A model generated the notes under the pieces. It ran no database searches. It was not told the DNA's origin and was given only the letters and a program-made list of their open reading frames with translations. This document shows positions 1 to 64,000 of a stretch of DNA of 64,000 nucleotides, one piece after another. The position numbers and the translations under genes were made by a program. The DNA is from an uncultured Spirochaetota bacterium (GTDB taxonomy: Bacteria; Spirochaetota; Spirochaetia; SZUA-6; Fen-1364): assembly GCA_963781885.1 (NCBI GenBank), contig CAWAHW010000001.1, forward strand, positions 480,001 to 544,000, written 5' to 3'. The stretch's first letter is position 1. Each line of letters begins with the position of its first letter.

Positions 1-439
1 ATGACCGTACCCCCATGGCCTTCGAGATGAAGCGAAAGTCGGTTTCCGTGATTTCGAGGAAGCCGAAACGAAACGGCGCCGCCCAGCGGGTCTTGTTGCC
101 GATGAATGACAGGCTTTCGATCAGGGGGTGGATGTCGGCCTCTTGCGCCTTCTCCCAGGCAACGCGACGACGCCAGGGGGAGAAGCCGGGAGCCTGGTTC
201 ACCTGGACGGGTGCCTCGTTCACGACCGTGCCCAGCGCGGTGAACCGCTGGCAGGGCGTCGCCTCCCCGTAGACTTCCTTGCCCGAGTAATAGATCAGGC
301 CGTCGCCGGCTTTCAGTCGGCGGGCGGGCCCTTGCTTGCCATGATTGAACTGGGCGAATCCGCCTTCGACCCCGAAGCGAACGTGCTCCCTCGACGCGAC
401 ACCGATCCAGTAACGACGGCCCTTGTCTTGTTGTGTCAT
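1..439 (-). CDS. EVE domain (UPF0310-like) protein; stop codon runs off the window
   Basis: Manual translation, absent from the ORF track: MTQQDKGRRYWIGVASREHVRFGVEGGFAQFNHGKQGPARRLKAGDGLIYYS...FTALG...FRFGFLEITETDF; GGAGGG RBS upstream. Confidence 0.9.
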   Translation of the reverse strand, partial: MTQQDKGRRYWIGVASREHVRFGVEGGFAQFNHGKQGPARRLKAGDGLIYYSGKEVYGEATPCQRFTALGTVVNEAPVQVNQAPGFSPWRRRVAWEKAQEADIHPLIESLSFIGNKTRWAAPFRFGFLEITETDFRFISKAMGVRS

Positions 440-457
440 GATGTCCCTCCGCAAAGG

Positions 458-496
458 AAGGTAAGCATGCTTAGCGAAAAAGGCAAGTGCGCTTAC
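458..496 (-). promoter_or_regulatory. Sigma70-type promoter for the EVE gene overlapped by two palindromic operator boxes
   Basis: Minus strand TTGCCT-17 nt-TACCTT; boxes GTAAGCATGCTTAG (461-474) and GCAAGTGCGCTTAC (483-496). Confidence 0.55.
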
Positions 497-545
497 TATT
501 TATGTTCCGGGCTGCGCGCCGCGGCGCGCGTGCGGTGGCACGAGC

Positions 546-1028
546 TCATTCCGCGGCCGAAAGCCGCGCGATTCCTTCAAGAATCGTTTCAATTGCGTCG
601 GCAAAGCGCTTTTTTTCCGGCATCCCCAAGCGATCCAGGGCGCCGCAGACGAGCTCGGTTCGCCGCTCGATTTCTGCGTTCAACCGGGCATTGCCCGCGG
701 CGGTGAGCTCATAGCTCACGTTCCTCCTGTCGTCGGGGTTTCCCTCACGTGAGGCGAACCCCTCTTCGACCATGCGGTTGAGCATGATGCAGAGGGCCGA
801 CGAAGAAAGCCCGTCATGCGCGGCAAGCGTCTTGAGGTAGCCCTTCCCGTGGTAGCGGAGCGTGAGAAGGGTCCGAAATCTCTCTTCGCTCATGCCGCCG
901 CCCGCCGGAGGCGGAAGCTGCTCCCGGACGTAACGCTTCATAGCTCCCAGCAGCTCGAGAAACCGGCCTGCCACCTCACGGTCGAGCGCTCCTGCTTCAG
1001 GGGACGGTCGTGCAGTGGCTTTGTTCAT
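546..1028 (-). CDS. MarR family transcriptional regulator
   Basis: C-terminal 160 aa of track ORF 546..2471; wHTH with DDRRNVSYELTAAG; ATG overlaps the MFS stop (ATGA). Confidence 0.9.
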   Translation of the reverse strand: MNKATARPSPEAGALDREVAGRFLELLGAMKRYVREQLPPPAGGGMSEERFRTLLTLRYHGKGYLKTLAAHDGLSSSALCIMLNRMVEEGFASREGNPDDRRNVSYELTAAGNARLNAEIERRTELVCGALDRLGMPEKKRFADAIETILEGIARLSAAE

Positions 1029-2518
1029 TCGCCGCCCGCTCCACTCTGACGCGAGGGCTCGGCGGTCGATCCCCGGTTTTCTTTTCCACGCACCAGGGAG
1101 AAACATGCCGCGACCAGGCAGAGCACGAGGGAAACGAGAAACGTGTTGCGGATCCCGGCGACGAATGCCTGCATCGTCGCGGAGCCAAGCGTGACGTTCG
1201 TGCCGACGAAGAGCTGCATCATTGCATCCCGTGGGAGGCTGCCAGCGGCAACCGCGAGGGCCAGGGCGAAGCTTGTCACCATGCCCGTCTGCCGCAGCGT
1301 CGCGAGCGTCGCCGATGCAATGCCCAGCCGTTGTCGCGGGGCTCCATTCATCGCGGCGCTCGTGTTGGGGGAAAAGAAAAGCCCGCCGCCCAGCCCGACC
1401 AGCACCAGCCCGAAAGCGATGGAGCCGTAGCTGGAGGTCGGCGTCAGCCGCAGCACGAACCACACGAGCGCCCCCGCCTGGAGCAGCAGACCCGCCGTGG
1501 CGGGGATCCGCGCGCCGATGCGGTCGGCCAGGAGCCCGCTCAACGGCCCGGTGACCGCGCTCATGACGGAAAGGGGAATGAGGAAGAGGGCAGCGGTGAG
1601 CGGGCTGTAGCCGCGCACTCCCTGGAAATAGAAGACGATGAGGAAGTTCACGGCGAACATCGCCAGGGACTGCAGCAACGCCGATACGACCGAAAAGCTG
1701 TAGACGCGGTTGCTGAACAGGCCGAGATCGAGCACGGGGTTCGCGACGCGCCGCTCCCGCCGGAGAAATATGGCGAGCATCAGGACGAAAAGAGCGAACA
1801 GGGAGAGGATGGGGAGCGAGGTCCAGCTCATCTGGATGCCGAGCGTGAGAGCAAAGAGGATCGCGATGAGTCCAAGGCTGAACATTCCCGCGCCGATGAG
1901 ATCGAAGCTTTCCGTCCTGCTGCGCGCGGACATCTCCTTCAGCGCCAGGAAACCCCACACGGTGCCGAGGATGCCGATGGGCACGTTGATGAAAAAGATC
2001 CATCGCCAGTTCGCGGCGGCCAGAATCAGGCCGCCGAGGAGGGGACCGGCGATGCCGCCCAGCGCCCAGGTGATGCCGTTGATTCCCAACGCCCTTCCCC
2101 GTTGATGGGGCGGGAACACCTCGGCGATGATGGCGGGGCTGTTCACCATCATGAAGGCGGCCCCGCCGCCCTGTACGATACGGAAGATGATGAGCTGCGT
2201 TGCGCTCTGCGAGATGCCGCACAGCGCGGAGCCCACCGTGAATATGATGAAGCCGAGATTGTACATCCGCACGCGTCCGAACATGTCCGCGATGCGTCCG
2301 AATGTCAGGAGACAGACCGTGCTCATGAGGATGTAGGCCATGATGACCCACACCATCTCGACCAGCCCCGCGTGCAGCTTCACCATCATGTCCGGCAGGG
2401 CGAGGGTCACGATGGTGCCGTCGATCGCCGCCATGAGGGCGCCGATGGTCGTCACGCTGAGGGCGATCCACTTGTAGTCGATCCGCCGATGCGAAGAAAG
2501 GGTAACCGGTGCGTGCAT
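1025..2518 (-). CDS. MFS transporter, DHA2 (EmrB/QacA-like)
   Basis: ~14 TM segments; AIDGTIVTLALP, GRIADMFGR, GPLLGG motifs. Confidence 0.95.
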   Translation of the reverse strand: MHAPVTLSSHRRIDYKWIALSVTTIGALMAAIDGTIVTLALPDMMVKLHAGLVEMVWVIMAYILMSTVCLLTFGRIADMFGRVRMYNLGFIIFTVGSALCGISQSATQLIIFRIVQGGGAAFMMVNSPAIIAEVFPPHQRGRALGINGITWALGGIAGPLLGGLILAAANWRWIFFINVPIGILGTVWGFLALKEMSARSRTESFDLIGAGMFSLGLIAILFALTLGIQMSWTSLPILSLFALFVLMLAIFLRRERRVANPVLDLGLFSNRVYSFSVVSALLQSLAMFAVNFLIVFYFQGVRGYSPLTAALFLIPLSVMSAVTGPLSGLLADRIGARIPATAGLLLQAGALVWFVLRLTPTSSYGSIAFGLVLVGLGGGLFFSPNTSAAMNGAPRQRLGIASATLATLRQTGMVTSFALALAVAAGSLPRDAMMQLFVGTNVTLGSATMQAFVAGIRNTFLVSLVLCLVAACFSLVRGKENRGSTAEPSRQSGAGGE

Positions 2519-2656
2519 GGAACCTTCCGTCAGACGTCGCGGGCCGCGCCCGCGCGAATCGTTCTATTGTAAAATCGTTTTACTACAAAACATTATGCCG
2601 CGTCAAGGACCGGTGATGTCTCGCTATCCGGGCCCGCCACCCCGGCGTGGGAGACA

Positions 2657-3412
2657 TCAGGCAGGGACGCGCGAGCGCAGCGTACCGTCCAGCAGCTCCA
2701 TGAGCTTTGCAAATCCGCGCTCCGCCTGCTGCGGGTGATATACCTTGCCGCCTGGCACCATCCATCCGTGGAGCGCGCCGTCGTACGTTTCACTCTCGAA
2801 CAAGCCGCCCCAGGCGCGAAGCGCGGCGTCCAGTTTCTCCACGGCCTCGGCCGGCATGCTGCGGTCTTGCGTAGCGTGCCCGAAGTAGAGGCGCGCTTTC
2901 ACCGCGGGCAGCACGAGATGCGGGCTCTGGTCGCCGTCGATGGCAAGGCGCCCGCCATGGAACGACGCTGCCGCGACGATCTTATCCGGCCGTGCAGCCG
3001 CGGTCCGCAGCGCGAACTGGCCGGCGAAGCAGAAGCCGACGACGCCCATCGGCCCGCGGCTGACGCGCGGCTGCGCGGCGAGGTAGTCGACGTACGCGGC
3101 GCCGTCCTGCGCCATCGCCTCCGGCGTGAGCGGGGTCGTGAGCTCCCGGAAACGGCTCATCGTCCGCTCGCTCGTGAAGTCCGCGTCGGAATCGAAGGCC
3201 GGCGGCCTGGTCGTGCGGTAGAAGATGTTGGGCGTGAGAACGACATAGCCGGCCTCCGCGATGCGTTTCGACAGCTCCACATGCGCCGGGCGGAATCCAA
3301 GCCCGTCGGTGAGCTGGATGATGCCGGGCAGCGCTTCCGCCGTGTCGGGCCCCACTATTAGCGCATCGATCGTCCCGGCAGCGGTGGGTATCTCAACCTG
3401 GTTCGTGAACAT
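2657..3412 (-). CDS. Dienelactone hydrolase family protein
   Basis: GFCFAG nucleophile motif, YDGALHGW. Confidence 0.92.
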   Translation of the reverse strand: MFTNQVEIPTAAGTIDALIVGPDTAEALPGIIQLTDGLGFRPAHVELSKRIAEAGYVVLTPNIFYRTTRPPAFDSDADFTSERTMSRFRELTTPLTPEAMAQDGAAYVDYLAAQPRVSRGPMGVVGFCFAGQFALRTAAARPDKIVAAASFHGGRLAIDGDQSPHLVLPAVKARLYFGHATQDRSMPAEAVEKLDAALRAWGGLFESETYDGALHGWMVPGGKVYHPQQAERGFAKLMELLDGTLRSRVPA

Positions 3413-3619
3413 GCGGCCTCCATCTCTGGAACCCGGGGCAAGGAGAATGCAAATTGCCCGCCTGGGGTCCTTGCCGAATAATAATATAGAAAAAGACCTG
3501 CGACCAGGGGAGGCTCACAATGGGCATTCGCGTGCGGGAGGAAGGGCGTGGCCGTGAAATATTTTTATTGCAATACTGGTGTTTTTGTATATAATGGAGA
3601 AACAACTTTGTCCATCTGT

Positions 3620-5205
3620 ATGGAGAGGCGGCGTTCTTTGAGGTGGCTGCTCCTTCTGGCCATTCTTGCAATCCTGGCGGTCCCTGTTTTTGCCGACGGC
3701 AATCCGTACGGCGGAACAATTGTATTTGCCTACTACGATGAGCCGACGAAGCTCAATCCGCTTTATGCCGCGAGAGGGATATGCGGCAGCAATTGCCAAC
3801 TTTTTTACGGATGGGCTTATCACATTCAATGCGGCCAAAGAGGTCGTTCCAGACCTTGCTGAAAGCTGGGATGTCTCTCCTGACGGCCTTACATGGACAT
3901 TTCATCTCAGGAAAGGTGTCAAGTTTTCAGACGGGACCGAGATGACTGCCGACGACGTGCAGTTTACTTATGAACAGGGAACCAGTCCCAAGTATGGCAA
4001 TCCGTATTCCGATTTCTTGCAGGTCGTGAGAGGATTCAAGGCAGAAGGAAAGTACACTTTCAAGGTTTTTTCAAAGAGCCCCTACGGAGCCCTTCCAACG
4101 ATAATGAGCAGACCGATTGTTCCCAAGCACTGTTTCCTGAACGAGGCCACTGAAAAAGAGTACGACAAACACCGTGTCGGAACTGGCCCGTTCAAACTGA
4201 CGGAATGGAGGTCTGGGCAATTAACCTTTGATGCAAATCTCGATTATTTTCTGGGTCGGCCCCATCTGGACAGGGTTGTTTTCAAGCTTTTCCCCGATAA
4301 TAAAGTTGCATGGGCTTCGCTGTTGCGCGGGGAAGCCGACTATGTGCCGGAGATTGATTACGAGGATTACGCGGTAATAAAAGACGACCCACGTTTCTCT
4401 GCCTATGGGTATCTCGACGATTTTTGTTGCTCACTTTTCTTCAATAACAAAGATCCTCTTTTGTCGAATCGAAAGATTCGACAGGCCATTTCGATGGCAA
4501 TCGACAGGAAGGACCTTATTGACAAAGTACTTCAGGGTGGGGGCCTTGCCGCAAACGGTCCCTTCAAGCCGGGTACCTGGCCCTACAACCCGGATCCTGC
4601 GCTCCAGGCCTACAACCCGGCATTAGCAATGAAGATATTCGCCGATCTCGGATGGAAAAATAAAAACAACGAATGGGTACTGGAGCAAAGCGGCCAGGAG
4701 CTGAAATTCAAGGTTGCCATTTTTTCCGGGAGCAGCTCCGAAGAAATGACAGCCAAGAGGCTGCAATGGCAGCTCCTCTTGCGGGGATAAAAATGGAGAT
4801 AGAGGAAATGTCTCTCCAGGACCTCTTTAAGAAGACATCGCAACCCGGCTCTTTCCAGGCAATGCTTATTCCGTTCAACACATACCCAGATCCCGATACT
4901 TGCGCACGAAGTTTCTGGTATTCCGGCACATGAAAATCCCAGGGAATCTTCGCCTCTTACAGCAACCCTGCCGTCAACAGGCTGATCGATTTGGGCGGAC
5001 TCCTCTGATTTCAACACACGAAAAGGAATTTACCAGAAAATCCACAGCATGATTGCCCAGGATGCTCCAGCCGCATTTCTGTATTTCAACAAGAGATACA
5101 CGGCGACATCCGCGCGATTGCACGTGCCTGGCTTTGCTGAACATTTCGCAGTTAGCTGGTTATGTGCAGGACTGGTATGTGACAGATTCCAAGGAAAGGA
5201 GGTGA
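3620..5205 (+). pseudogene. ABC peptide-binding protein (SBP family 5), broken by several frameshifts (errors or decay)
   Basis: Signal peptide MERRRSLRWLLL; PDLAESWDVSPDGLTWTFHLRKGVKFSDG; VGTGPFKL; frame changes near 3770, 4780, 4930-5010 and 5130; ends VQDWYVTDSKERR*. Confidence 0.85.
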
Positions 5206-5210
5206 GGCAA

Positions 5211-5306
5211 ATGATTATCGAAATCGTCGAAGAGGGCTACTAGGAACTGGATGAGATGGGACCCATGATGTGCTGCGGTCTTGTCGTCGGTTCCACGGGT
5301 CGTTAA
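5211..5306 (+). CDS. Putative RiPP precursor peptide (geopeptide-like) with in-frame TAG at codon 11
   Basis: MIIEIVEEGY*ELDEMGPMMCCGLVVGSTGR*; strong RBS AAGGAGGTGA; acidic leader plus CC core; directly upstream of rSAM/SPASM gene. Confidence 0.8.
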
Positions 5307-5317
5307 GACATGATGCA

Positions 5318-5343
5318 GGGGAAAGGGCGAAAGCCTTTTCCCC
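5318..5343 (+). promoter_or_regulatory. Stem-loop between precursor and maturase (mRNA stabiliser or attenuator)
   Basis: GGGGAAAGGGC-GAAA-GCCTTTTCCCC: 11-bp stem with one G-U pair, GNRA loop, no U-tract. Confidence 0.7.
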
Positions 5344-5354
5344 GGAAAGATCAC

Positions 5355-6689
5355 ATGATCCCTTCACGATTCAATGTCACCGTCCCTGATTTTCCCGGGA
5401 GCGGCAAGTATCTGCTCTACAACACGGTCACGCAGGCCCAGGTCGTCATTGATGACGCGCTGAGGGCAATACTCGGGGAGCTCCCGACCTTGCCGGAGAA
5501 GGAAGAGGCCCGGACCGCGGTCGCCCAACTCCAGCGAATGGGCTTTCTTGCCGCCTCGGAAAGCGACGATACCGCGGCGCTGGAGAACCTCTTCAAGAAG
5601 GTATGGGATGACCATTCGGTCATTCGCGCCACGGTCCTGATGACATACTCCTGCAACTTCCGCTGCGTGTACTGCGTTGAAGAAGGAGTCAAGGAGCCGG
5701 TCTTCATGGATGAGAAGACGGCCTTGGAAGCGGTCGAATACATAGAAGGCAAGCTCAAGGAGTATGGCGCAAGGAAGATCGACGTTTACTTCTACGGCGG
5801 CGAGCCCCTCCTGAACGTGCCCGCCATCCGCACCATGGCTCGGGGCTTGAGCGATTTCTGCCGCGCCAACAATGTGCCCTTCACTTTCGGTTTCAACACC
5901 AATGGCGCCCTTCTGACTTCCGAGCTCATCGCGGAGCTCATGCCGCTGGGCCTGAGCTGGGCGAGGATCACAATCGACGGCCCGAAGGAAAGCCACGACA
6001 GGTATCGGCCCTTCAAGAACGGTAAAGGGAGCTTCGACACCGTCACGGCAAGGCTCACCGAGGCATGCACCCTCATGCCCGTGGACGTCAACATCAACTA
6101 CGACCAGTCGAATGTCGGAAAGGTGCCGGCCTTGCTTTCTTACCTGCAGGATGTCGGCCTTGCCGCAAAAATCGGCAAGGTAACCTTCACGCCCATCACC
6201 CCGACCCCGAAGGACCGGGAAGGGCTCCGGCCCGCAACGGAGATGGACCGCGCCATGATGACGGTGGAAACCGCCGGGCAGTTGATCGAGCTTTCACGCG
6301 CGGCGCTGGACAAGGGCTACAAGGTCGACGTGGGGGTGCAGGCCCGCGCCTGCGAGATGGTCCTTCGGCGCACGAGCTTCATCATCGACCCCCGGGGAGA
6401 CCTCTATGGGTGCAGCGCGTTGGCGGGGCGCAAGGAATTCCGGCTTGGGAATTTCCGCGGCGAGCAGAAGGACCCCTTCAAGGGCCTGGAGCTCTGGAGG
6501 CGGTGCGCGGGCTGCGTCTATGCGCCTCTCTGCGGCGACGGCTGTCCCTTTGGCGCGTACATCCGCTACGGCGATCCTCTTGCGCTGAATTGCATGAAGG
6601 AGACGATGGATTACTTTGTGAGGGAGAGTCTGAAGCTGAGCTACCTGAACAAGAAGAAGGCGAAAGCAGAAGCCGCCCGCGTCCCCTGA
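5355..6689 (+). CDS. Radical SAM/SPASM peptide maturase (geopeptide-maturase-like)
   Basis: CNFRCVYC, FYGGEPLLN; SPASM C...GDLYGC...CAGC-X5-C-X3-C...C; ~85-aa N-terminal extension resembling an RRE. Confidence 0.92.
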   Translation: MIPSRFNVTVPDFPGSGKYLLYNTVTQAQVVIDDALRAILGELPTLPEKEEARTAVAQLQRMGFLAASESDDTAALENLFKKVWDDHSVIRATVLMTYSCNFRCVYCVEEGVKEPVFMDEKTALEAVEYIEGKLKEYGARKIDVYFYGGEPLLNVPAIRTMARGLSDFCRANNVPFTFGFNTNGALLTSELIAELMPLGLSWARITIDGPKESHDRYRPFKNGKGSFDTVTARLTEACTLMPVDVNINYDQSNVGKVPALLSYLQDVGLAAKIGKVTFTPITPTPKDREGLRPATEMDRAMMTVETAGQLIELSRAALDKGYKVDVGVQARACEMVLRRTSFIIDPRGDLYGCSALAGRKEFRLGNFRGEQKDPFKGLELWRRCAGCVYAPLCGDGCPFGAYIRYGDPLALNCMKETMDYFVRESLKLSYLNKKKAKAEAARVP

Positions 6690-7031
6690 ACTGTTTTCGC
6701 CGCAGCAAAACTCTGCAAAGGGTGCGGCAACGGATTCGCCGTCATCCCGATCAAGCTTCGCCTGGGAATATTCGGGGAGCAATCGGATTTCGGGATCGGG
6801 CTGGCGTCCGGCATCGAGTACTACGCCCTTCCGCTGTTCTTCGATTCCAATGACAACATCGTGCTTTCCGGCGACCCTTCGCTTGCAGGCTTTTTCCTCA
6901 CCCTGAAGGCGCTCGTGGAGCTCGACTACTGGGGCGGCAGGCTCACGCCCTGGGTGATGGGCGGCGCAACGCTGATCGGCACGATTGGCGGTGACGGGGG
7001 CGGCGACACCTACTATTACTACTACTACTGA
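6690..7031 (+). pseudogene. Start-less ORF remnant, beta-strand-rich, ending in six tyrosines
   Basis: Open frame ...FAVIPIKLRLGIFG...LKALVELDYWGGRLTPW...GGDGGGDTYYYYYY* with host-like codon usage; no RBS or start. Confidence 0.5.
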
Positions 7032-7064
7032 GACCGTGGCTTTGAACGACCCGCGTCGAATCGA

Positions 7065-7769
7065 TCAGCGACCGTGCGCGCTGTAGCTCTGCAGCTCCCA
7101 TCGCTGCAGCGGTGAGCCCGGACCGCCGGAGGGGCTTTCGGATTTCACGAGGAAGTGGGGAACGTCCGCGGAAAACCAGTATGACGACTTGCCCATGAGC
7201 GATCCCATGAATCCGCCGATCCCCAGCTGCACCTTCCAGCAGTCGTAGCTTCTCCCGCCGGCCGTGACCGTCTCCCGTGCCGCGACCGTGAGCTTCGGTG
7301 AGAATTGAAAGCCCCGGCCGCCGGCGCCAAGGAAAAGGATGTTCGCCGAGGTGAATGTGCCCCAGGGAAGGCCGCGCAGGGTGATGGGAAGAGAATTGAA
7401 ATCCGCGATGACGACTTCATTCGCCTTCGGTTGGGCCGTCATCCTGAGGATTTCCGTCGTCCGCTTGATGAGAGAGTCCACGCTGTGCGACGTGACCTCG
7501 GAGGACCGGGGAAAGAGGGTGGTCGGATCCAGGCGCATCACGATGTCGGATTCGGGCGAGCTCGACCGGAACTCGTACCAGGAATCGCCCTTCGCCGTCT
7601 TTAGGCTCAGGCTCTGCGTCACCGTCCATGCGTCGCCGCCGATGCTCTCCGTGTAGACGAGGCTTTCTTCCTGCGGCAGCGATGGGTTTCTGATGACGAT
7701 CTGGGCGCAGAGGGGAGGTGCCCCCAGCGCAACGGCGAAGAGAATCGCAAGGAGCGCTTCGCGCTGCAT
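7065..7769 (-). CDS. Secreted hypothetical protein (DUF3108-like)
   Basis: Signal peptide; RETVTAGGRSYDCWKVQL...YWFSADVPHFLVK. Confidence 0.7.
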   Translation of the reverse strand: MQREALLAILFAVALGAPPLCAQIVIRNPSLPQEESLVYTESIGGDAWTVTQSLSLKTAKGDSWYEFRSSSPESDIVMRLDPTTLFPRSSEVTSHSVDSLIKRTTEILRMTAQPKANEVVIADFNSLPITLRGLPWGTFTSANILFLGAGGRGFQFSPKLTVAARETVTAGGRSYDCWKVQLGIGGFMGSLMGKSSYWFSADVPHFLVKSESPSGGPGSPLQRWELQSYSAHGR

Positions 7770-7868
7770 GGAGCAAAGTATACCTCTGAACGTCCGCACG
7801 GTTCATGAAAAGTAATAACAAATCACCGGGCGCGCTACATTTCCGTCGCAGCCGCCTGTATAATCGGT

Positions 7869-8576
7869 ATGAGCGCGGAAGAAGCGGTGGCGAACAACCG
7901 GGTCATCATCATAGAAGACGATATCGAGCTCGGCGATCTTGTGCGCATCTATGTCGCGCGCGAGGGGGTGGAGGCGTCGCTCTGCGGCAGCGCGGAGTCG
8001 GGGCTCGCCCTTTTCCGCAGCATCGGGGCTGACCTGATCGTGCTGGATATCAACCTGCCGGGCATGGACGGCTTCGCGTTTCTTCGGACGCTGCGCAGGG
8101 AGAGTGCCGTTCCCGTCATCATCATCTCCGCCCGGGAATCCGACGAGGACATCGTCATGGGTCTCGGGATCGGCGCCGACGAGTTCGTGACCAAGCCGTT
8201 CGTCCCGCGCGTGCTCGTGGCGCGCATCAGCGCGATGCTCCGGCGAAACGGCGCCATGAAGCCGAAGACGATCGGCTTCGATTCCTACGTCCTTGACTAT
8301 GAGGGGTACACCCTCACGCGGGACGGTCGACGGGTCGTTCTCTCCACCCGGGAGTTCGAGCTCCTGCGCCATTTGCTTTCCCACCCCGGCGTCGCCATGA
8401 CACCGGAGGAGATTTATCGCGACGTGTGGGGATCGCACTATGGAGACCTCACCGCGGTTGCCGTCTACGTGCGGCGTCTGCGGTTGAAGATCGAGGAGGA
8501 GCCCGCCAATCCGCGCTACCTCCAGACCATCCACGGCCGCGGGTATCGTTTCAATCCGGACGTCGTGAAGGGGTAG
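7869..8576 (+). CDS. OmpR family response regulator
   Basis: IIEDD, LDINLPGMDG, KPF, TIHGRGYRF. Confidence 0.95.
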   Translation: MSAEEAVANNRVIIIEDDIELGDLVRIYVAREGVEASLCGSAESGLALFRSIGADLIVLDINLPGMDGFAFLRTLRRESAVPVIIISARESDEDIVMGLGIGADEFVTKPFVPRVLVARISAMLRRNGAMKPKTIGFDSYVLDYEGYTLTRDGRRVVLSTREFELLRHLLSHPGVAMTPEEIYRDVWGSHYGDLTAVAVYVRRLRLKIEEEPANPRYLQTIHGRGYRFNPDVVKG

Positions 8577-8580
8577 GGCG

Positions 8581-9921
8581 ATGCGGCTGGAAACGAAGTT
8601 CGTCTTCCTGATCGTGGGCACGATCGTCGTTCCCCTGGTCACGATATTCCTCATGGTGCTGGTGGCCTTTGCATTCCTTCCCGACCGGACGGGGTTCACG
8701 GCCGCCGTGCGCACCGCGTTTGTCGCCGATTCCCTCCGTCACCGATCCATCTCCCCCGGCGACATCGTGCCGTTCGTGCGCGAGGCATCTCCCGCCCTGG
8801 AGGTGATGGTCTTCGACGATCGCGGCACGCTCATCTCCTCCACCCTCCCCACCGACTCGCTCACGGAGCTTTTGTCCGGCGGCGCCAGCTCGCGGTTCCT
8901 TGCTTTCAACAAGTTCCCCATGCGCGCGCCCGACGGCACGCGCTATGCAATGGCCATCGGCATCCCCATGAAGGATGCGTCGCAGGCGCCGTGGCAACGC
9001 TATATCCCGATGATCGCCCTCCTGTCGCTGCTGGCGTTCATGACGCTGATGTCGGTGGTCATCATCCGGTCCATCAACGTGTCCATCGCGCACCTGGAGG
9101 AGGGCACGCGGCGCATCAGTGAAGGAAACCTCGACTTCGAGCTCACCGCGCGGGGAAATGACCGCATCGCCTCTCTCACGCGCTCGTTTGACGACATGCG
9201 CCGGCGCGTCCAGGAGGAGACCGCCACCCGCTCGCGCTTCATCATGGCGGTGTCCCATGACCTGAAGACCCCGCTCGCGAGCATCACGGGCTACGTCGAC
9301 GCAATAGGCGACGGGATTGCTTCCGACCCGGGGCAGCTGGAGAGATACCTTGCCATCATCCGCGACAAGGCGGGCCTCCTGGGCAGCAGGATCGGCCAGC
9401 TCATCGACTACGTGAAGCTCGATACGGCGGACTGGAGGCGCTCGCGGGAGAGCGTCCTGCTGCTCCCCTTCCTCAACGAGGCGGTGACCGTGTTCCGCAC
9501 CGAGGCGGAGGTGCGGGGATTCGGATTCGACTCCTCGATCGACATCGGCCCGGACACCTTCATATTCATGGATGCCGACCTGGTCTACCGGGCGCTGGAA
9601 AACCTCGTGCAGAACGCCTTTCGCTACGGGGAGGCCTCCTCCACGATTGCGTTCCGCGCCGGTGCAGCCGATGGCCGCATCACCCTCGCCGTCACGAATC
9701 GGGGCACGCCAATCCCCCCCGAGGACCTTCCCTTTATCTTCGAGCCATTCTTCCGCGGCACCCGGGCGCGCCGGGAGGGCGGCTTCGGCCTGGGGCTGTC
9801 TGTCGTGAAGTCCGTCGTGGCGAGCCACGGCTGGAGCATCACGGCGGTGTCTCGTGACGGCAGCACGTCTTTTGCCATCGAGATTCCGCCCGCCGGTGCG
9901 CAGGCATATAACAAGTTGTAA
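8581..9921 (+). CDS. HAMP sensor histidine kinase
   Basis: 2 TM, HAMP, SHDLKTPL, NLVQNAFRY, GFGLGL. Confidence 0.95.
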   Translation: MRLETKFVFLIVGTIVVPLVTIFLMVLVAFAFLPDRTGFTAAVRTAFVADSLRHRSISPGDIVPFVREASPALEVMVFDDRGTLISSTLPTDSLTELLSGGASSRFLAFNKFPMRAPDGTRYAMAIGIPMKDASQAPWQRYIPMIALLSLLAFMTLMSVVIIRSINVSIAHLEEGTRRISEGNLDFELTARGNDRIASLTRSFDDMRRRVQEETATRSRFIMAVSHDLKTPLASITGYVDAIGDGIASDPGQLERYLAIIRDKAGLLGSRIGQLIDYVKLDTADWRRSRESVLLLPFLNEAVTVFRTEAEVRGFGFDSSIDIGPDTFIFMDADLVYRALENLVQNAFRYGEASSTIAFRAGAADGRITLAVTNRGTPIPPEDLPFIFEPFFRGTRARREGGFGLGLSVVKSVVASHGWSITAVSRDGSTSFAIEIPPAGAQAYNKL

Positions 9922-9993
9922 GAATTTTTCATTCCGTGAAAATTGTCTTTCTCTCCCCCTTTCGTATCTTGGTACGGGAGAACGGGAGAACAC

Positions 9994-10749
9994 ATGACAA
10001 TCATCGAGCTGAAGGACGCGCGCAAGGTGTACCTGCTGGGCAAGGTGCAGGTGGAGGCGGTCAAGAGCGTGAGCTTCGCGATCGAGAAGGGGGATTTCGT
10101 CTCGATTGCCGGGCCGTCGGGATCGGGCAAGTCGACGATCCTGAACCTCATCGGCCTCATCGACACACCGACCGCCGGAAGCGTGGAGATCGAGGGGAAG
10201 CCCACGGCGGGCTACTCGGACACGGAGCTCACCCGGCTGCGGCATGACGCGATAGGGTTCATTTTTCAGAGCTTCAATCTCATACCCGTTCTGGACGTGT
10301 ACGAGAACATCGAGTTTCCCCTCCTCCTGGGCAGCGTGAAGGGCCCGAAAAAGGAGAGGCGCGAATGGGTGGAGTCGCTCATCGCCGAGGTGGGGCTCGA
10401 GCAGTGGCGCCGGCACAAGCCGAACGAGCTCTCCGGCGGACAGCGGCAGCGTGTTGCCATTGCCCGCGCCCTGGTGACCCGTCCGGCCATCGTGCTTGCC
10501 GACGAGCCCACCGCGAACCTCGATTCGAAAATCGGCGAGCAGATCATCTCCCTCATGAAGAAGATCAACCGCGACCTCTCCACGACGTTCATATTCTCCA
10601 CGCACGATGCGAATATCGTCGGCATCGCCGACCACGTCATCCGCCTGCATGACGGAGAGGTGGTGGAGAACACGCGCAACGTCGTGGCGGCAACGGGTCG
10701 CGGAGACGGGGCGGGCATTGGCTCCCTCTCTCCCATCGGGCAGGTCTAG
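9994..10749 (+). CDS. ABC ATP-binding protein (LolD/MacB-type)
   Basis: GPSGSGKST, LSGGQRQR, LADEPTANLD. Confidence 0.95.
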   Translation: MTIIELKDARKVYLLGKVQVEAVKSVSFAIEKGDFVSIAGPSGSGKSTILNLIGLIDTPTAGSVEIEGKPTAGYSDTELTRLRHDAIGFIFQSFNLIPVLDVYENIEFPLLLGSVKGPKKERREWVESLIAEVGLEQWRRHKPNELSGGQRQRVAIARALVTRPAIVLADEPTANLDSKIGEQIISLMKKINRDLSTTFIFSTHDANIVGIADHVIRLHDGEVVENTRNVVAATGRGDGAGIGSLSPIGQV

Positions 10750-10752
10750 CGC

Positions 10753-12207
10753 ATGGGCGTCCTGATCAGGATCGCGCTGCGCAACCTGCGCGAGCACACC
10801 TCAAAGAGTCTCATCATCGGCACGCTCATCGTGCTGGGCGTCATCATCATCGTCGTGGGCAACAGCGTGCTGGACACCGCCGAGCAGGGCGTCCACCGCA
10901 TGTTCATCGACAACTACACCGGCGACGTGTTCATCTCAGGCATCCCCGTGACGCGCGGGGCGTCGGTGAGCCTGTTCGGGCTCCAGGCGGCAGGGGACTC
11001 GGAGAGCACGCCGGTGCTGCCGGAAATTGACGCGCTGCGGGCTCACCTTGCGGCGGACACGCGCGTGCAGGGTATCACGAGCCAGGTCACCGGCATGGGC
11101 CTCGTGGGCGTGGACGGCAACGACAACCACGCCATCGCGATCCTTTTCGGCGTGGACCCCGCGACTTATCCGCAGCTCTTCAAGGATACCCATCTCGTGG
11201 AGGGAAGCTACCTGAAGCCCGGCCAGGAAGGCCTGGTGGTGTCCCGCGGATGGCTTGCGAGCGCGGACAAATCGCTGAAGACGACCCTCACGGTCGGGGA
11301 CAAGGTGATTGTGAACGGGTTCGGCCGCGCGGGGTTCAAGATCCGCGAGGCGACCATCGTCGGCGTCGTGGATTTCAGCGCGGAGTCCGAGGGCATGAGC
11401 ATGATCGCGTGGGCCAACGCCGACATGGTGCGTATCCTGAGCGGCGTCGACGTCACCGCGGATGACGTGACCCTCACCAAGGACCAGACGGCGCTCCTGA
11501 ACGCGGGAAATGAGAACGACATATTCGGCTCCGCGGAGACGACGCTCACCGCCGCGCAGGCACGCGCGCCCGTCATTGCCACCGCCGCTGCGAAAGCCCC
11601 GGCAACCGCCGCGACGGGGGAAGGCTCCTGGCACTTCATCCTCGTACGGCTGAAGGATTCCGGTCAGGCCACGCGCTTCATCAACGATACCAATGCGTGG
11701 CTTTCAAGCCAGGGCATCGCGGCAAAGGCAGCGGGATGGAAAGCCGCCGCCGGCCCCCTGGCCCAGAGCATCGACGTGATCCGCATCGTGTTTTCCATCG
11801 CCATCCTCATCGTCGCCATCGTCGCCATCATCATCATCATGAACACGCTCGTGATATCGGTCATCGAGCGCACGGGGGAAATCGGCACGATGCGGGCGCT
11901 GGGCGCGCAGAAACCCTTTGTCTGGCTCATGTTCCTCGTGGAGACGCTCACCGTGACGATTGCGTTCGGCATCGTCGGCATCGTCCTGGCCTCGGGCATC
12001 ATCGGGGTGGTGAACCTCGCGCACGTCTCCACCACGGACTTCTTCACGCAGCTCGTATTCGGCGGCAAGGTGCTCCGGTTGGGAATACGCCCCATCTCTT
12101 TCCTGAGCACGCTCCTCATGGTGGCGGCCGTCGGGCTCGTGTCCCACCTCTATCCGGTCATCGTCGCGCTGAAGGTCCCGCCGGTGCGGGCGATGCAGGG
12201 CGAGTAG
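10753..12207 (+). CDS. ABC permease, FtsX/LolE-like
   Basis: ERTGEIGTMRALG; N-terminal TM, periplasmic domain, 3 C-terminal TM. Confidence 0.9.
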   Translation: MGVLIRIALRNLREHTSKSLIIGTLIVLGVIIIVVGNSVLDTAEQGVHRMFIDNYTGDVFISGIPVTRGASVSLFGLQAAGDSESTPVLPEIDALRAHLAADTRVQGITSQVTGMGLVGVDGNDNHAIAILFGVDPATYPQLFKDTHLVEGSYLKPGQEGLVVSRGWLASADKSLKTTLTVGDKVIVNGFGRAGFKIREATIVGVVDFSAESEGMSMIAWANADMVRILSGVDVTADDVTLTKDQTALLNAGNENDIFGSAETTLTAAQARAPVIATAAAKAPATAATGEGSWHFILVRLKDSGQATRFINDTNAWLSSQGIAAKAAGWKAAAGPLAQSIDVIRIVFSIAILIVAIVAIIIIMNTLVISVIERTGEIGTMRALGAQKPFVWLMFLVETLTVTIAFGIVGIVLASGIIGVVNLAHVSTTDFFTQLVFGGKVLRLGIRPISFLSTLLMVAAVGLVSHLYPVIVALKVPPVRAMQGE

Positions 12208-12216
12208 GGAGAACGC

Positions 12217-13542
12217 ATGGCGCTTTCAACAATCGCATTCAAGAACTTAAACCGGCAGAAGAAGAGGACGTTCCTCCTGGGCGGGGCAATCGCATTCGGC
12301 GTGCTGATCGTGACGCTCATCGACGGCTTCTCCGGGGCGTTCAAGCAGAACGTGAGCGAGAACTTCGCCGACATCGCCGCCGGTCACATCTTCGTGGAGG
12401 GAAGCGAGAAGAGCGAGTCAGGACGGGTCGTGACGGTGATCCGCGACGACTCGGTCCTCACGAACGTGCTGCAGCAGACCGGCATCCCCGCGCAGTACCT
12501 GTCGAAGCGCTCCATCGCGCAGGGCACGCTGATATTCGAGAGCAAGAAGACACAGCTCAACATCCAGGGCGTGGATTTCGCCAACGAGCGCTATCTCACG
12601 GAGCGCCTCGTGCTCTCCCACGGCTCCTTTGCCGCGATGAGCAACAGGCACGGCCTCATCCTGAGCGAGCAGACGGCGACGAAGCTCAATGCGCAGATCG
12701 GGGACAGCCTCCTGTTCCAGCTCACCACCGTGACGGGGCAGCAGAATGTCGGCGACATGGTGCTCGTGGCCACGACGCCGGACACCGGGCTCCTGTCGGG
12801 CTTCTCCGCGTACGCGAATCTCTCCTATCTCAACGAGCTTCTGAATCTCGGCGACGGCGAGTACCAGACGCTGGGCATCTACCTGCCGTCGCTCGCGGGC
12901 ATGGACAGCTACGCCACGACGTATTACGAGGCGCTGCGCAAGCAGGCCAACGTGAAGGAGCGCGCGAAAACGGCGGACACGCAGGGGACGGGCTTCGGGC
13001 CGATGGCGGCCTTCATGGGCGGCGGCACGACGGAGGACAGCTGGACGGGGGTCCGTTACCGGGTCTTCACCCTCGATGACCTTCTCTCCTCCGTCCAGCA
13101 AATCGTGAACGTGCTCAATTCCGTCTCCATCGGCATCCTCATTGTGCTCTTCGTCATCATCATGGTGGGCATCCTCAATACGTTCCGCATGACCATGTAC
13201 GAAAGGATCCGGGAGATCGGGACGATGCGGGCGCTGGGCATGCTCCGATCCGGTGTGAGGAACCTCTTCCTGCTGGAGGCGCTTTTCCTCGCCCTGGCAG
13301 GTGTCGTGGTGGGCTTCGCGGCGGCCGGCGTGGTCATGGGCGTGCTGTCCCTCTTCAACCTGGGGACCAGCTCGCCGCTTTTCATCCTGCTGCGGGCGGG
13401 GCACTTGAGCTTCCACGTGCCCCTTGCGCAGGCGGTCGTGAACATCCTCATCATCGCCGCGCTCACACTCGTGGCCGCCTATTTCCCCGCACGGGCCGCG
13501 GCGCGGCTTTCGCCGGCGCTTGCCCTGCGGACAACCAAGTAA
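12217..13542 (+). CDS. ABC permease, FtsX/LolE-like
   Basis: ERIREIGTMRALG; same architecture as the previous gene. Confidence 0.9.
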   Translation: MALSTIAFKNLNRQKKRTFLLGGAIAFGVLIVTLIDGFSGAFKQNVSENFADIAAGHIFVEGSEKSESGRVVTVIRDDSVLTNVLQQTGIPAQYLSKRSIAQGTLIFESKKTQLNIQGVDFANERYLTERLVLSHGSFAAMSNRHGLILSEQTATKLNAQIGDSLLFQLTTVTGQQNVGDMVLVATTPDTGLLSGFSAYANLSYLNELLNLGDGEYQTLGIYLPSLAGMDSYATTYYEALRKQANVKERAKTADTQGTGFGPMAAFMGGGTTEDSWTGVRYRVFTLDDLLSSVQQIVNVLNSVSIGILIVLFVIIMVGILNTFRMTMYERIREIGTMRALGMLRSGVRNLFLLEALFLALAGVVVGFAAAGVVMGVLSLFNLGTSSPLFILLRAGHLSFHVPLAQAVVNILIIAALTLVAAYFPARAAARLSPALALRTTK

Positions 13543-13560
13543 AGCGATCGGGAGGTCGTC

Positions 13561-14325
13561 ATGCGCTTTTCAAGAAAAGGAATCCTCATTCTTCTCGCGC
13601 TCGCGCTGATCGGGGCGGCGGGCGCCGCCGCCGAGACGCCGGATTTCGCGTCCATGCTCAAGGCCATCGACGCGAATGGCGACTTCGGCACGCAGGATTA
13701 CTCGGCCGTGTTCACCATCGTCACGCAGAAGCCGACGGAGAAGGATTCCGTGATGCAGGTGAAGTTGTTCCGCCGCGACGATCACGACCAGATGGTGTGG
13801 ATCATGCAGAAGCCCGACGCGCAGAAGGGGCAGGGCTTCCTGAAGGTCGATGAGAACGTCTGGATGTACGACCCCGAGTCCGGGAAGTTCAGCCACAGTA
13901 CGATGAAGGAAACCATCCAGAACTCGAAGGCCAAGAGCTCCGACCTCAAGAAGACCACGTTCGGGGACGACTACACCGTCGCCTCGTGGGAGGAGGGGAT
14001 GCTGGGCAAGTACCCCGTCTACGTCCTCACCTTGAAGGCGAAGAACGACGAGGTGAGCTACCCGACGCTGAAGCTCTCCGTCCGCAAGGACAAGCCCCTT
14101 GCGCTCAAGGAGGAGGACTACAGCCTCTCCGACCGGCTCATGCGCACCGTGCTCTTCCCTCCCCGGTACATCGACGTGGCGGGCAAGACCGTGTGCTCGC
14201 AGATGCTCATCGAGGACGACCTGAACCCGGGCGAAAAGAGCCAGCTCACCATTGCCGACGTGTCGGTGGCGAAGCTGCCCGACGCGACATTCTCCAAGGC
14301 TTTCCTGGGACAATCGGCGCGGTAG
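13561..14325 (+). CDS. Outer membrane lipoprotein-sorting (LolA-like) protein
   Basis: Signal peptide; KGQGFLKVDENVWMYDP, LPDATFSKAFL. Confidence 0.85.
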   Translation: MRFSRKGILILLALALIGAAGAAAETPDFASMLKAIDANGDFGTQDYSAVFTIVTQKPTEKDSVMQVKLFRRDDHDQMVWIMQKPDAQKGQGFLKVDENVWMYDPESGKFSHSTMKETIQNSKAKSSDLKKTTFGDDYTVASWEEGMLGKYPVYVLTLKAKNDEVSYPTLKLSVRKDKPLALKEEDYSLSDRLMRTVLFPPRYIDVAGKTVCSQMLIEDDLNPGEKSQLTIADVSVAKLPDATFSKAFLGQSAR

Positions 14326-14343
14326 CCGCACACGGAGGAAACG

Positions 14344-15867
14344 ATGAATGCAAAAACCGGTTTCATCACGGCGCTGGCACTCGGCACCCTGCTCGCCCTT
14401 CCCCTTGGAGCGCAGGACGCCACCGCGTCGTCGGGCGACGACGTGTTCAACAACGATGAGAGTGTGACGACCACGAATGACCAGACGCAGAATGCCACCC
14501 CCCGCGACGACCTTCTGAAAGAGGCGGCTCCCCGGCTCACCGGCACGTTCACCGGGAGCGTGGGTGCTTCGTGGAACTGGAGCGACATCTACAACGCGCC
14601 CTTCGATCTCCTGTCGCCGACCAGCAGCAGCCTCAACCAGCAGGGGACGGAGCTTGCCGTCGGCTTCGTGGCGCGTCCCGACACCGACATCAGCTTCACG
14701 AGCGAGATACGCACCAATTATCCGTTCGTCCAGCAGATCACGACCGGCACGGGCTCCACGGCATCGACCACCGTCGTCCCCGATTTCACCGTCTGGTCGC
14801 TGTATGCGAAGTTCACCTGGAACGATTCGCTCTTCTTCACCTTCGGCAAGCAGCCGCTGAAATGGGGAACGGGCTACTTCTTCAGCCCGGCGGACGACGT
14901 GTTCGCGCAGAGCGCGGTGGACGTCTCCAATCCCACCGCCCCGCGCGAGGGACCCCTTGCCTTCAAGGTCCAGTACCCGATCCCGACGACGGAGGACAAT
15001 CTTTACTTTATCGCGGCCTTTCCCGCGTCCAACAGCGCCACGACGCTCGCCTCATACCTGCCCCAGGACATCGCCGTGGCCGCCAAGGCGGAGTTTCTCT
15101 TCGGCAACACGGAGCTTGCCGCTGCCGGCTACTACCAGCGGCAGCAGCGGCCCCGGGCAATCCTCATGGGAACGACCGGCAACGGCAACTTCAACTTCTT
15201 TGCGGAGGGACTGGTCGCTTTTCCCGGCACGCAGAGCGAGGCGTATGTGGAGACGGCTGCAAGCCCCCTTACCTGGGCCACGGGCACCTCCGCTTACACG
15301 GTCGTCGACAACAGCGGTACGACATACCTGAAGGCGACCGCCGGCATCATGTACACGAACCAGGACTGGAACTTCACCTTCGTGGGCCAGTATCTCTACA
15401 ACGGCCAGGGCTACGGCACGCTCAGCGTGCAGGACATCCTCCAGGCGGTGATGGACAGGGCGCGCGGGCAGCCCGCGGGCGAGCCGAGTCTGAACGCCGC
15501 AAGCCTTGCCGACACATTCGGCGGACTGGGCCAGATCGGCGTGCACTATGGCGTCGTCTACCTGAGCTGGACCTCGATCGCCAACAGCAAGGCCGATCTC
15601 TCCGTGCTGGGAATCATGAACTTTTCCGACGGATCGGGGTACGTGAGCCCGACGGTCGCCTTCACCATGTTCACATACGTCAAGCTCTCCCTTGGCGCAA
15701 GTCTTTCGTGGGGCGCGGCAGGGACCGAGTTCGCCGACCCGACCGGATTCGCAAGCAGCTTCCCGACGATCAACGGTCAGCCGAACCCGAGCTACAACCC
15801 CGACTATGTCGCCAAACCGACGCTCGCACTGCTCCTGAATGCGAGCGTCGGCACGGGATCGTTCTGA
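14344..15867 (+). CDS. Putative outer membrane beta-barrel protein
   Basis: Signal peptide, amphipathic strands, GKQPLKWGTGYFFSPAD, C-terminal Phe. Confidence 0.75.
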   Translation: MNAKTGFITALALGTLLALPLGAQDATASSGDDVFNNDESVTTTNDQTQNATPRDDLLKEAAPRLTGTFTGSVGASWNWSDIYNAPFDLLSPTSSSLNQQGTELAVGFVARPDTDISFTSEIRTNYPFVQQITTGTGSTASTTVVPDFTVWSLYAKFTWNDSLFFTFGKQPLKWGTGYFFSPADDVFAQSAVDVSNPTAPREGPLAFKVQYPIPTTEDNLYFIAAFPASNSATTLASYLPQDIAVAAKAEFLFGNTELAAAGYYQRQQRPRAILMGTTGNGNFNFFAEGLVAFPGTQSEAYVETAASPLTWATGTSAYTVVDNSGTTYLKATAGIMYTNQDWNFTFVGQYLYNGQGYGTLSVQDILQAVMDRARGQPAGEPSLNAASLADTFGGLGQIGVHYGVVYLSWTSIANSKADLSVLGIMNFSDGSGYVSPTVAFTMFTYVKLSLGASLSWGAAGTEFADPTGFASSFPTINGQPNPSYNPDYVAKPTLALLLNASVGTGSF

Positions 15868-16057
15868 GGCCGTGTGAGACGGCCGCCGCGCGGCGCGGGC
15901 AGAGGCGCCGGCCCCGCCCCGCCGCACGACCTCATGCGCGGCGCCGCGATTTGCTTCATGAACTAAAGTGCTCCATATTATTAGGTGTGAGGACAGCCGG
16001 TGGGAATTTGAGCGTGCGCCGATGCCGTATCCGTCCAGATGAGAGAAGGAGAGCGTC

Positions 16058-16453
16058 ATGACCGCGAGGGTTGAATACGTTCCCGGGGTCTGCAACATAG
16101 GGCCGGCCGAGATCAGGCGGCGACGCCAGAGCGGATGGTTCGGGCTGGCCGTGACGGTCCTGGCATGGGCGGCTTTTTTCATCTTTCGTGTTCCCGCGCC
16201 GTGGAGACTGCTGCTTTTTCTTCCGGCCATGGCAGGGGCAACGGGATTCTTTCAGGCAGCCCTGCATTTCTGCGCCGGCTTTGCGATGCGGGGGGTCTTC
16301 AATTTCGGCTCCGAGGTCGGGAAGACCGACACAGTTGAGCAGGCTGAGTTCCGGGAGAAGGACCGGCAAAAGGCGCGCTTGATCGGGCTCTATTCTGCCC
16401 TTGTCGGAATCGCGGTTGCGGTCGCGGGGTATTTCCTGGTTTTCCCCGGCTAG
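16058..16453 (+). CDS. Small membrane protein (hypothetical)
   Basis: RBS AAGGAG; YVPGVCNIGPAEIRRRR followed by TM helices. Confidence 0.8.
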   Translation: MTARVEYVPGVCNIGPAEIRRRRQSGWFGLAVTVLAWAAFFIFRVPAPWRLLLFLPAMAGATGFFQAALHFCAGFAMRGVFNFGSEVGKTDTVEQAEFREKDRQKARLIGLYSALVGIAVAVAGYFLVFPG

Positions 16454-16524
16454 GCTTTCACCCGCGCCCGAAATGCCGTGCGGCACGGGCGGTCCTGAGC
16501 GCACCAGGAGCCCTGCTCCTGGGT

Positions 16525-17049
16525 CTACGGGCCGAACACCTTCAGAAAGACCTTTTCGCCGGGCGCCACGACCATCTTCATCCAGAGTCTCGTTGCCGCC
16601 GGAAAGCCCTTCGAGGCGGCGAGCTCACGGAAACCCGTCCTGACGAAGTCCCGCGACCGCAGAAGCCCGATCGATGGGATGTTGTCCGTCCGCGCGCAGG
16701 CGAACGCCTCCGTTGCCCCTGACGTCAGAAGCTGCCGAAGGGCGTCATCGAGAAGAAGCCCTCCGACGCCCCCTGCCCGAAGAGCGGGGATGACCGCGAG
16801 ATAGTAGATGTACCCGGAGCGTGCGCCCAGCATCGTGAACATCGCCACGCCCGCCTTCGCGTCGCCCCGGACCGCTTCCGTCACCCATCGGATCGAAGCG
16901 AGCGTCTTTTTGGCATGCCAGCGGTACAGGCCCGTGAAGCTTTGGTCGAGGATCGGTCTCAGGCTGCCGCGTGATTCATTTGGCACCCCGCGGATGCGCA
17001 GGGCAGAATCGGCTCCCCGCTCCCCGGCGCCCGGGGAACTGGCGTTCAT
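16525..17049 (-). CDS. GNAT family N-acetyltransferase
   Basis: YLAVIPALRAGGVGGLLL; DNIPSIGL. Confidence 0.8.
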   Translation of the reverse strand: MNASSPGAGERGADSALRIRGVPNESRGSLRPILDQSFTGLYRWHAKKTLASIRWVTEAVRGDAKAGVAMFTMLGARSGYIYYLAVIPALRAGGVGGLLLDDALRQLLTSGATEAFACARTDNIPSIGLLRSRDFVRTGFRELAASKGFPAATRLWMKMVVAPGEKVFLKVFGP

Positions 17050-17885
17050 TTCGTCAGGCTTTCACAGATGCTCCAGAGACGCTCTTCGCTCTCCCTGTTT
17101 CTGAATAAACAGGGGATCTCCTTCCTGTTCTCGAAGAGCCGACCGGACACCCCTTCGACCTCCGGGCTGCTTGCAAGCCAGACGGCGGTATCGGCGCCAT
17201 CAGAAGGGGTCCGACCGCCCCCACGCTCGCGCAACCTCGCCATTGCCTCGGGCGGCATGTTGCGGTAGAGCCCGGTATCGACGATCAGCCCGGGCGCCAT
17301 GGCGTTCGCCGTCACGCCGCTGCCCTCGAGCCTCCGCGCCAGCGCCCACGTGAGCAGCCTGTCGCACGCCTTCGATTGGGCGTACGCCTTCATGCCGTCG
17401 AAGGGACGGCGCTGGAATTGCAGGTCGTCAAGGTCAAGGTCGCTTGCAAAGGTGGAGGCGACATTGACGATGCGGGCGGTCCTGTTTTCGCGAAGGCGGG
17501 GCAGCAGGAGGGTGCTCGTCAGGAAGTAACCGAGAACGTTCGTCGCGAACGTCAGCTCGATTCCCTCGTCGTTCTTCGCCAAGGGCTGTGGCCCGCGGCT
17601 GGTTCCGGCATTGTTGACGAGCACGTCCAGACGCGCATGCCGCGCAAAGACCTGGCGGGCGAACTCTTGGATCGACCTTCGGCTCGAAAGATCCACCTGA
17701 ATCACGTCGATCGATCGGGCAGACGGGGAAGGGGCGAGCGCGCGCTCAAGGTTCCTGCCCGCGGCGGCATCGCGGCAGCCGAGCACAAGGTCCGCGCCGA
17801 GTCCCGCAAGCTTGATCGCGATTTCTTTTCCGATGCCGGAGGTGGGGCCGGTGATCACGACCGTCCTGCCTTGGAGGATTGTCAT
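17046..17885 (-). CDS. SDR oxidoreductase (retinol dehydrogenase-like)
   Basis: TGPTSGIG, VNNAG, YAQSK. Confidence 0.92.
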   Translation of the reverse strand: MTILQGRTVVITGPTSGIGKEIAIKLAGLGADLVLGCRDAAAGRNLERALAPSPSARSIDVIQVDLSSRRSIQEFARQVFARHARLDVLVNNAGTSRGPQPLAKNDEGIELTFATNVLGYFLTSTLLLPRLRENRTARIVNVASTFASDLDLDDLQFQRRPFDGMKAYAQSKACDRLLTWALARRLEGSGVTANAMAPGLIVDTGLYRNMPPEAMARLRERGGGRTPSDGADTAVWLASSPEVEGVSGRLFENRKEIPCLFRNRESEERLWSICESLTK

Positions 17886-17960
17886 GCTTCCATTAATGCC
17901 CGCAAGGGCGCGAAGATTCAAGGTCTCTCGATGCCTGCGGCCAAAGGAAGCCGCGCCCGC

Positions 17961-18263
17961 CTAGACGAAACCGAAAGACCCCACTTCCGTGAGAGGCTGC
18001 GGGTCCGGCAGCTCGTCGCAGCGATCCTTCAGGTCCTTCTGGAATGCCTTGAAGGCCGGGGACTGCGTCAGGACCGCCTCTTTTTCCTTCGAAGGGAATG
18101 AGGCGATGTGGACGAATGTGCGGCCGTCATTCAGCTTGAATGTCGCATAGTGGACGTCGAGGTCGTTTATCTGGCGCAGGCCGTTGTAGACCGCACGGAC
18201 GAGCGATTCGTTTTCGGCCACCTTGTCGGCCTTGACCTTGTAACGGACGAGCAATCTCAGCAT
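17961..18263 (-). CDS. Small ABM-like (dimeric alpha-beta barrel) hypothetical protein
   Basis: VRYKVKADKVAENESLV...GRTFVHI...SPAFKAFQ. Confidence 0.7.
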   Translation of the reverse strand: MLRLLVRYKVKADKVAENESLVRAVYNGLRQINDLDVHYATFKLNDGRTFVHIASFPSKEKEAVLTQSPAFKAFQKDLKDRCDELPDPQPLTEVGSFGFV

Positions 18264-18453
18264 GTCTGCCCTTTCCCTGTCAGTGCAGGAGCCCGAAGAT
18301 GAGACCGGAGAGCCTGGCGGCGTGCGCGCTCATCGCCGGTGAACGCCATAAAAGGGACAACCCGCTGCATGAAGCGCGCCTCCTTCCCGGTACCAAGTAT
18401 AGAGACGCAGATGCAAATCGGGAAGAAGGGGCAAAAACGGCGTGTAAACGGCG

Positions 18454-19598
18454 CTACGTGTCCAGACAGGCGTAGACGGCACGACAGAGCGAGGAGGCGC
18501 GCGCATCGAGGCCGAAGATCATGCGGTTCATGACGTAGCCGAACGCCAGTCGCCAGGAGGGATCGGCGAACCCCAGGGAGCCGCCCATGCCGGGATGACC
18601 GAACGCCGTTGCCGGTCGGGATCCCCGCGGCCGGGATCGGCGAGCATGAAGCCGAGCGAACGCCTTGCGAAACCTGCCACGACGTCCTTTCCCCTGAAAC
18701 ATTCCGCGCTGGCGCGCGTCACATTTGCTTCCGAGAGAAGGCGCACGCCCGGCACCGCCCCGCCGAGGGCGAGCGGGGTGTACAGCCGCGCGAGACCCCG
18801 GGCGCTTGCGTGACCGTTGGAGGAGGGTATCTGCGCTTCCCGCCAGCGCCGCGAGCTTGCCGCCCGCGCGGGGCGCGGGGGGTTCGTGAAGGCGAGCCTT
18901 CGTGCCCTGCCGCCCATTGCCAGGCCGAGGCGAAAGGCGGCGACACCGAAGGGTGAAGGCGGGATGATGTCCGCGGCGCGGGCGATCTCCTCCGGCGTCA
19001 GGCCGACGAAAATGTCCGCCTTCAAAGGACCAGCAATGTGCACGCGGAGGAATTCCCCGACCGACATGCCGGTGATCCTCCGAAGCACCTCGCCGTTCAG
19101 CCATCCGAAGCTGCCGGCGTGGTAGCCGCATTTCGTGCCCGGCTCCCACAACAGGGTGGAGTGCGCAAGGTTGTGCACCATGGCGTCCCAGTCGTAGATC
19201 GCATCATCCGGCACCTGCATCGTACAGCCTGGAAGGCCCGCCGTGTGGGCAAGGAGGTGGCGCACGAGGACGCCTTCCTTTCCTTCGGCCGCGAACTCCG
19301 GCCAATAGCGTGCAACCGGCGCGTCCAGGTCGAGCAGGCCGCGGTCCACCAGCATGTGCATCGCCAGGGCGAGCCATCCCTTTGTCGTCGACCATACGTT
19401 CGCCAGCGTGTCCGGTTGCCAGGGCCGTGTTGAGGCGGCATCCGCCGCGCCGCCCCAGAGATCGACCACAGACTCCCCGTCCATGGTCACGTGGAGGGCG
19501 GCGCCCACCTCGCGGCGCTTTTCAAGGTTGGATTCGAAGACCGCGCGAACGCGCGCGAAGCGCGGCGCGACCGTCCCTGAGATTGGGAACCGGCTCAT
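18454..19598 (-). CDS. Serine hydrolase (beta-lactamase/esterase family), frameshift near 18610
   Basis: STTK (SxxK), LLAHTAGL, GYH; continues AFGHPGMGGSLGFADP in a second frame. Confidence 0.88.
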
Positions 19599-20638
19599 TG
19601 CATCTCCTTGCGCGTGGAACGCGCGGCGGCCACCAGGGCATCGACATTTGCGGCCGGCGTGCCCGCCGACATTCCCCCTCCCGCGGAAAGCAGAAAGCCG
19701 GGGTGACCCGCATTTCCTTCGATGCACCGACGGGCGTGGCTGCCCACCGCTTCCGCGTCCCCCTTGGCAAGCACCTCCAGGGGCGGCACGTTGCCCATGA
19801 GACACATCTTGTCGCCGACCCTTGCCCGGACCGAGGCGATGCTCTGCAAGTGGGTGAAGTTGAAGACATTCGCGCCCGTCTCTCCGACGAGCTCATAGCA
19901 GACAGGGGAATCGGTGTCATTGTGGAAGACTTTCACGCCCGCCGGCAGCGTGAATATGTCGCGGAGATACGGATGGGCGAACTCGAGGTAGTCATCACGG
20001 GAAAGGAAGCCCACAACGTCGTCGAGCACCATGATGCCGTCACAGTGCGCCAGCGCCTCCGCCTGCGCCGAGAGCCAGTCCTTTGCAAGCTGCGTCGTGG
20101 TGCGCAGGAGCTTGTGCGTCATCTGCGGTTCCGTCTTGAGCCCCGTGAGGAATGCCGTGAGACCGAGCAGGTGGGAGGCCACGGCGAGCGGGCCCCGGGC
20201 GGCCACCATCCTGATGTCCATGCCGGCGTCCTGGATCCGGGGCAGCGCATGCCGGTACTGCGCGAGGACCAGGGGCATCAATCCGTCGCGCCGGGGATTC
20301 GGTTGCTCCAGCCCGCCCACCTCGGAGATGTCCGAGGCGATGTGGTGCACGGAGGGAGGCTGATTCGGGGAGAACTCTATTCGACAGCCGAAGCCCGACG
20401 GCTCGGAGGCCATGCCCGGCTCGACCCAGAAACCGGGGAGGAAGATCACCTCGGGAAAGCGCTTCAGGATGGCGAGGTTTGCGGAGAACCAGACATCGGA
20501 GACGCTGATGTAGTCCACCGTCGATATGCCGAGAAAAGGCGGTATCCACGGCGTATCCACGATCAAGGCGACCGGCGTCTGCGGGAGCCGTTCACCGTGG
20601 ACAGCGCGGACAAGTGTGTGCCACTGATCGTTTCGCAC
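19595..20638 (-). CDS. Uroporphyrinogen decarboxylase / MtaA-CmuA superfamily protein
   Basis: ARGPLAVA, LMGNVPP, LLSAGGGMSAGTPAANV. Confidence 0.85.
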   Translation of the reverse strand: MRNDQWHTLVRAVHGERLPQTPVALIVDTPWIPPFLGISTVDYISVSDVWFSANLAILKRFPEVIFLPGFWVEPGMASEPSGFGCRIEFSPNQPPSVHHIASDISEVGGLEQPNPRRDGLMPLVLAQYRHALPRIQDAGMDIRMVAARGPLAVASHLLGLTAFLTGLKTEPQMTHKLLRTTTQLAKDWLSAQAEALAHCDGIMVLDDVVGFLSRDDYLEFAHPYLRDIFTLPAGVKVFHNDTDSPVCYELVGETGANVFNFTHLQSIASVRARVGDKMCLMGNVPPLEVLAKGDAEAVGSHARRCIEGNAGHPGFLLSAGGGMSAGTPAANVDALVAAARSTRKEMQ

Positions 20639-20707
20639 GCGTCCTCCCGTGTATGGAGGAAGGCTGGCACAATCGAGCCCCCGCGTCCAGCGGATACGGC
20701 GCGGGCC

Positions 20708-20739
20708 AAAAAAAGGGATGGGGATCGATCCCCATCCCT
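20708..20739 (-). terminator. Rho-independent terminator of the degP-like gene
   Basis: Perfect palindrome AGGGATGGGGATCGATCCCCATCCCT followed by a T7 run on the minus strand. Confidence 0.85.
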
Positions 20740-20758
20740 GCCCGGACCTCCGCGGGTC

Positions 20759-22237
20759 CTATCGATCCAGTCCGATGCTCACCTCCGAGCCTTCGCGCTC
20801 GACGGTGAACATCACGGTGCGGCCCGATCCCTCATTCAGTGCCTTGAAGTAGTCCATCATGTTGCGGACCTGCTTGCCGTTCACCGCGGTGATCACGTCG
20901 CCCGGCTTCAGCCCCGCGACCGCGGCCGGCGAGCTCTCATCGGGGACGTAACCCACGACCACGCCGTTGACGCCGGCCGGAATGTTCGCCTGCTGGCGCA
21001 GGTCATCGGTGATGTCGACGGCCGTCATGCCGGGCCAGAGGTTTTTCGCCTGGGCAACCTGGTCCTGGCTGTCACGCACACCGATCGTCACGGGCACGTT
21101 TTTCGTCTCGCCGTAACGGATGAGGGTGAACGTGTAGGTCTTGCCCGCCGCAAGACCGCCGACCGCCTGCGTGAGTGCCTGCGCGTTTGCGATCTCGGTT
21201 CCTTCGACGCTCGTGATGTAGTCGCCGGGAAGGATGCCCGCCTTGTCTGCCGGCGAGCCCTTGTAGGTCTCCATGACGAAGGCGCCCTTCACGTTCGCGA
21301 GCTTCAGGTCCGCGGCGAATCCAGGATAGGTGTCGTTGTCCTGGACGTCGGCGATCTGCGCTCCCAGCCATCCGTAGTCGACCCTGCCTTTTGCGATGAA
21401 GTCCTGGATGGGTTGCCGGGCATTGTTGATGGGGATGGCGAAGCCCAGGCCGATATTGCCGCCCGTGGGACCGGCGATCCAGGTGTTCATTCCGATGACA
21501 TCACCGTTGATGTTCACCAGCGCGCCGCCCGAGTTTCCTTCGTTGATGGCCGCATCGGTCTGGATGTAGTCCGTGTAGCTGGCGATGTCCCCTTGGCCGG
21601 ACCGCCCCAGGGCGCTCACAATGCCCATGGTCACCGTCGATTCGTAGCCGAAGGGGTTTCCGATCGCAAGCACGATGTCGCCGACCTGGACGCCGTTGGA
21701 GTCGCCAAGCGTCGCCACCGGCAAGCTGTCAGCCGTGTCGAACGAGACGAGGGCGACGTCCTTGCGCGGGTCGGTCCCCACCGTGCGCGCCTTGAACACG
21801 CGCTGGTCGCTCAGCTTCACGCTGATGTCGGTCGCGTTCGCCACGACGTGGTTGTTCGTAAGGACGTAGTAGCGGCCGCCGGCGTGCTGGACGATGATGC
21901 CCGAACCGAGCCCCGACTGCCGGAACTGCCTGCCGCCCCCATTGCCATTGCCCTGACCCTGGCCGAAGGGGAAGGCGAAGGGGGAATTCGGTTGCGGGGA
22001 CTGCTGCTGCGTGATCGTCTGGGTGACGTCGATCTCGACGACCGTCGGGAGCACCTTCTGCGATACCGTGCGAAGGGCCGCCTGCAGCGGACCCAGCGTC
22101 GTCGCCAGAGTCGCACCAGAGGGGGTCGGCGATGACTTGGCCTGCGCGAAGGCGCCGACCGGGGAAGAAAGGAACAGAGCCATTCCCAGGACCGCGACCG
22201 CCGCACCCGCTGTCATGGAGTATGTTTTTCGATTCAT
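20759..22237 (-). CDS. degP: Do/DegP (HtrA) serine protease with two PDZ domains
   Basis: LTNNHVV, IQTDAAINEGNSGGAL, PDZ repeats. Confidence 0.93.
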   Translation of the reverse strand: MNRKTYSMTAGAAVAVLGMALFLSSPVGAFAQAKSSPTPSGATLATTLGPLQAALRTVSQKVLPTVVEIDVTQTITQQQSPQPNSPFAFPFGQGQGNGNGGGRQFRQSGLGSGIIVQHAGGRYYVLTNNHVVANATDISVKLSDQRVFKARTVGTDPRKDVALVSFDTADSLPVATLGDSNGVQVGDIVLAIGNPFGYESTVTMGIVSALGRSGQGDIASYTDYIQTDAAINEGNSGGALVNINGDVIGMNTWIAGPTGGNIGLGFAIPINNARQPIQDFIAKGRVDYGWLGAQIADVQDNDTYPGFAADLKLANVKGAFVMETYKGSPADKAGILPGDYITSVEGTEIANAQALTQAVGGLAAGKTYTFTLIRYGETKNVPVTIGVRDSQDQVAQAKNLWPGMTAVDITDDLRQQANIPAGVNGVVVGYVPDESSPAAVAGLKPGDVITAVNGKQVRNMMDYFKALNEGSGRTVMFTVEREGSEVSIGLDR

Positions 22238-22323
22238 ATTTGTGACCTCCGCAAGACAAGATAATGCCGGGAGGTTCAGGCCGGGTTATGGATGTGTTAA
22301 GATTTCTTTGAAAGGCGGAGGCG

Positions 22324-22647
22324 ATGCATTTCTACGGCGCATTCAATGAAGGGCTGCGGCATAAGCGCGCGCGGGTGTCCCTCAATTCCCTGACGGGCGA
22401 TCGGATGCAGCTCACGTACGTCCGTCTCGAGCCGGGTGAGTCCACCGACCACGCCCACGACAACGAGCAGATGGGCTACATCCTGAGCGGTGAGGCGGAG
22501 GTCACCATCGACGGCGAGACGCGGACCTGCCGGCCAGGGGACGCCTATTCCGTGCCGGCGAATGTTCCTCATGGCTTCCGCGTCCTGGATCGCCCGGTGG
22601 AATACCTTGAAGCTTTTGCGCCGCCAAAAGGGGAAAACAAGGCGTAG
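22324..22647 (+). CDS. Cupin domain protein
   Basis: HAHDNEQ...PANVPHG. Confidence 0.88.
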   Translation: MHFYGAFNEGLRHKRARVSLNSLTGDRMQLTYVRLEPGESTDHAHDNEQMGYILSGEAEVTIDGETRTCRPGDAYSVPANVPHGFRVLDRPVEYLEAFAPPKGENKA

Positions 22648-22656
22648 GCCGCGGGC

Positions 22657-22774
22657 AGTCCGAAAACGGACACAGGTGTATCATGGGCGGACATCGGCGG
22701 CAAGTCGCGCCATCAGCTAAGAGCACTCATTTCTTTATATAATAAAGACTTGCCGACATGGCACGGTCCATGCT
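22657..22774 (+). promoter_or_regulatory. Sigma-54 promoter with upstream activator sites and AT-rich spacer
   Basis: TGGCACGGTCCATGCT at 22759-22774 (GG-N10-GC); palindrome GTCCGAAAACGGAC at 22658-22671; AT-rich tract ~22730-22748. Confidence 0.75.
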
Positions 22775-22794
22775 TATGAAAGCATGGGAATCCC

Positions 22795-24065
22795 ATGGGA
22801 ATGGACCGCGTCATTACAAAGAGAAAGCTGCCACTCGGCTGGGTCGTCGGGATTGTCGCCGTTGCCGCAGCCATCTCGTTCTTTGTTTATCAGCTCGCCG
22901 TGGTCGACAAGACATCGATCCAGACGACCAGGAAATCCGCCATCAAGCTTTCCACGGCAAAGAAGGGCGACTTCCAGGAGTACTTCCTCGCCAATGGATA
23001 CGTGGCGGCGGGCAAGAGCATTTACATCGATTTGCAGGAAGCGGGAATCGTCAAGACGATCCCCGTCGAGCAGGGAAACATCGTTCCCAAGGGGACGCTG
23101 CTGGTCACGTTTAAAAACGACGAGCTGGAATCAGAGCTGTCGCTCAAGGAAGCATCCCTCAAAAGCGAGATCACCGACCAGCAGACCATCGGGATGCGCC
23201 GGGCAGCAGATGCGGCTTCGCGACCAGGAGCAGCTCCTGGATCTCGACCACCAGATCGACCTTTTGCAAAACGACCTCGATCGCAAGGAGCAGCAGTACA
23301 AGATCGGGGCGATTCCCGAGATCGAGCTCCAGAAGGCGCGCAAGGATCTTGCGTACAGCACCGACAAGCGCGTCCTGCTCCTGCAGGCGAACGAGCTCGA
23401 CCTTGCGCTGCTCGACCAGGAAGCGGCCAGGACCGGCGAAAACATCGACATCATGAGGCTCGACCTGCAGCGCATACGCGACCGCCTTGCCAACCTCACG
23501 ATCGTCGCCCCGGCGTATGGGCAGATCACCGCGCTTGACGCGTCGGTCGGCGAGGCGAAGAACGCCGGTTCGCGCATCGCGAAGCTTGACCTCATGGATA
23601 CCCTGAAGATGAAGGCGAACCTGGAGGAGTTCTACCTGCCGAAGGTGGAGGTCGGAAAGAAAGCTTCCTTCACCTACCTTGCGGCCAACGCGGATGAGGT
23701 TCCCAGCTCCCTGACGCTGTCCTGGATTTCCCCGGACGTGAAAAATAATTCATTCGACGTGGAGTTCAAATTCGACGGCATGCCGCCGAATATCCGCATC
23801 GGGCAGCGCTTCCTCATCCGCGTTGAGCTGGGCAAAGACGCAGGAAGCGGTGATGGTGGAGCAGGGCCAGTTCCTGCAGAGCAGCGGCGGCGCCTGGGTG
23901 TACGTCCTCGATCCGTCAGGGGAGGGCGCCACCCGGCGGGCGATTTCCATCGGCAGGAGCAATCCCGACTATGTCGAGGTGCTGAAAGGGCTCGCGCCCG
24001 GCGAGAAGGTGATCGTCTCCGACTATTCGGAATTCAACGGCCAGGAAAAAATACGCATACGGTAG
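22795..24065 (+). CDS. Efflux periplasmic adaptor subunit (HlyD/MacA-like), frameshifts near 23200 and 23835
   Basis: N-terminal TM, barrel-sandwich, coiled coil, VEVLKGLAPGEKVIVSDY, spread across three frames. Confidence 0.85.
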
Positions 24066-24075
24066 GAGCACCAAC

Positions 24076-24754
24076 ATGATCAAGACGACGAATCTAAAAA
24101 AGATCTTTCGCACCGACGAGGTGGAAACCTACGCACTCGACGATGTTCTGTCTGGACGTCAAGAAGGGAGAGTTCGTCTCCATCATGGGGCCGTCGGGGT
24201 GCGGGAAATCCACGCTCATGAATCTCCTCGGGCTCCTGGACAATCCGTCGGACGGACACTACTACCTGATGGATGAGGAGGTGTCGCGGTATTCCGAAAG
24301 GAAGCGGGCGGAGATACGCCGCGGCAACATCGGTTTCGTGTTCCAGAGCTTCAACCTGGTCGACGAGCTCACCGTCTATGAAAACATCGAGCTCCCCCTC
24401 CTGTACCTGAAGGAGGCAAAACCGAAACGCAAGGCGCGGATCCAGTTCGTCATGGAAAAGATGAACATCGGGCACCGCGCGAAGCATTTTCCCCAGCAGC
24501 TTTCCGGCGGACAGCAGCAGCGCGTCGCCGTGGCGCGGGCCATCGTCGCAAGCCCCCCGCTCATCCTTGCCGACGAGCCGACGGGAAATCTCGATTCCCG
24601 CAATGGCGAAGAGGTCATGAACATCCTCCTGGACCTCAACCGGGAAGGCACCACCGTCGTCATGGTGACCCACTCGTCGGTGTACGCCGGGTACTCCGGC
24701 CGGGTCGTGTATCTCTACGACGGGAAGATCGTGTCGGAAAACACGGAGGCGTGA
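24076..24754 (+). CDS. ABC ATP-binding protein (MacB-type), frameshift near 24145
   Basis: MIKTTNLKKIFRTDEVETYAL then GPSGCGKST, LSGGQQQR. Confidence 0.9.
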
Positions 24755-24757
24755 GGC

Positions 24758-27220
24758 ATGTTTCGCAACTACGTCATCACTGCCCTGCGCAACATCCGCA
24801 AGAACACGCTCACGTCGCTCATCAGCGTGATCGGATTCTCCATCGGCATCGCCTGCGCGTCGTTCATCCTCCTCTACGTGCAGAACGAGCTGTCGTTCGA
24901 CAGGTTCCTTCCCGGGTACGACCGTATCCAGCGCCTGCTGATCAAGGCCACCACGTCCGACGGCACGGAGCTCCTGACGCCTCTCATGAACATCAGCATC
25001 AGGAATATCCTGCCATTGGATACGGGGGTGGAGAGCTTCACGCAATTCATCGTGAGCGACGCGATCCTGGGGACCGACACCCGCAGCCGCTACGAGGCGA
25101 ACAACTTCTATCTTGCCGACTCCTCATTCCTGAAGGTCTTTGATTATCCACTCGCCATCGGGGACAGGAACACCGCCCTGGAGAAGCCGAACTCGGTGAT
25201 CCTCACCTCCGCCATGGCCAGGAAATACTTCGGAGACGTGAGCCCCCTGGGCAAGGTCCTCACCTTCAAGAACACCATGATGGGCGATACCGCCTATTAC
25301 CTGACCGTGACCGGTGTCTTTGCGGAGATCCCGACGAACACCACCTTCCAGTTCGGGTTCGTCATGAACTGCCCGTTTGAAAAGTACCTTGCAACCATCC
25401 TGGCCTTCTACGAGCAGGTGTACAAGGTCGACGCCCCTGAAGACTACGCCAAAATAGAAGTGCAGACGTACGTGATGCTGAAGCCCGGTGCGTCGCTCCG
25501 CCTTTTCCAGGGCACCCTGCGGAAAGCGATCGAGCGGTTGCCGACGAACGACGCGACATACATCTACAAGAACTACCAGCTTCTGAGCGAGCCCCTTGAC
25601 GGCATCTACCTCCATTCGAAGATCGAATCCCCCAACGAAAAAAAGGGAAACGTCCTGTTCATCCTCCTCCTGATCGGCCTGGGGCTCATTGTCATCGTCA
25701 TCGCGTGCATCAATGTCATCAACCTCACGACGGCACGGGCGCTCACCCGGGAGAAGGAGATCGGCATCAGGAAGACTCTTGGGGCCTCCCGGAGGGAATT
25801 GATCGTCCAGCACCTGGTCGAATCGGTGCTCCTGAGCTTCATCTCCTTCTGGTTTGCCCTGGTGATCGTGGAGGTTTGCCTTCCCCTGTTCAACCAGCTC
25901 GTCCAGCGATCGCTTGAGGTCCATTACCTGCAGAACCCCGCCTACCTGCTTTCCGCGCTCGCCGTCGCGCTCCTCATCGGCATCCTGGCCGGGCTCTACC
26001 CGGCGTTCGGCATTTCTTCCTTTAACGTCATCAGGGCGCTGAAGGGACAGAAGACCCCCGGCTCCCGGCGCTTCCGCGAGATCATGGTCGTCGTCCAATT
26101 CGTCTTCTCCATCGGGTTGTTCATCCTTTCCGCCGTCATCCTGCGGGAGTTCCAGACGCTGAAGAGCACGAGCTCGGGTCTCGATACCAAGGACGTGTAC
26201 ATGATGAGATTGAACGTGCCGGCGGTCGAGAATGAGCTTCCCACCCTCAAGAAATCGGTCCTCGCTCTTCCGGGCGTCACCGATGTCGCCGCATCGTCAT
26301 TTGCGGGGTGGCAATACGGCGGTCTGGTCAAGGATTTCCCGCTCGTCGCGTCGGTCAAGACGCGCCACGTCGACATCATGGTGGTCGACGCGGGCTATCT
26401 CCACATCAATGGCATCCCTGTCGTCAAGGGCAGGGATTTTGACGAAAACGGCGACACGGCGGAAATACTGCAGCTCGTCGTCAACGAGGCGGCGCACCGC
26501 CAACTGGGCCTGGAGATCGGGAGCCTCGTGGAAGAAAATCAGATCAGGGGAAGGGTCGTGGGCATCGCCGGGGACTTCGACTATCTGCCACCCTCCGGCA
26601 GGATGAGGCCGTTGATCCTGACGATCCACTCACCCTTCCTCACGAATACGTCCTACGCGCCGACGCCCATCCACCTCGCCTACCTGCTCGTCAAGATCCG
26701 ACCGGACGCGCAGGCGCAGACGCTGGAAAAAGTCGGCGCCATCTGGAACGATCTCAACCCGAATGCCGCCTTCGAGTGTCAATCGGTGGACAAGGCGATG
26801 CAGGACCAGCTTGACGCCCTGAACCGCTCGTTCGAAGCCGTCCTCGACATCTCCACCTTCCTGGCTTTCCTGCTCTCGGGTCTCGGGCTTTTCGGCCTGG
26901 CGTCGTTCGAGATCGAGCGGCGCACGAAGGAGGTGGGCATCCGCAAGGCCCTCGGGGCGACCTCCGCGCAGATCGCGCTGCAGTTCATCGGCGGTTTCCT
27001 GAAGCTGGTCGCGCTGGCGAACGTCGTGGCGTGGCCGCTGGCCTTCGCGCTGATCCGGCTCGTCTTCACCATGATCCAGTACCCGCATCCCCTGGTGATC
27101 GGGCCGACGATCTTTTTCGAGGTGGGGCTCATCTCGGTGGCCGTCATGGTGGTGACCGTCGGCTCGCAGACCCTGCGCGCCGCGTCGGTGAATCCCGTCA
27201 ATACTTTACGCTATGAATAG
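24758..27220 (+). CDS. ABC permease with duplicated MacB/FtsX domains
   Basis: REKEIGIRKTLGA and RTKEVGIRKALGA; ends NPVNTLRYE. Confidence 0.92.
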   Translation: MFRNYVITALRNIRKNTLTSLISVIGFSIGIACASFILLYVQNELSFDRFLPGYDRIQRLLIKATTSDGTELLTPLMNISIRNILPLDTGVESFTQFIVSDAILGTDTRSRYEANNFYLADSSFLKVFDYPLAIGDRNTALEKPNSVILTSAMARKYFGDVSPLGKVLTFKNTMMGDTAYYLTVTGVFAEIPTNTTFQFGFVMNCPFEKYLATILAFYEQVYKVDAPEDYAKIEVQTYVMLKPGASLRLFQGTLRKAIERLPTNDATYIYKNYQLLSEPLDGIYLHSKIESPNEKKGNVLFILLLIGLGLIVIVIACINVINLTTARALTREKEIGIRKTLGASRRELIVQHLVESVLLSFISFWFALVIVEVCLPLFNQLVQRSLEVHYLQNPAYLLSALAVALLIGILAGLYPAFGISSFNVIRALKGQKTPGSRRFREIMVVVQFVFSIGLFILSAVILREFQTLKSTSSGLDTKDVYMMRLNVPAVENELPTLKKSVLALPGVTDVAASSFAGWQYGGLVKDFPLVASVKTRHVDIMVVDAGYLHINGIPVVKGRDFDENGDTAEILQLVVNEAAHRQLGLEIGSLVEENQIRGRVVGIAGDFDYLPPSGRMRPLILTIHSPFLTNTSYAPTPIHLAYLLVKIRPDAQAQTLEKVGAIWNDLNPNAAFECQSVDKAMQDQLDALNRSFEAVLDISTFLAFLLSGLGLFGLASFEIERRTKEVGIRKALGATSAQIALQFIGGFLKLVALANVVAWPLAFALIRLVFTMIQYPHPLVIGPTIFFEVGLISVAVMVVTVGSQTLRAASVNPVNTLRYE

Positions 27221-27239
27221 CGGGGACTATACTCGGCCC

Positions 27240-28626
27240 ATGCATCGCGCAAAGGTGCTCGCCATTGACGACGATGCGGACGTCCTCCTTGCCCTCGAGC
27301 TGCTCTTGAAGGAAAACGGCCATTCGGTCACGGTCGACACGCATCCGGCGAATATCCCGTCCCTCCTGAAAGCCTGCCCCTATGACGTCGTGTTTCTCGA
27401 CATGAACTTCGCCAAGGAAGCCACCGACGGGAAGGAGGGTCTGCACTGGCTGCGGGAGATCCGCGCGCGGGATCCCGACGCGACGATCGTCCCCCTCACC
27501 GCGTTCGGGGACGTCGATCTTGCCGTGCGCGCCATGAAGGAGGGGGCGGCGGATTTCATCCTGAAGCCCTGGAAGAACGAGAAGCTGCTCGGCACGCTGT
27601 CGATGGTGCTCCAGCTGCGGGAGTCCCGGCGGGAGATCGAGCGCCTGCGATCGCAGCGGAAGCAGCTCGTCGCGGACATGGATCAACAGGTCGGGGACAT
27701 GATCGGAAGGTGCGACGCGATGCAGCGCGTCTTCGCGCTGATCCACAAGGTGGCGGCCACGGACGCCAACGTGCTCGTCATGGGGGAAAACGGCACCGGC
27801 AAGGAGCTCGTCGCGCGGGCGCTCCATCGGCAGTCCCTGCGGGCGGCGCAGGTCTTCATCGGGGTGGACATGGCGTCCATCGTGGACAATCTTTTCGAAA
27901 GCGAATTGTTCGGGCACGTCCGGGGCGCCTTCACGGACGCGCGGGAGAACCGGGTGGGGCGTTTTGAAAGCGCGACGGGCGGCACGCTTTTCCTCGACGA
28001 GATCGGCAACCTGCCGCTCGCAATGCAGGCGAAGCTGCTGCGGGCAATCGAAACGCAGGAGGTCACGCCGGTGGGATCCAACAAGCCGCGGCCGATCGAC
28101 ATCCGTCTCATCTGCGCGACGAACATGCCCGTGCACGAGATGGTGACGGCAAAAGAGTTCCGCCAGGACCTCCTCTACCGCATCAACACGATCGAGATCC
28201 GCCTCCCGCCCCTCCGCGAGAGGCGGGAGGACATCCCCCTCCTGATCGAGCATTTCGCGTCCCAGTATTACCGCAAGTACAAGATATTCCCCAAGAAGAT
28301 GCCTCGACAGACCATCGCCACCCTCCAGGAGTACGACTGGCCCGGGCAATGTCCGGGAGCTGAAGCACGCGCTGGAGCGGGCGATCATCGTGAGCGATTC
28401 CCCGTATCTGTCGCCGCAGGACTTCCTGCTCCCGTCACGGGGCGCGCGGGAGACGGATAGCGGGCGCGCCGGCAGCAGTCTCGAATCCGTGGAAAAAGAG
28501 TGCATCCAGAAGAGCCTGGAAAAGACCGGGGGAAACGTCAGCCGCGCGGCGGACGACCTGGGCATCTCGCGGGCGTCCCTGTACCGGCGGATTGAAAAGT
28601 ATGGTCTTCAGAAACTATCGGGTTAA
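27240..28626 (+). CDS. Sigma-54-dependent response regulator (NtrC family), frameshift near 28345
   Basis: Receiver, GENGTGKE, GAFTDA, FLDEIG; Fis HTH LGISRASLYRR in the next frame. Confidence 0.92.
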
Positions 28627-29947
28627 CCTCATCGCGAGGGTCATCCTCCTGTCGCTCTCCCTGTATCTGTTTTTCTTCGTGCTGCAGAACACGCACTATC
28701 CCGTCACGGTGACCGTCATCGGCGCGCTCTCCCTCGTGCAGTGCGGGCTCCTGGTCCACAGCATCGACAGGAACAACAGGATGTGGGCGCACTTCTTCGC
28801 CGCGATCCGCAGCGCCTCATTCGCCCAGAGCTTCTCATTCCCGGAGGGCGGTTCGTTCGACGACCTGAAAAAAGAGTACGCGCAGGTGATGGACGTGCTG
28901 AAGAAAACCAGCCTCGACAGGGAAAAACAGTCCCACTACATGCGCACCGTCGCGCGGAGCATCGGGGTCGGCGTCTGCGTCGTCGATCAGCACGGCGACA
29001 TCGATTTTGCAAATGAGGCGTGCAAGACGCTTCTGGGGACCGCCTCGCTGCGCACGATCCGGCAGGTGGAGGAGGTGAGCGGGGACCTGCATCGCGCCAT
29101 CAAGGGACTCCCGAATGGCGGCAAGGAGCTGCTGCGCATCAGCGTCGACAGGGAGTCGCTCCACGTGATCGTCGCGGTGACGGACTTCGTCGTGCTGCGG
29201 GAAAAGTACCGGCTGGTGTCCATCCAGAACATACGCCGGGAGCTGGAAGAGAACGAGATGGACGCGTGGCAGAAGCTCGCCCGGGTCCTCACCCACGAGA
29301 TCATGAACTCCATCACGCCCATCTCGTCACTGGCCTCCACCGCCACCGGCATCCTCGCCCGGCGGCCGACCGCGAATGCCGCGCGCGGCGCCGACGGTGA
29401 CAGGTCGCGGGACGTCCTTTCCGCGCTGCAATCGATAGAAAGACGGAGCCAGAGCCTGTTGTCCTTCGTGGAAAAGTACCGCGAGTTCCTGCGGGTCCCC
29501 CTGCCGGTCCTCCGCAGCCAGCCGTGCCGCGACATCCTTGCCCGCGTGAAGACGCTCATGAGCGGCATCCTCGATGAGAAGCGGATCGCCTTCCGCTGCG
29601 CCGTCACGCCGCAGAACCTCGAATTGCTCGCCGACTCCGATTTGATCGAGCAGGTGCTCATCAACGTGATCACGAACTCCATCGAGGCCCTGGGGAAGAC
29701 GAAGAAACCGGCGATAGAAATCACCGCGCGCGTTTCCCACAACAGGCCGGTCATCGAGATCGCCGACAATGGCCACGGCATTGCCCCGGACCTGCTGGAC
29801 AAGATATTCATCCCGTTTTTCACCACGAGGAGCGAGGGCTCGGGAATCGGCCTGAGCCTCTGCCGCCAGATCATGCGGCTGCACAACGGCGCGATCACCG
29901 TGGTGTCGGCGCCGGGACAGCGCACCGTGTTCACCCTTTCGTTCTGA
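28601..29947 (+). CDS. PAS sensor histidine kinase (NtrY-like)
   Basis: LTHEIMNSITPI, DNGHGI, GSGIGL. Confidence 0.93.
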   Translation: MVFRNYRVNLIARVILLSLSLYLFFFVLQNTHYPVTVTVIGALSLVQCGLLVHSIDRNNRMWAHFFAAIRSASFAQSFSFPEGGSFDDLKKEYAQVMDVLKKTSLDREKQSHYMRTVARSIGVGVCVVDQHGDIDFANEACKTLLGTASLRTIRQVEEVSGDLHRAIKGLPNGGKELLRISVDRESLHVIVAVTDFVVLREKYRLVSIQNIRRELEENEMDAWQKLARVLTHEIMNSITPISSLASTATGILARRPTANAARGADGDRSRDVLSALQSIERRSQSLLSFVEKYREFLRVPLPVLRSQPCRDILARVKTLMSGILDEKRIAFRCAVTPQNLELLADSDLIEQVLINVITNSIEALGKTKKPAIEITARVSHNRPVIEIADNGHGIAPDLLDKIFIPFFTTRSEGSGIGLSLCRQIMRLHNGAITVVSAPGQRTVFTLSF

Positions 29948-29980
29948 GGTTTTTTCCCGGACAGTCCTCACGGAAAGAGT

Positions 29981-30009
29981 TTGCATCGCGGCAGAGTTGA
30001 TCCTATAAT
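29981..30009 (+). promoter_or_regulatory. Sigma70 promoter, probably leaderless transcript
   Basis: TTGCAT-17 nt-TATAAT, 8 nt before ATG 30018; no SD. Confidence 0.7.
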
Positions 30010-30017
30010 CGCTTCCC

Positions 30018-31436
30018 ATGGAGAATGCGAGCCCGGACTTCCTTCACCGCCTCGAGGACGCGCTTGCCCGGCGCGGGGTCTGGCTGGAGGCACATCGCAT
30101 CCCGCTCCTGAAAGACCTCGCGGGCACCTATCGGACGCTTTTTGAGAGCGTGGTCGGGACGCTCGTGAAGAAGGGGCTCCTCCGCGAGGATCCCTACGAC
30201 TACGACGCCAAGGTGAGCGCGATCCTCGTGCCGCCGGACACCGTTCTGCCCGAAGCGGAAGAGGACACGGAGCTGAGCCGGCGCATCTCCCTCTATCGCC
30301 GTCAGCTGGAGCTCCTCCTGGCCGAAACTCCCTTCACGCTCGCCTCCCTGGACCTGTCGCTTCTCAAAAAGATCTCCACTCTTTTTTCCTACGTGGACTG
30401 GGAGGGATTCGGCGAGACGTCGCACAGCCCCACGACGCGCGCGGTGGCGCACCGGGTGTCGAACGTGGGGCTCTCCCGGGACGCACTGTCGTCCCGGGTT
30501 CTCCACGAATCGCGGGTGCAGCTGGAGAAGCTGAGCCGCGACATCCGCGAACGTCTCGCGGAGGTGGAGGCATGGCAGCGCGAATCGTGGAAAGCAGCGC
30601 TGCGCGCGAAAGCGCTCCCGCGCATGCCGGCGCCGGAGGCGCGGACCGCCGAAGAACGGGCGGCGCTCGCGCGGGAGATGAAGAAGGCGTTCGACGCGGC
30701 CTCACCCGGCGGCGCGTGGCACCCGCATCTCGTGCAAGAGATACTCGGCGAGGATCACCCCCCGGGCGCAGAAGAGCGCCGGGAAAAGCTGCTCGCCTCC
30801 CTTGCCCTGCCCCAGCCCGGGGCGGCAAAACCGGACGACGGGCCCCGGCGCCGCGCCGAGCTCCTGGAGTCCATTCGCGGCCTCTGCCGCGCGGGGGAGG
30901 AGATCGGTCTCTGCCGTGAGGTCCTGGAGGAGAACGAGCGGGTCATGGACGCGCGGAAGCTCGGCGTCCTCCAGCGATTCCGACGATGGCTGCGCCGGCG
31001 CCTGGGAAGGCGCGAGGACCGCTTCTACCAGATCGAGTATCGCACGTCCGCGGGCGCGGAGCTCCTGACGGAGACAGTCGATTTTCTGCGGCTTTTGTCC
31101 GAGATGCAGGAATTGCAGGGCGTGCTCGCCGACGTCGCGCAACCGGGAAGCCCCGGGCATCGACGCGTCGAGGCGATGGACGAGGAGAGGCTCTGCGATT
31201 TCCTCGACTGGCAGGTCCGCCAGCTCCGTCAGCTCCATCGCCGCATGGAGGGGCTGAACGCGCTCTTCCAGATGAAGGCGGTGGAGGCCCGGGGCGCGTC
31301 GCCGCGGAGCATCAAGCTGGAGCTCCTGGCGATAGAGAACGGCCTCATCCGCGCCGACGCCGCGCGGCGGGAAAGCGCCGCCTGCCGGGAGACCCACGCC
31401 CGCCCGCCGGCTCCGCCGCTGCCCGCGCCCCCTTGA
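30018..31436 (+). CDS. Hypothetical alpha-helical protein
   Basis: 472-aa ORF with its own promoter and host codon usage; no motif recognised. Confidence 0.75.
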   Translation: MENASPDFLHRLEDALARRGVWLEAHRIPLLKDLAGTYRTLFESVVGTLVKKGLLREDPYDYDAKVSAILVPPDTVLPEAEEDTELSRRISLYRRQLELLLAETPFTLASLDLSLLKKISTLFSYVDWEGFGETSHSPTTRAVAHRVSNVGLSRDALSSRVLHESRVQLEKLSRDIRERLAEVEAWQRESWKAALRAKALPRMPAPEARTAEERAALAREMKKAFDAASPGGAWHPHLVQEILGEDHPPGAEERREKLLASLALPQPGAAKPDDGPRRRAELLESIRGLCRAGEEIGLCREVLEENERVMDARKLGVLQRFRRWLRRRLGRREDRFYQIEYRTSAGAELLTETVDFLRLLSEMQELQGVLADVAQPGSPGHRRVEAMDEERLCDFLDWQVRQLRQLHRRMEGLNALFQMKAVEARGASPRSIKLELLAIENGLIRADAARRESAACRETHARPPAPPLPAPP

Positions 31437-31473
31437 CGCAAAGGTGATTACATGGTATTTATCATGTAATCAC
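31433..31473 (+). promoter_or_regulatory. Promoter with perfect 11-bp inverted-repeat operator
   Basis: TTGACG at 31433; GTGATTACATG-N8-CATGTAATCAC at 31444-31473. Confidence 0.75.
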
Positions 31474-31496
31474 TCAAGAGAGAGGGGGTGGCAGCC

Positions 31497-31910
31497 ATGC
31501 GCGTGCCCATCGTCGACATCGGCAATTCGAAAGGCATCCGCATTCCCCAGGCCATCCTGAAACAGGTGCAGTTCGCGGATGAGGTGGAGATGGACGTCTC
31601 CGAGGGGAGGATCACCCTGCGCAGGTCCATCGACCCTTCCTTCGTGCCGGAGTTCCGCTCCATCGCCTCCCTGGACGATCCCACCATCCAGCGCATCCTT
31701 CGCAAGATCGGCGGATCGGACCTGATCACCGCCCTGGTCGGCGCGGACAAGAAGGTGAAGGACGCCATCTACCGCAATCTCTCCGAACGGGCGAAATCCT
31801 ACGTCGCCCCCGCGGTGGCGCGGCTGGAAAAGGGCGACGTGCGCGATCTCATCATCGAAAGGAGCCGCAACCTCCTCTGCGAGGCGCTCCTTGACGTCAT
31901 ACGGGAATAG
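31497..31910 (+). CDS. AbrB/MazE DNA-binding domain fused to FliG C-terminal-like domain
   Basis: IGNSKGIRIPQAILKQ (AbrB/MazE); FRSIASLDDPTIQRILRKI...LITALVGAD...IYRNLSERA (FliG_C-like). Confidence 0.8.
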   Translation: MRVPIVDIGNSKGIRIPQAILKQVQFADEVEMDVSEGRITLRRSIDPSFVPEFRSIASLDDPTIQRILRKIGGSDLITALVGADKKVKDAIYRNLSERAKSYVAPAVARLEKGDVRDLIIERSRNLLCEALLDVIRE

Positions 31911-31920
31911 GGGGTGAGAG

Positions 31921-32739
31921 GTGGCGATCAAAGGTGAATGGATCCGTTACGGCCGGGGCTCGGGGTACTTCGCGAGGCCCGAGAAGGCGGTGACGCCGCT
32001 GCCGGGGGTGCTCGTCATCCAGGAGATCGGCGGCGTGGGCCGGAACATCGAGGAGCTGACGCGCCGCTTTGCCGCGGCCGGCTACGCTGCCCTGGCGCCC
32101 GACCTTTTCGCGGTGGACGGCGTCCGCCTGCCCGCACTCGCGGATGAACGGATCCGCGCGGCTTTCGCGTTCGGCGCCACGCAGCCGCCGGGGGCCATGT
32201 TCGATCCCGCGCTTCGGGAGGCGGCGCTGGCGAAGCTTCCCGAGACGGAGCGGCGAGCCATCGCCGAGACATACGGCCAGATGTTCTCCTATGCCCGCGG
32301 GGGGAGCGCGGAGACCCTGATGGAGCCGCTTTCGCTGGGATTCCGTCACCTGCATGACGAGCGGGCGGAGACCCGGGGCCAGAAGATCGGCTGCGTGGGC
32401 TTCTGCATGGGTGGCGGGTTGTCGGCGCTCCTGGCCTGCGAGGAGCCTGCCCTTTCCGGCGCCGCGGTCTTCTACGGCACGACACCGCCTGCCCCGAAGA
32501 TCGCCCATATCACCTGCCCCATCATCGCCTTCTACGGCGCGAAGGATCAGCGCGTGAATGCGGGCATCCCCGGCTTCCTGGAGGGCATGCGTGCCGCGGG
32601 CAAGTCATTTGAGCACCACGTCTATGAGGGGGCAGGGCACGCCTTCTTCAACGACGACGGGCCGGGCTACGAGGTGAATGCGGCCCGGGACTCATTCGCG
32701 CGTCTGCTCACGTTCTTTTCCCAGACGCTCGCCACATAG
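31921..32739 (+). CDS. Dienelactone hydrolase family protein
   Basis: GFCMGG, YEGAGHAFFND. Confidence 0.92.
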   Translation: MAIKGEWIRYGRGSGYFARPEKAVTPLPGVLVIQEIGGVGRNIEELTRRFAAAGYAALAPDLFAVDGVRLPALADERIRAAFAFGATQPPGAMFDPALREAALAKLPETERRAIAETYGQMFSYARGGSAETLMEPLSLGFRHLHDERAETRGQKIGCVGFCMGGGLSALLACEEPALSGAAVFYGTTPPAPKIAHITCPIIAFYGAKDQRVNAGIPGFLEGMRAAGKSFEHHVYEGAGHAFFNDDGPGYEVNAARDSFARLLTFFSQTLAT

Positions 32740-32747
32740 GAGGGGAC

Positions 32748-33902
32748 GTGTCTCGGGAATGCCTCGTGATGGCAAAACCCGCGGGGCCGCGCTGCAACAT
32801 GCGCTGCGCGTACTGCTACTACGTGGAGAAGGAGTCTGTCCTGCCGAAAGGTCCGGGCCGACTTCCCACGGATCTCCTGGAGCGCTACATCGAGCAGCGG
32901 CTCCGCGCGTCGCCCGGCCCCGTCGTTCATTTCGAATGGCACGGCGGGGAGCCGACGCTCCTGGGCCTGGACTACTTCCGCACGATCGTGCGCCTCCAGC
33001 GCACACACCTTCCGCCCGGGCGCACGGTCACCAACGGTCTGCAGACCAACGGGTACGCGGTGGACGGCGCATGGGCGGGCTTCCTGGCAGGGGAGGGTTT
33101 TTCCGTCGGCCTGAGCCTCGACGGCCCGGCGGATGTCCACGACGCGTATCGCAGAACGGCCGATGGACGGGGCACGCACGCGCGGGTCGAGCGCGCCCAT
33201 GCGCACCTGAAGGCGCGGGGCGTCTTTGTCAACCTTCTCTGCGTGATCCAGGCGCGGAATGCCTGCCAACCGGACGCGGTTTACGACTACTTCCACGGCC
33301 TGGGGGCAACGCACCTGCAATTCCTCCCCCTGGTTGGTGGCAGCCCCGGAGGTGCCTGCGCGGCGGCCCCGGAAACGGTCGGGCAATTCCTCTGCCGGGT
33401 TTTTGACCGGTGGGTGGCAGCGGACGTCGGCCGGGTGGTGATCCAGAACATCGACGAGGCGCTCCGCCCCCTTTACGGCCTGCCCCACGCTCTCTGCGTG
33501 CACCGCGAGACTTGCGGCGAAGTGGCGGTGCTGGAACGCGACGGCGGCTTCTACGCCTGCGACCATTTTGTCGACCCGGACCACCTCATTGGGAGCCTGC
33601 GTGAGAAAGCGCTGGCCGAGCTTGTCGACGACCCGCGGATGACGGCATTCGGTGATGCGAAGCGCGACGCCTTGCCGCGTGCCTGCCGTGGGTGCGACGT
33701 GCTTTCATCCTGCAACGGCGGCTGCCCGAAGGATCGCGGGGCCGCTTCCCCCGGGGAGCCCGGCGGCGTGAGCCGGCTTTGCGCCGCTTACCGGATGTTT
33801 TTCCGACACAGCAAAGCCGAGCTTACACGGCTGGCCTCTCACATGCATGACGGGCGCCCGCTCCGGGAGTTCAACCCGATCTCGACGCCTGCGGTAGTGT
33901 AA
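32748..33902 (+). CDS. Anaerobic sulfatase maturase-like radical SAM/SPASM enzyme
   Basis: MAKPAGPRCNMRCAYCYY, WHGGEPTL, YACDHFV, CNGGCPK. Confidence 0.92.
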   Translation: MSRECLVMAKPAGPRCNMRCAYCYYVEKESVLPKGPGRLPTDLLERYIEQRLRASPGPVVHFEWHGGEPTLLGLDYFRTIVRLQRTHLPPGRTVTNGLQTNGYAVDGAWAGFLAGEGFSVGLSLDGPADVHDAYRRTADGRGTHARVERAHAHLKARGVFVNLLCVIQARNACQPDAVYDYFHGLGATHLQFLPLVGGSPGGACAAAPETVGQFLCRVFDRWVAADVGRVVIQNIDEALRPLYGLPHALCVHRETCGEVAVLERDGGFYACDHFVDPDHLIGSLREKALAELVDDPRMTAFGDAKRDALPRACRGCDVLSSCNGGCPKDRGAASPGEPGGVSRLCAAYRMFFRHSKAELTRLASHMHDGRPLREFNPISTPAVV

Positions 33903-33964
33903 TTTTTTTCCTTGGAAACTTTTTTCAAGTTTCTTACCTTTTCCCTGCAAGGGGGAAAACATCC

Positions 33965-34588
33965 ATGTCCTTTTCGTCACTTGCGAACGAGCAAACAATT
34001 GCGAAAACGGTTGAAGCTGTTTCGGCGCGCGGCGTTTCGGTGGAGGTGGTCGATACCCGCATAAACGCCCTTGCGCGGGTGAAGGCTCTGATTCCCGCCG
34101 GATCAACCGTGCAGACCGGCGCATCCCTCACGCTGCGGGAGATCGGCTTCGAGGATCTCCTTGTTTCCAAGGACCACCCCTGGCAGAACCTGAAAGATGC
34201 CATTCTTGCGGAAAAGGATCCTGCGCGGCAGACACTGCTTCGGCGACAGGCCACGTTGGCTGATTACTTTCTGGGCAGCGTGCACGCCATTTCCCAGACC
34301 GGGGAGATCGTTGTCGCGAGCATGACGGGAAGCCAGCTCGGTTCTTATGCCTACGCTGCCCGGAACGTCATCTGGGTCGCGGGCGCGCAGAAGATCACTG
34401 CCACGCTGGACGAGGCCATCCGGCGCGTGAGGGAATACGTGCTGCCGCACGAGGACGAGCGGATGAGAAAGTCGAGCGGAGGCAAGATGGGCAGCATGAT
34501 CGGGAAGCTTCTGATATTCGAGCGCGAAGCACCCTTTCTGGCCAGAAGGGTCACGCTCCTGCTCGTGAAGGAATCACTCGGGGACTAG
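33965..34588 (+). CDS. LUD domain (lactate utilization-like) protein
   Basis: GSVHAISQTGEIVVASMTGSQL, VAGAQKI. Confidence 0.85.
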   Translation: MSFSSLANEQTIAKTVEAVSARGVSVEVVDTRINALARVKALIPAGSTVQTGASLTLREIGFEDLLVSKDHPWQNLKDAILAEKDPARQTLLRRQATLADYFLGSVHAISQTGEIVVASMTGSQLGSYAYAARNVIWVAGAQKITATLDEAIRRVREYVLPHEDERMRKSSGGKMGSMIGKLLIFEREAPFLARRVTLLLVKESLGD

Positions 34589-34841
34589 GGAGCCGCCGGG
34601 CGTCCAGGGGCCGGCGAGATCCCAGTCCCGCTGGACGCCCACCAATGATGGAAAAGTCAGTTTCTGATTACTCGTCACATATCCGCGCTCGTTTCGTCTC
34701 TGCGGCCGAGGGCCGCCGCCCCCGCATGAAAGCTGTCACGGATTGCATATAGGCGCCAGGGGGACCCGGTTGTAGTTTTGCGAGGTTTTGCGATATGCTT
34801 TCATTGATCATATTAATGAACGAAGTGGAAAAGGGAGACCC

Positions 34842-37800
34842 ATGAAAGCTGGCGCCGGCAACCGCCGTTTCTATCGTTTTGCTCTTCTTTGCTCCTTCCT
34901 CTTTCCACTGGTGCTTCTGCTGTCCGCCTGCCCGCCCCCGGTGACGGACCTGCTCGCAACGGCCGTGACCGACAAGTTGCCGCCGACAATTACGGTCACC
35001 TCCCCCGGGGCGGGCCAGACCTACACCGCCAGCGTCACCTTCACGGGAACGGTGACGGACGACGCCATCACGGCGGGCGATGGAAAAGGCACCCTGAAAA
35101 CGATCGACTACACGGTGGCCAACGACGTGCTGCGCAAAGGCAAGATCAAAATCAACACCGACGGCACGGCGACGCAGGACACCACCTTTGGCTCCGGCAC
35201 CATCACCTGGACCGCGGCCACGCATACATTCACGTTCACCATTTCCACCATCAGCCCGACGCAGCTTCGCGGCGTCGTCACCGTCAACGTCGACGCAACG
35301 GACGTCAACGGCAATCCCTCCACTTCCACGGTGCAGTTAACGGAGGGATCGGGCCCGGTCATCACGCTAACCAGCCCTGACGCTGTCAATAATCCGAACA
35401 GTCTGAAGTACACTAATCTTTCTCTTTTCACCCTGAGCGGCAAAGTGGCAAATGCATCCGACGACCCGATGCACGACGACAATATTGCATCCCTTTCCTG
35501 GGGGGTAACGGGCAAGAACTGGGGAACCTCGATCACGGTGGTGAGCGGTACAAAGAGCTATGCCGTGACAAGCACGGGTTCCCTGAGCCCCGAGCCGACC
35601 TTCAATTTTAACACGGACACCCAGGTGTTCTCCACGACGTTCACCATCCCTGTAATCAGCGACAATACGCTCATCCTGACCGTGACGGCAACTGACAAGA
35701 ACGGACATACGACCACAAGCACGAACTATCTTGTCGCGGATGTATCAGGACCCGAATTGCATTTTTCAAGTGCAACGACAGGAGTTTTTTACAGTCCCAG
35801 CCATTATATTCCCCAGCTGGTCCAGGGAAGTGCCATAGTCGTTGACCCTGTGGCATTCAAGCAATTGACATATCAGCTCGCGGCTAACGACGGTTATTTG
35901 TCCGACATTATCGATGTCACGACTTCCGTCCAGCCGGACGGATCGTTCAGCTTCCCGTTGCTTGCCACGGGCACCAAGTCTGCCACGCTTGCCAACCACA
36001 ATGGTACGGCGTCGGTAACAATTACAGCCGTCGACAGCAACAACCACCCCACGGTCTTCTCTTATCCGATCGCGATGGACAATACGCCGCCGTCGATCAC
36101 CGGGGTGTCCATCACCACGAACAACAGCTTTGACAGCACGCACACGCACACGAAGGTCGGCGACACGATCACCTTGTCCTTCCAGGCCTCCGATGCCCTT
36201 TCGGGCATGAGCGCAGACCCCGTGGTGAGCATAGCGGGCAACTCCATCACGCGGGCAGGACCGGTGGGCAGCACCTACAGCGGGCCCGTGGGCTCGACCT
36301 ACACCGTCACGTACACCCTGCAGTCGACGGATTCTGGTGATGATGCCTTCATCCCCTATGGCATCACGGCGACAGACAATGTGGGAAACACCAACAACAC
36401 GTATGCCAGCCAGACCAGCGTCATCAAGTTCTACGAAAGCCTTCCCACGGTACCGACGGTGACCATCGCCTCCACGACCAATCCTCACCCGACATGGGCA
36501 AAGCAGGGCGACACGGTGCGGCTGAGCTTTACGACGCTTCGGGACTTGAACGCGGCAGCCACGGTCACCATGGCGGGGCCGAGCATAGGGACGCAAAACC
36601 CGGTGACTCCTGTCCTTCCTGCAAGCCTGACGGCGCACAGCTACACGGCCGACTACGTGATGGCCGCGGGGGACGCGGAAGGCACTGTGCCCTTCACGAT
36701 CAGCATCGTGGATGCGGCGGGCAACACCATCGCGGCGCCGATGACGACGATCACCTCGGGGTCCAACGTGACCTATGACCGGAGCAAGCCCATCGGCTAC
36801 TCGGCGCACATCGACCAGCAGTACGTCACCACTGCAAACCTGACCACGGTCACCTTCACCTTTGCCGGGGCCGAGGTGAAGACACCCGCCACCACGTACA
36901 ATTACACAATCACGAGCTCGGGAGGGGGAACGCCGGTGAGCGGCAGCGGCAGCATCACCTCCCCCACGCAGAATGTGGCCGTCCCCACGCTCTCAGGGCT
37001 GACTGATGGCACGCTGACCCTCTCGGTGTGGCTCACGGACTACGCTGGCAACGGCACCGTTGCAGATGAGGTCTCTTCTACCGTCACAGCCGGATCCCAG
37101 ACGGTGTACCTGGACCGCGCGGCTCCTTCGATCAGCGCGGTGAGCATCACCACGAGCAACACCTTTGATAGCACGCACAAGCATACGAAGGTTGGGGACG
37201 CGATCACGCTGACCTTCAACGCCTCAGACGCGGTCTCGGGTCTCAACGGAGACCCTGTGGTGAGCATAGCGGGCCACTCGATCACACGGGGAGGGCCCAT
37301 CGGCACCTATAGCGGGGGCCCGGCCTACACGGTCACGTACGCCCTGCAGTCTGCGGATTCCGCCTATGATGAGGCCTTCATTCCCTACAGTGTCACGGCG
37401 GCGGACAACGCGGGGAACGCCAACAACACGTATGCCAGCCAGACCAGCGTCATCAAGTTCTACGAGAGCCTTCCCACGGTACCGACGGTGACCATCGCCT
37501 CCACGACCAATCCTCACCTGACATGGGCAAAGCAAGGCGACACGGTGCGGCTGAGCTTTACGACGCTTCGGGACTTGAACGCGGCAGCCACGGTCACAAT
37601 GGCGGGGCCGCCGCAAAACTCGGTGACTCCCTCTCCTGCAAGCCTGACGGCGCACAGCTACACGGCCGACTACATGATGGCCGTGGGGGACGCGGAAGGC
37701 ACTGTGCCCTTCACGATCAGCATCGTGGATGCGGCGGGCAACACCATCGCGGCGCCGGTGACGACGATCACCTCGGGGTCCAACGTTATCTATGACCGGA

Positions 37801-40770
37801 GCAAGCCCATCGGCTACTCGGCGCACATCGACCAGCAGTACGTCACCACTGCAAACCAGGGCTCTGTCACCTTCACCTTTGCCGGCGCCGAGGTGGCGAC
37901 TCCTGCCACCACGTACAATTACACAATCTCGAGCTCGGGAGGGGGAACGCCGGTGAGCGGCAGCGGCAGCATCACCTCCGCCACGCAGAATGTGGCCGTC
38001 CCCACGCTCTCAGGATTTAATGATGGCACGCTGACCCTCTCGGTGTGGCTCACGGACTACGCGGGCAACGGCACCGTTGCAGATGAGGTCTCTTCTACCG
38101 TCACAGCCGGTTCCCAGACGGTGTACCTGGACCGAGGTGCTCCTTTGATCAGCGGGGTGAACATCACCACGGACAACACCTTTGATAGCACGCACAAGCA
38201 TACGAAGGTTGGGGACGCGATCACGCTGACCTTCAACGCATCGGATGCGACCTCGGGTCTCAACGGAGACCCGGTGGTGAGTATAGCGGGCCACTCGATC
38301 ACGCGGGGCGGGCCCATCGGTACCTATAGCGGGGGCCCGGCCTACACGGTCACGTACATGCTGCGGTCCGTGGATTCCGCCTATGATGAGGCCTTCATCC
38401 CCTACAGTGTCACGGCGGCGGACAACGCGGGGAACCCCAACACCACGTATGCCAGCCAGACCAGCGTCATCAAGTTCTACGAGAGCCTTCCCACGGTGAC
38501 GCCCGTGACCATTGCCTCCACGACCAATCCTCACCCGACATGGGCAAAGCAAGGCGACACGGTGCGGCTGAGCTTCACGACGCTTCGGGACTTGAACGCG
38601 GCAGCCACGGTCACCATGGCGGGGCCGAGCATAGGGACGCAAAACCCGGTGACTCCTGTCCTTCCTGCAAGCCTGACGGCGCACAGCTACACGGCCGACT
38701 ACGTGATGGCCGCGGGGGACGCGGAAGGCACTGTGCCCTTCACGATCAGCATCGTGGATGCGGCGGGCAACAGCCTGGCGGCGCCGGTGACATCCACCAC
38801 CGACTCATCAACCGTGACCTATGACCGGAGCAAGCCCACTGGCTACTCGGCGCACATCGACCAGCAGTACGTCACCACTGCAAACCAGGGCTCTGTCACC
38901 TTCACCTTTGCCGGCGCCGAGGTGGCGACTCCTGCCACCACGTACAATTACACAATCTCCAGCTCGGGAGGGGGAACGCCGGTGAGCGGCAGCGGCAGCA
39001 TCAGCTCCCCCACGCAGAATGTGGCCGTCCCCACGCTCTCAGGATTTAATGATGGCACGCTGACCCTCTCGGTGTGGCTGACGGACTACGCGGGCAACGG
39101 CACCGTTGCAGATGAGGTCTCTTCTACCGTCACAGCCGGATCCCAGACGGTGTACCTGGACCGCGCGGCTCCTTTGATCAGCGGGGTGAGCATCACCACG
39201 GACAACACCTTTGACAGCACGCACACGCACACGAAGGTGGGGGACACGATCACGCTGATCTTCAGCGCTTCAGATGGAGTCTCGGGTCTCAACGGAGACC
39301 CGGTGGTGAGCATTGCGGGCCACTCGATCACGCGGGGAGGGCCCATCGGCACCTATAGCGGGGGCCCGGCCTACACCGTGACCTACAAGCTGAAGTCGTC
39401 GGATTCTGCCTATGATGATGCCTTCATCCCCTACAGTGTCACGGCGGCGGACAACGCGGGGAACCCCAACACCACGTATGCCGGCCAGACCAGCGTCATC
39501 AAGTTCTACGAAAGCCTTCCCACGGTGACGCCCGTGACCATTGCTTCCACGACCAATCCTCACCCGGCATGGGCATTGAAGGGCGATAACGTACGGCTGA
39601 GCTTCACGACGCTTCGGGACTTGAACGCGGCAGCCTCGGTCACCATGGCAGGCCCGAGCATAGGGCCGCAAAACTCGGTGACTCCCTCTCCTGCAAGCCT
39701 GACGGCGCACAGCTACACCGCCGACTACGTGATGACCGCGGGGGACGCGGAAGGCACGGTGCCCTTCACGATCAGCATCGTGGATGCGGCGGGCAACGCC
39801 ATCGCGGCGCCGGTGACGGCGATCACCTCGGGGTCCAACGTGACCTATGACCGGACCAACCCCGTATTTGCTGCTTCGAACGCCATCGCTCTCAACTCAA
39901 CGAACGATACGGCAACCGTCACATTCTCCGACACGAATGGTGCCTACGGCTTCGGCGGAGGAAAGATTACAGATATTACAAGCTTGATAATCAAGGACAC
40001 GACCGCTTCATCAACGGCAACCGTCACGGCAATAAGTCAAACGAATGCCGGAGATCTGACGATCAGCGTCACAATCAGTTCCTGGTCCAGTGGCGCGCCG
40101 ACGACCGGCCACGCACTCACGGTAGATGTTGCCGACGCCACCAAGGTTTTTGACGCAGCAGGAAATGCCTTGCAGCCGGGTACTCCGGGTACCGGAACAA
40201 AAAAGATTGCGGTCGTGGGTGCAGCCGTGCAAACCAGCTCCGCGCGCTCGCCGGTTGCAGCGATCGGCAGCATTGCCGCCCCCACCTTCTCCGGGGCGGG
40301 CGCCCTTGCCCCGACCAGAGCGACCCAGCTGACCTCGGCGCAGACTGCCGTGCTGGCAACATCCGTTTCGCGCGCGCCTTCCCCGGCCGGACCAGTTTGT
40401 GGACTTGATTCACACGCCCATTCCCGCAGCGGCCACGGCACCTGGCGCAATCGCTTCGGCGACTGCTCCCGCAGCGGTCCCCGCGGCCAGCGTAGCTCCG
40501 CAGCCGGCGGCGCAGTCCATGACGGCAGTCCCGTCATCGGTCGCGGCGGCATCGACGTCAATCGCGATGGCGCCTACCGCGACGGAGCGCGCGGTGCAGG
40601 CAGAGGCGTCACCTGCGCAGTCGCTGGCAGCGCCCGGCGTCACGCATCAGGCCGCACCGCCGCTGCAGCCGGCGTGGTGGGCCCTTCTGCTAGGAGCCCT
40701 CGCGGTGGCGCTGGTCGTGGCGGGAGCATGGAGAGGACTGAAGATTATTCGGGACCGGGGTCGAAAATAG
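34842..40770 (+). CDS. Giant Ig-like repeat surface lipoprotein (~1975 aa) with C-terminal TM anchor; frameshift near 40390
   Basis: Lipobox LLLSAC; Thr/Ser-rich Ig repeats with D-x-AGN motifs; the shifted frame gives an Ala/Pro linker, WWALLLGALAVALVVAGAW and a basic tail. Confidence 0.85.
36078..39855 (+). repeat. Intragenic tandem repeat, ~3.7 units of 1017-1035 bp
   Basis: Units start near 36078, 37113, 38130 and 39159; near-identical DNA (e.g. CAGACCAGCGTCATCAAGTTCTACGA four times). Confidence 0.95.
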
Positions 40771-40794
40771 AAAAGGCAGCGATAGCAAGTCCGG

Positions 40795-41436
40795 CTAAAG
40801 CTCCCACCAGTCGTCCCAGAGATATCCTTGCTGGACGATGTAGCGGGTGTCCCACGCCTCGACCTTGCCGTTGGAAAAGATGACGGGGAACCAGCCCCAC
40901 TTCCAGTTGCTCCAGAGATCGATGCTCGTCTTGCCGTAGGTGTCCATGACCTTTACCACGCCCGTCGACCGGTCATGCGCGGTGATGCGCATGTGCTGAA
41001 TGTCGAGGCTTACCTGGGCATGCTTTTGAAAAACGTATGCTGAGTAATGTTCGATGGTTCCCCAGGGAAACTCGTATTGATTGATCTGCTTGCGCAGCAC
41101 GCAGTTCGCATCCTCATTCGGCCCATAGCTCGTCGTGGAGCGGGAAACAGGCGTCTCCTGGGAGACGGCGGAAAGCTGCACGAACTTTGAATAGCCCGAT
41201 CCGAACGCGCCCTGCAGCAGGGAGGTGAGGCCGGCAACAAGCGCGCTTTGGTCGCCGCCCGATGCGGTGCCGTCCGTCGATTGCGCGACAAGCGCCTCTG
41301 CCTGCGGACGGAGGCTGTCGAGGACCGCTTGTTCCTCCGCGGTCACCGCGACGCCGTTCCAATTCGCCTGCATCTGACATGCAGAAACCACCACGAGAGC
41401 AGCCAGCACGGCGATGAGCCGGAGCTTCATGTTCAT
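40795..41436 (-). CDS. Hypothetical lipoprotein with Trp-rich C-terminal domain
   Basis: Lipobox VVSAC; RBS GGAGG. Confidence 0.75.
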   Translation of the reverse strand: MNMKLRLIAVLAALVVVSACQMQANWNGVAVTAEEQAVLDSLRPQAEALVAQSTDGTASGGDQSALVAGLTSLLQGAFGSGYSKFVQLSAVSQETPVSRSTTSYGPNEDANCVLRKQINQYEFPWGTIEHYSAYVFQKHAQVSLDIQHMRITAHDRSTGVVKVMDTYGKTSIDLWSNWKWGWFPVIFSNGKVEAWDTRYIVQQGYLWDDWWEL

Positions 41437-41508
41437 GGGCGCGCCTCCTATGATTGTTCTGCCGGGAGAATACCATTGCCAGCAACGCGCTGTAAAGCGC
41501 GGCGCCTC

Positions 41509-44500
41509 CTAATGTGCCAGCCAGTCTGGAATGAGTACCCTGATCACGCGCAGCGCGAAGGAGTCGGCGACGATGGCGTAGTCGCCCTTCACCGCCACGC
41601 CCACGGCGTAAACGTCGTCGCAACTGGAGACGACCAGCGGCCGGGTGGGGACGGATGCATCGACGACCGTGAGCCCGCGGAAGCCTTCCGCCACGTAGAG
41701 GTACTTGTCTGAGGCGGAAATCGCCTCCGCATAGGCGGTGTCGTAGCGGCCCTTGAGCACCGGCGCGCCAGGGTCGGAGACGTCTATGACGCTCACGCCG
41801 CCGTTGCCCGCGGCGAAAAGCAGGTTGCCGGAGAGGGCAAGACTGCCGGCGTGCCCGCGGATTGCGGCGGGCTGCAGCACGGGCTTTGCGGGCGTGGAAA
41901 CGTCGATCACGCGCACGCCGCCCTCGCCGTCGGCGACATATGCCCAGGTGCCCTGCACAACGATGTCCTCCGCGTTGGTCGTGGGCACGGCGCCTATCTC
42001 CGTCGGGGTCGACGGCGTGCTCACGTCCAGCACGCGAACGCCCTGGTCTCCCGCGGCGACGTATGCGACCGTCCCGACGGGGAAGACGCGGTTGACGCTG
42101 CCGCCGGGTCGATACGAGCCGATGTCGACGGGCGGCCCCGGCTTTTTCGGGTCCCATGAGGGTGAGACGTCGACGATGCGGACGCCATTCGTGCCGTCGG
42201 CAACATAGGCGAGCTTGTCCGCCACGTTCACGGCCAGGGCGAACCGGGTGGAGAGGGCTCCCGTGGCGGATGCATCCGACAGGCGCGAGGGGTCGGCGAC
42301 GTTCAGCACGTGCAGCCCCAGCGAGTGCGACGCCACGTAGGCCCAGTTGCCCGCGACGGAGACCGCAAAGGCCTTGCCCCCCGTCTCCGCCGCGCCGACG
42401 CGGAAGGATTTGCCCTGGATCTGCACGCGCATCAGCTCGAGGCCCGACGTCTCCGCGACATAGGCCATGTTGTCTTCCACGCTCACGTCCGCCGCGCCGG
42501 GGAAGGCGTGCGACGTGAAAAGGGCGGGATGGGCCGGGTCGGAAAGATCGATCACCTTCATGCTCGAGGTGCCGTCCGTCACGTAGGCATAATCGTCGGC
42601 GAGCGCCACGGACGCGGCCACGCCGACGGCGAAAGTGGACAGAAGCTTCGGATTGCGCAGGTCCTTCACGTCCACGACGAGGAGCCCCGCGGCGCCGTCG
42701 GCCACGACCGCGAGGTTGCCCTGCGTCGCCACTTCCCGCGCATCCGTCGTGGCAAGCGATCCGATGACCGCGGGCGCGGCCGGCTTGGAAACGTCGAGCA
42801 CCTTCAGCCCGCCCGCGCCATCGGCGAGCAGCACCTTGCCGCCGCACAGGGCGACGTCCAGGGCGTTGGTGGTCTCCAGCGTGCCCAGGCGGTTCAGCGT
42901 ATGCGTGTCGGATATGTCGATCACCTTCACGCCCTTGTCGGCATCCGCCACGATGGCATCGTCGCCCGTGCAAACGACCGCGCGCGCGTCGCTCGTTTTC
43001 CGCGAGCCCAGGAGCACCGGCGTGCGGGGCGCGGAAACGTCCAGGACGCGCAGGCCCGATTCGCCGTCCGCGACGTATGCGTAGCCGGACCTCACGGCGA
43101 CGTCCCACGCGTTGTCCGTCTGCATGCTGCCGACGTCCACGGGGCCCGTGGGGTTGGACACGTCGATGATGCGGACACCGCGCGCTCCTGCCGAAAGGAA
43201 CGCGTAGCCGCCGCTCACCGTCACGCGCCGCGTGTCGGTCTCCGCCGCGGCCCCGACGTGCGCGAGCTTTTCGCTGGGAAAGGCGAGACTCCGCGCCGTT
43301 GCCGGGGCGCTCAAAGGCGCGAGGACCCCTCCGGAAGGGGAGATCTGGTAGGTATAGTCCTTTCCGAACTCGACGGCGGTGTCCGTGTAGCCCGCCACCT
43401 TGATTCCCGACGCGATTTTTGCAAAGGCCGTGGCGCTGGAAGAGGAACGCCAGACGTCGTAGGAATCCGCTCCGCCGATGCTGTCCCATGACAGCTTGAT
43501 CTGCATGTAGTCGCCCTTCACGACCGGGGCGAGCGTCTGGGGCGACAGCGGGATCGCGCGCACGAGCGTGGAGGCGCCGGTGGCGCCGTCGTCGAAGCGC
43601 ACCTGCATGCGGAGGGAATACAGGCTGCCATTGTCGAGGCCGGTGAGCACCACCGGCGAGCTTGCATTCGTGGTGGTCCGCCCCTTCTCGGGATCCTCCG
43701 CGCCGGCGGCCCAGGACAGGTCGTAGCCCGTGGCAAAGGCCGCGGGACTCCAGGAGACGGTGATCTTGCGGTCGGCCGGCGCCACCGTGAAACCCGGCAC
43801 GTCGCCGTCACCGGGAATCACGCGCAGGCTGAGCTCGCCGCGGTTGCCGTTCTTTGCGATCGCCGTGAGCGTGATGTCCTGGGGGCCCGAAAGGGTGGCC
43901 GTGGGGAGGGAGAATCGAAAGGCGCCGCCCGCGTCGATCTGCGCGGTTCCATGCGCCGGGGTGGAGGTGTGGGCAAAATCGACGGGCGAGACAAGCCAGT
44001 TCAGCGTGTCGATCCCCGCCATTCCCGCCTGGCCTTCATAGGGGTCGCTCACCTTGCCGGCCACCCGCAGCGTGCTGCCGAAAGCGCTGCCCTGCGTGGG
44101 GGCCGTGACGACCACGGCCGGCTTCAGCCGCCCGTCGTGGAGAAGGACGCTCGCCGTGCTGGAATGACCGCGCAGGTCCTCCGCCGTCACCCGCACGGTG
44201 ACGTCGCCGCTCAGCTGACTGGAGGGAAGCGCGACCTTGAACTTGCCCGTCGCGTCCGCGGTCAGACGCCCGCCTAGGGCGGGCTTTCCCAGCACGTCGT
44301 AAGAAAGGGAGCGCAGCGCCGCCGTTGTCGTGCCGTCTCCGACCCTGCCTTCGATGCTCGTGGCATCCTTGTAGTAGCCGCCATTGGCGGGGGAGCTGAG
44401 CGCGAGGGGAAGGCCCTTCAGGTCGTCCTGCAGCACGACCATCTTTTCCGCCGTGGCACCCGTTGCCGCGGTGGCAACCACGCTCAATGCCTGCGTGCCG

Positions 44501-45972
44501 CTCAGCCCGGCCATGCTCACGGTGAAGGAGAAGGCGCCGTCGCTTCCCAGATTGGGGGTGCCGGAAAGCTTTGTCCCCGCGACGGACCAGGAAATCTTGG
44601 AAACGGCATTCGTGCCCGTGTCCGTCGCGGAGTTCGTCGCCTTGCCGGAGACGGTGATCGATGCGCCGTACGTGGATCCATCAGCGGGCGACGTGAGGGT
44701 GAGGCCGGGCGGCTCCTGCTGAGACGCGGAGGCGGCCTGTTCCGGACCTCGCATCGCGAGTGCGTGGATGCTCGTGCGACCGTTGAGGTCCACCGCTTTC
44801 AGCTCCAGCACCTGGCCGCCGGAAAGACCCTGCGCGGAGAAGGAAAATCGAAAAGACCCGTCCTTCTGGAATGGCACGTCACCGGAAAGGCTCGGAGTGC
44901 CGATCAGCCGCCAGGACATCGATTTGACATCCGACGGAAGGCCCGATGGATCGGCGGGATCTCCCACGCGGCCGTTCACGCTCACCGTGTCGGCATAGGA
45001 GGCGGAATCTGTCGGCGAATCGATGCGGATGGCCGGCCCGGTGGCGCGGTCTGCAAAGGACACCGTCGTGGTGGTGGAACGGCCGTTCTTATCGACGGCG
45101 GCAATGTCGACGACAAGATCGCCCTTCTGCCCGACCGTGGAGAACGAAAACGAGAAAGAGCCGTCCCGTGCCAGCGGCAGGGCGGCGCCCAGGCTCGTGC
45201 CCTCCAGCGCCCATGAGACCGATGCCACCTCGGCGAGCGGCTCGGCGACATTCTCGGGTCCCTTTACCAGACCCGCGATCCTCACCGTGGCGCCGTACGT
45301 TTCCTGCCCCTGCGGGGAGCTGATGGCGACGCCGGGTCCCTTGCCGTCATCGGCAAGGGAGACGGTCGCTTCAGCCGTCGTCTCGTCCTTGAAGGAGGCC
45401 TGCACCACGAGCTTCTGCGCGGACCGCAGCCCCACGGTGGAAACGGAGGCATGAAAGGAACCGTCGGCAGACACCGGGAGGCTTCCCGATCGGTCCGTCC
45501 CGGTGATGCTCCACGACGCGGAACGCACCGCGGAAAGCGAGCCGGATGCCTGCGGGGCCACGATCCTTCCGGCCAGGGTCACCGAGGAATGATAGACCTC
45601 ACCATCCGCCGGCGAGTCGATGCGCAGGGAATACCCCTCCGATGCGGCGGCCGCAGGATTCTGCGCGCTTGCTGCGGGAGGTGTTGCAGGCGCCGCCGGG
45701 GCCGCGGCGGCCTGGGTCGGCACTGCTGGGCCGGGGGTGGCAGCCGGGGTCGACGCTGGCGCGGCCGCGGCCGGTGTGCGCTGCGGGGTGACGGCCTGCG
45801 TCTGTGCGGGCGCAGAGGGAGTTGCCGGTGAAGTGGTTGCCGGTGTCGGAGTCTCCTGCTGCTGCACGACGGCAGGCGCGCCCGCATGGCGCGGCACCAA
45901 TACGACGACAAGAATGGCGCCTGCCACCACGAGCGCCGCCGCGCCGAGAAGCGCGTAGCTGCGGGGCCTCAT
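41509..45972 (-). CDS. Large surface protein: signal anchor, Pro/Ala linker, ~6 Ig-like domains, 2 FN3 domains, LVIVD beta-propeller repeats
   Basis: Repeated I-x-SP-x-G...DGSFSFS; ITVSW...LTGLDNGSLY; many YAYVADG..GLRVLDVS.P repeats. Confidence 0.9.
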   Translation of the reverse strand: MRPRSYALLGAAALVVAGAILVVVLVPRHAGAPAVVQQQETPTPATTSPATPSAPAQTQAVTPQRTPAAAAPASTPAATPGPAVPTQAAAAPAAPATPPAASAQNPAAAASEGYSLRIDSPADGEVYHSSVTLAGRIVAPQASGSLSAVRSASWSITGTDRSGSLPVSADGSFHASVSTVGLRSAQKLVVQASFKDETTAEATVSLADDGKGPGVAISSPQGQETYGATVRIAGLVKGPENVAEPLAEVASVSWALEGTSLGAALPLARDGSFSFSFSTVGQKGDLVVDIAAVDKNGRSTTTTVSFADRATGPAIRIDSPTDSASYADTVSVNGRVGDPADPSGLPSDVKSMSWRLIGTPSLSGDVPFQKDGSFRFSFSAQGLSGGQVLELKAVDLNGRTSIHALAMRGPEQAASASQQEPPGLTLTSPADGSTYGASITVSGKATNSATDTGTNAVSKISWSVAGTKLSGTPNLGSDGAFSFTVSMAGLSGTQALSVVATAATGATAEKMVVLQDDLKGLPLALSSPANGGYYKDATSIEGRVGDGTTTAALRSLSYDVLGKPALGGRLTADATGKFKVALPSSQLSGDVTVRVTAEDLRGHSSTASVLLHDGRLKPAVVVTAPTQGSAFGSTLRVAGKVSDPYEGQAGMAGIDTLNWLVSPVDFAHTSTPAHGTAQIDAGGAFRFSLPTATLSGPQDITLTAIAKNGNRGELSLRVIPGDGDVPGFTVAPADRKITVSWSPAAFATGYDLSWAAGAEDPEKGRTTTNASSPVVLTGLDNGSLYSLRMQVRFDDGATGASTLVRAIPLSPQTLAPVVKGDYMQIKLSWDSIGGADSYDVWRSSSSATAFAKIASGIKVAGYTDTAVEFGKDYTYQISPSGGVLAPLSAPATARSLAFPSEKLAHVGAAAETDTRRVTVSGGYAFLSAGARGVRIIDVSNPTGPVDVGSMQTDNAWDVAVRSGYAYVADGESGLRVLDVSAPRTPVLLGSRKTSDARAVVCTGDDAIVADADKGVKVIDISDTHTLNRLGTLETTNALDVALCGGKVLLADGAGGLKVLDVSKPAAPAVIGSLATTDAREVATQGNLAVVADGAAGLLVVDVKDLRNPKLLSTFAVGVAASVALADDYAYVTDGTSSMKVIDLSDPAHPALFTSHAFPGAADVSVEDNMAYVAETSGLELMRVQIQGKSFRVGAAETGGKAFAVSVAGNWAYVASHSLGLHVLNVADPSRLSDASATGALSTRFALAVNVADKLAYVADGTNGVRIVDVSPSWDPKKPGPPVDIGSYRPGGSVNRVFPVGTVAYVAAGDQGVRVLDVSTPSTPTEIGAVPTTNAEDIVVQGTWAYVADGEGGVRVIDVSTPAKPVLQPAAIRGHAGSLALSGNLLFAAGNGGVSVIDVSDPGAPVLKGRYDTAYAEAISASDKYLYVAEGFRGLTVVDASVPTRPLVVSSCDDVYAVGVAVKGDYAIVADSFALRVIRVLIPDWLAH

Positions 45973-45977
45973 GGGCC

Positions 45978-48182
45978 CTATTCCTCCCCTTCGGCGAACA
46001 GGGCCTGCGGCCCGGTTGCCTCCGACGCGCGCGAACCGCTGTTGCCGGTCGTGGGACCCGTCTTCAGGTACCCGTAGGTGCTCACGAGGCTGGGGTCCGC
46101 CGCGGAGGCCTTGTCATAGTACACGCTGGCCTGGTCGTAGTTCTCAAGCTCGTAGTACGAGCGCGAGATGCTCAGGAGCACGCGGCCGTACAGCGGCGAG
46201 GCCTGGTTGCCGTCCGCCTCCATGGATCCTTCGGCCTGGTGGAAGACCTTCAAGGCGTTCTGGTAATCCTGCTGGAGGAAGTAGACGTTGCCGAGGTTGA
46301 TCTCTGCACTAAGGTAGTTCCTGTCCAACGCGAGTGCCGTGTTCAGCGCTTTCAGCGCCTGGTCCCAGCGCCCGAACTGGGCGGCGATGATGCCCACCCG
46401 GTTGTAGTCCGCCTTGGAGTTGCTCGTGGTCGCCACCGTCGTGTAGCTGTCGATGACGGTATCGATGATCTTGTCCGCCGTGTCGCGGAAGTTGTCGGCG
46501 ATCTTGCGCGTGTCGCCATACTGGAGGCCCAGGTCCTCTTCCTTCAGGCCGACGGGGCTGAAGATGTTCTGGACCGCGGAGGTGAAATAGATCTGCCTGT
46601 TCTTCGTGTCATTGTCCAGTGCCGACCACTCCTCCACGCCCTTGCGCCAGGCGGAGAGGAAGTCGGAGGTTCCTACCATGGTCATTTCCACGGGAATCCA
46701 GAGCTCTCCGTTCACGTCGAATGTCATGCTCTTGTCGGGATGCAGCTCGCGGAAATTGGCCGTCGCGATCTTCGTCCCGAACACGGGGTAGATGTGGCCG
46801 GGCACGGTGATGAAGCCGGTCGGGATGCCGACGGATTCCATGATCGCGTCGAAGAGGGCGGTGAGGTCGCTGCAGTCACCCGCCTTCCTTTGCAGTGTCT
46901 CGCGGGGAAGGTGCACGTGGTCCACGACGAGGGGGTTGGCCTGCGCGGCGGCGAAGGAAGAGGTGAGGGCGAGCTGATAGATGACCCCCAGCTCCTTCAG
47001 CGCGTAGTACACCGCCATTGCGGTCTGCACGGGCGAGCTGTAGCCGGGCACCAGGCGGTCCTTCACCGCCTGGCGGATGAAGGTGGCATAGTTGCGCAAA
47101 GCGGTGTCCGCCTTCGTGATGAAGGCCCCCTCCTTGCGGTTGTCGTCCCAGCTGATGGAGGTGCGGTCATAGAGAACATAGGAGACGGACATCGATTGGT
47201 TGGCCGGCCTGTTGTGAGAGACGTACGCCACCTGGATCTCGCCGTTCAGAGGCGTGTCGCCGTTCGTGTTGAACACCTCGCCGTTGAACGAGGCCATGAC
47301 AGGAACGTCAACGCTCTTGCCGGCATCCAGGGTGGGAATGCTTATGAGCTTGGTTGGGGCGTCCATATAGCCGGTCTGGTTGAAGGAGACCTGCACGTCG
47401 GTGATGGGGAATTTCTCCACGTTGGTGATCGTCACCTTGCTGAAGGCATTTTTGGCGTAATAGCTCTGCATTGCCGCGTACAGGGGCGGGAACGACACGT
47501 CCCCGAACTTGATGCTCCGTATAGAGGCCTTGGGAGCGTCCGGATCATCCCCGAACCTGTAGGCGCCGCCAACCTCAACGCCGAATGTGAAACCATTGAA
47601 GTCCGTGAGCGACTGCAGCCCGTAGCGATAGGTCAGAGAGGGCACCAGGTCGATGCTGAAGCTGTACGAGGCATCGAGCGTGATGTGTCCGGCAAGTGAT
47701 GCCAGCAGGTTGTCCGTGCGGACCGACTGGGGCTGACCGGTGCTCAGCACGTCGAGATTAGGGAATATCATCATCTCGTATCCCAGCCCGAGGTCTGCAC
47801 CCAGCTCGAAGTTCTTGCTGATCCTGCCCACCCACCCGAGCCCCCCGAGGGCGAAGATTTGCGTGTTGCTGAAATCCGCGGTCTGGTTGCCCGTGGTCGT
47901 TCCGGAGCTCGTCTCGGGCGTGAAGAAGTTCACTCCCAACTTTCCGAAGGGCTGCAGGGTCGGCAACCCGGGGATGGGGACGCGCACGGTTGCATAGAAG
48001 CCATTATAGGTTGTGGCTTTCTCCTGGGTCCCGCCGTAAGGCGTGATGCTTTCAAACGCGGCCCCGAAGGACCAGGGGTATGCGTAGTAGGAGTTCAGAT
48101 CGATGCTTTGCGCGTGCGCGAGGGTTGCCCCAAAGAGGAGAACGACGGCGAAAACGTGCCGCGGCCTTCCCAGCAATCTCAT
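45978..48182 (-). CDS. Secreted protein: N-terminal beta-barrel-like, transglutaminase-like and TPR domains
   Basis: Signal peptide; GDCSDLTAL...PGHIY...WIPVEMT; C-terminal TPRs (INLGNVYF). Confidence 0.85.
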   Translation of the reverse strand: MRLLGRPRHVFAVVLLFGATLAHAQSIDLNSYYAYPWSFGAAFESITPYGGTQEKATTYNGFYATVRVPIPGLPTLQPFGKLGVNFFTPETSSGTTTGNQTADFSNTQIFALGGLGWVGRISKNFELGADLGLGYEMMIFPNLDVLSTGQPQSVRTDNLLASLAGHITLDASYSFSIDLVPSLTYRYGLQSLTDFNGFTFGVEVGGAYRFGDDPDAPKASIRSIKFGDVSFPPLYAAMQSYYAKNAFSKVTITNVEKFPITDVQVSFNQTGYMDAPTKLISIPTLDAGKSVDVPVMASFNGEVFNTNGDTPLNGEIQVAYVSHNRPANQSMSVSYVLYDRTSISWDDNRKEGAFITKADTALRNYATFIRQAVKDRLVPGYSSPVQTAMAVYYALKELGVIYQLALTSSFAAAQANPLVVDHVHLPRETLQRKAGDCSDLTALFDAIMESVGIPTGFITVPGHIYPVFGTKIATANFRELHPDKSMTFDVNGELWIPVEMTMVGTSDFLSAWRKGVEEWSALDNDTKNRQIYFTSAVQNIFSPVGLKEEDLGLQYGDTRKIADNFRDTADKIIDTVIDSYTTVATTSNSKADYNRVGIIAAQFGRWDQALKALNTALALDRNYLSAEINLGNVYFLQQDYQNALKVFHQAEGSMEADGNQASPLYGRVLLSISRSYYELENYDQASVYYDKASAADPSLVSTYGYLKTGPTTGNSGSRASEATGPQALFAEGEE

Positions 48183-48252
48183 AATATTGACCCCTCTGCT
48201 GACCTTCTTGATGGAACGGCAACGACCCGTTCAATACAAAAATACTACCATT

Positions 48253-48983
48253 TCAGGGCAAGTGTTCCAATGGTGCGCGCGCTTTTCCCGCAAAGGCCGC
48301 TGCATACTCCTGGAGCAGTCGGGCCACAGGCCCGCCGTCATTCCGCTCCCGGTAACCGTCGTCGTCGGGGTAGAACCCGCCCTTGTCGTCGATGCCCGTC
48401 AGGATCCAGAACATCGCGCCCGCGCCGCCCGCCTCCATGACCGTCCTGTTCCACAGATCGTAGGCTGCCAGACGATCCACCCCTCCCGCGGCGCGGACCC
48501 CGTATTCCTCCAGCACTGGAACGACTTCGGCGGCATCAACCAAGCAACGAGGATGACGTGCAGCCCTTTCGCGGCGGCGCGCGCCACGGCGTGATCCAGC
48601 CTCTCGAAGCCGTCCCATTTCGCGCTCCTGCCCGGCGGCGGTCCGTAGACCCCCGGCGCCGATTGCATGAAGACGTCGTGCTCGCGGTTCTGCGGGCCGT
48701 CCCCATTGAAGAAGGCCCAGAGCCGCAGGACCCGGAGGCCCATCGCCGCCGCCGTGTCGATCACGTCGTCCACCATCGCGTCCGACTGGTAGAGAAGGTA
48801 GTAGTTGTTGGTCCCTTCGAACCGGAGCTCCGTGCCGTCCAGGAGGAACCGCCCGGCTTCTGCCCGGATGAAGCCGGGGGCAGCGACGGCAGGGACGGCG
48901 CATGCAAGCGCCGCGCAGGCAGCCAGGGCGATGGGCCAGGGCAAGCTGCGGGGAAAATGACCCGGGGCGCCCCGCCCCTTCAC
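48253..48983 (-). pseudogene. GH5 beta-mannanase with large internal deletion
   Basis: N-terminus (FEGTNNYY, LRLWAF, LDHAVARA) joined out of frame near 48530 to C-terminus (PVLEEYG, GAMFW, YPDDDG); NEP region absent. Confidence 0.8.
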
Positions 48984-48993
48984 TCCCCGGCGG

Positions 48994-50064
48994 TTAGACG
49001 CGCCAGGCAATGCCCAGTCCGAGGTACTGGAAATCGCCGATGGGGGATTCCGTGTACCAGGGGAAGGCGCCGGGGAATATGAGATCGAAACCGATGCTCC
49101 CCTTCAGTGCGATGGACGGGGAGATGTTCCAGATGAGGGCGGGCGCGATGCGGAGCCGGAGGATGGGCGCGCTCCACGTGGAGCTGCCCTGCGGCAGCAC
49201 CACGTTCTGGTTCAAGTCATGGACATCCCCCTGGTCCGCGGTGAGATAGATCCATCCGGCGGAAAGAGTGACGGCGTATTCCGCGGAGATGACACCCAGC
49301 GTCCGGTAGACGATCCCGACACCCGGGAAGAGGAAGATGCCGGTGGCCATGTACCGGTCATGCTGCCCGAAGTCATAGGCGTTGCTGTCGTTGAAATAGA
49401 AGGATGCCAGAGCCCCGAGGTTGCGGCTGAAGAACCAGTCGGCCTCCAGGATGAGGGGAAAGATGCTGAGCGCATAAGAGGCGTTGCCGGAAAGATCGAC
49501 CCCCGTGCTGTCCAGCATGCGCAGGAGGCCACTTCCCAGGAGGGAGAACGACCACCGGGTGTCCAGCGTGTCCAGGTAGTCGGACTCCTTTGCCGCAACG
49601 ATCAGCTCCTGTTCCTTCGTGACCTTGAGGATGTCCACCTGCGGCGGCACGGGTCCCAGCCGGGGAGCGAATCGCTGCGCCGCCGTGCTCAGGAACCGGG
49701 CAAAGGCGGGCTTGTCGACCGCGGCGGAGGCAAAGACGGCGCTTTCCTGGTCGCTGCTGCCGTCCGTGTCGCGCAGCCCGATGGTGACGGACAGATGTCC
49801 CTGGCCGTCATCCACGGACTGGACGCTCACGACGGTGCGCGCCCTGTCGGCGGAATCCACGCGCGTGTAGGGCTGCATCGATGAGAGCGCGGTGGCGAGC
49901 ATCTCCGGCGCGCCTTCCACCAGCGCACGCGCGTCGCCGGTCAGGGCCCCTCCCGTCGGGATGGCGAAGAACACGGAGCGCAGCACGGGCGCTGCCGCGG
50001 TTTGCGCGCCGACCGCCGCCGCGGCTGCCGCCATGAGCAGGAGACAAAGAGCCGCACGCTTCAC
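48994..50064 (-). CDS. Secreted protein with C-terminal beta-barrel
   Basis: GTG start overlapping the upstream TGA; signal peptide; amphipathic strands ending LGIAWRV. Confidence 0.7.
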   Translation of the reverse strand: MKRAALCLLLMAAAAAAVGAQTAAAPVLRSVFFAIPTGGALTGDARALVEGAPEMLATALSSMQPYTRVDSADRARTVVSVQSVDDGQGHLSVTIGLRDTDGSSDQESAVFASAAVDKPAFARFLSTAAQRFAPRLGPVPPQVDILKVTKEQELIVAAKESDYLDTLDTRWSFSLLGSGLLRMLDSTGVDLSGNASYALSIFPLILEADWFFSRNLGALASFYFNDSNAYDFGQHDRYMATGIFLFPGVGIVYRTLGVISAEYAVTLSAGWIYLTADQGDVHDLNQNVVLPQGSSTWSAPILRLRIAPALIWNISPSIALKGSIGFDLIFPGAFPWYTESPIGDFQYLGLGIAWRV

Positions 50065-51867
50065 AGCCGTACTCCGTAGCCGAGGGTCAGGGAGAGCTCC
50101 AGCGGCGTGAGGTGCGCGTTGGACAAGCTCGCGTCTGTCTCCACGCCAGCGATATACCAGTTGAATCCGAAGAGGAAGAAGGACGGGGTTCTGGCTCAGG
50201 CGCGTGTTGAGATAGGTGCGGGCCGTCGTGGAAAGAGATGCGCCGAATATCCAATGGCTTCCATAAAGGTAATTCCCCTGCGCGTCCTGGGAATAGAACT
50301 GACCGTAGCGAGCCTCGCCGAGCAGGCTGAAGGAAAGGTCGACGTTGTACCCCTCCAGCGTGAACGACGGGCCAAAGCGCAGGGGCAGGTCCAGATAGGG
50401 CACGGAGACGTAGGAAGTCGGCGGCACGGCGCTTGTCGCTGAATCGAATGCGACGGCCGGCTGGAACGTGAGACCCAGGGAAAAGGGGCCGCCGAAGGAG
50501 TAGTCGAATGCCACCCCGAGGGGAAAGAAAGCAAGCAGGGAACCGGGCGCGCCCGGGAGGTACTGGTTGCCCCACGACGCGACGGAGGGACCCTCGATGA
50601 CGGCCAGAGAGACCCTCCGCTTCGCGCGCTGCGCGATCAGGTCGCTCTCCGACCTTTTCTTCTCATAGGTGACGATCCTGCTCTGCGCGCCGGCGTTCTC
50701 ATCGACCTGCTTCTTTCCGACTTCCGGCAGCACCTTGCCGATGCCGGCGATGAAGTCGGCGGCCATTGCATCGATGGAGTCGAACATCGAAAGGCCTGCT
50801 TGCCCGGTGTAGGTGATGGAGGAGCGCGCCATCTCGGTGCGCACGTCGTAGAGCGCCGCGTAGACAAGGAGCCCATCCGGGCCCGCCAGGTAGTACCCCG
50901 ACACGATCAGGTCGATGCCCAGCTTGTCTGCCTCCGCGAAGTCGGGCGCGCCGGGTATCCCTCCACGCTGCGCGACCAGCGTGGCGGCGTCCACCAGAAC
51001 GAGTCGCGTGTCGTCGCGCAGGTCGCCGCGTATCACCTGGGGGAACGTGGCGGAGAGATTGTCCGTCTCCGGGCCGCCCATGTTCTGGAACGCGGAGAGC
51101 AGGAGCGTGCGCTTCTGCGACCTTTCCCGTGCCGCGGCCACTTCCTGTCTTGCCTGCAACGGCAGCGTGATGTCGATGGAACCCGCCGACTCCACGGTGA
51201 CGAACGTGCGCGTGAGCGCCACGTCCGGTATCTCCAGCTGCAGAAGATGCTTGCCCGTGCGCAACGTCGCGGTGAGCGGGGTGGTGCCAAAGGGCTGGTC
51301 GTCGATGGAGACGGTTGCCCCGGACGGCGTGGAGGTGATGGTGTAGGCGACGTTGCCCTGCTCGGGCACGAGCCGCGGAATGGAGGCGCCGAAGCCGATG
51401 GCGGTCCTGCCGAACCACCGGCCGAAATCGATGTAATCCGTGAGCTCCGCGGACGCCTTCTCCTGGTCCGCTGCATCCACGGGAGCGAGGCGCCGAACAC
51501 GCGCCCCGGCATCCGCCACGCGCGTGAGCTTGAACGGGGCAAGCACCACCGCGCCGGCCGGCACCTGGATGACGGCAGGAGCGGCATCGGCCGGTGCAAG
51601 ACCGGGTGTGCGCAGCGTGTAGGTGCCGGGCCTTACGCGCAGGAAGAAAAGCTTTCGCGCATCGTTGGGCACGCCCAACCTGAACGCCAACGGCCCATCG
51701 AACTGCAGCGAGGTGGGTCCCCGATCCGGGCCCGTGCGCGGAGACGGGTTTTCCGCGATGAAAAGAACAAGCGAGTCATCCTCCGCGCGCGGCGTGGGCA
51801 TCGTGGCGCAACCGGCAAGAATCGCAAGGCCCGCCGCCGCAACAATCGCGGCACGCGCGCGGCTCAC
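50061..51867 (-). CDS. PEGA-domain lipoprotein with TolB-N/CsgG-like domain and C-terminal beta-strands; frameshift near 50180
   Basis: Lipobox ILAGC; ITSTPSGATVSIDDQPFGTTPL; FQNMG...LIVSGYY; corrected end LTLGYGVRL*. Confidence 0.75.
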
Positions 51868-54098
51868 TGCATCGTCCCGGGGTAGATCACGAGGATGTCG
51901 CCCTTTGTCGTGCCGACGACGATCCGTGGGCCGTCCTGCACGGGCCGGGTATTGAGCACGGCGCCGACGTCCAGCGATGCAACGGGCCTGCCCGTGAGCG
52001 CGTCGACTGCCGACAGCTTTCCGCTCTGCGTTCCGAAATACAGCCTGCCGTCCAGGAGGAGCGGCGGCGTGGAGGCGCCGGGAACCGGGGCAAAAAGGGG
52101 CGTGCCGTCGGTTCCGTAGGCATAGACCGTGTTGCGCGTGAAAACGTAGACGCCGTCCGCGGAGCCTGCGAGGTCCTGGAACACGCCGCCGCCGCCCTGG
52201 CCGGGAAGGGTCTTCCGCCACGCCACGCGCTGCGCGTCCAGGTCGACTGCAACCAGGAGCGATTTGCGATCCGCAAAATACGCGCGGGATCCCTCAACGA
52301 GAACGGAGGTTGCCACGGGTTGGTTCGCCGGCGTGGGAATCTGCGTGAGGACGCTGCCCGTCGCCTGGTCCACGGCGACGAAGAGGCCCGCCTGGCTGAC
52401 CGCGTAGATCCTGCCGCCGACGACGCTGGGCGACATCAGCGTGCCGCCGGGGATCGGGTAGTCGTGCAGGGTGCGGCCGGTGCGCGGATCGAAGAGGCGA
52501 AGGGAGGAGGAGGTGGGGAACACGCCAACCGTGTCGGCGATGGAGACGTGCTGGCCGAAGAGGTGCGTGGAGGCGCCGTCCAGCGGCGTGCGGGCGGCGG
52601 GCTGACCGGTGCCGGCGTCCAGCACGAGGAACTCGCGCGCCCCGCTGAATGCCACCACGCCCGGGCCCGTGACCGGGAAGGAGTTCTCATTCGGCGTGTT
52701 CAGGGTCGCGGTGCTCCAGAGCACGCGCCCCTGCCGGTCGGCGGCAATCACGTGGCCGGTGCCGTCCGCGGCAACGAGCGTGTTTCCTGCCACCGCAAGC
52801 GCGCCGACAAGCGGGCTTGCACTCACGTTGAACTTCGTCTCAATGGGCTGGGCTTCCAGCTGCACGTTGAAAGAAGCGGGCTTTCCCGCCGCAATCTGCA
52901 CCGCGACGTTTTTCGGCGCGTATCCTTCGTGCTGCACGACAAGATTGAGCGTGGTGCCGTCCGCGACGTCCGCCGTATAGCTTCCCGCGCCGACGGGGGC
53001 GCCATCACGAAGGATCTGCGCGTCGGCAGGCGCGGCGGTCACGGTGAAATGAATCGGCGATGGAGCCGCGGGCGGCGCCGCAGCAGGGGCGGAGGGCGTG
53101 CCCGTAGCGGAAGCAGCGCGTGCGGGTGCCGCCGGCGCCGCGGCAGGTGGCGCGCCGGAGGTGCGGGACGCGGGGGCGGGTGTCTGCGGCGCCGGTGTCT
53201 GGCTCGGTTCCGGCATGCTGCCCAGCGGCTGAAGCACGCGCTGTCCTGCTGGATTGAGCCGCGCCGCGGTGCCCGTCGCCGCGGCCAGCCCGCGCACGGC
53301 AGCGTCCACCGCCGCGGCGCGCGATGTCACTGTGGCGTTGGATGGCGCCTGGCCCGCTGCCTGCTCCCGCGCAATCTGCGCCGCGGCATCACGGACAGCG
53401 GCAAACCGGGTCGCTGCCGCGGCGTTGGCCGCTGCCGTGACCGTGATCTCGCGCCCCGCGGGCACGGCCGCTGCCGATGCGTTCACGCGGCCCACCAGGG
53501 CATCCAGCTCCGGCACGGGCGCGCTCACCTGCGCTTGCAGCGCCTGCGTGTCGAATGATGCCGGCAGCACCGCGACGACGCCGTCCTGCACCGCGACCGT
53601 CGTGGCGCCCGCGGCGGAAAGCGACACGGCGAATGCCGTTCCGCGCACGCCTGCCAGCGCCGACGACGTGCGCACGTTGTAGCCGTCCGCGCTGCTCAGT
53701 TTCCTGACCTTGGAAAGGATCGTGCCGCTCACGAGCCCAAGCGTGACCTGTGAGCCGGCGCCGCTGAGCTGCACGGTGTCGAGCTCCAGCTCCGTGCTTT
53801 CGCGGATGCTCACGACGGCCATGTCGGCGAACCGCAGCTGGCACTCCGCCCCCGCCGCCGTGCGCACGGCATCGCCGCGGGAGAGGGTCGCGCCGGTGTC
53901 GATGGCGCTCCACGCGCCCTGGCGCCGTCCCTGGACGTCGCCGCTCGCGTAAATGACTTCCACGGTTGAAGGGGCGACCGCCGCGGCGTTTTGCGGGGGA
54001 GCCTGCACGGGGGCGGGCTGCGGGGGTCGACTGCATCCGGCAAGAAGGGCGGCGCAGCCGATAGCGGCGAAAAGGGCCTGGCGCTGTCCGATAGTCAA
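51864..54098 (-). CDS. Lipoprotein with FecR, PEGA-like and PQQ-type (BamB-like) beta-propeller domains
   Basis: Lipobox LLAGC; GDAVRT, AGVRGTAF; repeated LxAvDxxTG...W. Confidence 0.85.
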   Translation of the reverse strand: MTIGQRQALFAAIGCAALLAGCSRPPQPAPVQAPPQNAAAVAPSTVEVIYASGDVQGRRQGAWSAIDTGATLSRGDAVRTAAGAECQLRFADMAVVSIRESTELELDTVQLSGAGSQVTLGLVSGTILSKVRKLSSADGYNVRTSSALAGVRGTAFAVSLSAAGATTVAVQDGVVAVLPASFDTQALQAQVSAPVPELDALVGRVNASAAAVPAGREITVTAAANAAAATRFAAVRDAAAQIAREQAAGQAPSNATVTSRAAAVDAAVRGLAAATGTAARLNPAGQRVLQPLGSMPEPSQTPAPQTPAPASRTSGAPPAAAPAAPARAASATGTPSAPAAAPPAAPSPIHFTVTAAPADAQILRDGAPVGAGSYTADVADGTTLNLVVQHEGYAPKNVAVQIAAGKPASFNVQLEAQPIETKFNVSASPLVGALAVAGNTLVAADGTGHVIAADRQGRVLWSTATLNTPNENSFPVTGPGVVAFSGAREFLVLDAGTGQPAARTPLDGASTHLFGQHVSIADTVGVFPTSSSLRLFDPRTGRTLHDYPIPGGTLMSPSVVGGRIYAVSQAGLFVAVDQATGSVLTQIPTPANQPVATSVLVEGSRAYFADRKSLLVAVDLDAQRVAWRKTLPGQGGGGVFQDLAGSADGVYVFTRNTVYAYGTDGTPLFAPVPGASTPPLLLDGRLYFGTQSGKLSAVDALTGRPVASLDVGAVLNTRPVQDGPRIVVGTTKGDILVIYPGTMQ

Positions 54099-54169
54099 CT
54101 CAACTCACCTCCGCAAAACGTGAATATACTCACCCCGCGGACGCGGCGACCATCGTCGTGTACCGAAAA

Positions 54170-55013
54170 TCAGGAATGGGCGCCGACCAGGCGCGCGCTT
54201 TCCTCCCACAGGCGGGCGGCTTCGGGTAGGAGATCGTACGGGACGCGAATCTCGGCGGGCGCGCCGTTCACGAAGAGCTTTCCCGTCTGCCCGACCAGGG
54301 CAGGCGAGGTGGCAAGGGCAATGCCGGTCTTGGTCTCCCTGCTCATGAAGAGCATGGCGAAGCGCATCACGGCTGCCATGTACCACGGCAGGCTGCCGGG
54401 CAGCCCCGAGCGTACGAAGCCGGGATGGAAGGTGTTGGCCGTCACACCGGTGCCCTGCATGCGTCGCGCGAGCTCCAGCGTGAAGAGCGTCTTCGCCAGC
54501 GCAGCGCGCGTGGTGGCCTTCAGGGGGCCCCAGCCCTTGCGCAGCATCAGGTCGTCCATGTCCAGCCGAATACGCCGGAGAGGGGCCGGGAGTCCCGAAA
54601 CAGTGATGACCCGCGAGGGTTGGCCTGCCAGGAGCAGGTCCAGGAGAAGATCGGTGAGCAGGAAGTGGCCAAGGTAGCATGCGGCGAAAATGCTTTCGTG
54701 GCCGTCCGACCGTCTCGACCCTCTTCATTGTGAGCGTGGCGGCGTTCAGAGACAGCACATGGAGCCTGTCGTACTTGCGGCGGAACGCCTCAGCCAGCGC
54801 CCTCACGGAGGCAAGCTCGGAAAGGTCCGCGGCCAGCGCTTCCACGCGAGGTTTTCCCGTTTTCGCGCTGATCTCCCGCGCCACCTGGTCTCCGCGCGCC
54901 TGGCTGCGGCTCACGATCACGACGGTCGCCCCCTCCCGCGCGCATGCTGTGGCGATCGATTTTCCCACGCCCGAAGTTCCACCCGTGACCAGGCACACCT
55001 TGTCGTTCATCAT
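54170..55013 (-). CDS. SDR oxidoreductase, frameshift near 54710
   Basis: TGGTSGVG; DGHESIFAACYLGHFLLT in the second frame; FHPGFVRS. Confidence 0.85.
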
Positions 55014-55159
55014 AGCCACCAAAGTACGAAGTGGCGGGAGGAGTCGGCAAGGACGGAAAGGCCGTGCGCGGGGCCGTCTCTCTGACGCCCTGAGACCCTG
55101 TGCACCCACTTTTCCGATCGGCACAGACGGCAGTAGAGTGATGGCCCCGGGAGGAGCCC

Positions 55160-57076
55160 ATGAGAAAATGTCTTGCGACCGCACTCTTTCTCGCCATCGT
55201 TGCAATCGCCCAGGGTCGGGCCGCGGCGACAGGACCCGCGCCGGAAATGACCGCCGCCGACGTTGGCGCGTTTCTGGATGGTGCGCTTCCTGCCCAGCTC
55301 GCGCGTGAAGATATCGCCGGTGCGGTCGTTGCGGTCGTGAAAGACGGCGGACTCCTGTTTGAGAAGGGCTACGGCTTCGCCGACGTCGCGAAAATGACCC
55401 CCGTCTCCCCCGAGGACACGCTCTTCCGTCCCGGCTCGATATCCAAGCTCTTTACGTGGACCGCGGTCATGCAGCTCGTGGAGCAGGGGAAGCTCGACCT
55501 GGACAAGGACGTGAATGCCTACCTCGACTTTGTCATCCCGCAGAAGGGCGGCTCACCCATCACGCTGCGCACCCTCATGACGCACACCCCGGGATTCGAA
55601 GAGGTGCTGCGGGAGCTCTTCCTCGGCGACGTCGCCGATATGAAGCCCCTGGGAAGCTGGCTGGCGTCGCACGTTCCGCAGAGGATTTTTGCCCCGGGGG
55701 TGCTCCCCGCGTACTCCAACTACGGCGCGGCGCTGGCGGGTTACGTCGTCGAACGCGTCTCCGGCGAGCCTTTTGCCGCCTACATCGAGGCGCACATCCT
55801 CGCACCGCTGGGCATGACCCATTCCTCATTCCGCCAGCCGCTTCCCGCGCCGCTCCAGCCGCTCATGTCCCGCGGTTACATCACCGCTTCGGGTGCTCCC
55901 CGGCCCTTTGAGATCGTCGAGCCTGCTCCCGCGGGAAGCATGTCCGTCACCGCGGGGGACATCGCCCGCTTCATGATCGCCCATCTGCAAGACGGCCGTT
56001 ACGGAAATGCGCGCATCCTCAGGCCCGCAACGGCGCGGCTCATGCACGCGCGGCAGTTCGGCATGCTTCCCGCGCTGAACGGCATCGCGCTCGGGTTCTA
56101 CGAGGACTCCCGCAACGGCCTCCGAATCATCGGCCACGGGGGCGACACCATTGCGTTCCACAGCGACCTTCGCCTGATCCCGGACAAGGGCGTGGGCTTT
56201 TTCATCTCGGTGAACAGCCGCGGCAAGGAGGGCTCCGATGTTCGCACCACGGTCTGGCACGCCTTTCTTGACCGCTATTTCCCCTTTGCCCCGCCCGCCG
56301 TCACGGCTCTCCCAACGGCGGCGCGGGACGCCGCTTCCGTGACGGGCCGCTACATCGCCACCCGCCGCTCCGTGAGCACCTTCTACCGGGTGGGCGCCCT
56401 TGTCACCGAGCCGGCTGTCTCCCGCAATCCGGACGGCACCATCAGCGTGAACGTCCTGAAGGGTCCGAACGGCATGCCGCTCCATTTCACGGAGACGGCG
56501 CCCCTGTTCTTCCAGGCTCCTGACGGCCAGACGCATATCGGTTTCACGAAAGAATCCAGCGGGCGCCTCGTCGCCGCGACCGACACGCCGGTGTTCGCCT
56601 TTGAAAAGGCCCGCTGGTTCGAGGACAGCCGCCTGAATGTCCCGCTCCTGCTCTTTGCAATCGTCGTGATGGCCCTCACGCTGCTCCTCTGGCCCGTGGG
56701 AGCACTGCTGCGAAAACACTACGGACGGAAGCTGGAGCTCACCGGCCGGCGGCGCCTCTTCCGCCTGCTGGGGCGCCTGGTCCCCGCGCTCGACCTTCTG
56801 TTCATGCTGGCGTTCAACGTGACGATCTCCGTTGCGACGTCGAAATCGGGCGCCGCAGGGGCACGCCTGGACGTGTGGCTGCGCATTCTGCAGGCCTTTG
56901 GCTGGCTTGGGGTCATGGGCACGCTCGTGCCGCTGCGCAACGCGATTGGATCATGGCTCTGGAAGGACCGCTGGCTCCTGTCCCGTCTTGGCGACACGGC
57001 CGCGGCCCTTGCCTGCCTTGCATTCGTCTGGCTTGTCTTCGTGACGAACCTGCTCAGCGCAAGCCTGAGTTTTTAG
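55160..57076 (+). CDS. Serine hydrolase (beta-lactamase class C-like) with C-terminal TM helices
   Basis: SISK, LMTHTPGF, YSN, HGG. Confidence 0.92.
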   Translation: MRKCLATALFLAIVAIAQGRAAATGPAPEMTAADVGAFLDGALPAQLAREDIAGAVVAVVKDGGLLFEKGYGFADVAKMTPVSPEDTLFRPGSISKLFTWTAVMQLVEQGKLDLDKDVNAYLDFVIPQKGGSPITLRTLMTHTPGFEEVLRELFLGDVADMKPLGSWLASHVPQRIFAPGVLPAYSNYGAALAGYVVERVSGEPFAAYIEAHILAPLGMTHSSFRQPLPAPLQPLMSRGYITASGAPRPFEIVEPAPAGSMSVTAGDIARFMIAHLQDGRYGNARILRPATARLMHARQFGMLPALNGIALGFYEDSRNGLRIIGHGGDTIAFHSDLRLIPDKGVGFFISVNSRGKEGSDVRTTVWHAFLDRYFPFAPPAVTALPTAARDAASVTGRYIATRRSVSTFYRVGALVTEPAVSRNPDGTISVNVLKGPNGMPLHFTETAPLFFQAPDGQTHIGFTKESSGRLVAATDTPVFAFEKARWFEDSRLNVPLLLFAIVVMALTLLLWPVGALLRKHYGRKLELTGRRRLFRLLGRLVPALDLLFMLAFNVTISVATSKSGAAGARLDVWLRILQAFGWLGVMGTLVPLRNAIGSWLWKDRWLLSRLGDTAAALACLAFVWLVFVTNLLSASLSF

Positions 57077-57188
57077 CCGCGTCCGGCGTCCTCAGTCCGG
57101 CTCTGGCAGTCCGCCTCATAGAGCTTTTCCTTTGCGCCGCTTGCGCACCATCGGCTTCTCCCCTATCATGGCCCGGCACGGGAGGAGC

Positions 57189-59426
57189 ATGCCGCCAAAA
57201 GCCCAGACGCCAGGAGCTGAATCCAGGAAGCAACCTGCCGCCGCCGCTCCCGCGGCGACCACCGGCGACACCACCCTCGACATCCGCATGGCGCGCCTTG
57301 CGCGGCTGGTCGGCACGGATGAAGGCTTCTTCCTCCTGGCGCTCCATTCGTTCGTGGAGAGCTTCATCTGCGACGTATTCCCCTCCTACAAGTACGCCAG
57401 CAATTTCCCCACCCTCCTCTGGGACTACAAGGATTTCCTGAAGGCCGAAAGGAAAGCGGACCTCCAGGACCTGCAGGCCATCATCCGCATGGCCAAGGAA
57501 CATCCCACCGCCAACAAGGTCCGACACGGCTTCCTGCCGCTGGGCAAGGAAGAGGCGGTGGCAGCGACCTACAATTTCCTGGGATTCTGCCGCGCGTCCG
57601 GCATCGTCCATCCGTTCCTGGATACCCTCAAAATGAGCCTCAATGTGTGGGACGAGAAGGTCTCCCCGATCCAGAAGAGCCAGGAGCTGGGCAGGCTCAA
57701 GTTCGATCTTTTCCTTTCGCAGCGTGAGAACAGGAAGCTCCTCCAGCAGGCTGCCGCGGCGCGGGATGCCGAGGCAAAGGCCGAGCAGCTTGAATCCGAC
57801 CTGAAGCAGCGCGCCGCGGAGCTCGCGCGGGAGCGGGCGCGCGCGGAAGGAAAGACCGACAGGGTGGACGTCCTGCGGGCGGAGCTCAACAACCTCAACC
57901 AGCAGAAGAAGAGCCTTACGGACGAGCTTGCGAAGTTTCGCGACCTGAACCTCTACGTCGAGCACCTCAACAGGTTCACGATCTACACCCGCACCCGGCG
58001 CGACTACGAGCGCAGCTTCATGCGCCTCACCGCGGAGCAGCAGGCGGCGCTGGACGCCATCACGCCCGGTCACGACTACCTGGTGCGCGGCGGGGCGGGT
58101 ACGGGCAAGACCATCGTGCTCCTCCACGCCTACGGCAAGGCACGGCGCGAGCTTTTCGCGCGCAGCACCGTGCTCCTCACCTACACGACGACCCTGGTGA
58201 AGTACGACCGCTACCTCGCGGAGCTGCTGAAGGCCTCGGAGGACCCCACCCTCATCCAGACCGCCGACAGCTTTTTCCTTGGCCGCCTGCGCGGCATCGA
58301 CCCGTCGTGGAACGTGGACTATGGCGCGGTGGAGACCCTTGCGAAGCGATGGAACACCACGGGCTTCATGACCGACGGCGAGCTCGCCGCCGAGGTGGAG
58401 GATTTCCTCCTTGCCAACATGGTGAGCCGCACCGAGTACGTGGAGGACCGTGTGGCGCGCCGCGGCATGCGCCAGCCTCTCACCAAGGACCAGCGCGCGC
58501 TGGTGTGGGAGATCAGGGGCATGATCGTCGGTGCGATGGAGGACCGCGGTCTTTTCAGCAAGAACTATTCGCGCATCAAGATAATAGAAGCGATTGGCGA
58601 TGTCGGAACGGCGGCTCATGCGGTGGATAGTGCCGTCTCCGGCGACGCCGCACAAGGCGCCGTCGAGCTTGCCTTCGTGGACGAGTCGCAGGACCTCACG
58701 GCCGCGGACCTGAAGGCACTGAAGCTCCTGTGCAAAGGCGGCGTGATCATGGCAGGCGATTCCGGCCAGGCCATCTACGGCCTGGGCAGCCCGTACAGGC
58801 GGGCCGGCATCGACATCTCGGGCCGCACGAAAATACTGCGCACCGACTTCCGCACCACCTGCCCCATCCATGATCTTGCGGAAAAATACCGGGAGCTCTG
58901 CGGTCCCGACATCGATGGCGAGCAGGTGACCACGCACGCGTTCCGCGAAGGACCTTCACCCGAGCTGTACCGGGCCGGCACGCGGGAGGATCTCCTGAAG
59001 CTCCTGGTGGAAAAAGCGAGCTTGTTCATCGAAAAGCTCGGCTACGATCCTGAGAACATCACCGTGCTTGCACCGAGCAAGACCGACGTGGGCCTCATCC
59101 AGGACAAGCTCTCCCGTCGCGGCATCAAGTCCGCGAACATCCGCGACGATTCCTTCTCCTTTGCCACGGAAGGCCTTGTGCGCGTGACGACGCTCCATTC
59201 AAGCAAGGGCCTGGACTTCCCCGTCGTGCTCCTGTACCTGCCGTCGCTTCCGATTGCCGGCGAATACGACCCGAAGTCGGCGGATGCCCTGGCGCGCAAC
59301 CTCATCTACGTCGCCATGACGCGCGCGATGGACAACCTGAACGTTTTCGTGATGGAAGAGGCAAGGGAAAAGGCCATTACGGAACTAGTCGGCGTGATCG
59401 GCGGGATGGGAGGAGGGACGCCATAA
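57189..59426 (+). CDS. SF1 (UvrD/Rep-like) helicase with N-terminal helical and coiled-coil region
   Basis: GGAGTGKT, VDESQD, GDSGQAIY, TLHSSKGLDF, YVAMTRA. Confidence 0.9.
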   Translation: MPPKAQTPGAESRKQPAAAAPAATTGDTTLDIRMARLARLVGTDEGFFLLALHSFVESFICDVFPSYKYASNFPTLLWDYKDFLKAERKADLQDLQAIIRMAKEHPTANKVRHGFLPLGKEEAVAATYNFLGFCRASGIVHPFLDTLKMSLNVWDEKVSPIQKSQELGRLKFDLFLSQRENRKLLQQAAAARDAEAKAEQLESDLKQRAAELARERARAEGKTDRVDVLRAELNNLNQQKKSLTDELAKFRDLNLYVEHLNRFTIYTRTRRDYERSFMRLTAEQQAALDAITPGHDYLVRGGAGTGKTIVLLHAYGKARRELFARSTVLLTYTTTLVKYDRYLAELLKASEDPTLIQTADSFFLGRLRGIDPSWNVDYGAVETLAKRWNTTGFMTDGELAAEVEDFLLANMVSRTEYVEDRVARRGMRQPLTKDQRALVWEIRGMIVGAMEDRGLFSKNYSRIKIIEAIGDVGTAAHAVDSAVSGDAAQGAVELAFVDESQDLTAADLKALKLLCKGGVIMAGDSGQAIYGLGSPYRRAGIDISGRTKILRTDFRTTCPIHDLAEKYRELCGPDIDGEQVTTHAFREGPSPELYRAGTREDLLKLLVEKASLFIEKLGYDPENITVLAPSKTDVGLIQDKLSRRGIKSANIRDDSFSFATEGLVRVTTLHSSKGLDFPVVLLYLPSLPIAGEYDPKSADALARNLIYVAMTRAMDNLNVFVMEEAREKAITELVGVIGGMGGGTP

Positions 59427-59448
59427 GGGTTGTTCCCAGTCGGTGGGC

Positions 59449-59802
59449 TCAGCGCCTGCCGCCGCCGGGAGGCGTGCGGTCTTCACCGAAATACTTTTCG
59501 CTTCGATACCTGAGCCATACGCGCAGAACTTGCGGGATCTTTTCCTTCTCCGCCTGCGTGAGCTTGGCGTACAGCGCCAGCGCCCGCGTGCGTTCCGCCC
59601 GGCAGGCGCCATTGTTGTGGGCGTCCCAGTAGCTGCGCGCCAGTCGAATGCGGCGGCAGACTTCCTTTCGCAATGCTTCGCCGGTCAAGCTTGCCGGATC
59701 CGGGCGCTTCTTCACGAGATGAAGATAACCGCCCGCGCCGGGGAATCGCAAGCGGCGTTTGTCTTGATCAGAAAGACGCCGTGGTGCGGGTCTCACCGGC
59801 AA
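59449..59802 (-). CDS. Small basic hypothetical protein
   Basis: RRIRLARSYWDAHNNGACR...IPQVLRVWLRYRSEKYFG looks like a conserved family; function not assigned. Confidence 0.65.
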   Translation of the reverse strand: MPVRPAPRRLSDQDKRRLRFPGAGGYLHLVKKRPDPASLTGEALRKEVCRRIRLARSYWDAHNNGACRAERTRALALYAKLTQAEKEKIPQVLRVWLRYRSEKYFGEDRTPPGGGRR

Positions 59803-59889
59803 TGACGCCGCGACGAGGGGCCTCCGTCAGGCTGAATTCGCGCCCGCTGCGAAAGACACCATTGCAATCGCCGTCACCAATTTTCCTCC

Positions 59890-60906
59890 TTACCTGACGA
59901 TCTCCCTTCCGTCGGCGAACCTCGCGAACCTGCCACGGGACCTCGGGTGAACAGGGTCGCTCCTGGACCAGGGCCAGCCGCCGAACTGGTCCCTGCGATA
60001 GTCGCGGAACGCCGCAACGATTTCTTCCTGGGTGTTCATGACAAAGGGGCCGAACTGGACGACAGGTTCGTCGATCGGCCTGCCTTGGAGCAGCAGGAGA
60101 TGACATTCGTCGTCTCCTGCCTCCAGCATCACGTCGGGCTCAGGCCGCAGCCGAACGGAATGGTCGGCCTTTATTTCCATGCCGTCGACGACGATCCGCG
60201 ACCCGCGGTAGAAAAAGAGCTTGCGATTCACGCCGGCAGACGCGGCAGGCATTTTCCAGGATGAATGCGGCTCCATACGAATTGTCCATATCGCCAGCTC
60301 GTTCGCGGGGTCCGCGGCCCACGAATCCGGCGCCGGTGGAAGGGCCCGTACACCGCCAAGAGTGCCGGCGATGATGTCGACCTCGATCGGATTTCCTGCG
60401 GTGTTTCTTTGCGACAAGCGGGGAACGTCTTCGGTCCACAACATCGTGTAATACGGTTTTGCGAATTTCCGCGCCGCGGGCAGGTTGAGCCAGATCTGGA
60501 AGAGCTCCAGCGGATTCCCGGCGTCCGTGTCGAGCAGCGGAAACATCTCCGCGTGCTGGATGCCGGCTCCGGCCGTCAACCATTGCACGTCGCCGTTGCC
60601 GTAACGCCCCGCCGCCCCTTGCGAATCGGAGTGATCGATCAGCCCTTTCAGGACCGCGGTTACTGTCTCGAATCCGCGGTGTGGATGCGACGGAAACCCC
60701 GGCACCGCCTCACCATGGTACATGCGCCAGTCCTCGCGCGGGTCGAAGTCCTGTCCCCTGTCCCTTCCCTCAAGCGAAGCCGCGGGCCCAAGCTCCGCGT
60801 TCCCCGCCGGGTAGTTGTCCAGGTGATGCACGCAGTAGAGGAAAGGATCCTCGGTCTCCCAGGGGAAACTGAGCTTCTTGGTGGAAATCACAGACGTGCC
60901 GGCCAT
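59890..60906 (-). CDS. Pirin family protein
   Basis: HPHRGFETVT, AGAGIQHAE, QIWLNLP, GPFVMNT. Confidence 0.95.
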   Translation of the reverse strand: MAGTSVISTKKLSFPWETEDPFLYCVHHLDNYPAGNAELGPAASLEGRDRGQDFDPREDWRMYHGEAVPGFPSHPHRGFETVTAVLKGLIDHSDSQGAAGRYGNGDVQWLTAGAGIQHAEMFPLLDTDAGNPLELFQIWLNLPAARKFAKPYYTMLWTEDVPRLSQRNTAGNPIEVDIIAGTLGGVRALPPAPDSWAADPANELAIWTIRMEPHSSWKMPAASAGVNRKLFFYRGSRIVVDGMEIKADHSVRLRPEPDVMLEAGDDECHLLLLQGRPIDEPVVQFGPFVMNTQEEIVAAFRDYRRDQFGGWPWSRSDPVHPRSRGRFARFADGREIVR

Positions 60907-61032
60907 GGGGTGCCTCCAATTATCACTTTGGACATTATAGCTTACCGGGCACGAGGCGGGGAGGGAGGCGGACGTTCACAGGCGCATACGCTTCCTTGAC
61001 GCGCGGCCCGGTCGGCGTCGAATGCGCGCTGA

Positions 61033-61458
61033 TCAGGCGCCGCCGAGGACCGCGTCCAGGGAGAGCTCCGGGAACAGGTTCTTTACTTTCTTCAGAGTTG
61101 AGAGCGATGGATTCCCGCGCCGTTCGAGTCTCTGGTAGCTATAGATGCTCTTCAGCTTGAGCTTCTGCGCCGCCTGCTGCTGCGTGAGACGCCGGCGGAG
61201 CCGTGCCTGCCGCAGTTGCATCGCAAATGCAACTCCGGGATCCACCTCAACGGCAACCACGTTTCGCGTTTTTATTTCTCGTGCCGGCGGCGGGAAGATC
61301 ACTTTTGAAGATTCCGGTTCTTCGAGGTACAGATTCAGAGCTTCACGCATGTTTTTCTCGAGCTCCATCCGACTCCGTCCCTGCGTCAGGCAGCCTTCAA
61401 GCTCGATGCATTCTGCCCATGCAGGGCGGCCGGTGTGGATCTGAAAATGGTACTTCAT
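61033..61458 (-). CDS. hicB: HicB antitoxin with C-terminal HTH
   Basis: LEGCLTQGRS...NMREALNLYL; LTQQQAAQKL...YQRLE...NPSLSTL. Confidence 0.9.
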   Translation of the reverse strand: MKYHFQIHTGRPAWAECIELEGCLTQGRSRMELEKNMREALNLYLEEPESSKVIFPPPAREIKTRNVVAVEVDPGVAFAMQLRQARLRRRLTQQQAAQKLKLKSIYSYQRLERRGNPSLSTLKKVKNLFPELSLDAVLGGA

Positions 61459-61563
61459 TGTTTTCCTTGCTGGTCCGTCCTGGACCGCGCGAGCCTTTTC
61501 AGCAGCTTGCGTTCGATCCCGCGACCGAGCTCCTTGTGCAACACATTGTCGCCTGAGTGGCAC
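61455..61563 (-). pseudogene. hicA: HicA toxin remnant (internal deletion)
   Basis: RBS GAGGAG, GTG-CCA-CTC start, then out-of-frame LHKELGRGIERKLLK...* overlapping the hicB ATG; 109 nt; GSH core absent. Confidence 0.7.
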
Positions 61564-61579
61564 CCCGTCTCTCCTCCTC

Positions 61580-61605
61580 ACTTTACCAATTAAAGTTGGC
61601 AAAGT
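61580..61605 (-). promoter_or_regulatory. Inverted-repeat operator of hicAB
   Basis: ACTTTACCAA-N6-TTGGCAAAGT (1 mismatch). Confidence 0.6.
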
Positions 61606-61703
61606 ACAGCGTCTGGAAGAAATGACGATTCGCGGCAAACCGAAAGGCCGCGTCCCGATTGAAGGATTGCGATGGCAATCTCCCGAACCGCAAGACTGGC
61701 GCG

Positions 61704-62114
61704 TCAGCGGTTGGGCATCGATTCAAGGACAACGAGATCCGGAATCTGGCGAAAGTGCGGATCCCGCGACACCACGACGGCCCCTGCCCGCAGCGCACAT
61801 GAAGCAATCGCCAGGTCGGGCACGGGGAGAATCGTCCCTTGCCTGTCCAGCCCCCATGCCAGGCGAGCAGCTTCGCGCCACAGCTCCTCGTTCAGGGGGC
61901 AGGCGGATATTTCGTCGAAAAGCTCTTCCATCCACGTGCGAACCTGGTCGTTGATGATGCCGCGGAGCACCTCGAGCCTGATGATTCCACAGGTCAGGAG
62001 CGTGCCCTTTTCCAAGGCGGATCGAAATTCATCCGTCGGACTCCGTCCCGCGCGCAGGAGATCGATATAGATCGATGAATCGACCAGGAGAGGGCGCTCT
62101 GCCTTACCGGTCAT
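61704..62114 (-). CDS. vapC: VapC PIN-domain toxin
   Basis: LVDSSIYI, LEVLRG, DLAIA, SRDPHF. Confidence 0.9.
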   Translation of the reverse strand: MTGKAERPLLVDSSIYIDLLRAGRSPTDEFRSALEKGTLLTCGIIRLEVLRGIINDQVRTWMEELFDEISACPLNEELWREAARLAWGLDRQGTILPVPDLAIASCALRAGAVVVSRDPHFRQIPDLVVLESMPNR

Positions 62115-62322
62115 TCGCCGCGTGCCGGACGGCCAGGACATCGTAACGGGGATCAACGGAGGATTGGAGCTCTTCCGGATTCCATTGGGTTGCGAACAGT
62201 TTGTCCCGCTTCATGGCGCGTTCGGCAGACCGCAGCGCCCAATCCACCGCGGCGGTCTTTGTTCGGATTCCCGCAAGCTTCATGAGCCGAGACAGTCTCC
62301 GCTCATCAATTTCAATCGTCAT
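62104..62322 (-). CDS. vapB: VapB antitoxin (DUF2191-like); possible CTG start at 62328
   Basis: MTIEIDERRL...TKTAAVDWAL; overlaps the vapC start. Confidence 0.85.
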   Translation of the reverse strand: MTIEIDERRLSRLMKLAGIRTKTAAVDWALRSAERAMKRDKLFATQWNPEELQSSVDPRYDVLAVRHAANDR

Positions 62323-62334
62323 CTTCAGCCTGCA

Positions 62335-62370
62335 AGGATATGGGCAAAACACCCATACGTCAACCCATAC
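62335..62370 (-). promoter_or_regulatory. vapBC sigma70 promoter with TATGGG/CCCATA operator repeats
   Basis: TTGACG-17 nt-TATCCT; TATGGG-N7-CCCATA inverted repeat plus an extra CCCATAC. Confidence 0.75.
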
Positions 62371-62392
62371 TATTGGCGCCGGCCTCCCATGC

Positions 62393-62885
62393 TCATGCGA
62401 CGTGAATGAGAGCGTTTGCGGCCGCTGCCATTGATTCGATCGCAGCGGCATCTATGAGAAGCACTTCCCGCGACCAACGCGGGTTGCCCAGGAGGGAGAA
62501 CCTGTCCCAAAGGGTGAGTCGGTCACGATGAAGCTCGCCGCCGAAGAGGCTATCGGCGAAGGCATGCGCCGAAAGCCATTCGGGATAAGCGCCCCTGAGC
62601 TCCGCTTGAGCCTGCTCTCCCTGGTACATGCTGCAGAGGAATAATCCCACCTTGCGGCTGAGAAGCTCCTCGCGCTGGCGATTGCAGAAGGTGGTCACCT
62701 CCCGCTGGATCTTTGCGCCGTAGATGGAGCCACCAATCAACACGACGTTCGAACTCGTGCGCATCCGGCCAAGGCTGGCGCGCGAGGTCCACGATTACCG
62801 CCTCCGCGCGTATCCGCTGGCCTAAAATGCGTGCGCAGGCTGCCGTGGTCCCATACTTCGACCTGTATGCAATCAGGACTCGCAT
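62393..62885 (-). CDS. Flavodoxin-domain (HemG-like) protein, frameshift near 62750
   Basis: LIAYRSKYGTT; continues VLIGGSIYGAK...GLFLC...FGG. Confidence 0.85.
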
Positions 62886-63311
62886 GTCATCTGCCCTCCC
62901 TGCTCCTTTTATTGCACTAAACTGACCGTGGTCTATCTCCGCGTACAATATACTCCTATTGGTGGTGACCAAGGCCCATCGTCCCGATGGTCTCCCCCCC
63001 CCCGATTCCGTCGAGTCGAATGGTCCGCCCGTCGCTTCTCCATTGCACTGATGATTGTGCCCACAAGGTAAGGTACCTTGTACTCTTCCGCTGAGGGGGA
63101 AAAGCAAATCACATAAGGGCTGTTCCGTGCCGCCACACCCCGGCATAGGCTCTTCGACATTCAGCGGTTGTTCGGGAGGGCTTCAAATTCACGCCATTTG
63201 CTGGCGATTGCATCATGATAGTGATATAAATACCCAGGATTTCGCCTTCAAGTGGCACATCACTTGAAGCGCTGCTACGTCGAAAAGTTCGGTGCTTGAG
63301 AGGGCCCAGAA

Positions 63312-64000
63312 ATGGCAGAGCAAGGACGGCCGTCAAAGAAGTCGCAAGGCAAAGAGACAAGGGCTGAGAGCTATCGCTATCCAGAAGCAGAAAGCCCCTT
63401 GCGGCCTGAAGCGGGCACCCAGGCTCAGTTCAGGAAGAAGAAACCCCCGGCCACATACAAATACGATTCTTCTCTCTCTCCCGTTCTGGAGTGGGACGGA
63501 CAAAACAGTGCGCGCGAGCTTGGCGAATTTCTTCTTGCCTGCATCCGCGATGCAGCGCTGCTTCCCTCACCGCACGTATTCGAAAAGCCACGCGAGCTGC
63601 GGCTGAACGACGGAACGCTTCGGGCATCTGTTCGGGATCTGCACGATGCCGTAGAACAGCTCGCCGCTCTCGGCAAGCCCTTCCTCAATTGGACGGGCAA
63701 GGCAGAACGTCTTTCTTTCGATGTTCCCACGCTCCCGCTTTTCGTTCACGAACGCCTTTCCACGGCGGGAATCATCGAGACCTTGAAGGGGCATCGCAAG
63801 CCGCAGGCGGTGCAGCTCGACCTTTTTGGCGATCCGCAGCACCCCATCGCAGATCAGCTCCTTCGCGCCTACGAGTACAAGGACAAGTGGGTGAACCGCA
63901 TGGTGCTGGGCGATTCGCTCGTCGTGATGAATTCACTGCTTCACTATGAGGGTCTTGGCGGCCAGGTGCAGACCATCTATATGGATCCGCCCTACGGGGT
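63312..64000 (+). CDS. Site-specific DNA adenine methyltransferase (Type III Mod-like), truncated by the window end
   Basis: Manual translation: YKYDSSLSPVLEWD...FLNWTGKAE...NRMVLGDSLVVMNSLL...IYMDPPYG. Confidence 0.9.
   Translation, partial: MAEQGRPSKKSQGKETRAESYRYPEAESPLRPEAGTQAQFRKKKPPATYKYDSSLSPVLEWDGQNSARELGEFLLACIRDAALLPSPHVFEKPRELRLNDGTLRASVRDLHDAVEQLAALGKPFLNWTGKAERLSFDVPTLPLFVHERLSTAGIIETLKGHRKPQAVQLDLFGDPQHPIADQLLRAYEYKDKWVNRMVLGDSLVVMNSLLHYEGLGGQVQTIYMDPPYG

Follow-up and report, generated by a model that had tools for sequence, protein, structure and literature searches.

The nearest catalogued relatives of the system described here are the geopeptides, for which the maturase is represented by the model TIGR04280 and the precursor by TIGR04229. 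Among enzymes of solved structure, the closest by both profile and fold is CteB, the SCIFF thioether maturase (PDB 5WGG/5WHY), which includes an N-terminal RRE, a radical SAM core, and a SPASM domain, and which acts on a Cys-containing peptide. We know of no SCIFF locus that carries a binding protein together with a kinase. Two other families, CefB (NF038107) and the Cys-rich-peptide radical SAM/SPASM maturases of TIGR04463, are likewise described in their annotation as acting on peptides that contain Cys and, to our knowledge, are also uncharacterised. In the literature searched, no study of the geopeptide/TIGR04280 family was found, nor any paper on radical SAM/SPASM RiPPs in spirochaetes. 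In the passages of PMC10288494 that were searched, there was no mention of Geobacter, Spirochaet, or TIGR04; the supplements to that paper (∼15,000 enzymes) may include the maturase clade.

The window analysed in this work is a 64,000-nucleotide stretch of the genome of an uncultured Spirochaetota bacterium. The features considered in it were as follows.

3568..3595, + strand: promoter-like site, a candidate operon promoter (10 of 12 positions of the sigma-70 consensus)
3620..5205, + strand: gene for a family-5 (Opp/Nik/Cnt-like) periplasmic solute-binding protein, broken in the assembly (PF00496, 273.9 bits)
5196..5205, + strand: ribosome-binding site for the small precursor frame; it overlaps the binding-protein stop codon (read directly)
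5211..5306, + strand: precursor peptide gene of 31 codons with a Cys-Cys core, interrupted by TAG
5318..5343, + strand: stem-loop in the precursor-maturase spacer (11 pairs, one of them G-U, with a GAAA loop)
5355..6689, + strand: radical SAM/SPASM peptide maturase gene, intact (TIGR04280, 263.6 bits; PF04055, 53.4 bits)
6690..7034, + strand: remnant, the C-terminal half of a gene for a 197-aa secreted protein (tblastn, residues 96-178, 86% identity)
7869-8576, + strand: OmpR-type response regulator gene (Pfam domains)
8581-9921, + strand: HAMP histidine kinase gene (Pfam domains)

A sequence-only reading of this stretch had described a ribosome-binding site, a 31-codon frame interrupted by TAG, an 11-bp hairpin, and a maturase gene, and every one of these elements was found again. 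With a probability of roughly 80%, we interpret the locus as a copy of an uncharacterised RiPP cassette, from a sister branch of the geopeptide system, that is defective in the window genome through ordinary lesions, the TAG included. The cassette consists, in order, of the family-5 binding-protein gene, an overlapping ribosome-binding site, a 31-residue precursor, a stem-loop, and the radical SAM/SPASM maturase. Its defects in the assembly are the TAG in the precursor and four frameshifts plus a TGA in the binding-protein gene, with no second precursor copy.

The maturase frame was open from 5310, with the ATG at 5355 corresponding to the start conserved in relatives and the stop codon at 6687-6689. 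The radical SAM domain was recognised with 53.4 bits to PF04055 (gathering score, 29.5), and the cysteines of its CX3CX2C motif (Cys100, Cys104, and Cys107) were invariant in all 33 maturase sequences compared. Moreover, the seven cysteines expected of a SPASM domain (Cys333, 353, 384, 387, 393, 397, and 413) were likewise invariant in 33 of 33 sequences. The SPASM model TIGR04085 was not among the best 25 matches listed for the window maturase; the fold, compared over its full length, matched the SPASM enzymes CteB, anSME, and SuiB. At position 299 the window maturase has Arg, where 30 of the 33 maturases have Cys. The dN/dS of the maturase gene was 0.10-0.14. In the AlphaFold2 (AF2) model of the enzyme (pLDDT 90.5), the N-terminus was composed of three strands (residues 7-11, 18-23, and 29-33) followed by three helices (34-41, 50-61, and 69-85). 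No PqqD/RRE domain was matched in the maturase by Pfam, and on the basis of the model, residues 1-85 are predicted to be an RRE-like domain. The enzyme thus has a radical SAM core and a seven-Cys SPASM domain, preceded by this predicted RRE-like domain. An RRE-like N-terminal extension had been proposed from the sequence, and it gained support from these predicted strands and helices as well as from the predicted complex described below.

Comparison with family models placed the enzyme closest to the geopeptide maturases. TIGR04280 was its best family and aligned end to end (residues 2-425 of 444 with profile positions 2-420 of 428), but the score of 263.6 bits lies far below the cut-off of 400. 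TIGR04280 was also the best family for five related maturases (267-331 bits), and metagenome loci at 29-30% identity (L027, L028, and L043) likewise fell below its cut-off; the named geopeptide maturases P0102 and P0108, to which the window maturase is about 31% identical, scored 538 and 562 bits. The window peptide, with X at the TAG, was not matched by TIGR04229 (cut-off, 30 bits) at E values up to 10, and among 12 relatives' peptides this model gave two weak matches (15.1 and 19.3 bits) and ten times none. In both systems the precursor is short, its N-terminal leaders resemble each other, and it contains a Cys-Cys pair, and the maturases align over their whole length; they differ in that the window maturase and the peptides score below the curated cut-offs or, for most peptides, find no match. 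Assignment to the geopeptide family, as had been suggested, is therefore sustained as regards the nearest catalogued relatives but not as regards membership, given that both models stayed below their curated cut-offs. Judged by these scores, the maturase and its peptide appear to form an unnamed sister branch of the geopeptide system.

The resemblance to CteB was more distant in sequence (18-19% identity) than in profile and fold (E = 3.7e-34 over residues 9-408; TM 0.68-0.72). The score to the SCIFF maturase model TIGR03974 was 89.4 bits, compared with a cut-off of 425, and the substrate of CteB contains six cysteines, whereas the window peptide contains two adjacent ones. CefB (NF038107) and TIGR04463 were the second- and third-best families and aligned over nearly the full length, but CefB scored 177 bits (cut-off, 600) and TIGR04463 scored 164 bits (cut-off, 525). 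The PapB model gave 119.5 bits, also below its cut-off.

The precursor frame comprises 31 codons (5211-5303) with TAG as codon 11 (5241-5243) and TAA at 5304-5306, and it is laid out as a leader of ∼11 residues that includes Gly9, followed by a core with Cys-Cys at residues 21-22. It is preceded by the ribosome-binding site AAGGAGGTGA, which ends 6 nt 5′ of the ATG at 5211 and within which a TGA doubles as the stop of the upstream binding-protein frame; in relatives, a purine-rich site likewise lies 5′ of the small ORF. All 13 relatives in the alignment have Gly9, Cys21, and Cys22. At all seven genome loci of relatives, the maturase homologue was preceded by an intact small ORF that is homologous and has the invariant Cys-Cys, and the same Cys-Cys ORF was found at 9 of the 21 metagenome loci read; at 3 further loci, a peptide with a single Cys was encoded 3′ of the maturase. 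No second precursor copy was detected in the assembly with a degenerate motif or by tblastn with the peptides of 13 relatives, which revealed one precursor-like ORF only; the best other match, to C2 near 661.5 kb, was without ORF structure.

It might be argued that the small frame is open by chance alone, and that the enzyme has a different substrate, such as a protein or a cofactor precursor. The window peptide is indeed recognised by no family model, and the enzyme is still intact though its sole candidate substrate gene is broken. However, the position, ribosome-binding site, length, Gly9, and Cys-Cys of the small frame are kept across maturases of 31-80% identity. Moreover, when the frame was compared with that of the closest relative (L001), synonymous differences (12.5) exceeded non-synonymous ones (9.5), with a dN/dS of 0.106. 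A predicted complex of precursor and maturase also scored 0.83, compared with 0.02 for the best control; at least 65% of contacts agreed among runs, and the pLDDT of the partner was at least 53. In the benchmark of this score, 58 of 80 solved complexes came up to the mark, as did 2 of 110 mismatched pairs, counts that are approximate because our own alignments and riding ligands were used, and given that similar leader-RRE complexes have already been solved, the pass may reflect likeness to them. We regard a chance ORF as very improbable. The small frame is a real precursor gene under purifying selection in a conserved arrangement, and the conserved Cys-Cys ORF beside maturase homologues, together with its dN/dS, bears out the proposal that the two genes are a RiPP precursor-maturase pair.

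In the predicted complex, peptide residues 2-7 lay on enzyme residues 29-33. According to this model, the first ∼11 residues of the peptide would add a strand to the sheet of the RRE-like domain beside enzyme residues 29-33, and docking of the leader would place the invariant Cys-Cys in the SPASM/active-site cleft. The enzyme could then introduce one or two cysteine thioether cross-links, of sactionine or ranthionine type, into the peptide. We give such chemistry an even chance, by analogy with CteB and with the nearest families of Cys-peptide maturases. By resemblance, the window peptide may belong to the thioether RiPPs (sactipeptides/ranthipeptides).

The stem-loop between precursor and maturase was predicted to fold with −23.8 kcal/mol (z = −4.5), and none of 200 shuffled sequences folded as well. 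No T tract follows the hairpin and the terminator scan made no call there, which does not agree with an intrinsic terminator. A predicted stem of at least 8 pairs was present in 13 of 15 precursor-maturase spacers, with the shuffle test applied to the stem of the window; the hairpin after the precursor gene that had been noticed in the window is thus a recurrent element. Judged by its sequence and predicted fold, it is likely to be a transcript-end, stability, or attenuation element. At the other end of the putative operon, the site at 3568..3595 lies 5′ of the binding-protein gene and is a weak candidate for an operon promoter, as the two promoter-like sites in the region did not exceed the number in shuffled sequences (mean 1.4).

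The in-frame TAG had been tentatively ascribed, among other possibilities, to pyrrolysine or to controlled readthrough, such that a full-length precursor would be made under translational control. In favour of decoding, peptide-like sequence goes on in frame past the TAG, which is equally expected from a recent nonsense change. However, L001, the nearest relative, has CAG in this place, the next one (L015) encodes Gln there, and no in-frame stop occurs at any position in the other precursors read from genome and metagenome loci; the TAG is thus not conserved. Nor was the machinery for pyrrolysine decoding found: PylS had no match in the genome, which is 92.55% complete, the best score for PylD was 19.2 bits (cut-off, 150), and none of the 46 tRNAs found had the anticodon CUA. 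Moreover, TAG ends 1023 of 3649 long frames (28%), and beyond it the next stop comes no later or earlier than it does beyond TGA or TAA, as is typical of an ordinary stop. Since the locus shows local damage and its TAG is not shared by relatives, there is no case for pyrrolysine or readthrough, and we consider decoding of the TAG to be exceedingly improbable. The TAG is an ordinary lesion of the genome or of the assembly, with no signal of recoding, and translation would stop at codon 11, after the leader.

The upstream binding-protein gene contained further lesions when compared with L001 and L015, in which it is intact (546 and 526 aa, respectively). At approximate positions, these were +1 at 3768, −1 at 4777, +3 at 4931-4940 (where a TGA falls in frame), −2 at 4996, and +1 at 5129, which amounts to four frameshifts and an in-frame TGA, mostly outside homopolymers. 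PF00496 matched nine frames in the genome, of which the 382-aa open frame at this locus was the shortest, followed by frames of 498 and 523 aa. The local density of indels that had been pointed out from the sequence is thus real in the assembly, but it is confined to the upstream gene rather than being genome-wide.

These lesions, the TAG among them, could be genuine changes or local errors in the consensus of a metagenome assembly, arising for instance at sites of strain difference; in the latter case the locus would be fully functional. Several observations suit consensus errors. The dN/dS of the binding-protein gene was 0.08-0.12 with the indels removed, as in a working gene, and the maturase is intact. 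A 98%-identical contig from another sample and run is without the extra base near 5133, a finding that fits strain polymorphism or assembly error alike; this contig does not reach 5241. By relative-rate counts, the window lineage has not clearly accumulated more amino-acid changes than that of L001 (42 window-specific versus 34 L001-specific changes for the binding-protein gene, and 22 versus 23 for the maturase), so that any decay would be recent. On the other hand, the frames of rpoB (1165 aa) and rpoC (1437 aa), together ∼7.8 kb, and those of the other binding-protein paralogues are open, which shows that the assembly is not generally error-prone. Furthermore, one lesion is a 2-nt deletion, others lie outside homopolymers, the C-to-T substitution that created CTAG is atypical of indel-type error, no signature of methylation error was seen, and the lost 5′ half of the downstream gene is impossible as a base-calling error. 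We therefore lean towards a real recent mutation or strain polymorphism, with consensus error as the less probable, though quite conceivable, explanation. A base-call error, which had been put forward as the likeliest origin of the TAG, has lost ground, since the TAG is one of a set of window-specific lesions, mostly outside homopolymers, beside a truncated neighbour in a genome that is otherwise intact; error could still account for it.

Some side observations concern the same lesions. A methylation-type base-call error was considered, the relative having CCAGG where the window has CTAGG. The observed number was 0.97 of the expected one for CCAGG and CCTGG, and 1.18 of it for CTAGG (243 sites); with CCWGG not depleted and CTAGG not in excess, this candidate was rejected. 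Pseudogene-like AT drift was rejected likewise, the GC content of the binding-protein gene being 0.50 in the window, 0.51 in L001, and 0.54 in L015. The relative-rate counts are uninformative on relaxed selection. An intact 1332-nt maturase gene beside a gene with five lesions is contrary to uniform neutral decay. A search of sequencing runs for the window sequence returned a single run with a small share (0.12 of words), and no RNA run was listed.

Downstream of the maturase, the remnant at 6690..7034 has no start codon or signal peptide in frame; the gene is whole in L001 and absent from the other 13 loci tested, and thus lies outside the conserved cassette. The response regulator and HAMP kinase genes are also paired in L001, any link to the cassette being conjectural, and the HAMP kinase at 8581-9921 is of another type than the Cache kinases found 3′ of the maturase elsewhere.

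The wider cassette extends to the binding-protein gene and a sensor kinase, both of which were absent from the sequence-only reading and which we judge to be the more interesting part. Where maturase identity was 31% or more, a binding-protein gene was adjacent at 18 of 22 loci, and the remaining four had no more than 573 nt of upstream flank; it was adjacent in none of 15 loci with maturase identity of 30% or less. The nearest families of this protein were Opp4A, NikA, and CntA, all with scores far below the cut-offs. A Cache/HAMP/PAS sensor kinase was encoded directly 3′ of the maturase at all six loci examined from more distant spirochaete genomes, as well as at L037; the subclade of the window, L001, and L015 is without an adjacent Cache kinase. 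No TonB-dependent receptor was found among the flanking ORFs scanned, which covered part of the flanks.

The amber codon in the peptide gene, striking at first, thus proves ordinary. What remains useful is a conserved, experimentally untouched radical-SAM peptide family one step from the catalogued geopeptide family, whose invariant Cys-Cys core offers a simple target for working out the chemistry. Intact pairs are available in relatives (L015, with the precursor at 2330-2425 and the maturase at 2501-3814, and, for the precursor, L001 at 1804-1896), and the window copy is a caution that, in cassettes of this kind, an enzyme that appears fine can stand beside a dead precursor gene.

The system is constantly accompanied by a binding protein, and in most cases by a Cache kinase, which speaks for a peptide that is sensed or re-imported rather than for a bacteriocin. 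The mature peptide may be captured by the periplasmic binding protein and, in most relatives, would next be detected by the Cache-type kinase whose gene follows that of the maturase. As a tentative and rather doubtful extension, the cassette might serve spirochaetes and other phyla as a circuit for self-signalling, in which a cross-linked peptide is released, captured by an orphan family-5 binding protein, and read by a Cache kinase. The peptide would then represent either a peptide signal of a new class or a metal-binding peptide that is sensed, and the window strain would be a naturally occurring non-producer in which the enzyme is kept but the signal gene and the binding protein of the receptor are lost. 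Self-made small molecules that are sensed or taken up via a binding protein are known from LuxP-LuxQ, from methanobactin with MbnE, and from the opine metallophores with CntA. Although the window cassette has no adjacent permease genes, and the likeness would be one of logic only, here as in those systems a binding protein is encoded beside biosynthetic genes, in most relatives together with a periplasm-sensing kinase.

Every element that the sequence-only reading had claimed (ribosome-binding site, 31-codon frame, TAG, hairpin and enzyme) is present in the window:

AAGGAGGTGA, + strand, 3' end 6 nt upstream of ATG 5211: ribosome-binding site, read in the window sequence
5211 to TAA 5304-5306, + strand: precursor frame of 31 codons, with TAG as codon 11 at 5241-5243
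5318-5343, + strand: hairpin of 11 pairs (one G-U) with a GAAA loop
5310-6689, + strand: open frame of the enzyme, with ATG 5355 as the start common to relatives (reading frame and homologues)

Of 40 relatives' genomes searched at E <= 1e-30, 7 had a maturase homologue: 3 among the 20 of the same genus, and 4 among the 16 that belong to other families of the order. As that reading had proposed, small ORFs upstream of the maturase homologues were collected; an intact Cys-Cys ORF lay between the end of the binding-protein gene and the maturase in all seven genome loci, and an upstream precursor ORF was also present in 9 of the 21 metagenome loci read (L015-L018, L022-L025 and L037). Three further metagenome loci (L021, L026 and L035) carried a related single-Cys ORF immediately 3' of the maturase; in this clade the precursor follows the enzyme, one Cys flanked by aromatic residues replaces Cys-Cys, and the binding-protein gene lies further downstream than the precursor. 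No precursor was recognised in L020 or in metagenome loci with maturase identity of 30% or less, and the flank of L019 spans just 46 nt. Across the peptides of 13 relatives, Gly9, Cys21 and Cys22 were invariant and Glu4 nearly so. In the peptide gene, 12.5 synonymous against 9.5 non-synonymous differences separate the window from its closest relative, L001 (dN/dS 0.106), a ratio matching that of the maturase (dN/dS 0.10-0.14; 80% identity to that of L001). These comparisons of sequence indicate that the small frame is a real gene, and the interpretation of the locus as a RiPP system is upheld.

The top NCBIfam family for the maturase was TIGR04280 (geopeptide radical SAM maturase), aligned end to end at 263.6 bits against a curated cut-off of 400; CefB, TIGR04463, nif11-type, FlmE/OhkG, PapB, Clo7bot, QhpD, CcpM and SCIFF maturase families ranked lower, all below their cut-offs, and Radical_SAM and Fer4_12 were the only Pfam domains. 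Two named geopeptide maturases (P0102 and P0108), which are ~31% identical to the window maturase, scored 538 and 562 bits with TIGR04280, whereas the window's clade scored 264-331. With TIGR04229 (cut-off 30), the peptides of two relatives reached 15.1 and 19.3 bits, and the window's peptide and ten others gave no match. Because both maturase and peptide scores fall below the family cut-offs, the clade is a sister branch rather than a member of the geopeptide families; the proposed geopeptide resemblance thus holds for the nearest relative but not for membership. Among the best 120 of 161 homologues (E <= 1e-20), the named ones were called 'uncharacterized protein', 'radical SAM protein' or 'SPASM domain-containing protein', except for the two geopeptide maturases. 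A full-text literature search returned nothing mentioning 'geopeptide' or 'TIGR04280', and nothing combining radical SAM, SPASM, RiPP and Spirochaet.

Alignment of 33 members of the family showed no variation at the CX3CX2C cysteines (100, 104 and 107) or at seven cysteines of the C-terminal part (333, 353, 384, 387, 393, 397 and 413). Residue 299 (6249-6251), just ahead of the SPASM motif, is Cys in 30 of the 33 and Arg in the window, P0002 (the L001-type protein) and P0005; this Cys could be an eighth cluster ligand, without which the enzyme might gain a vacant coordination site or be weakened. The AlphaFold2 model (mean pLDDT 90.5) places three strands and three helices in residues 1-85, a predicted RRE layout. 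CteB (5WGG/5WHY) was the nearest solved structure both by sequence profile (E = 3.7e-34, maturase residues 9-408) and by fold (TM 0.68-0.72). When the window maturase was modelled with the L001 peptide, the complex scored 0.83 and the best control 0.02; of 80 solved complexes 58 attained this mark, as did 2 of 110 mismatched pairs, counts that are rough because custom alignments and ligands were included. Runs shared at least 65% of contacts, with partner pLDDT of at least 53. In the model, peptide residues 1-11 lie against enzyme residues 18-36 and 51-63, and peptide residues 19-22, including Cys-Cys, lie close to enzyme residues 329-334, 355, 397 and 399. Since leader-RRE complexes of related enzymes have already been solved, the score shows likeness to those rather than proof.

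The hairpin folds at -23.8 kcal/mol (z = -4.5), which none of 200 shuffles equalled. No T tract follows it 3', and a terminator scan made no call there. Of 15 precursor-maturase spacers, 13 (all but those of L008 and L009) are predicted to hold a stem of at least 8 pairs, the shuffle control covering the window's stem; outside the group of the window, L001 and L015, the stem-loop sequences are unrelated.

The cassette is larger than the RiPP pair described at first. A family-5 solute-binding protein gene adjoins the pair on the same strand in 18 of 22 loci with maturase identity of at least 31% (upstream flanks in the other four measure 573 nt or less), and in none of 15 loci with identity of 30% or less. 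Its stop codon overlaps the precursor ribosome-binding site; the closest families of its product (Opp4A, NikA, Opp5A/NikA, GsiB, DppA and staphylopine-binding CntA) all scored far under their cut-offs. The binding-protein and precursor genes (3620-5306) have ~50% GC in a 63% GC genome, as they do in L001 and L015, a composition that suggests a horizontally moving module. In all six genome loci with wider flanks, a sensor kinase gene stands immediately 3' of the maturase; four of the kinases are dCache-HAMP-PAS-HisKA-HATPase, with a receiver added in two, and two are HAMP-PAS-HisKA-HATPase-receiver behind an N-terminus lacking a domain assignment. In L037 a dCache ORF precedes an ORF for a HAMP kinase, and in L023-L025, the MEI-leader clade, the kinase's place is taken by an ORF of 584-587 aa similar to ABC-ATPase. 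No TonB-dependent receptor was seen among ten flanking ORFs scanned. The window's subclade is unlike the kinase-bearing loci. A GPH-type transporter gene lies downstream in L015, the next closest relative. Downstream in L001 and the window come genes for a 197-aa secreted protein, a DUF3108-like protein (opposite strand), an OmpR regulator and a HAMP kinase. Elsewhere in the genome, on contig C2 at about 315600-317340 (- strand) and away from maturase or binding-protein matches, lies a homologue of the cassette-type (Cache) kinases (33% identity with the L097 kinase in its sensor region; 61% with the L095 kinase across 111 residues). Further features of the window are:

9943-13542, + strand: ABC ATPase and two FtsX-type permease genes, 3' of the regulator-kinase pair
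32628-33902, + strand: anaerobic sulfatase maturase, a second radical SAM/SPASM gene (TIGR03942, 379 bits, cut-off 349)
34788-40883, + strand: 2031-aa ORF with no credible Pfam domain and two marginal matches

The ATPase best matched the model of the darobactin exporter DarD (224 bits, cut-off 375), with LolD and MacB types also matching; these genes could export a peptide, and are not conserved beside other cassettes. The sulfatase maturase is unrelated to the peptide locus. Strand composition around the 2031-aa ORF is unusual (GC skew about -0.1, AT skew up to +0.2).

L001 has CAG at codon 11 and L015 has Gln, so that the window carries a C-to-T change; no other precursor had an in-frame stop, and codon 11 is not conserved as TAG. 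In the genome (92.55% complete), PylS gave no match, PylD gave 19 bits against a cut-off of 150, and none of 46 tRNAs had anticodon CUA. ARAGORN also reported a tRNA-like gene of uncalled identity on contig C3 (12551-12638), with a two-base anticodon loop '(aa)'. Of 3649 stop-to-stop frames with 350 codons or more, 1023 close with TAG, and the next in-frame stop comes at the same distance whichever codon precedes it (46 codons after TAG, 44 after TGA and 39 after TAA), a comparison that is crude because spurious long frames are included. Given the lack of a conserved TAG, of PylS, of PylD above its cut-off and of a CUA tRNA, together with ordinary stop behaviour, the amber-recoding or pyrrolysine idea is wrong for practical purposes, its residual probability being very low. 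A product truncated at the TAG would be the ten-residue leader alone, and the assembly holds no second precursor copy.

We consider the TAG and the neighbouring lesions to be real, with a probability of roughly 60%. In a three-way alignment, the binding-protein gene had lesions that are specific to the window (+1 at ~3768, -1 at ~4777, +3 at ~4931-4940 together with a TGA in frame, -2 at ~4996 and +1 at ~5129), and the downstream 197-aa gene, 37 nt past the maturase stop, keeps residues 96-178 and onward and lacks a start. An assembly artefact is a less probable but substantial alternative; against it, the binding-protein lesions lie mostly outside homopolymers, and a methylation-error signature is absent. 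Moreover, no lesion occurs in the 1332 nt of the maturase gene, rpoB and rpoC have open frames, and the 382-aa binding-protein frame is the shortest of the genome's nine PF00496 matches (the next being 498 and 523 aa), from which it follows that the assembly is not generally indel-ridden. With indels removed, the binding-protein gene appears selected (dN/dS 0.08-0.12), amino-acid changes show no clear excess in the window lineage, and a contig of 98% identity from a different sample is missing the extra base near 5133; these three observations are as compatible with a consensus error at this locus as with decay that is very recent or a polymorphism between strains. As assembled, the window's cassette is a defective copy.

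What is observed is the gene order and its conservation, how the enzyme is built, and that Gly9 and Cys-Cys do not vary; a pathway may be proposed. The stem-loop would favour the precursor transcript over that of the enzyme. The leader is predicted by the model to join the RRE as an added strand, with Cys-Cys in the SPASM/active-site cleft. By likeness to CteB, radical hydrogen abstraction might then form one or two Cys thioether links, a chemistry to which we give even odds. After export and leader removal, the peptide may be captured by the binding protein and, in most relatives, then read by the Cache kinase, for which LuxP-LuxQ, MbnE and CntA offer comparisons by analogy only.
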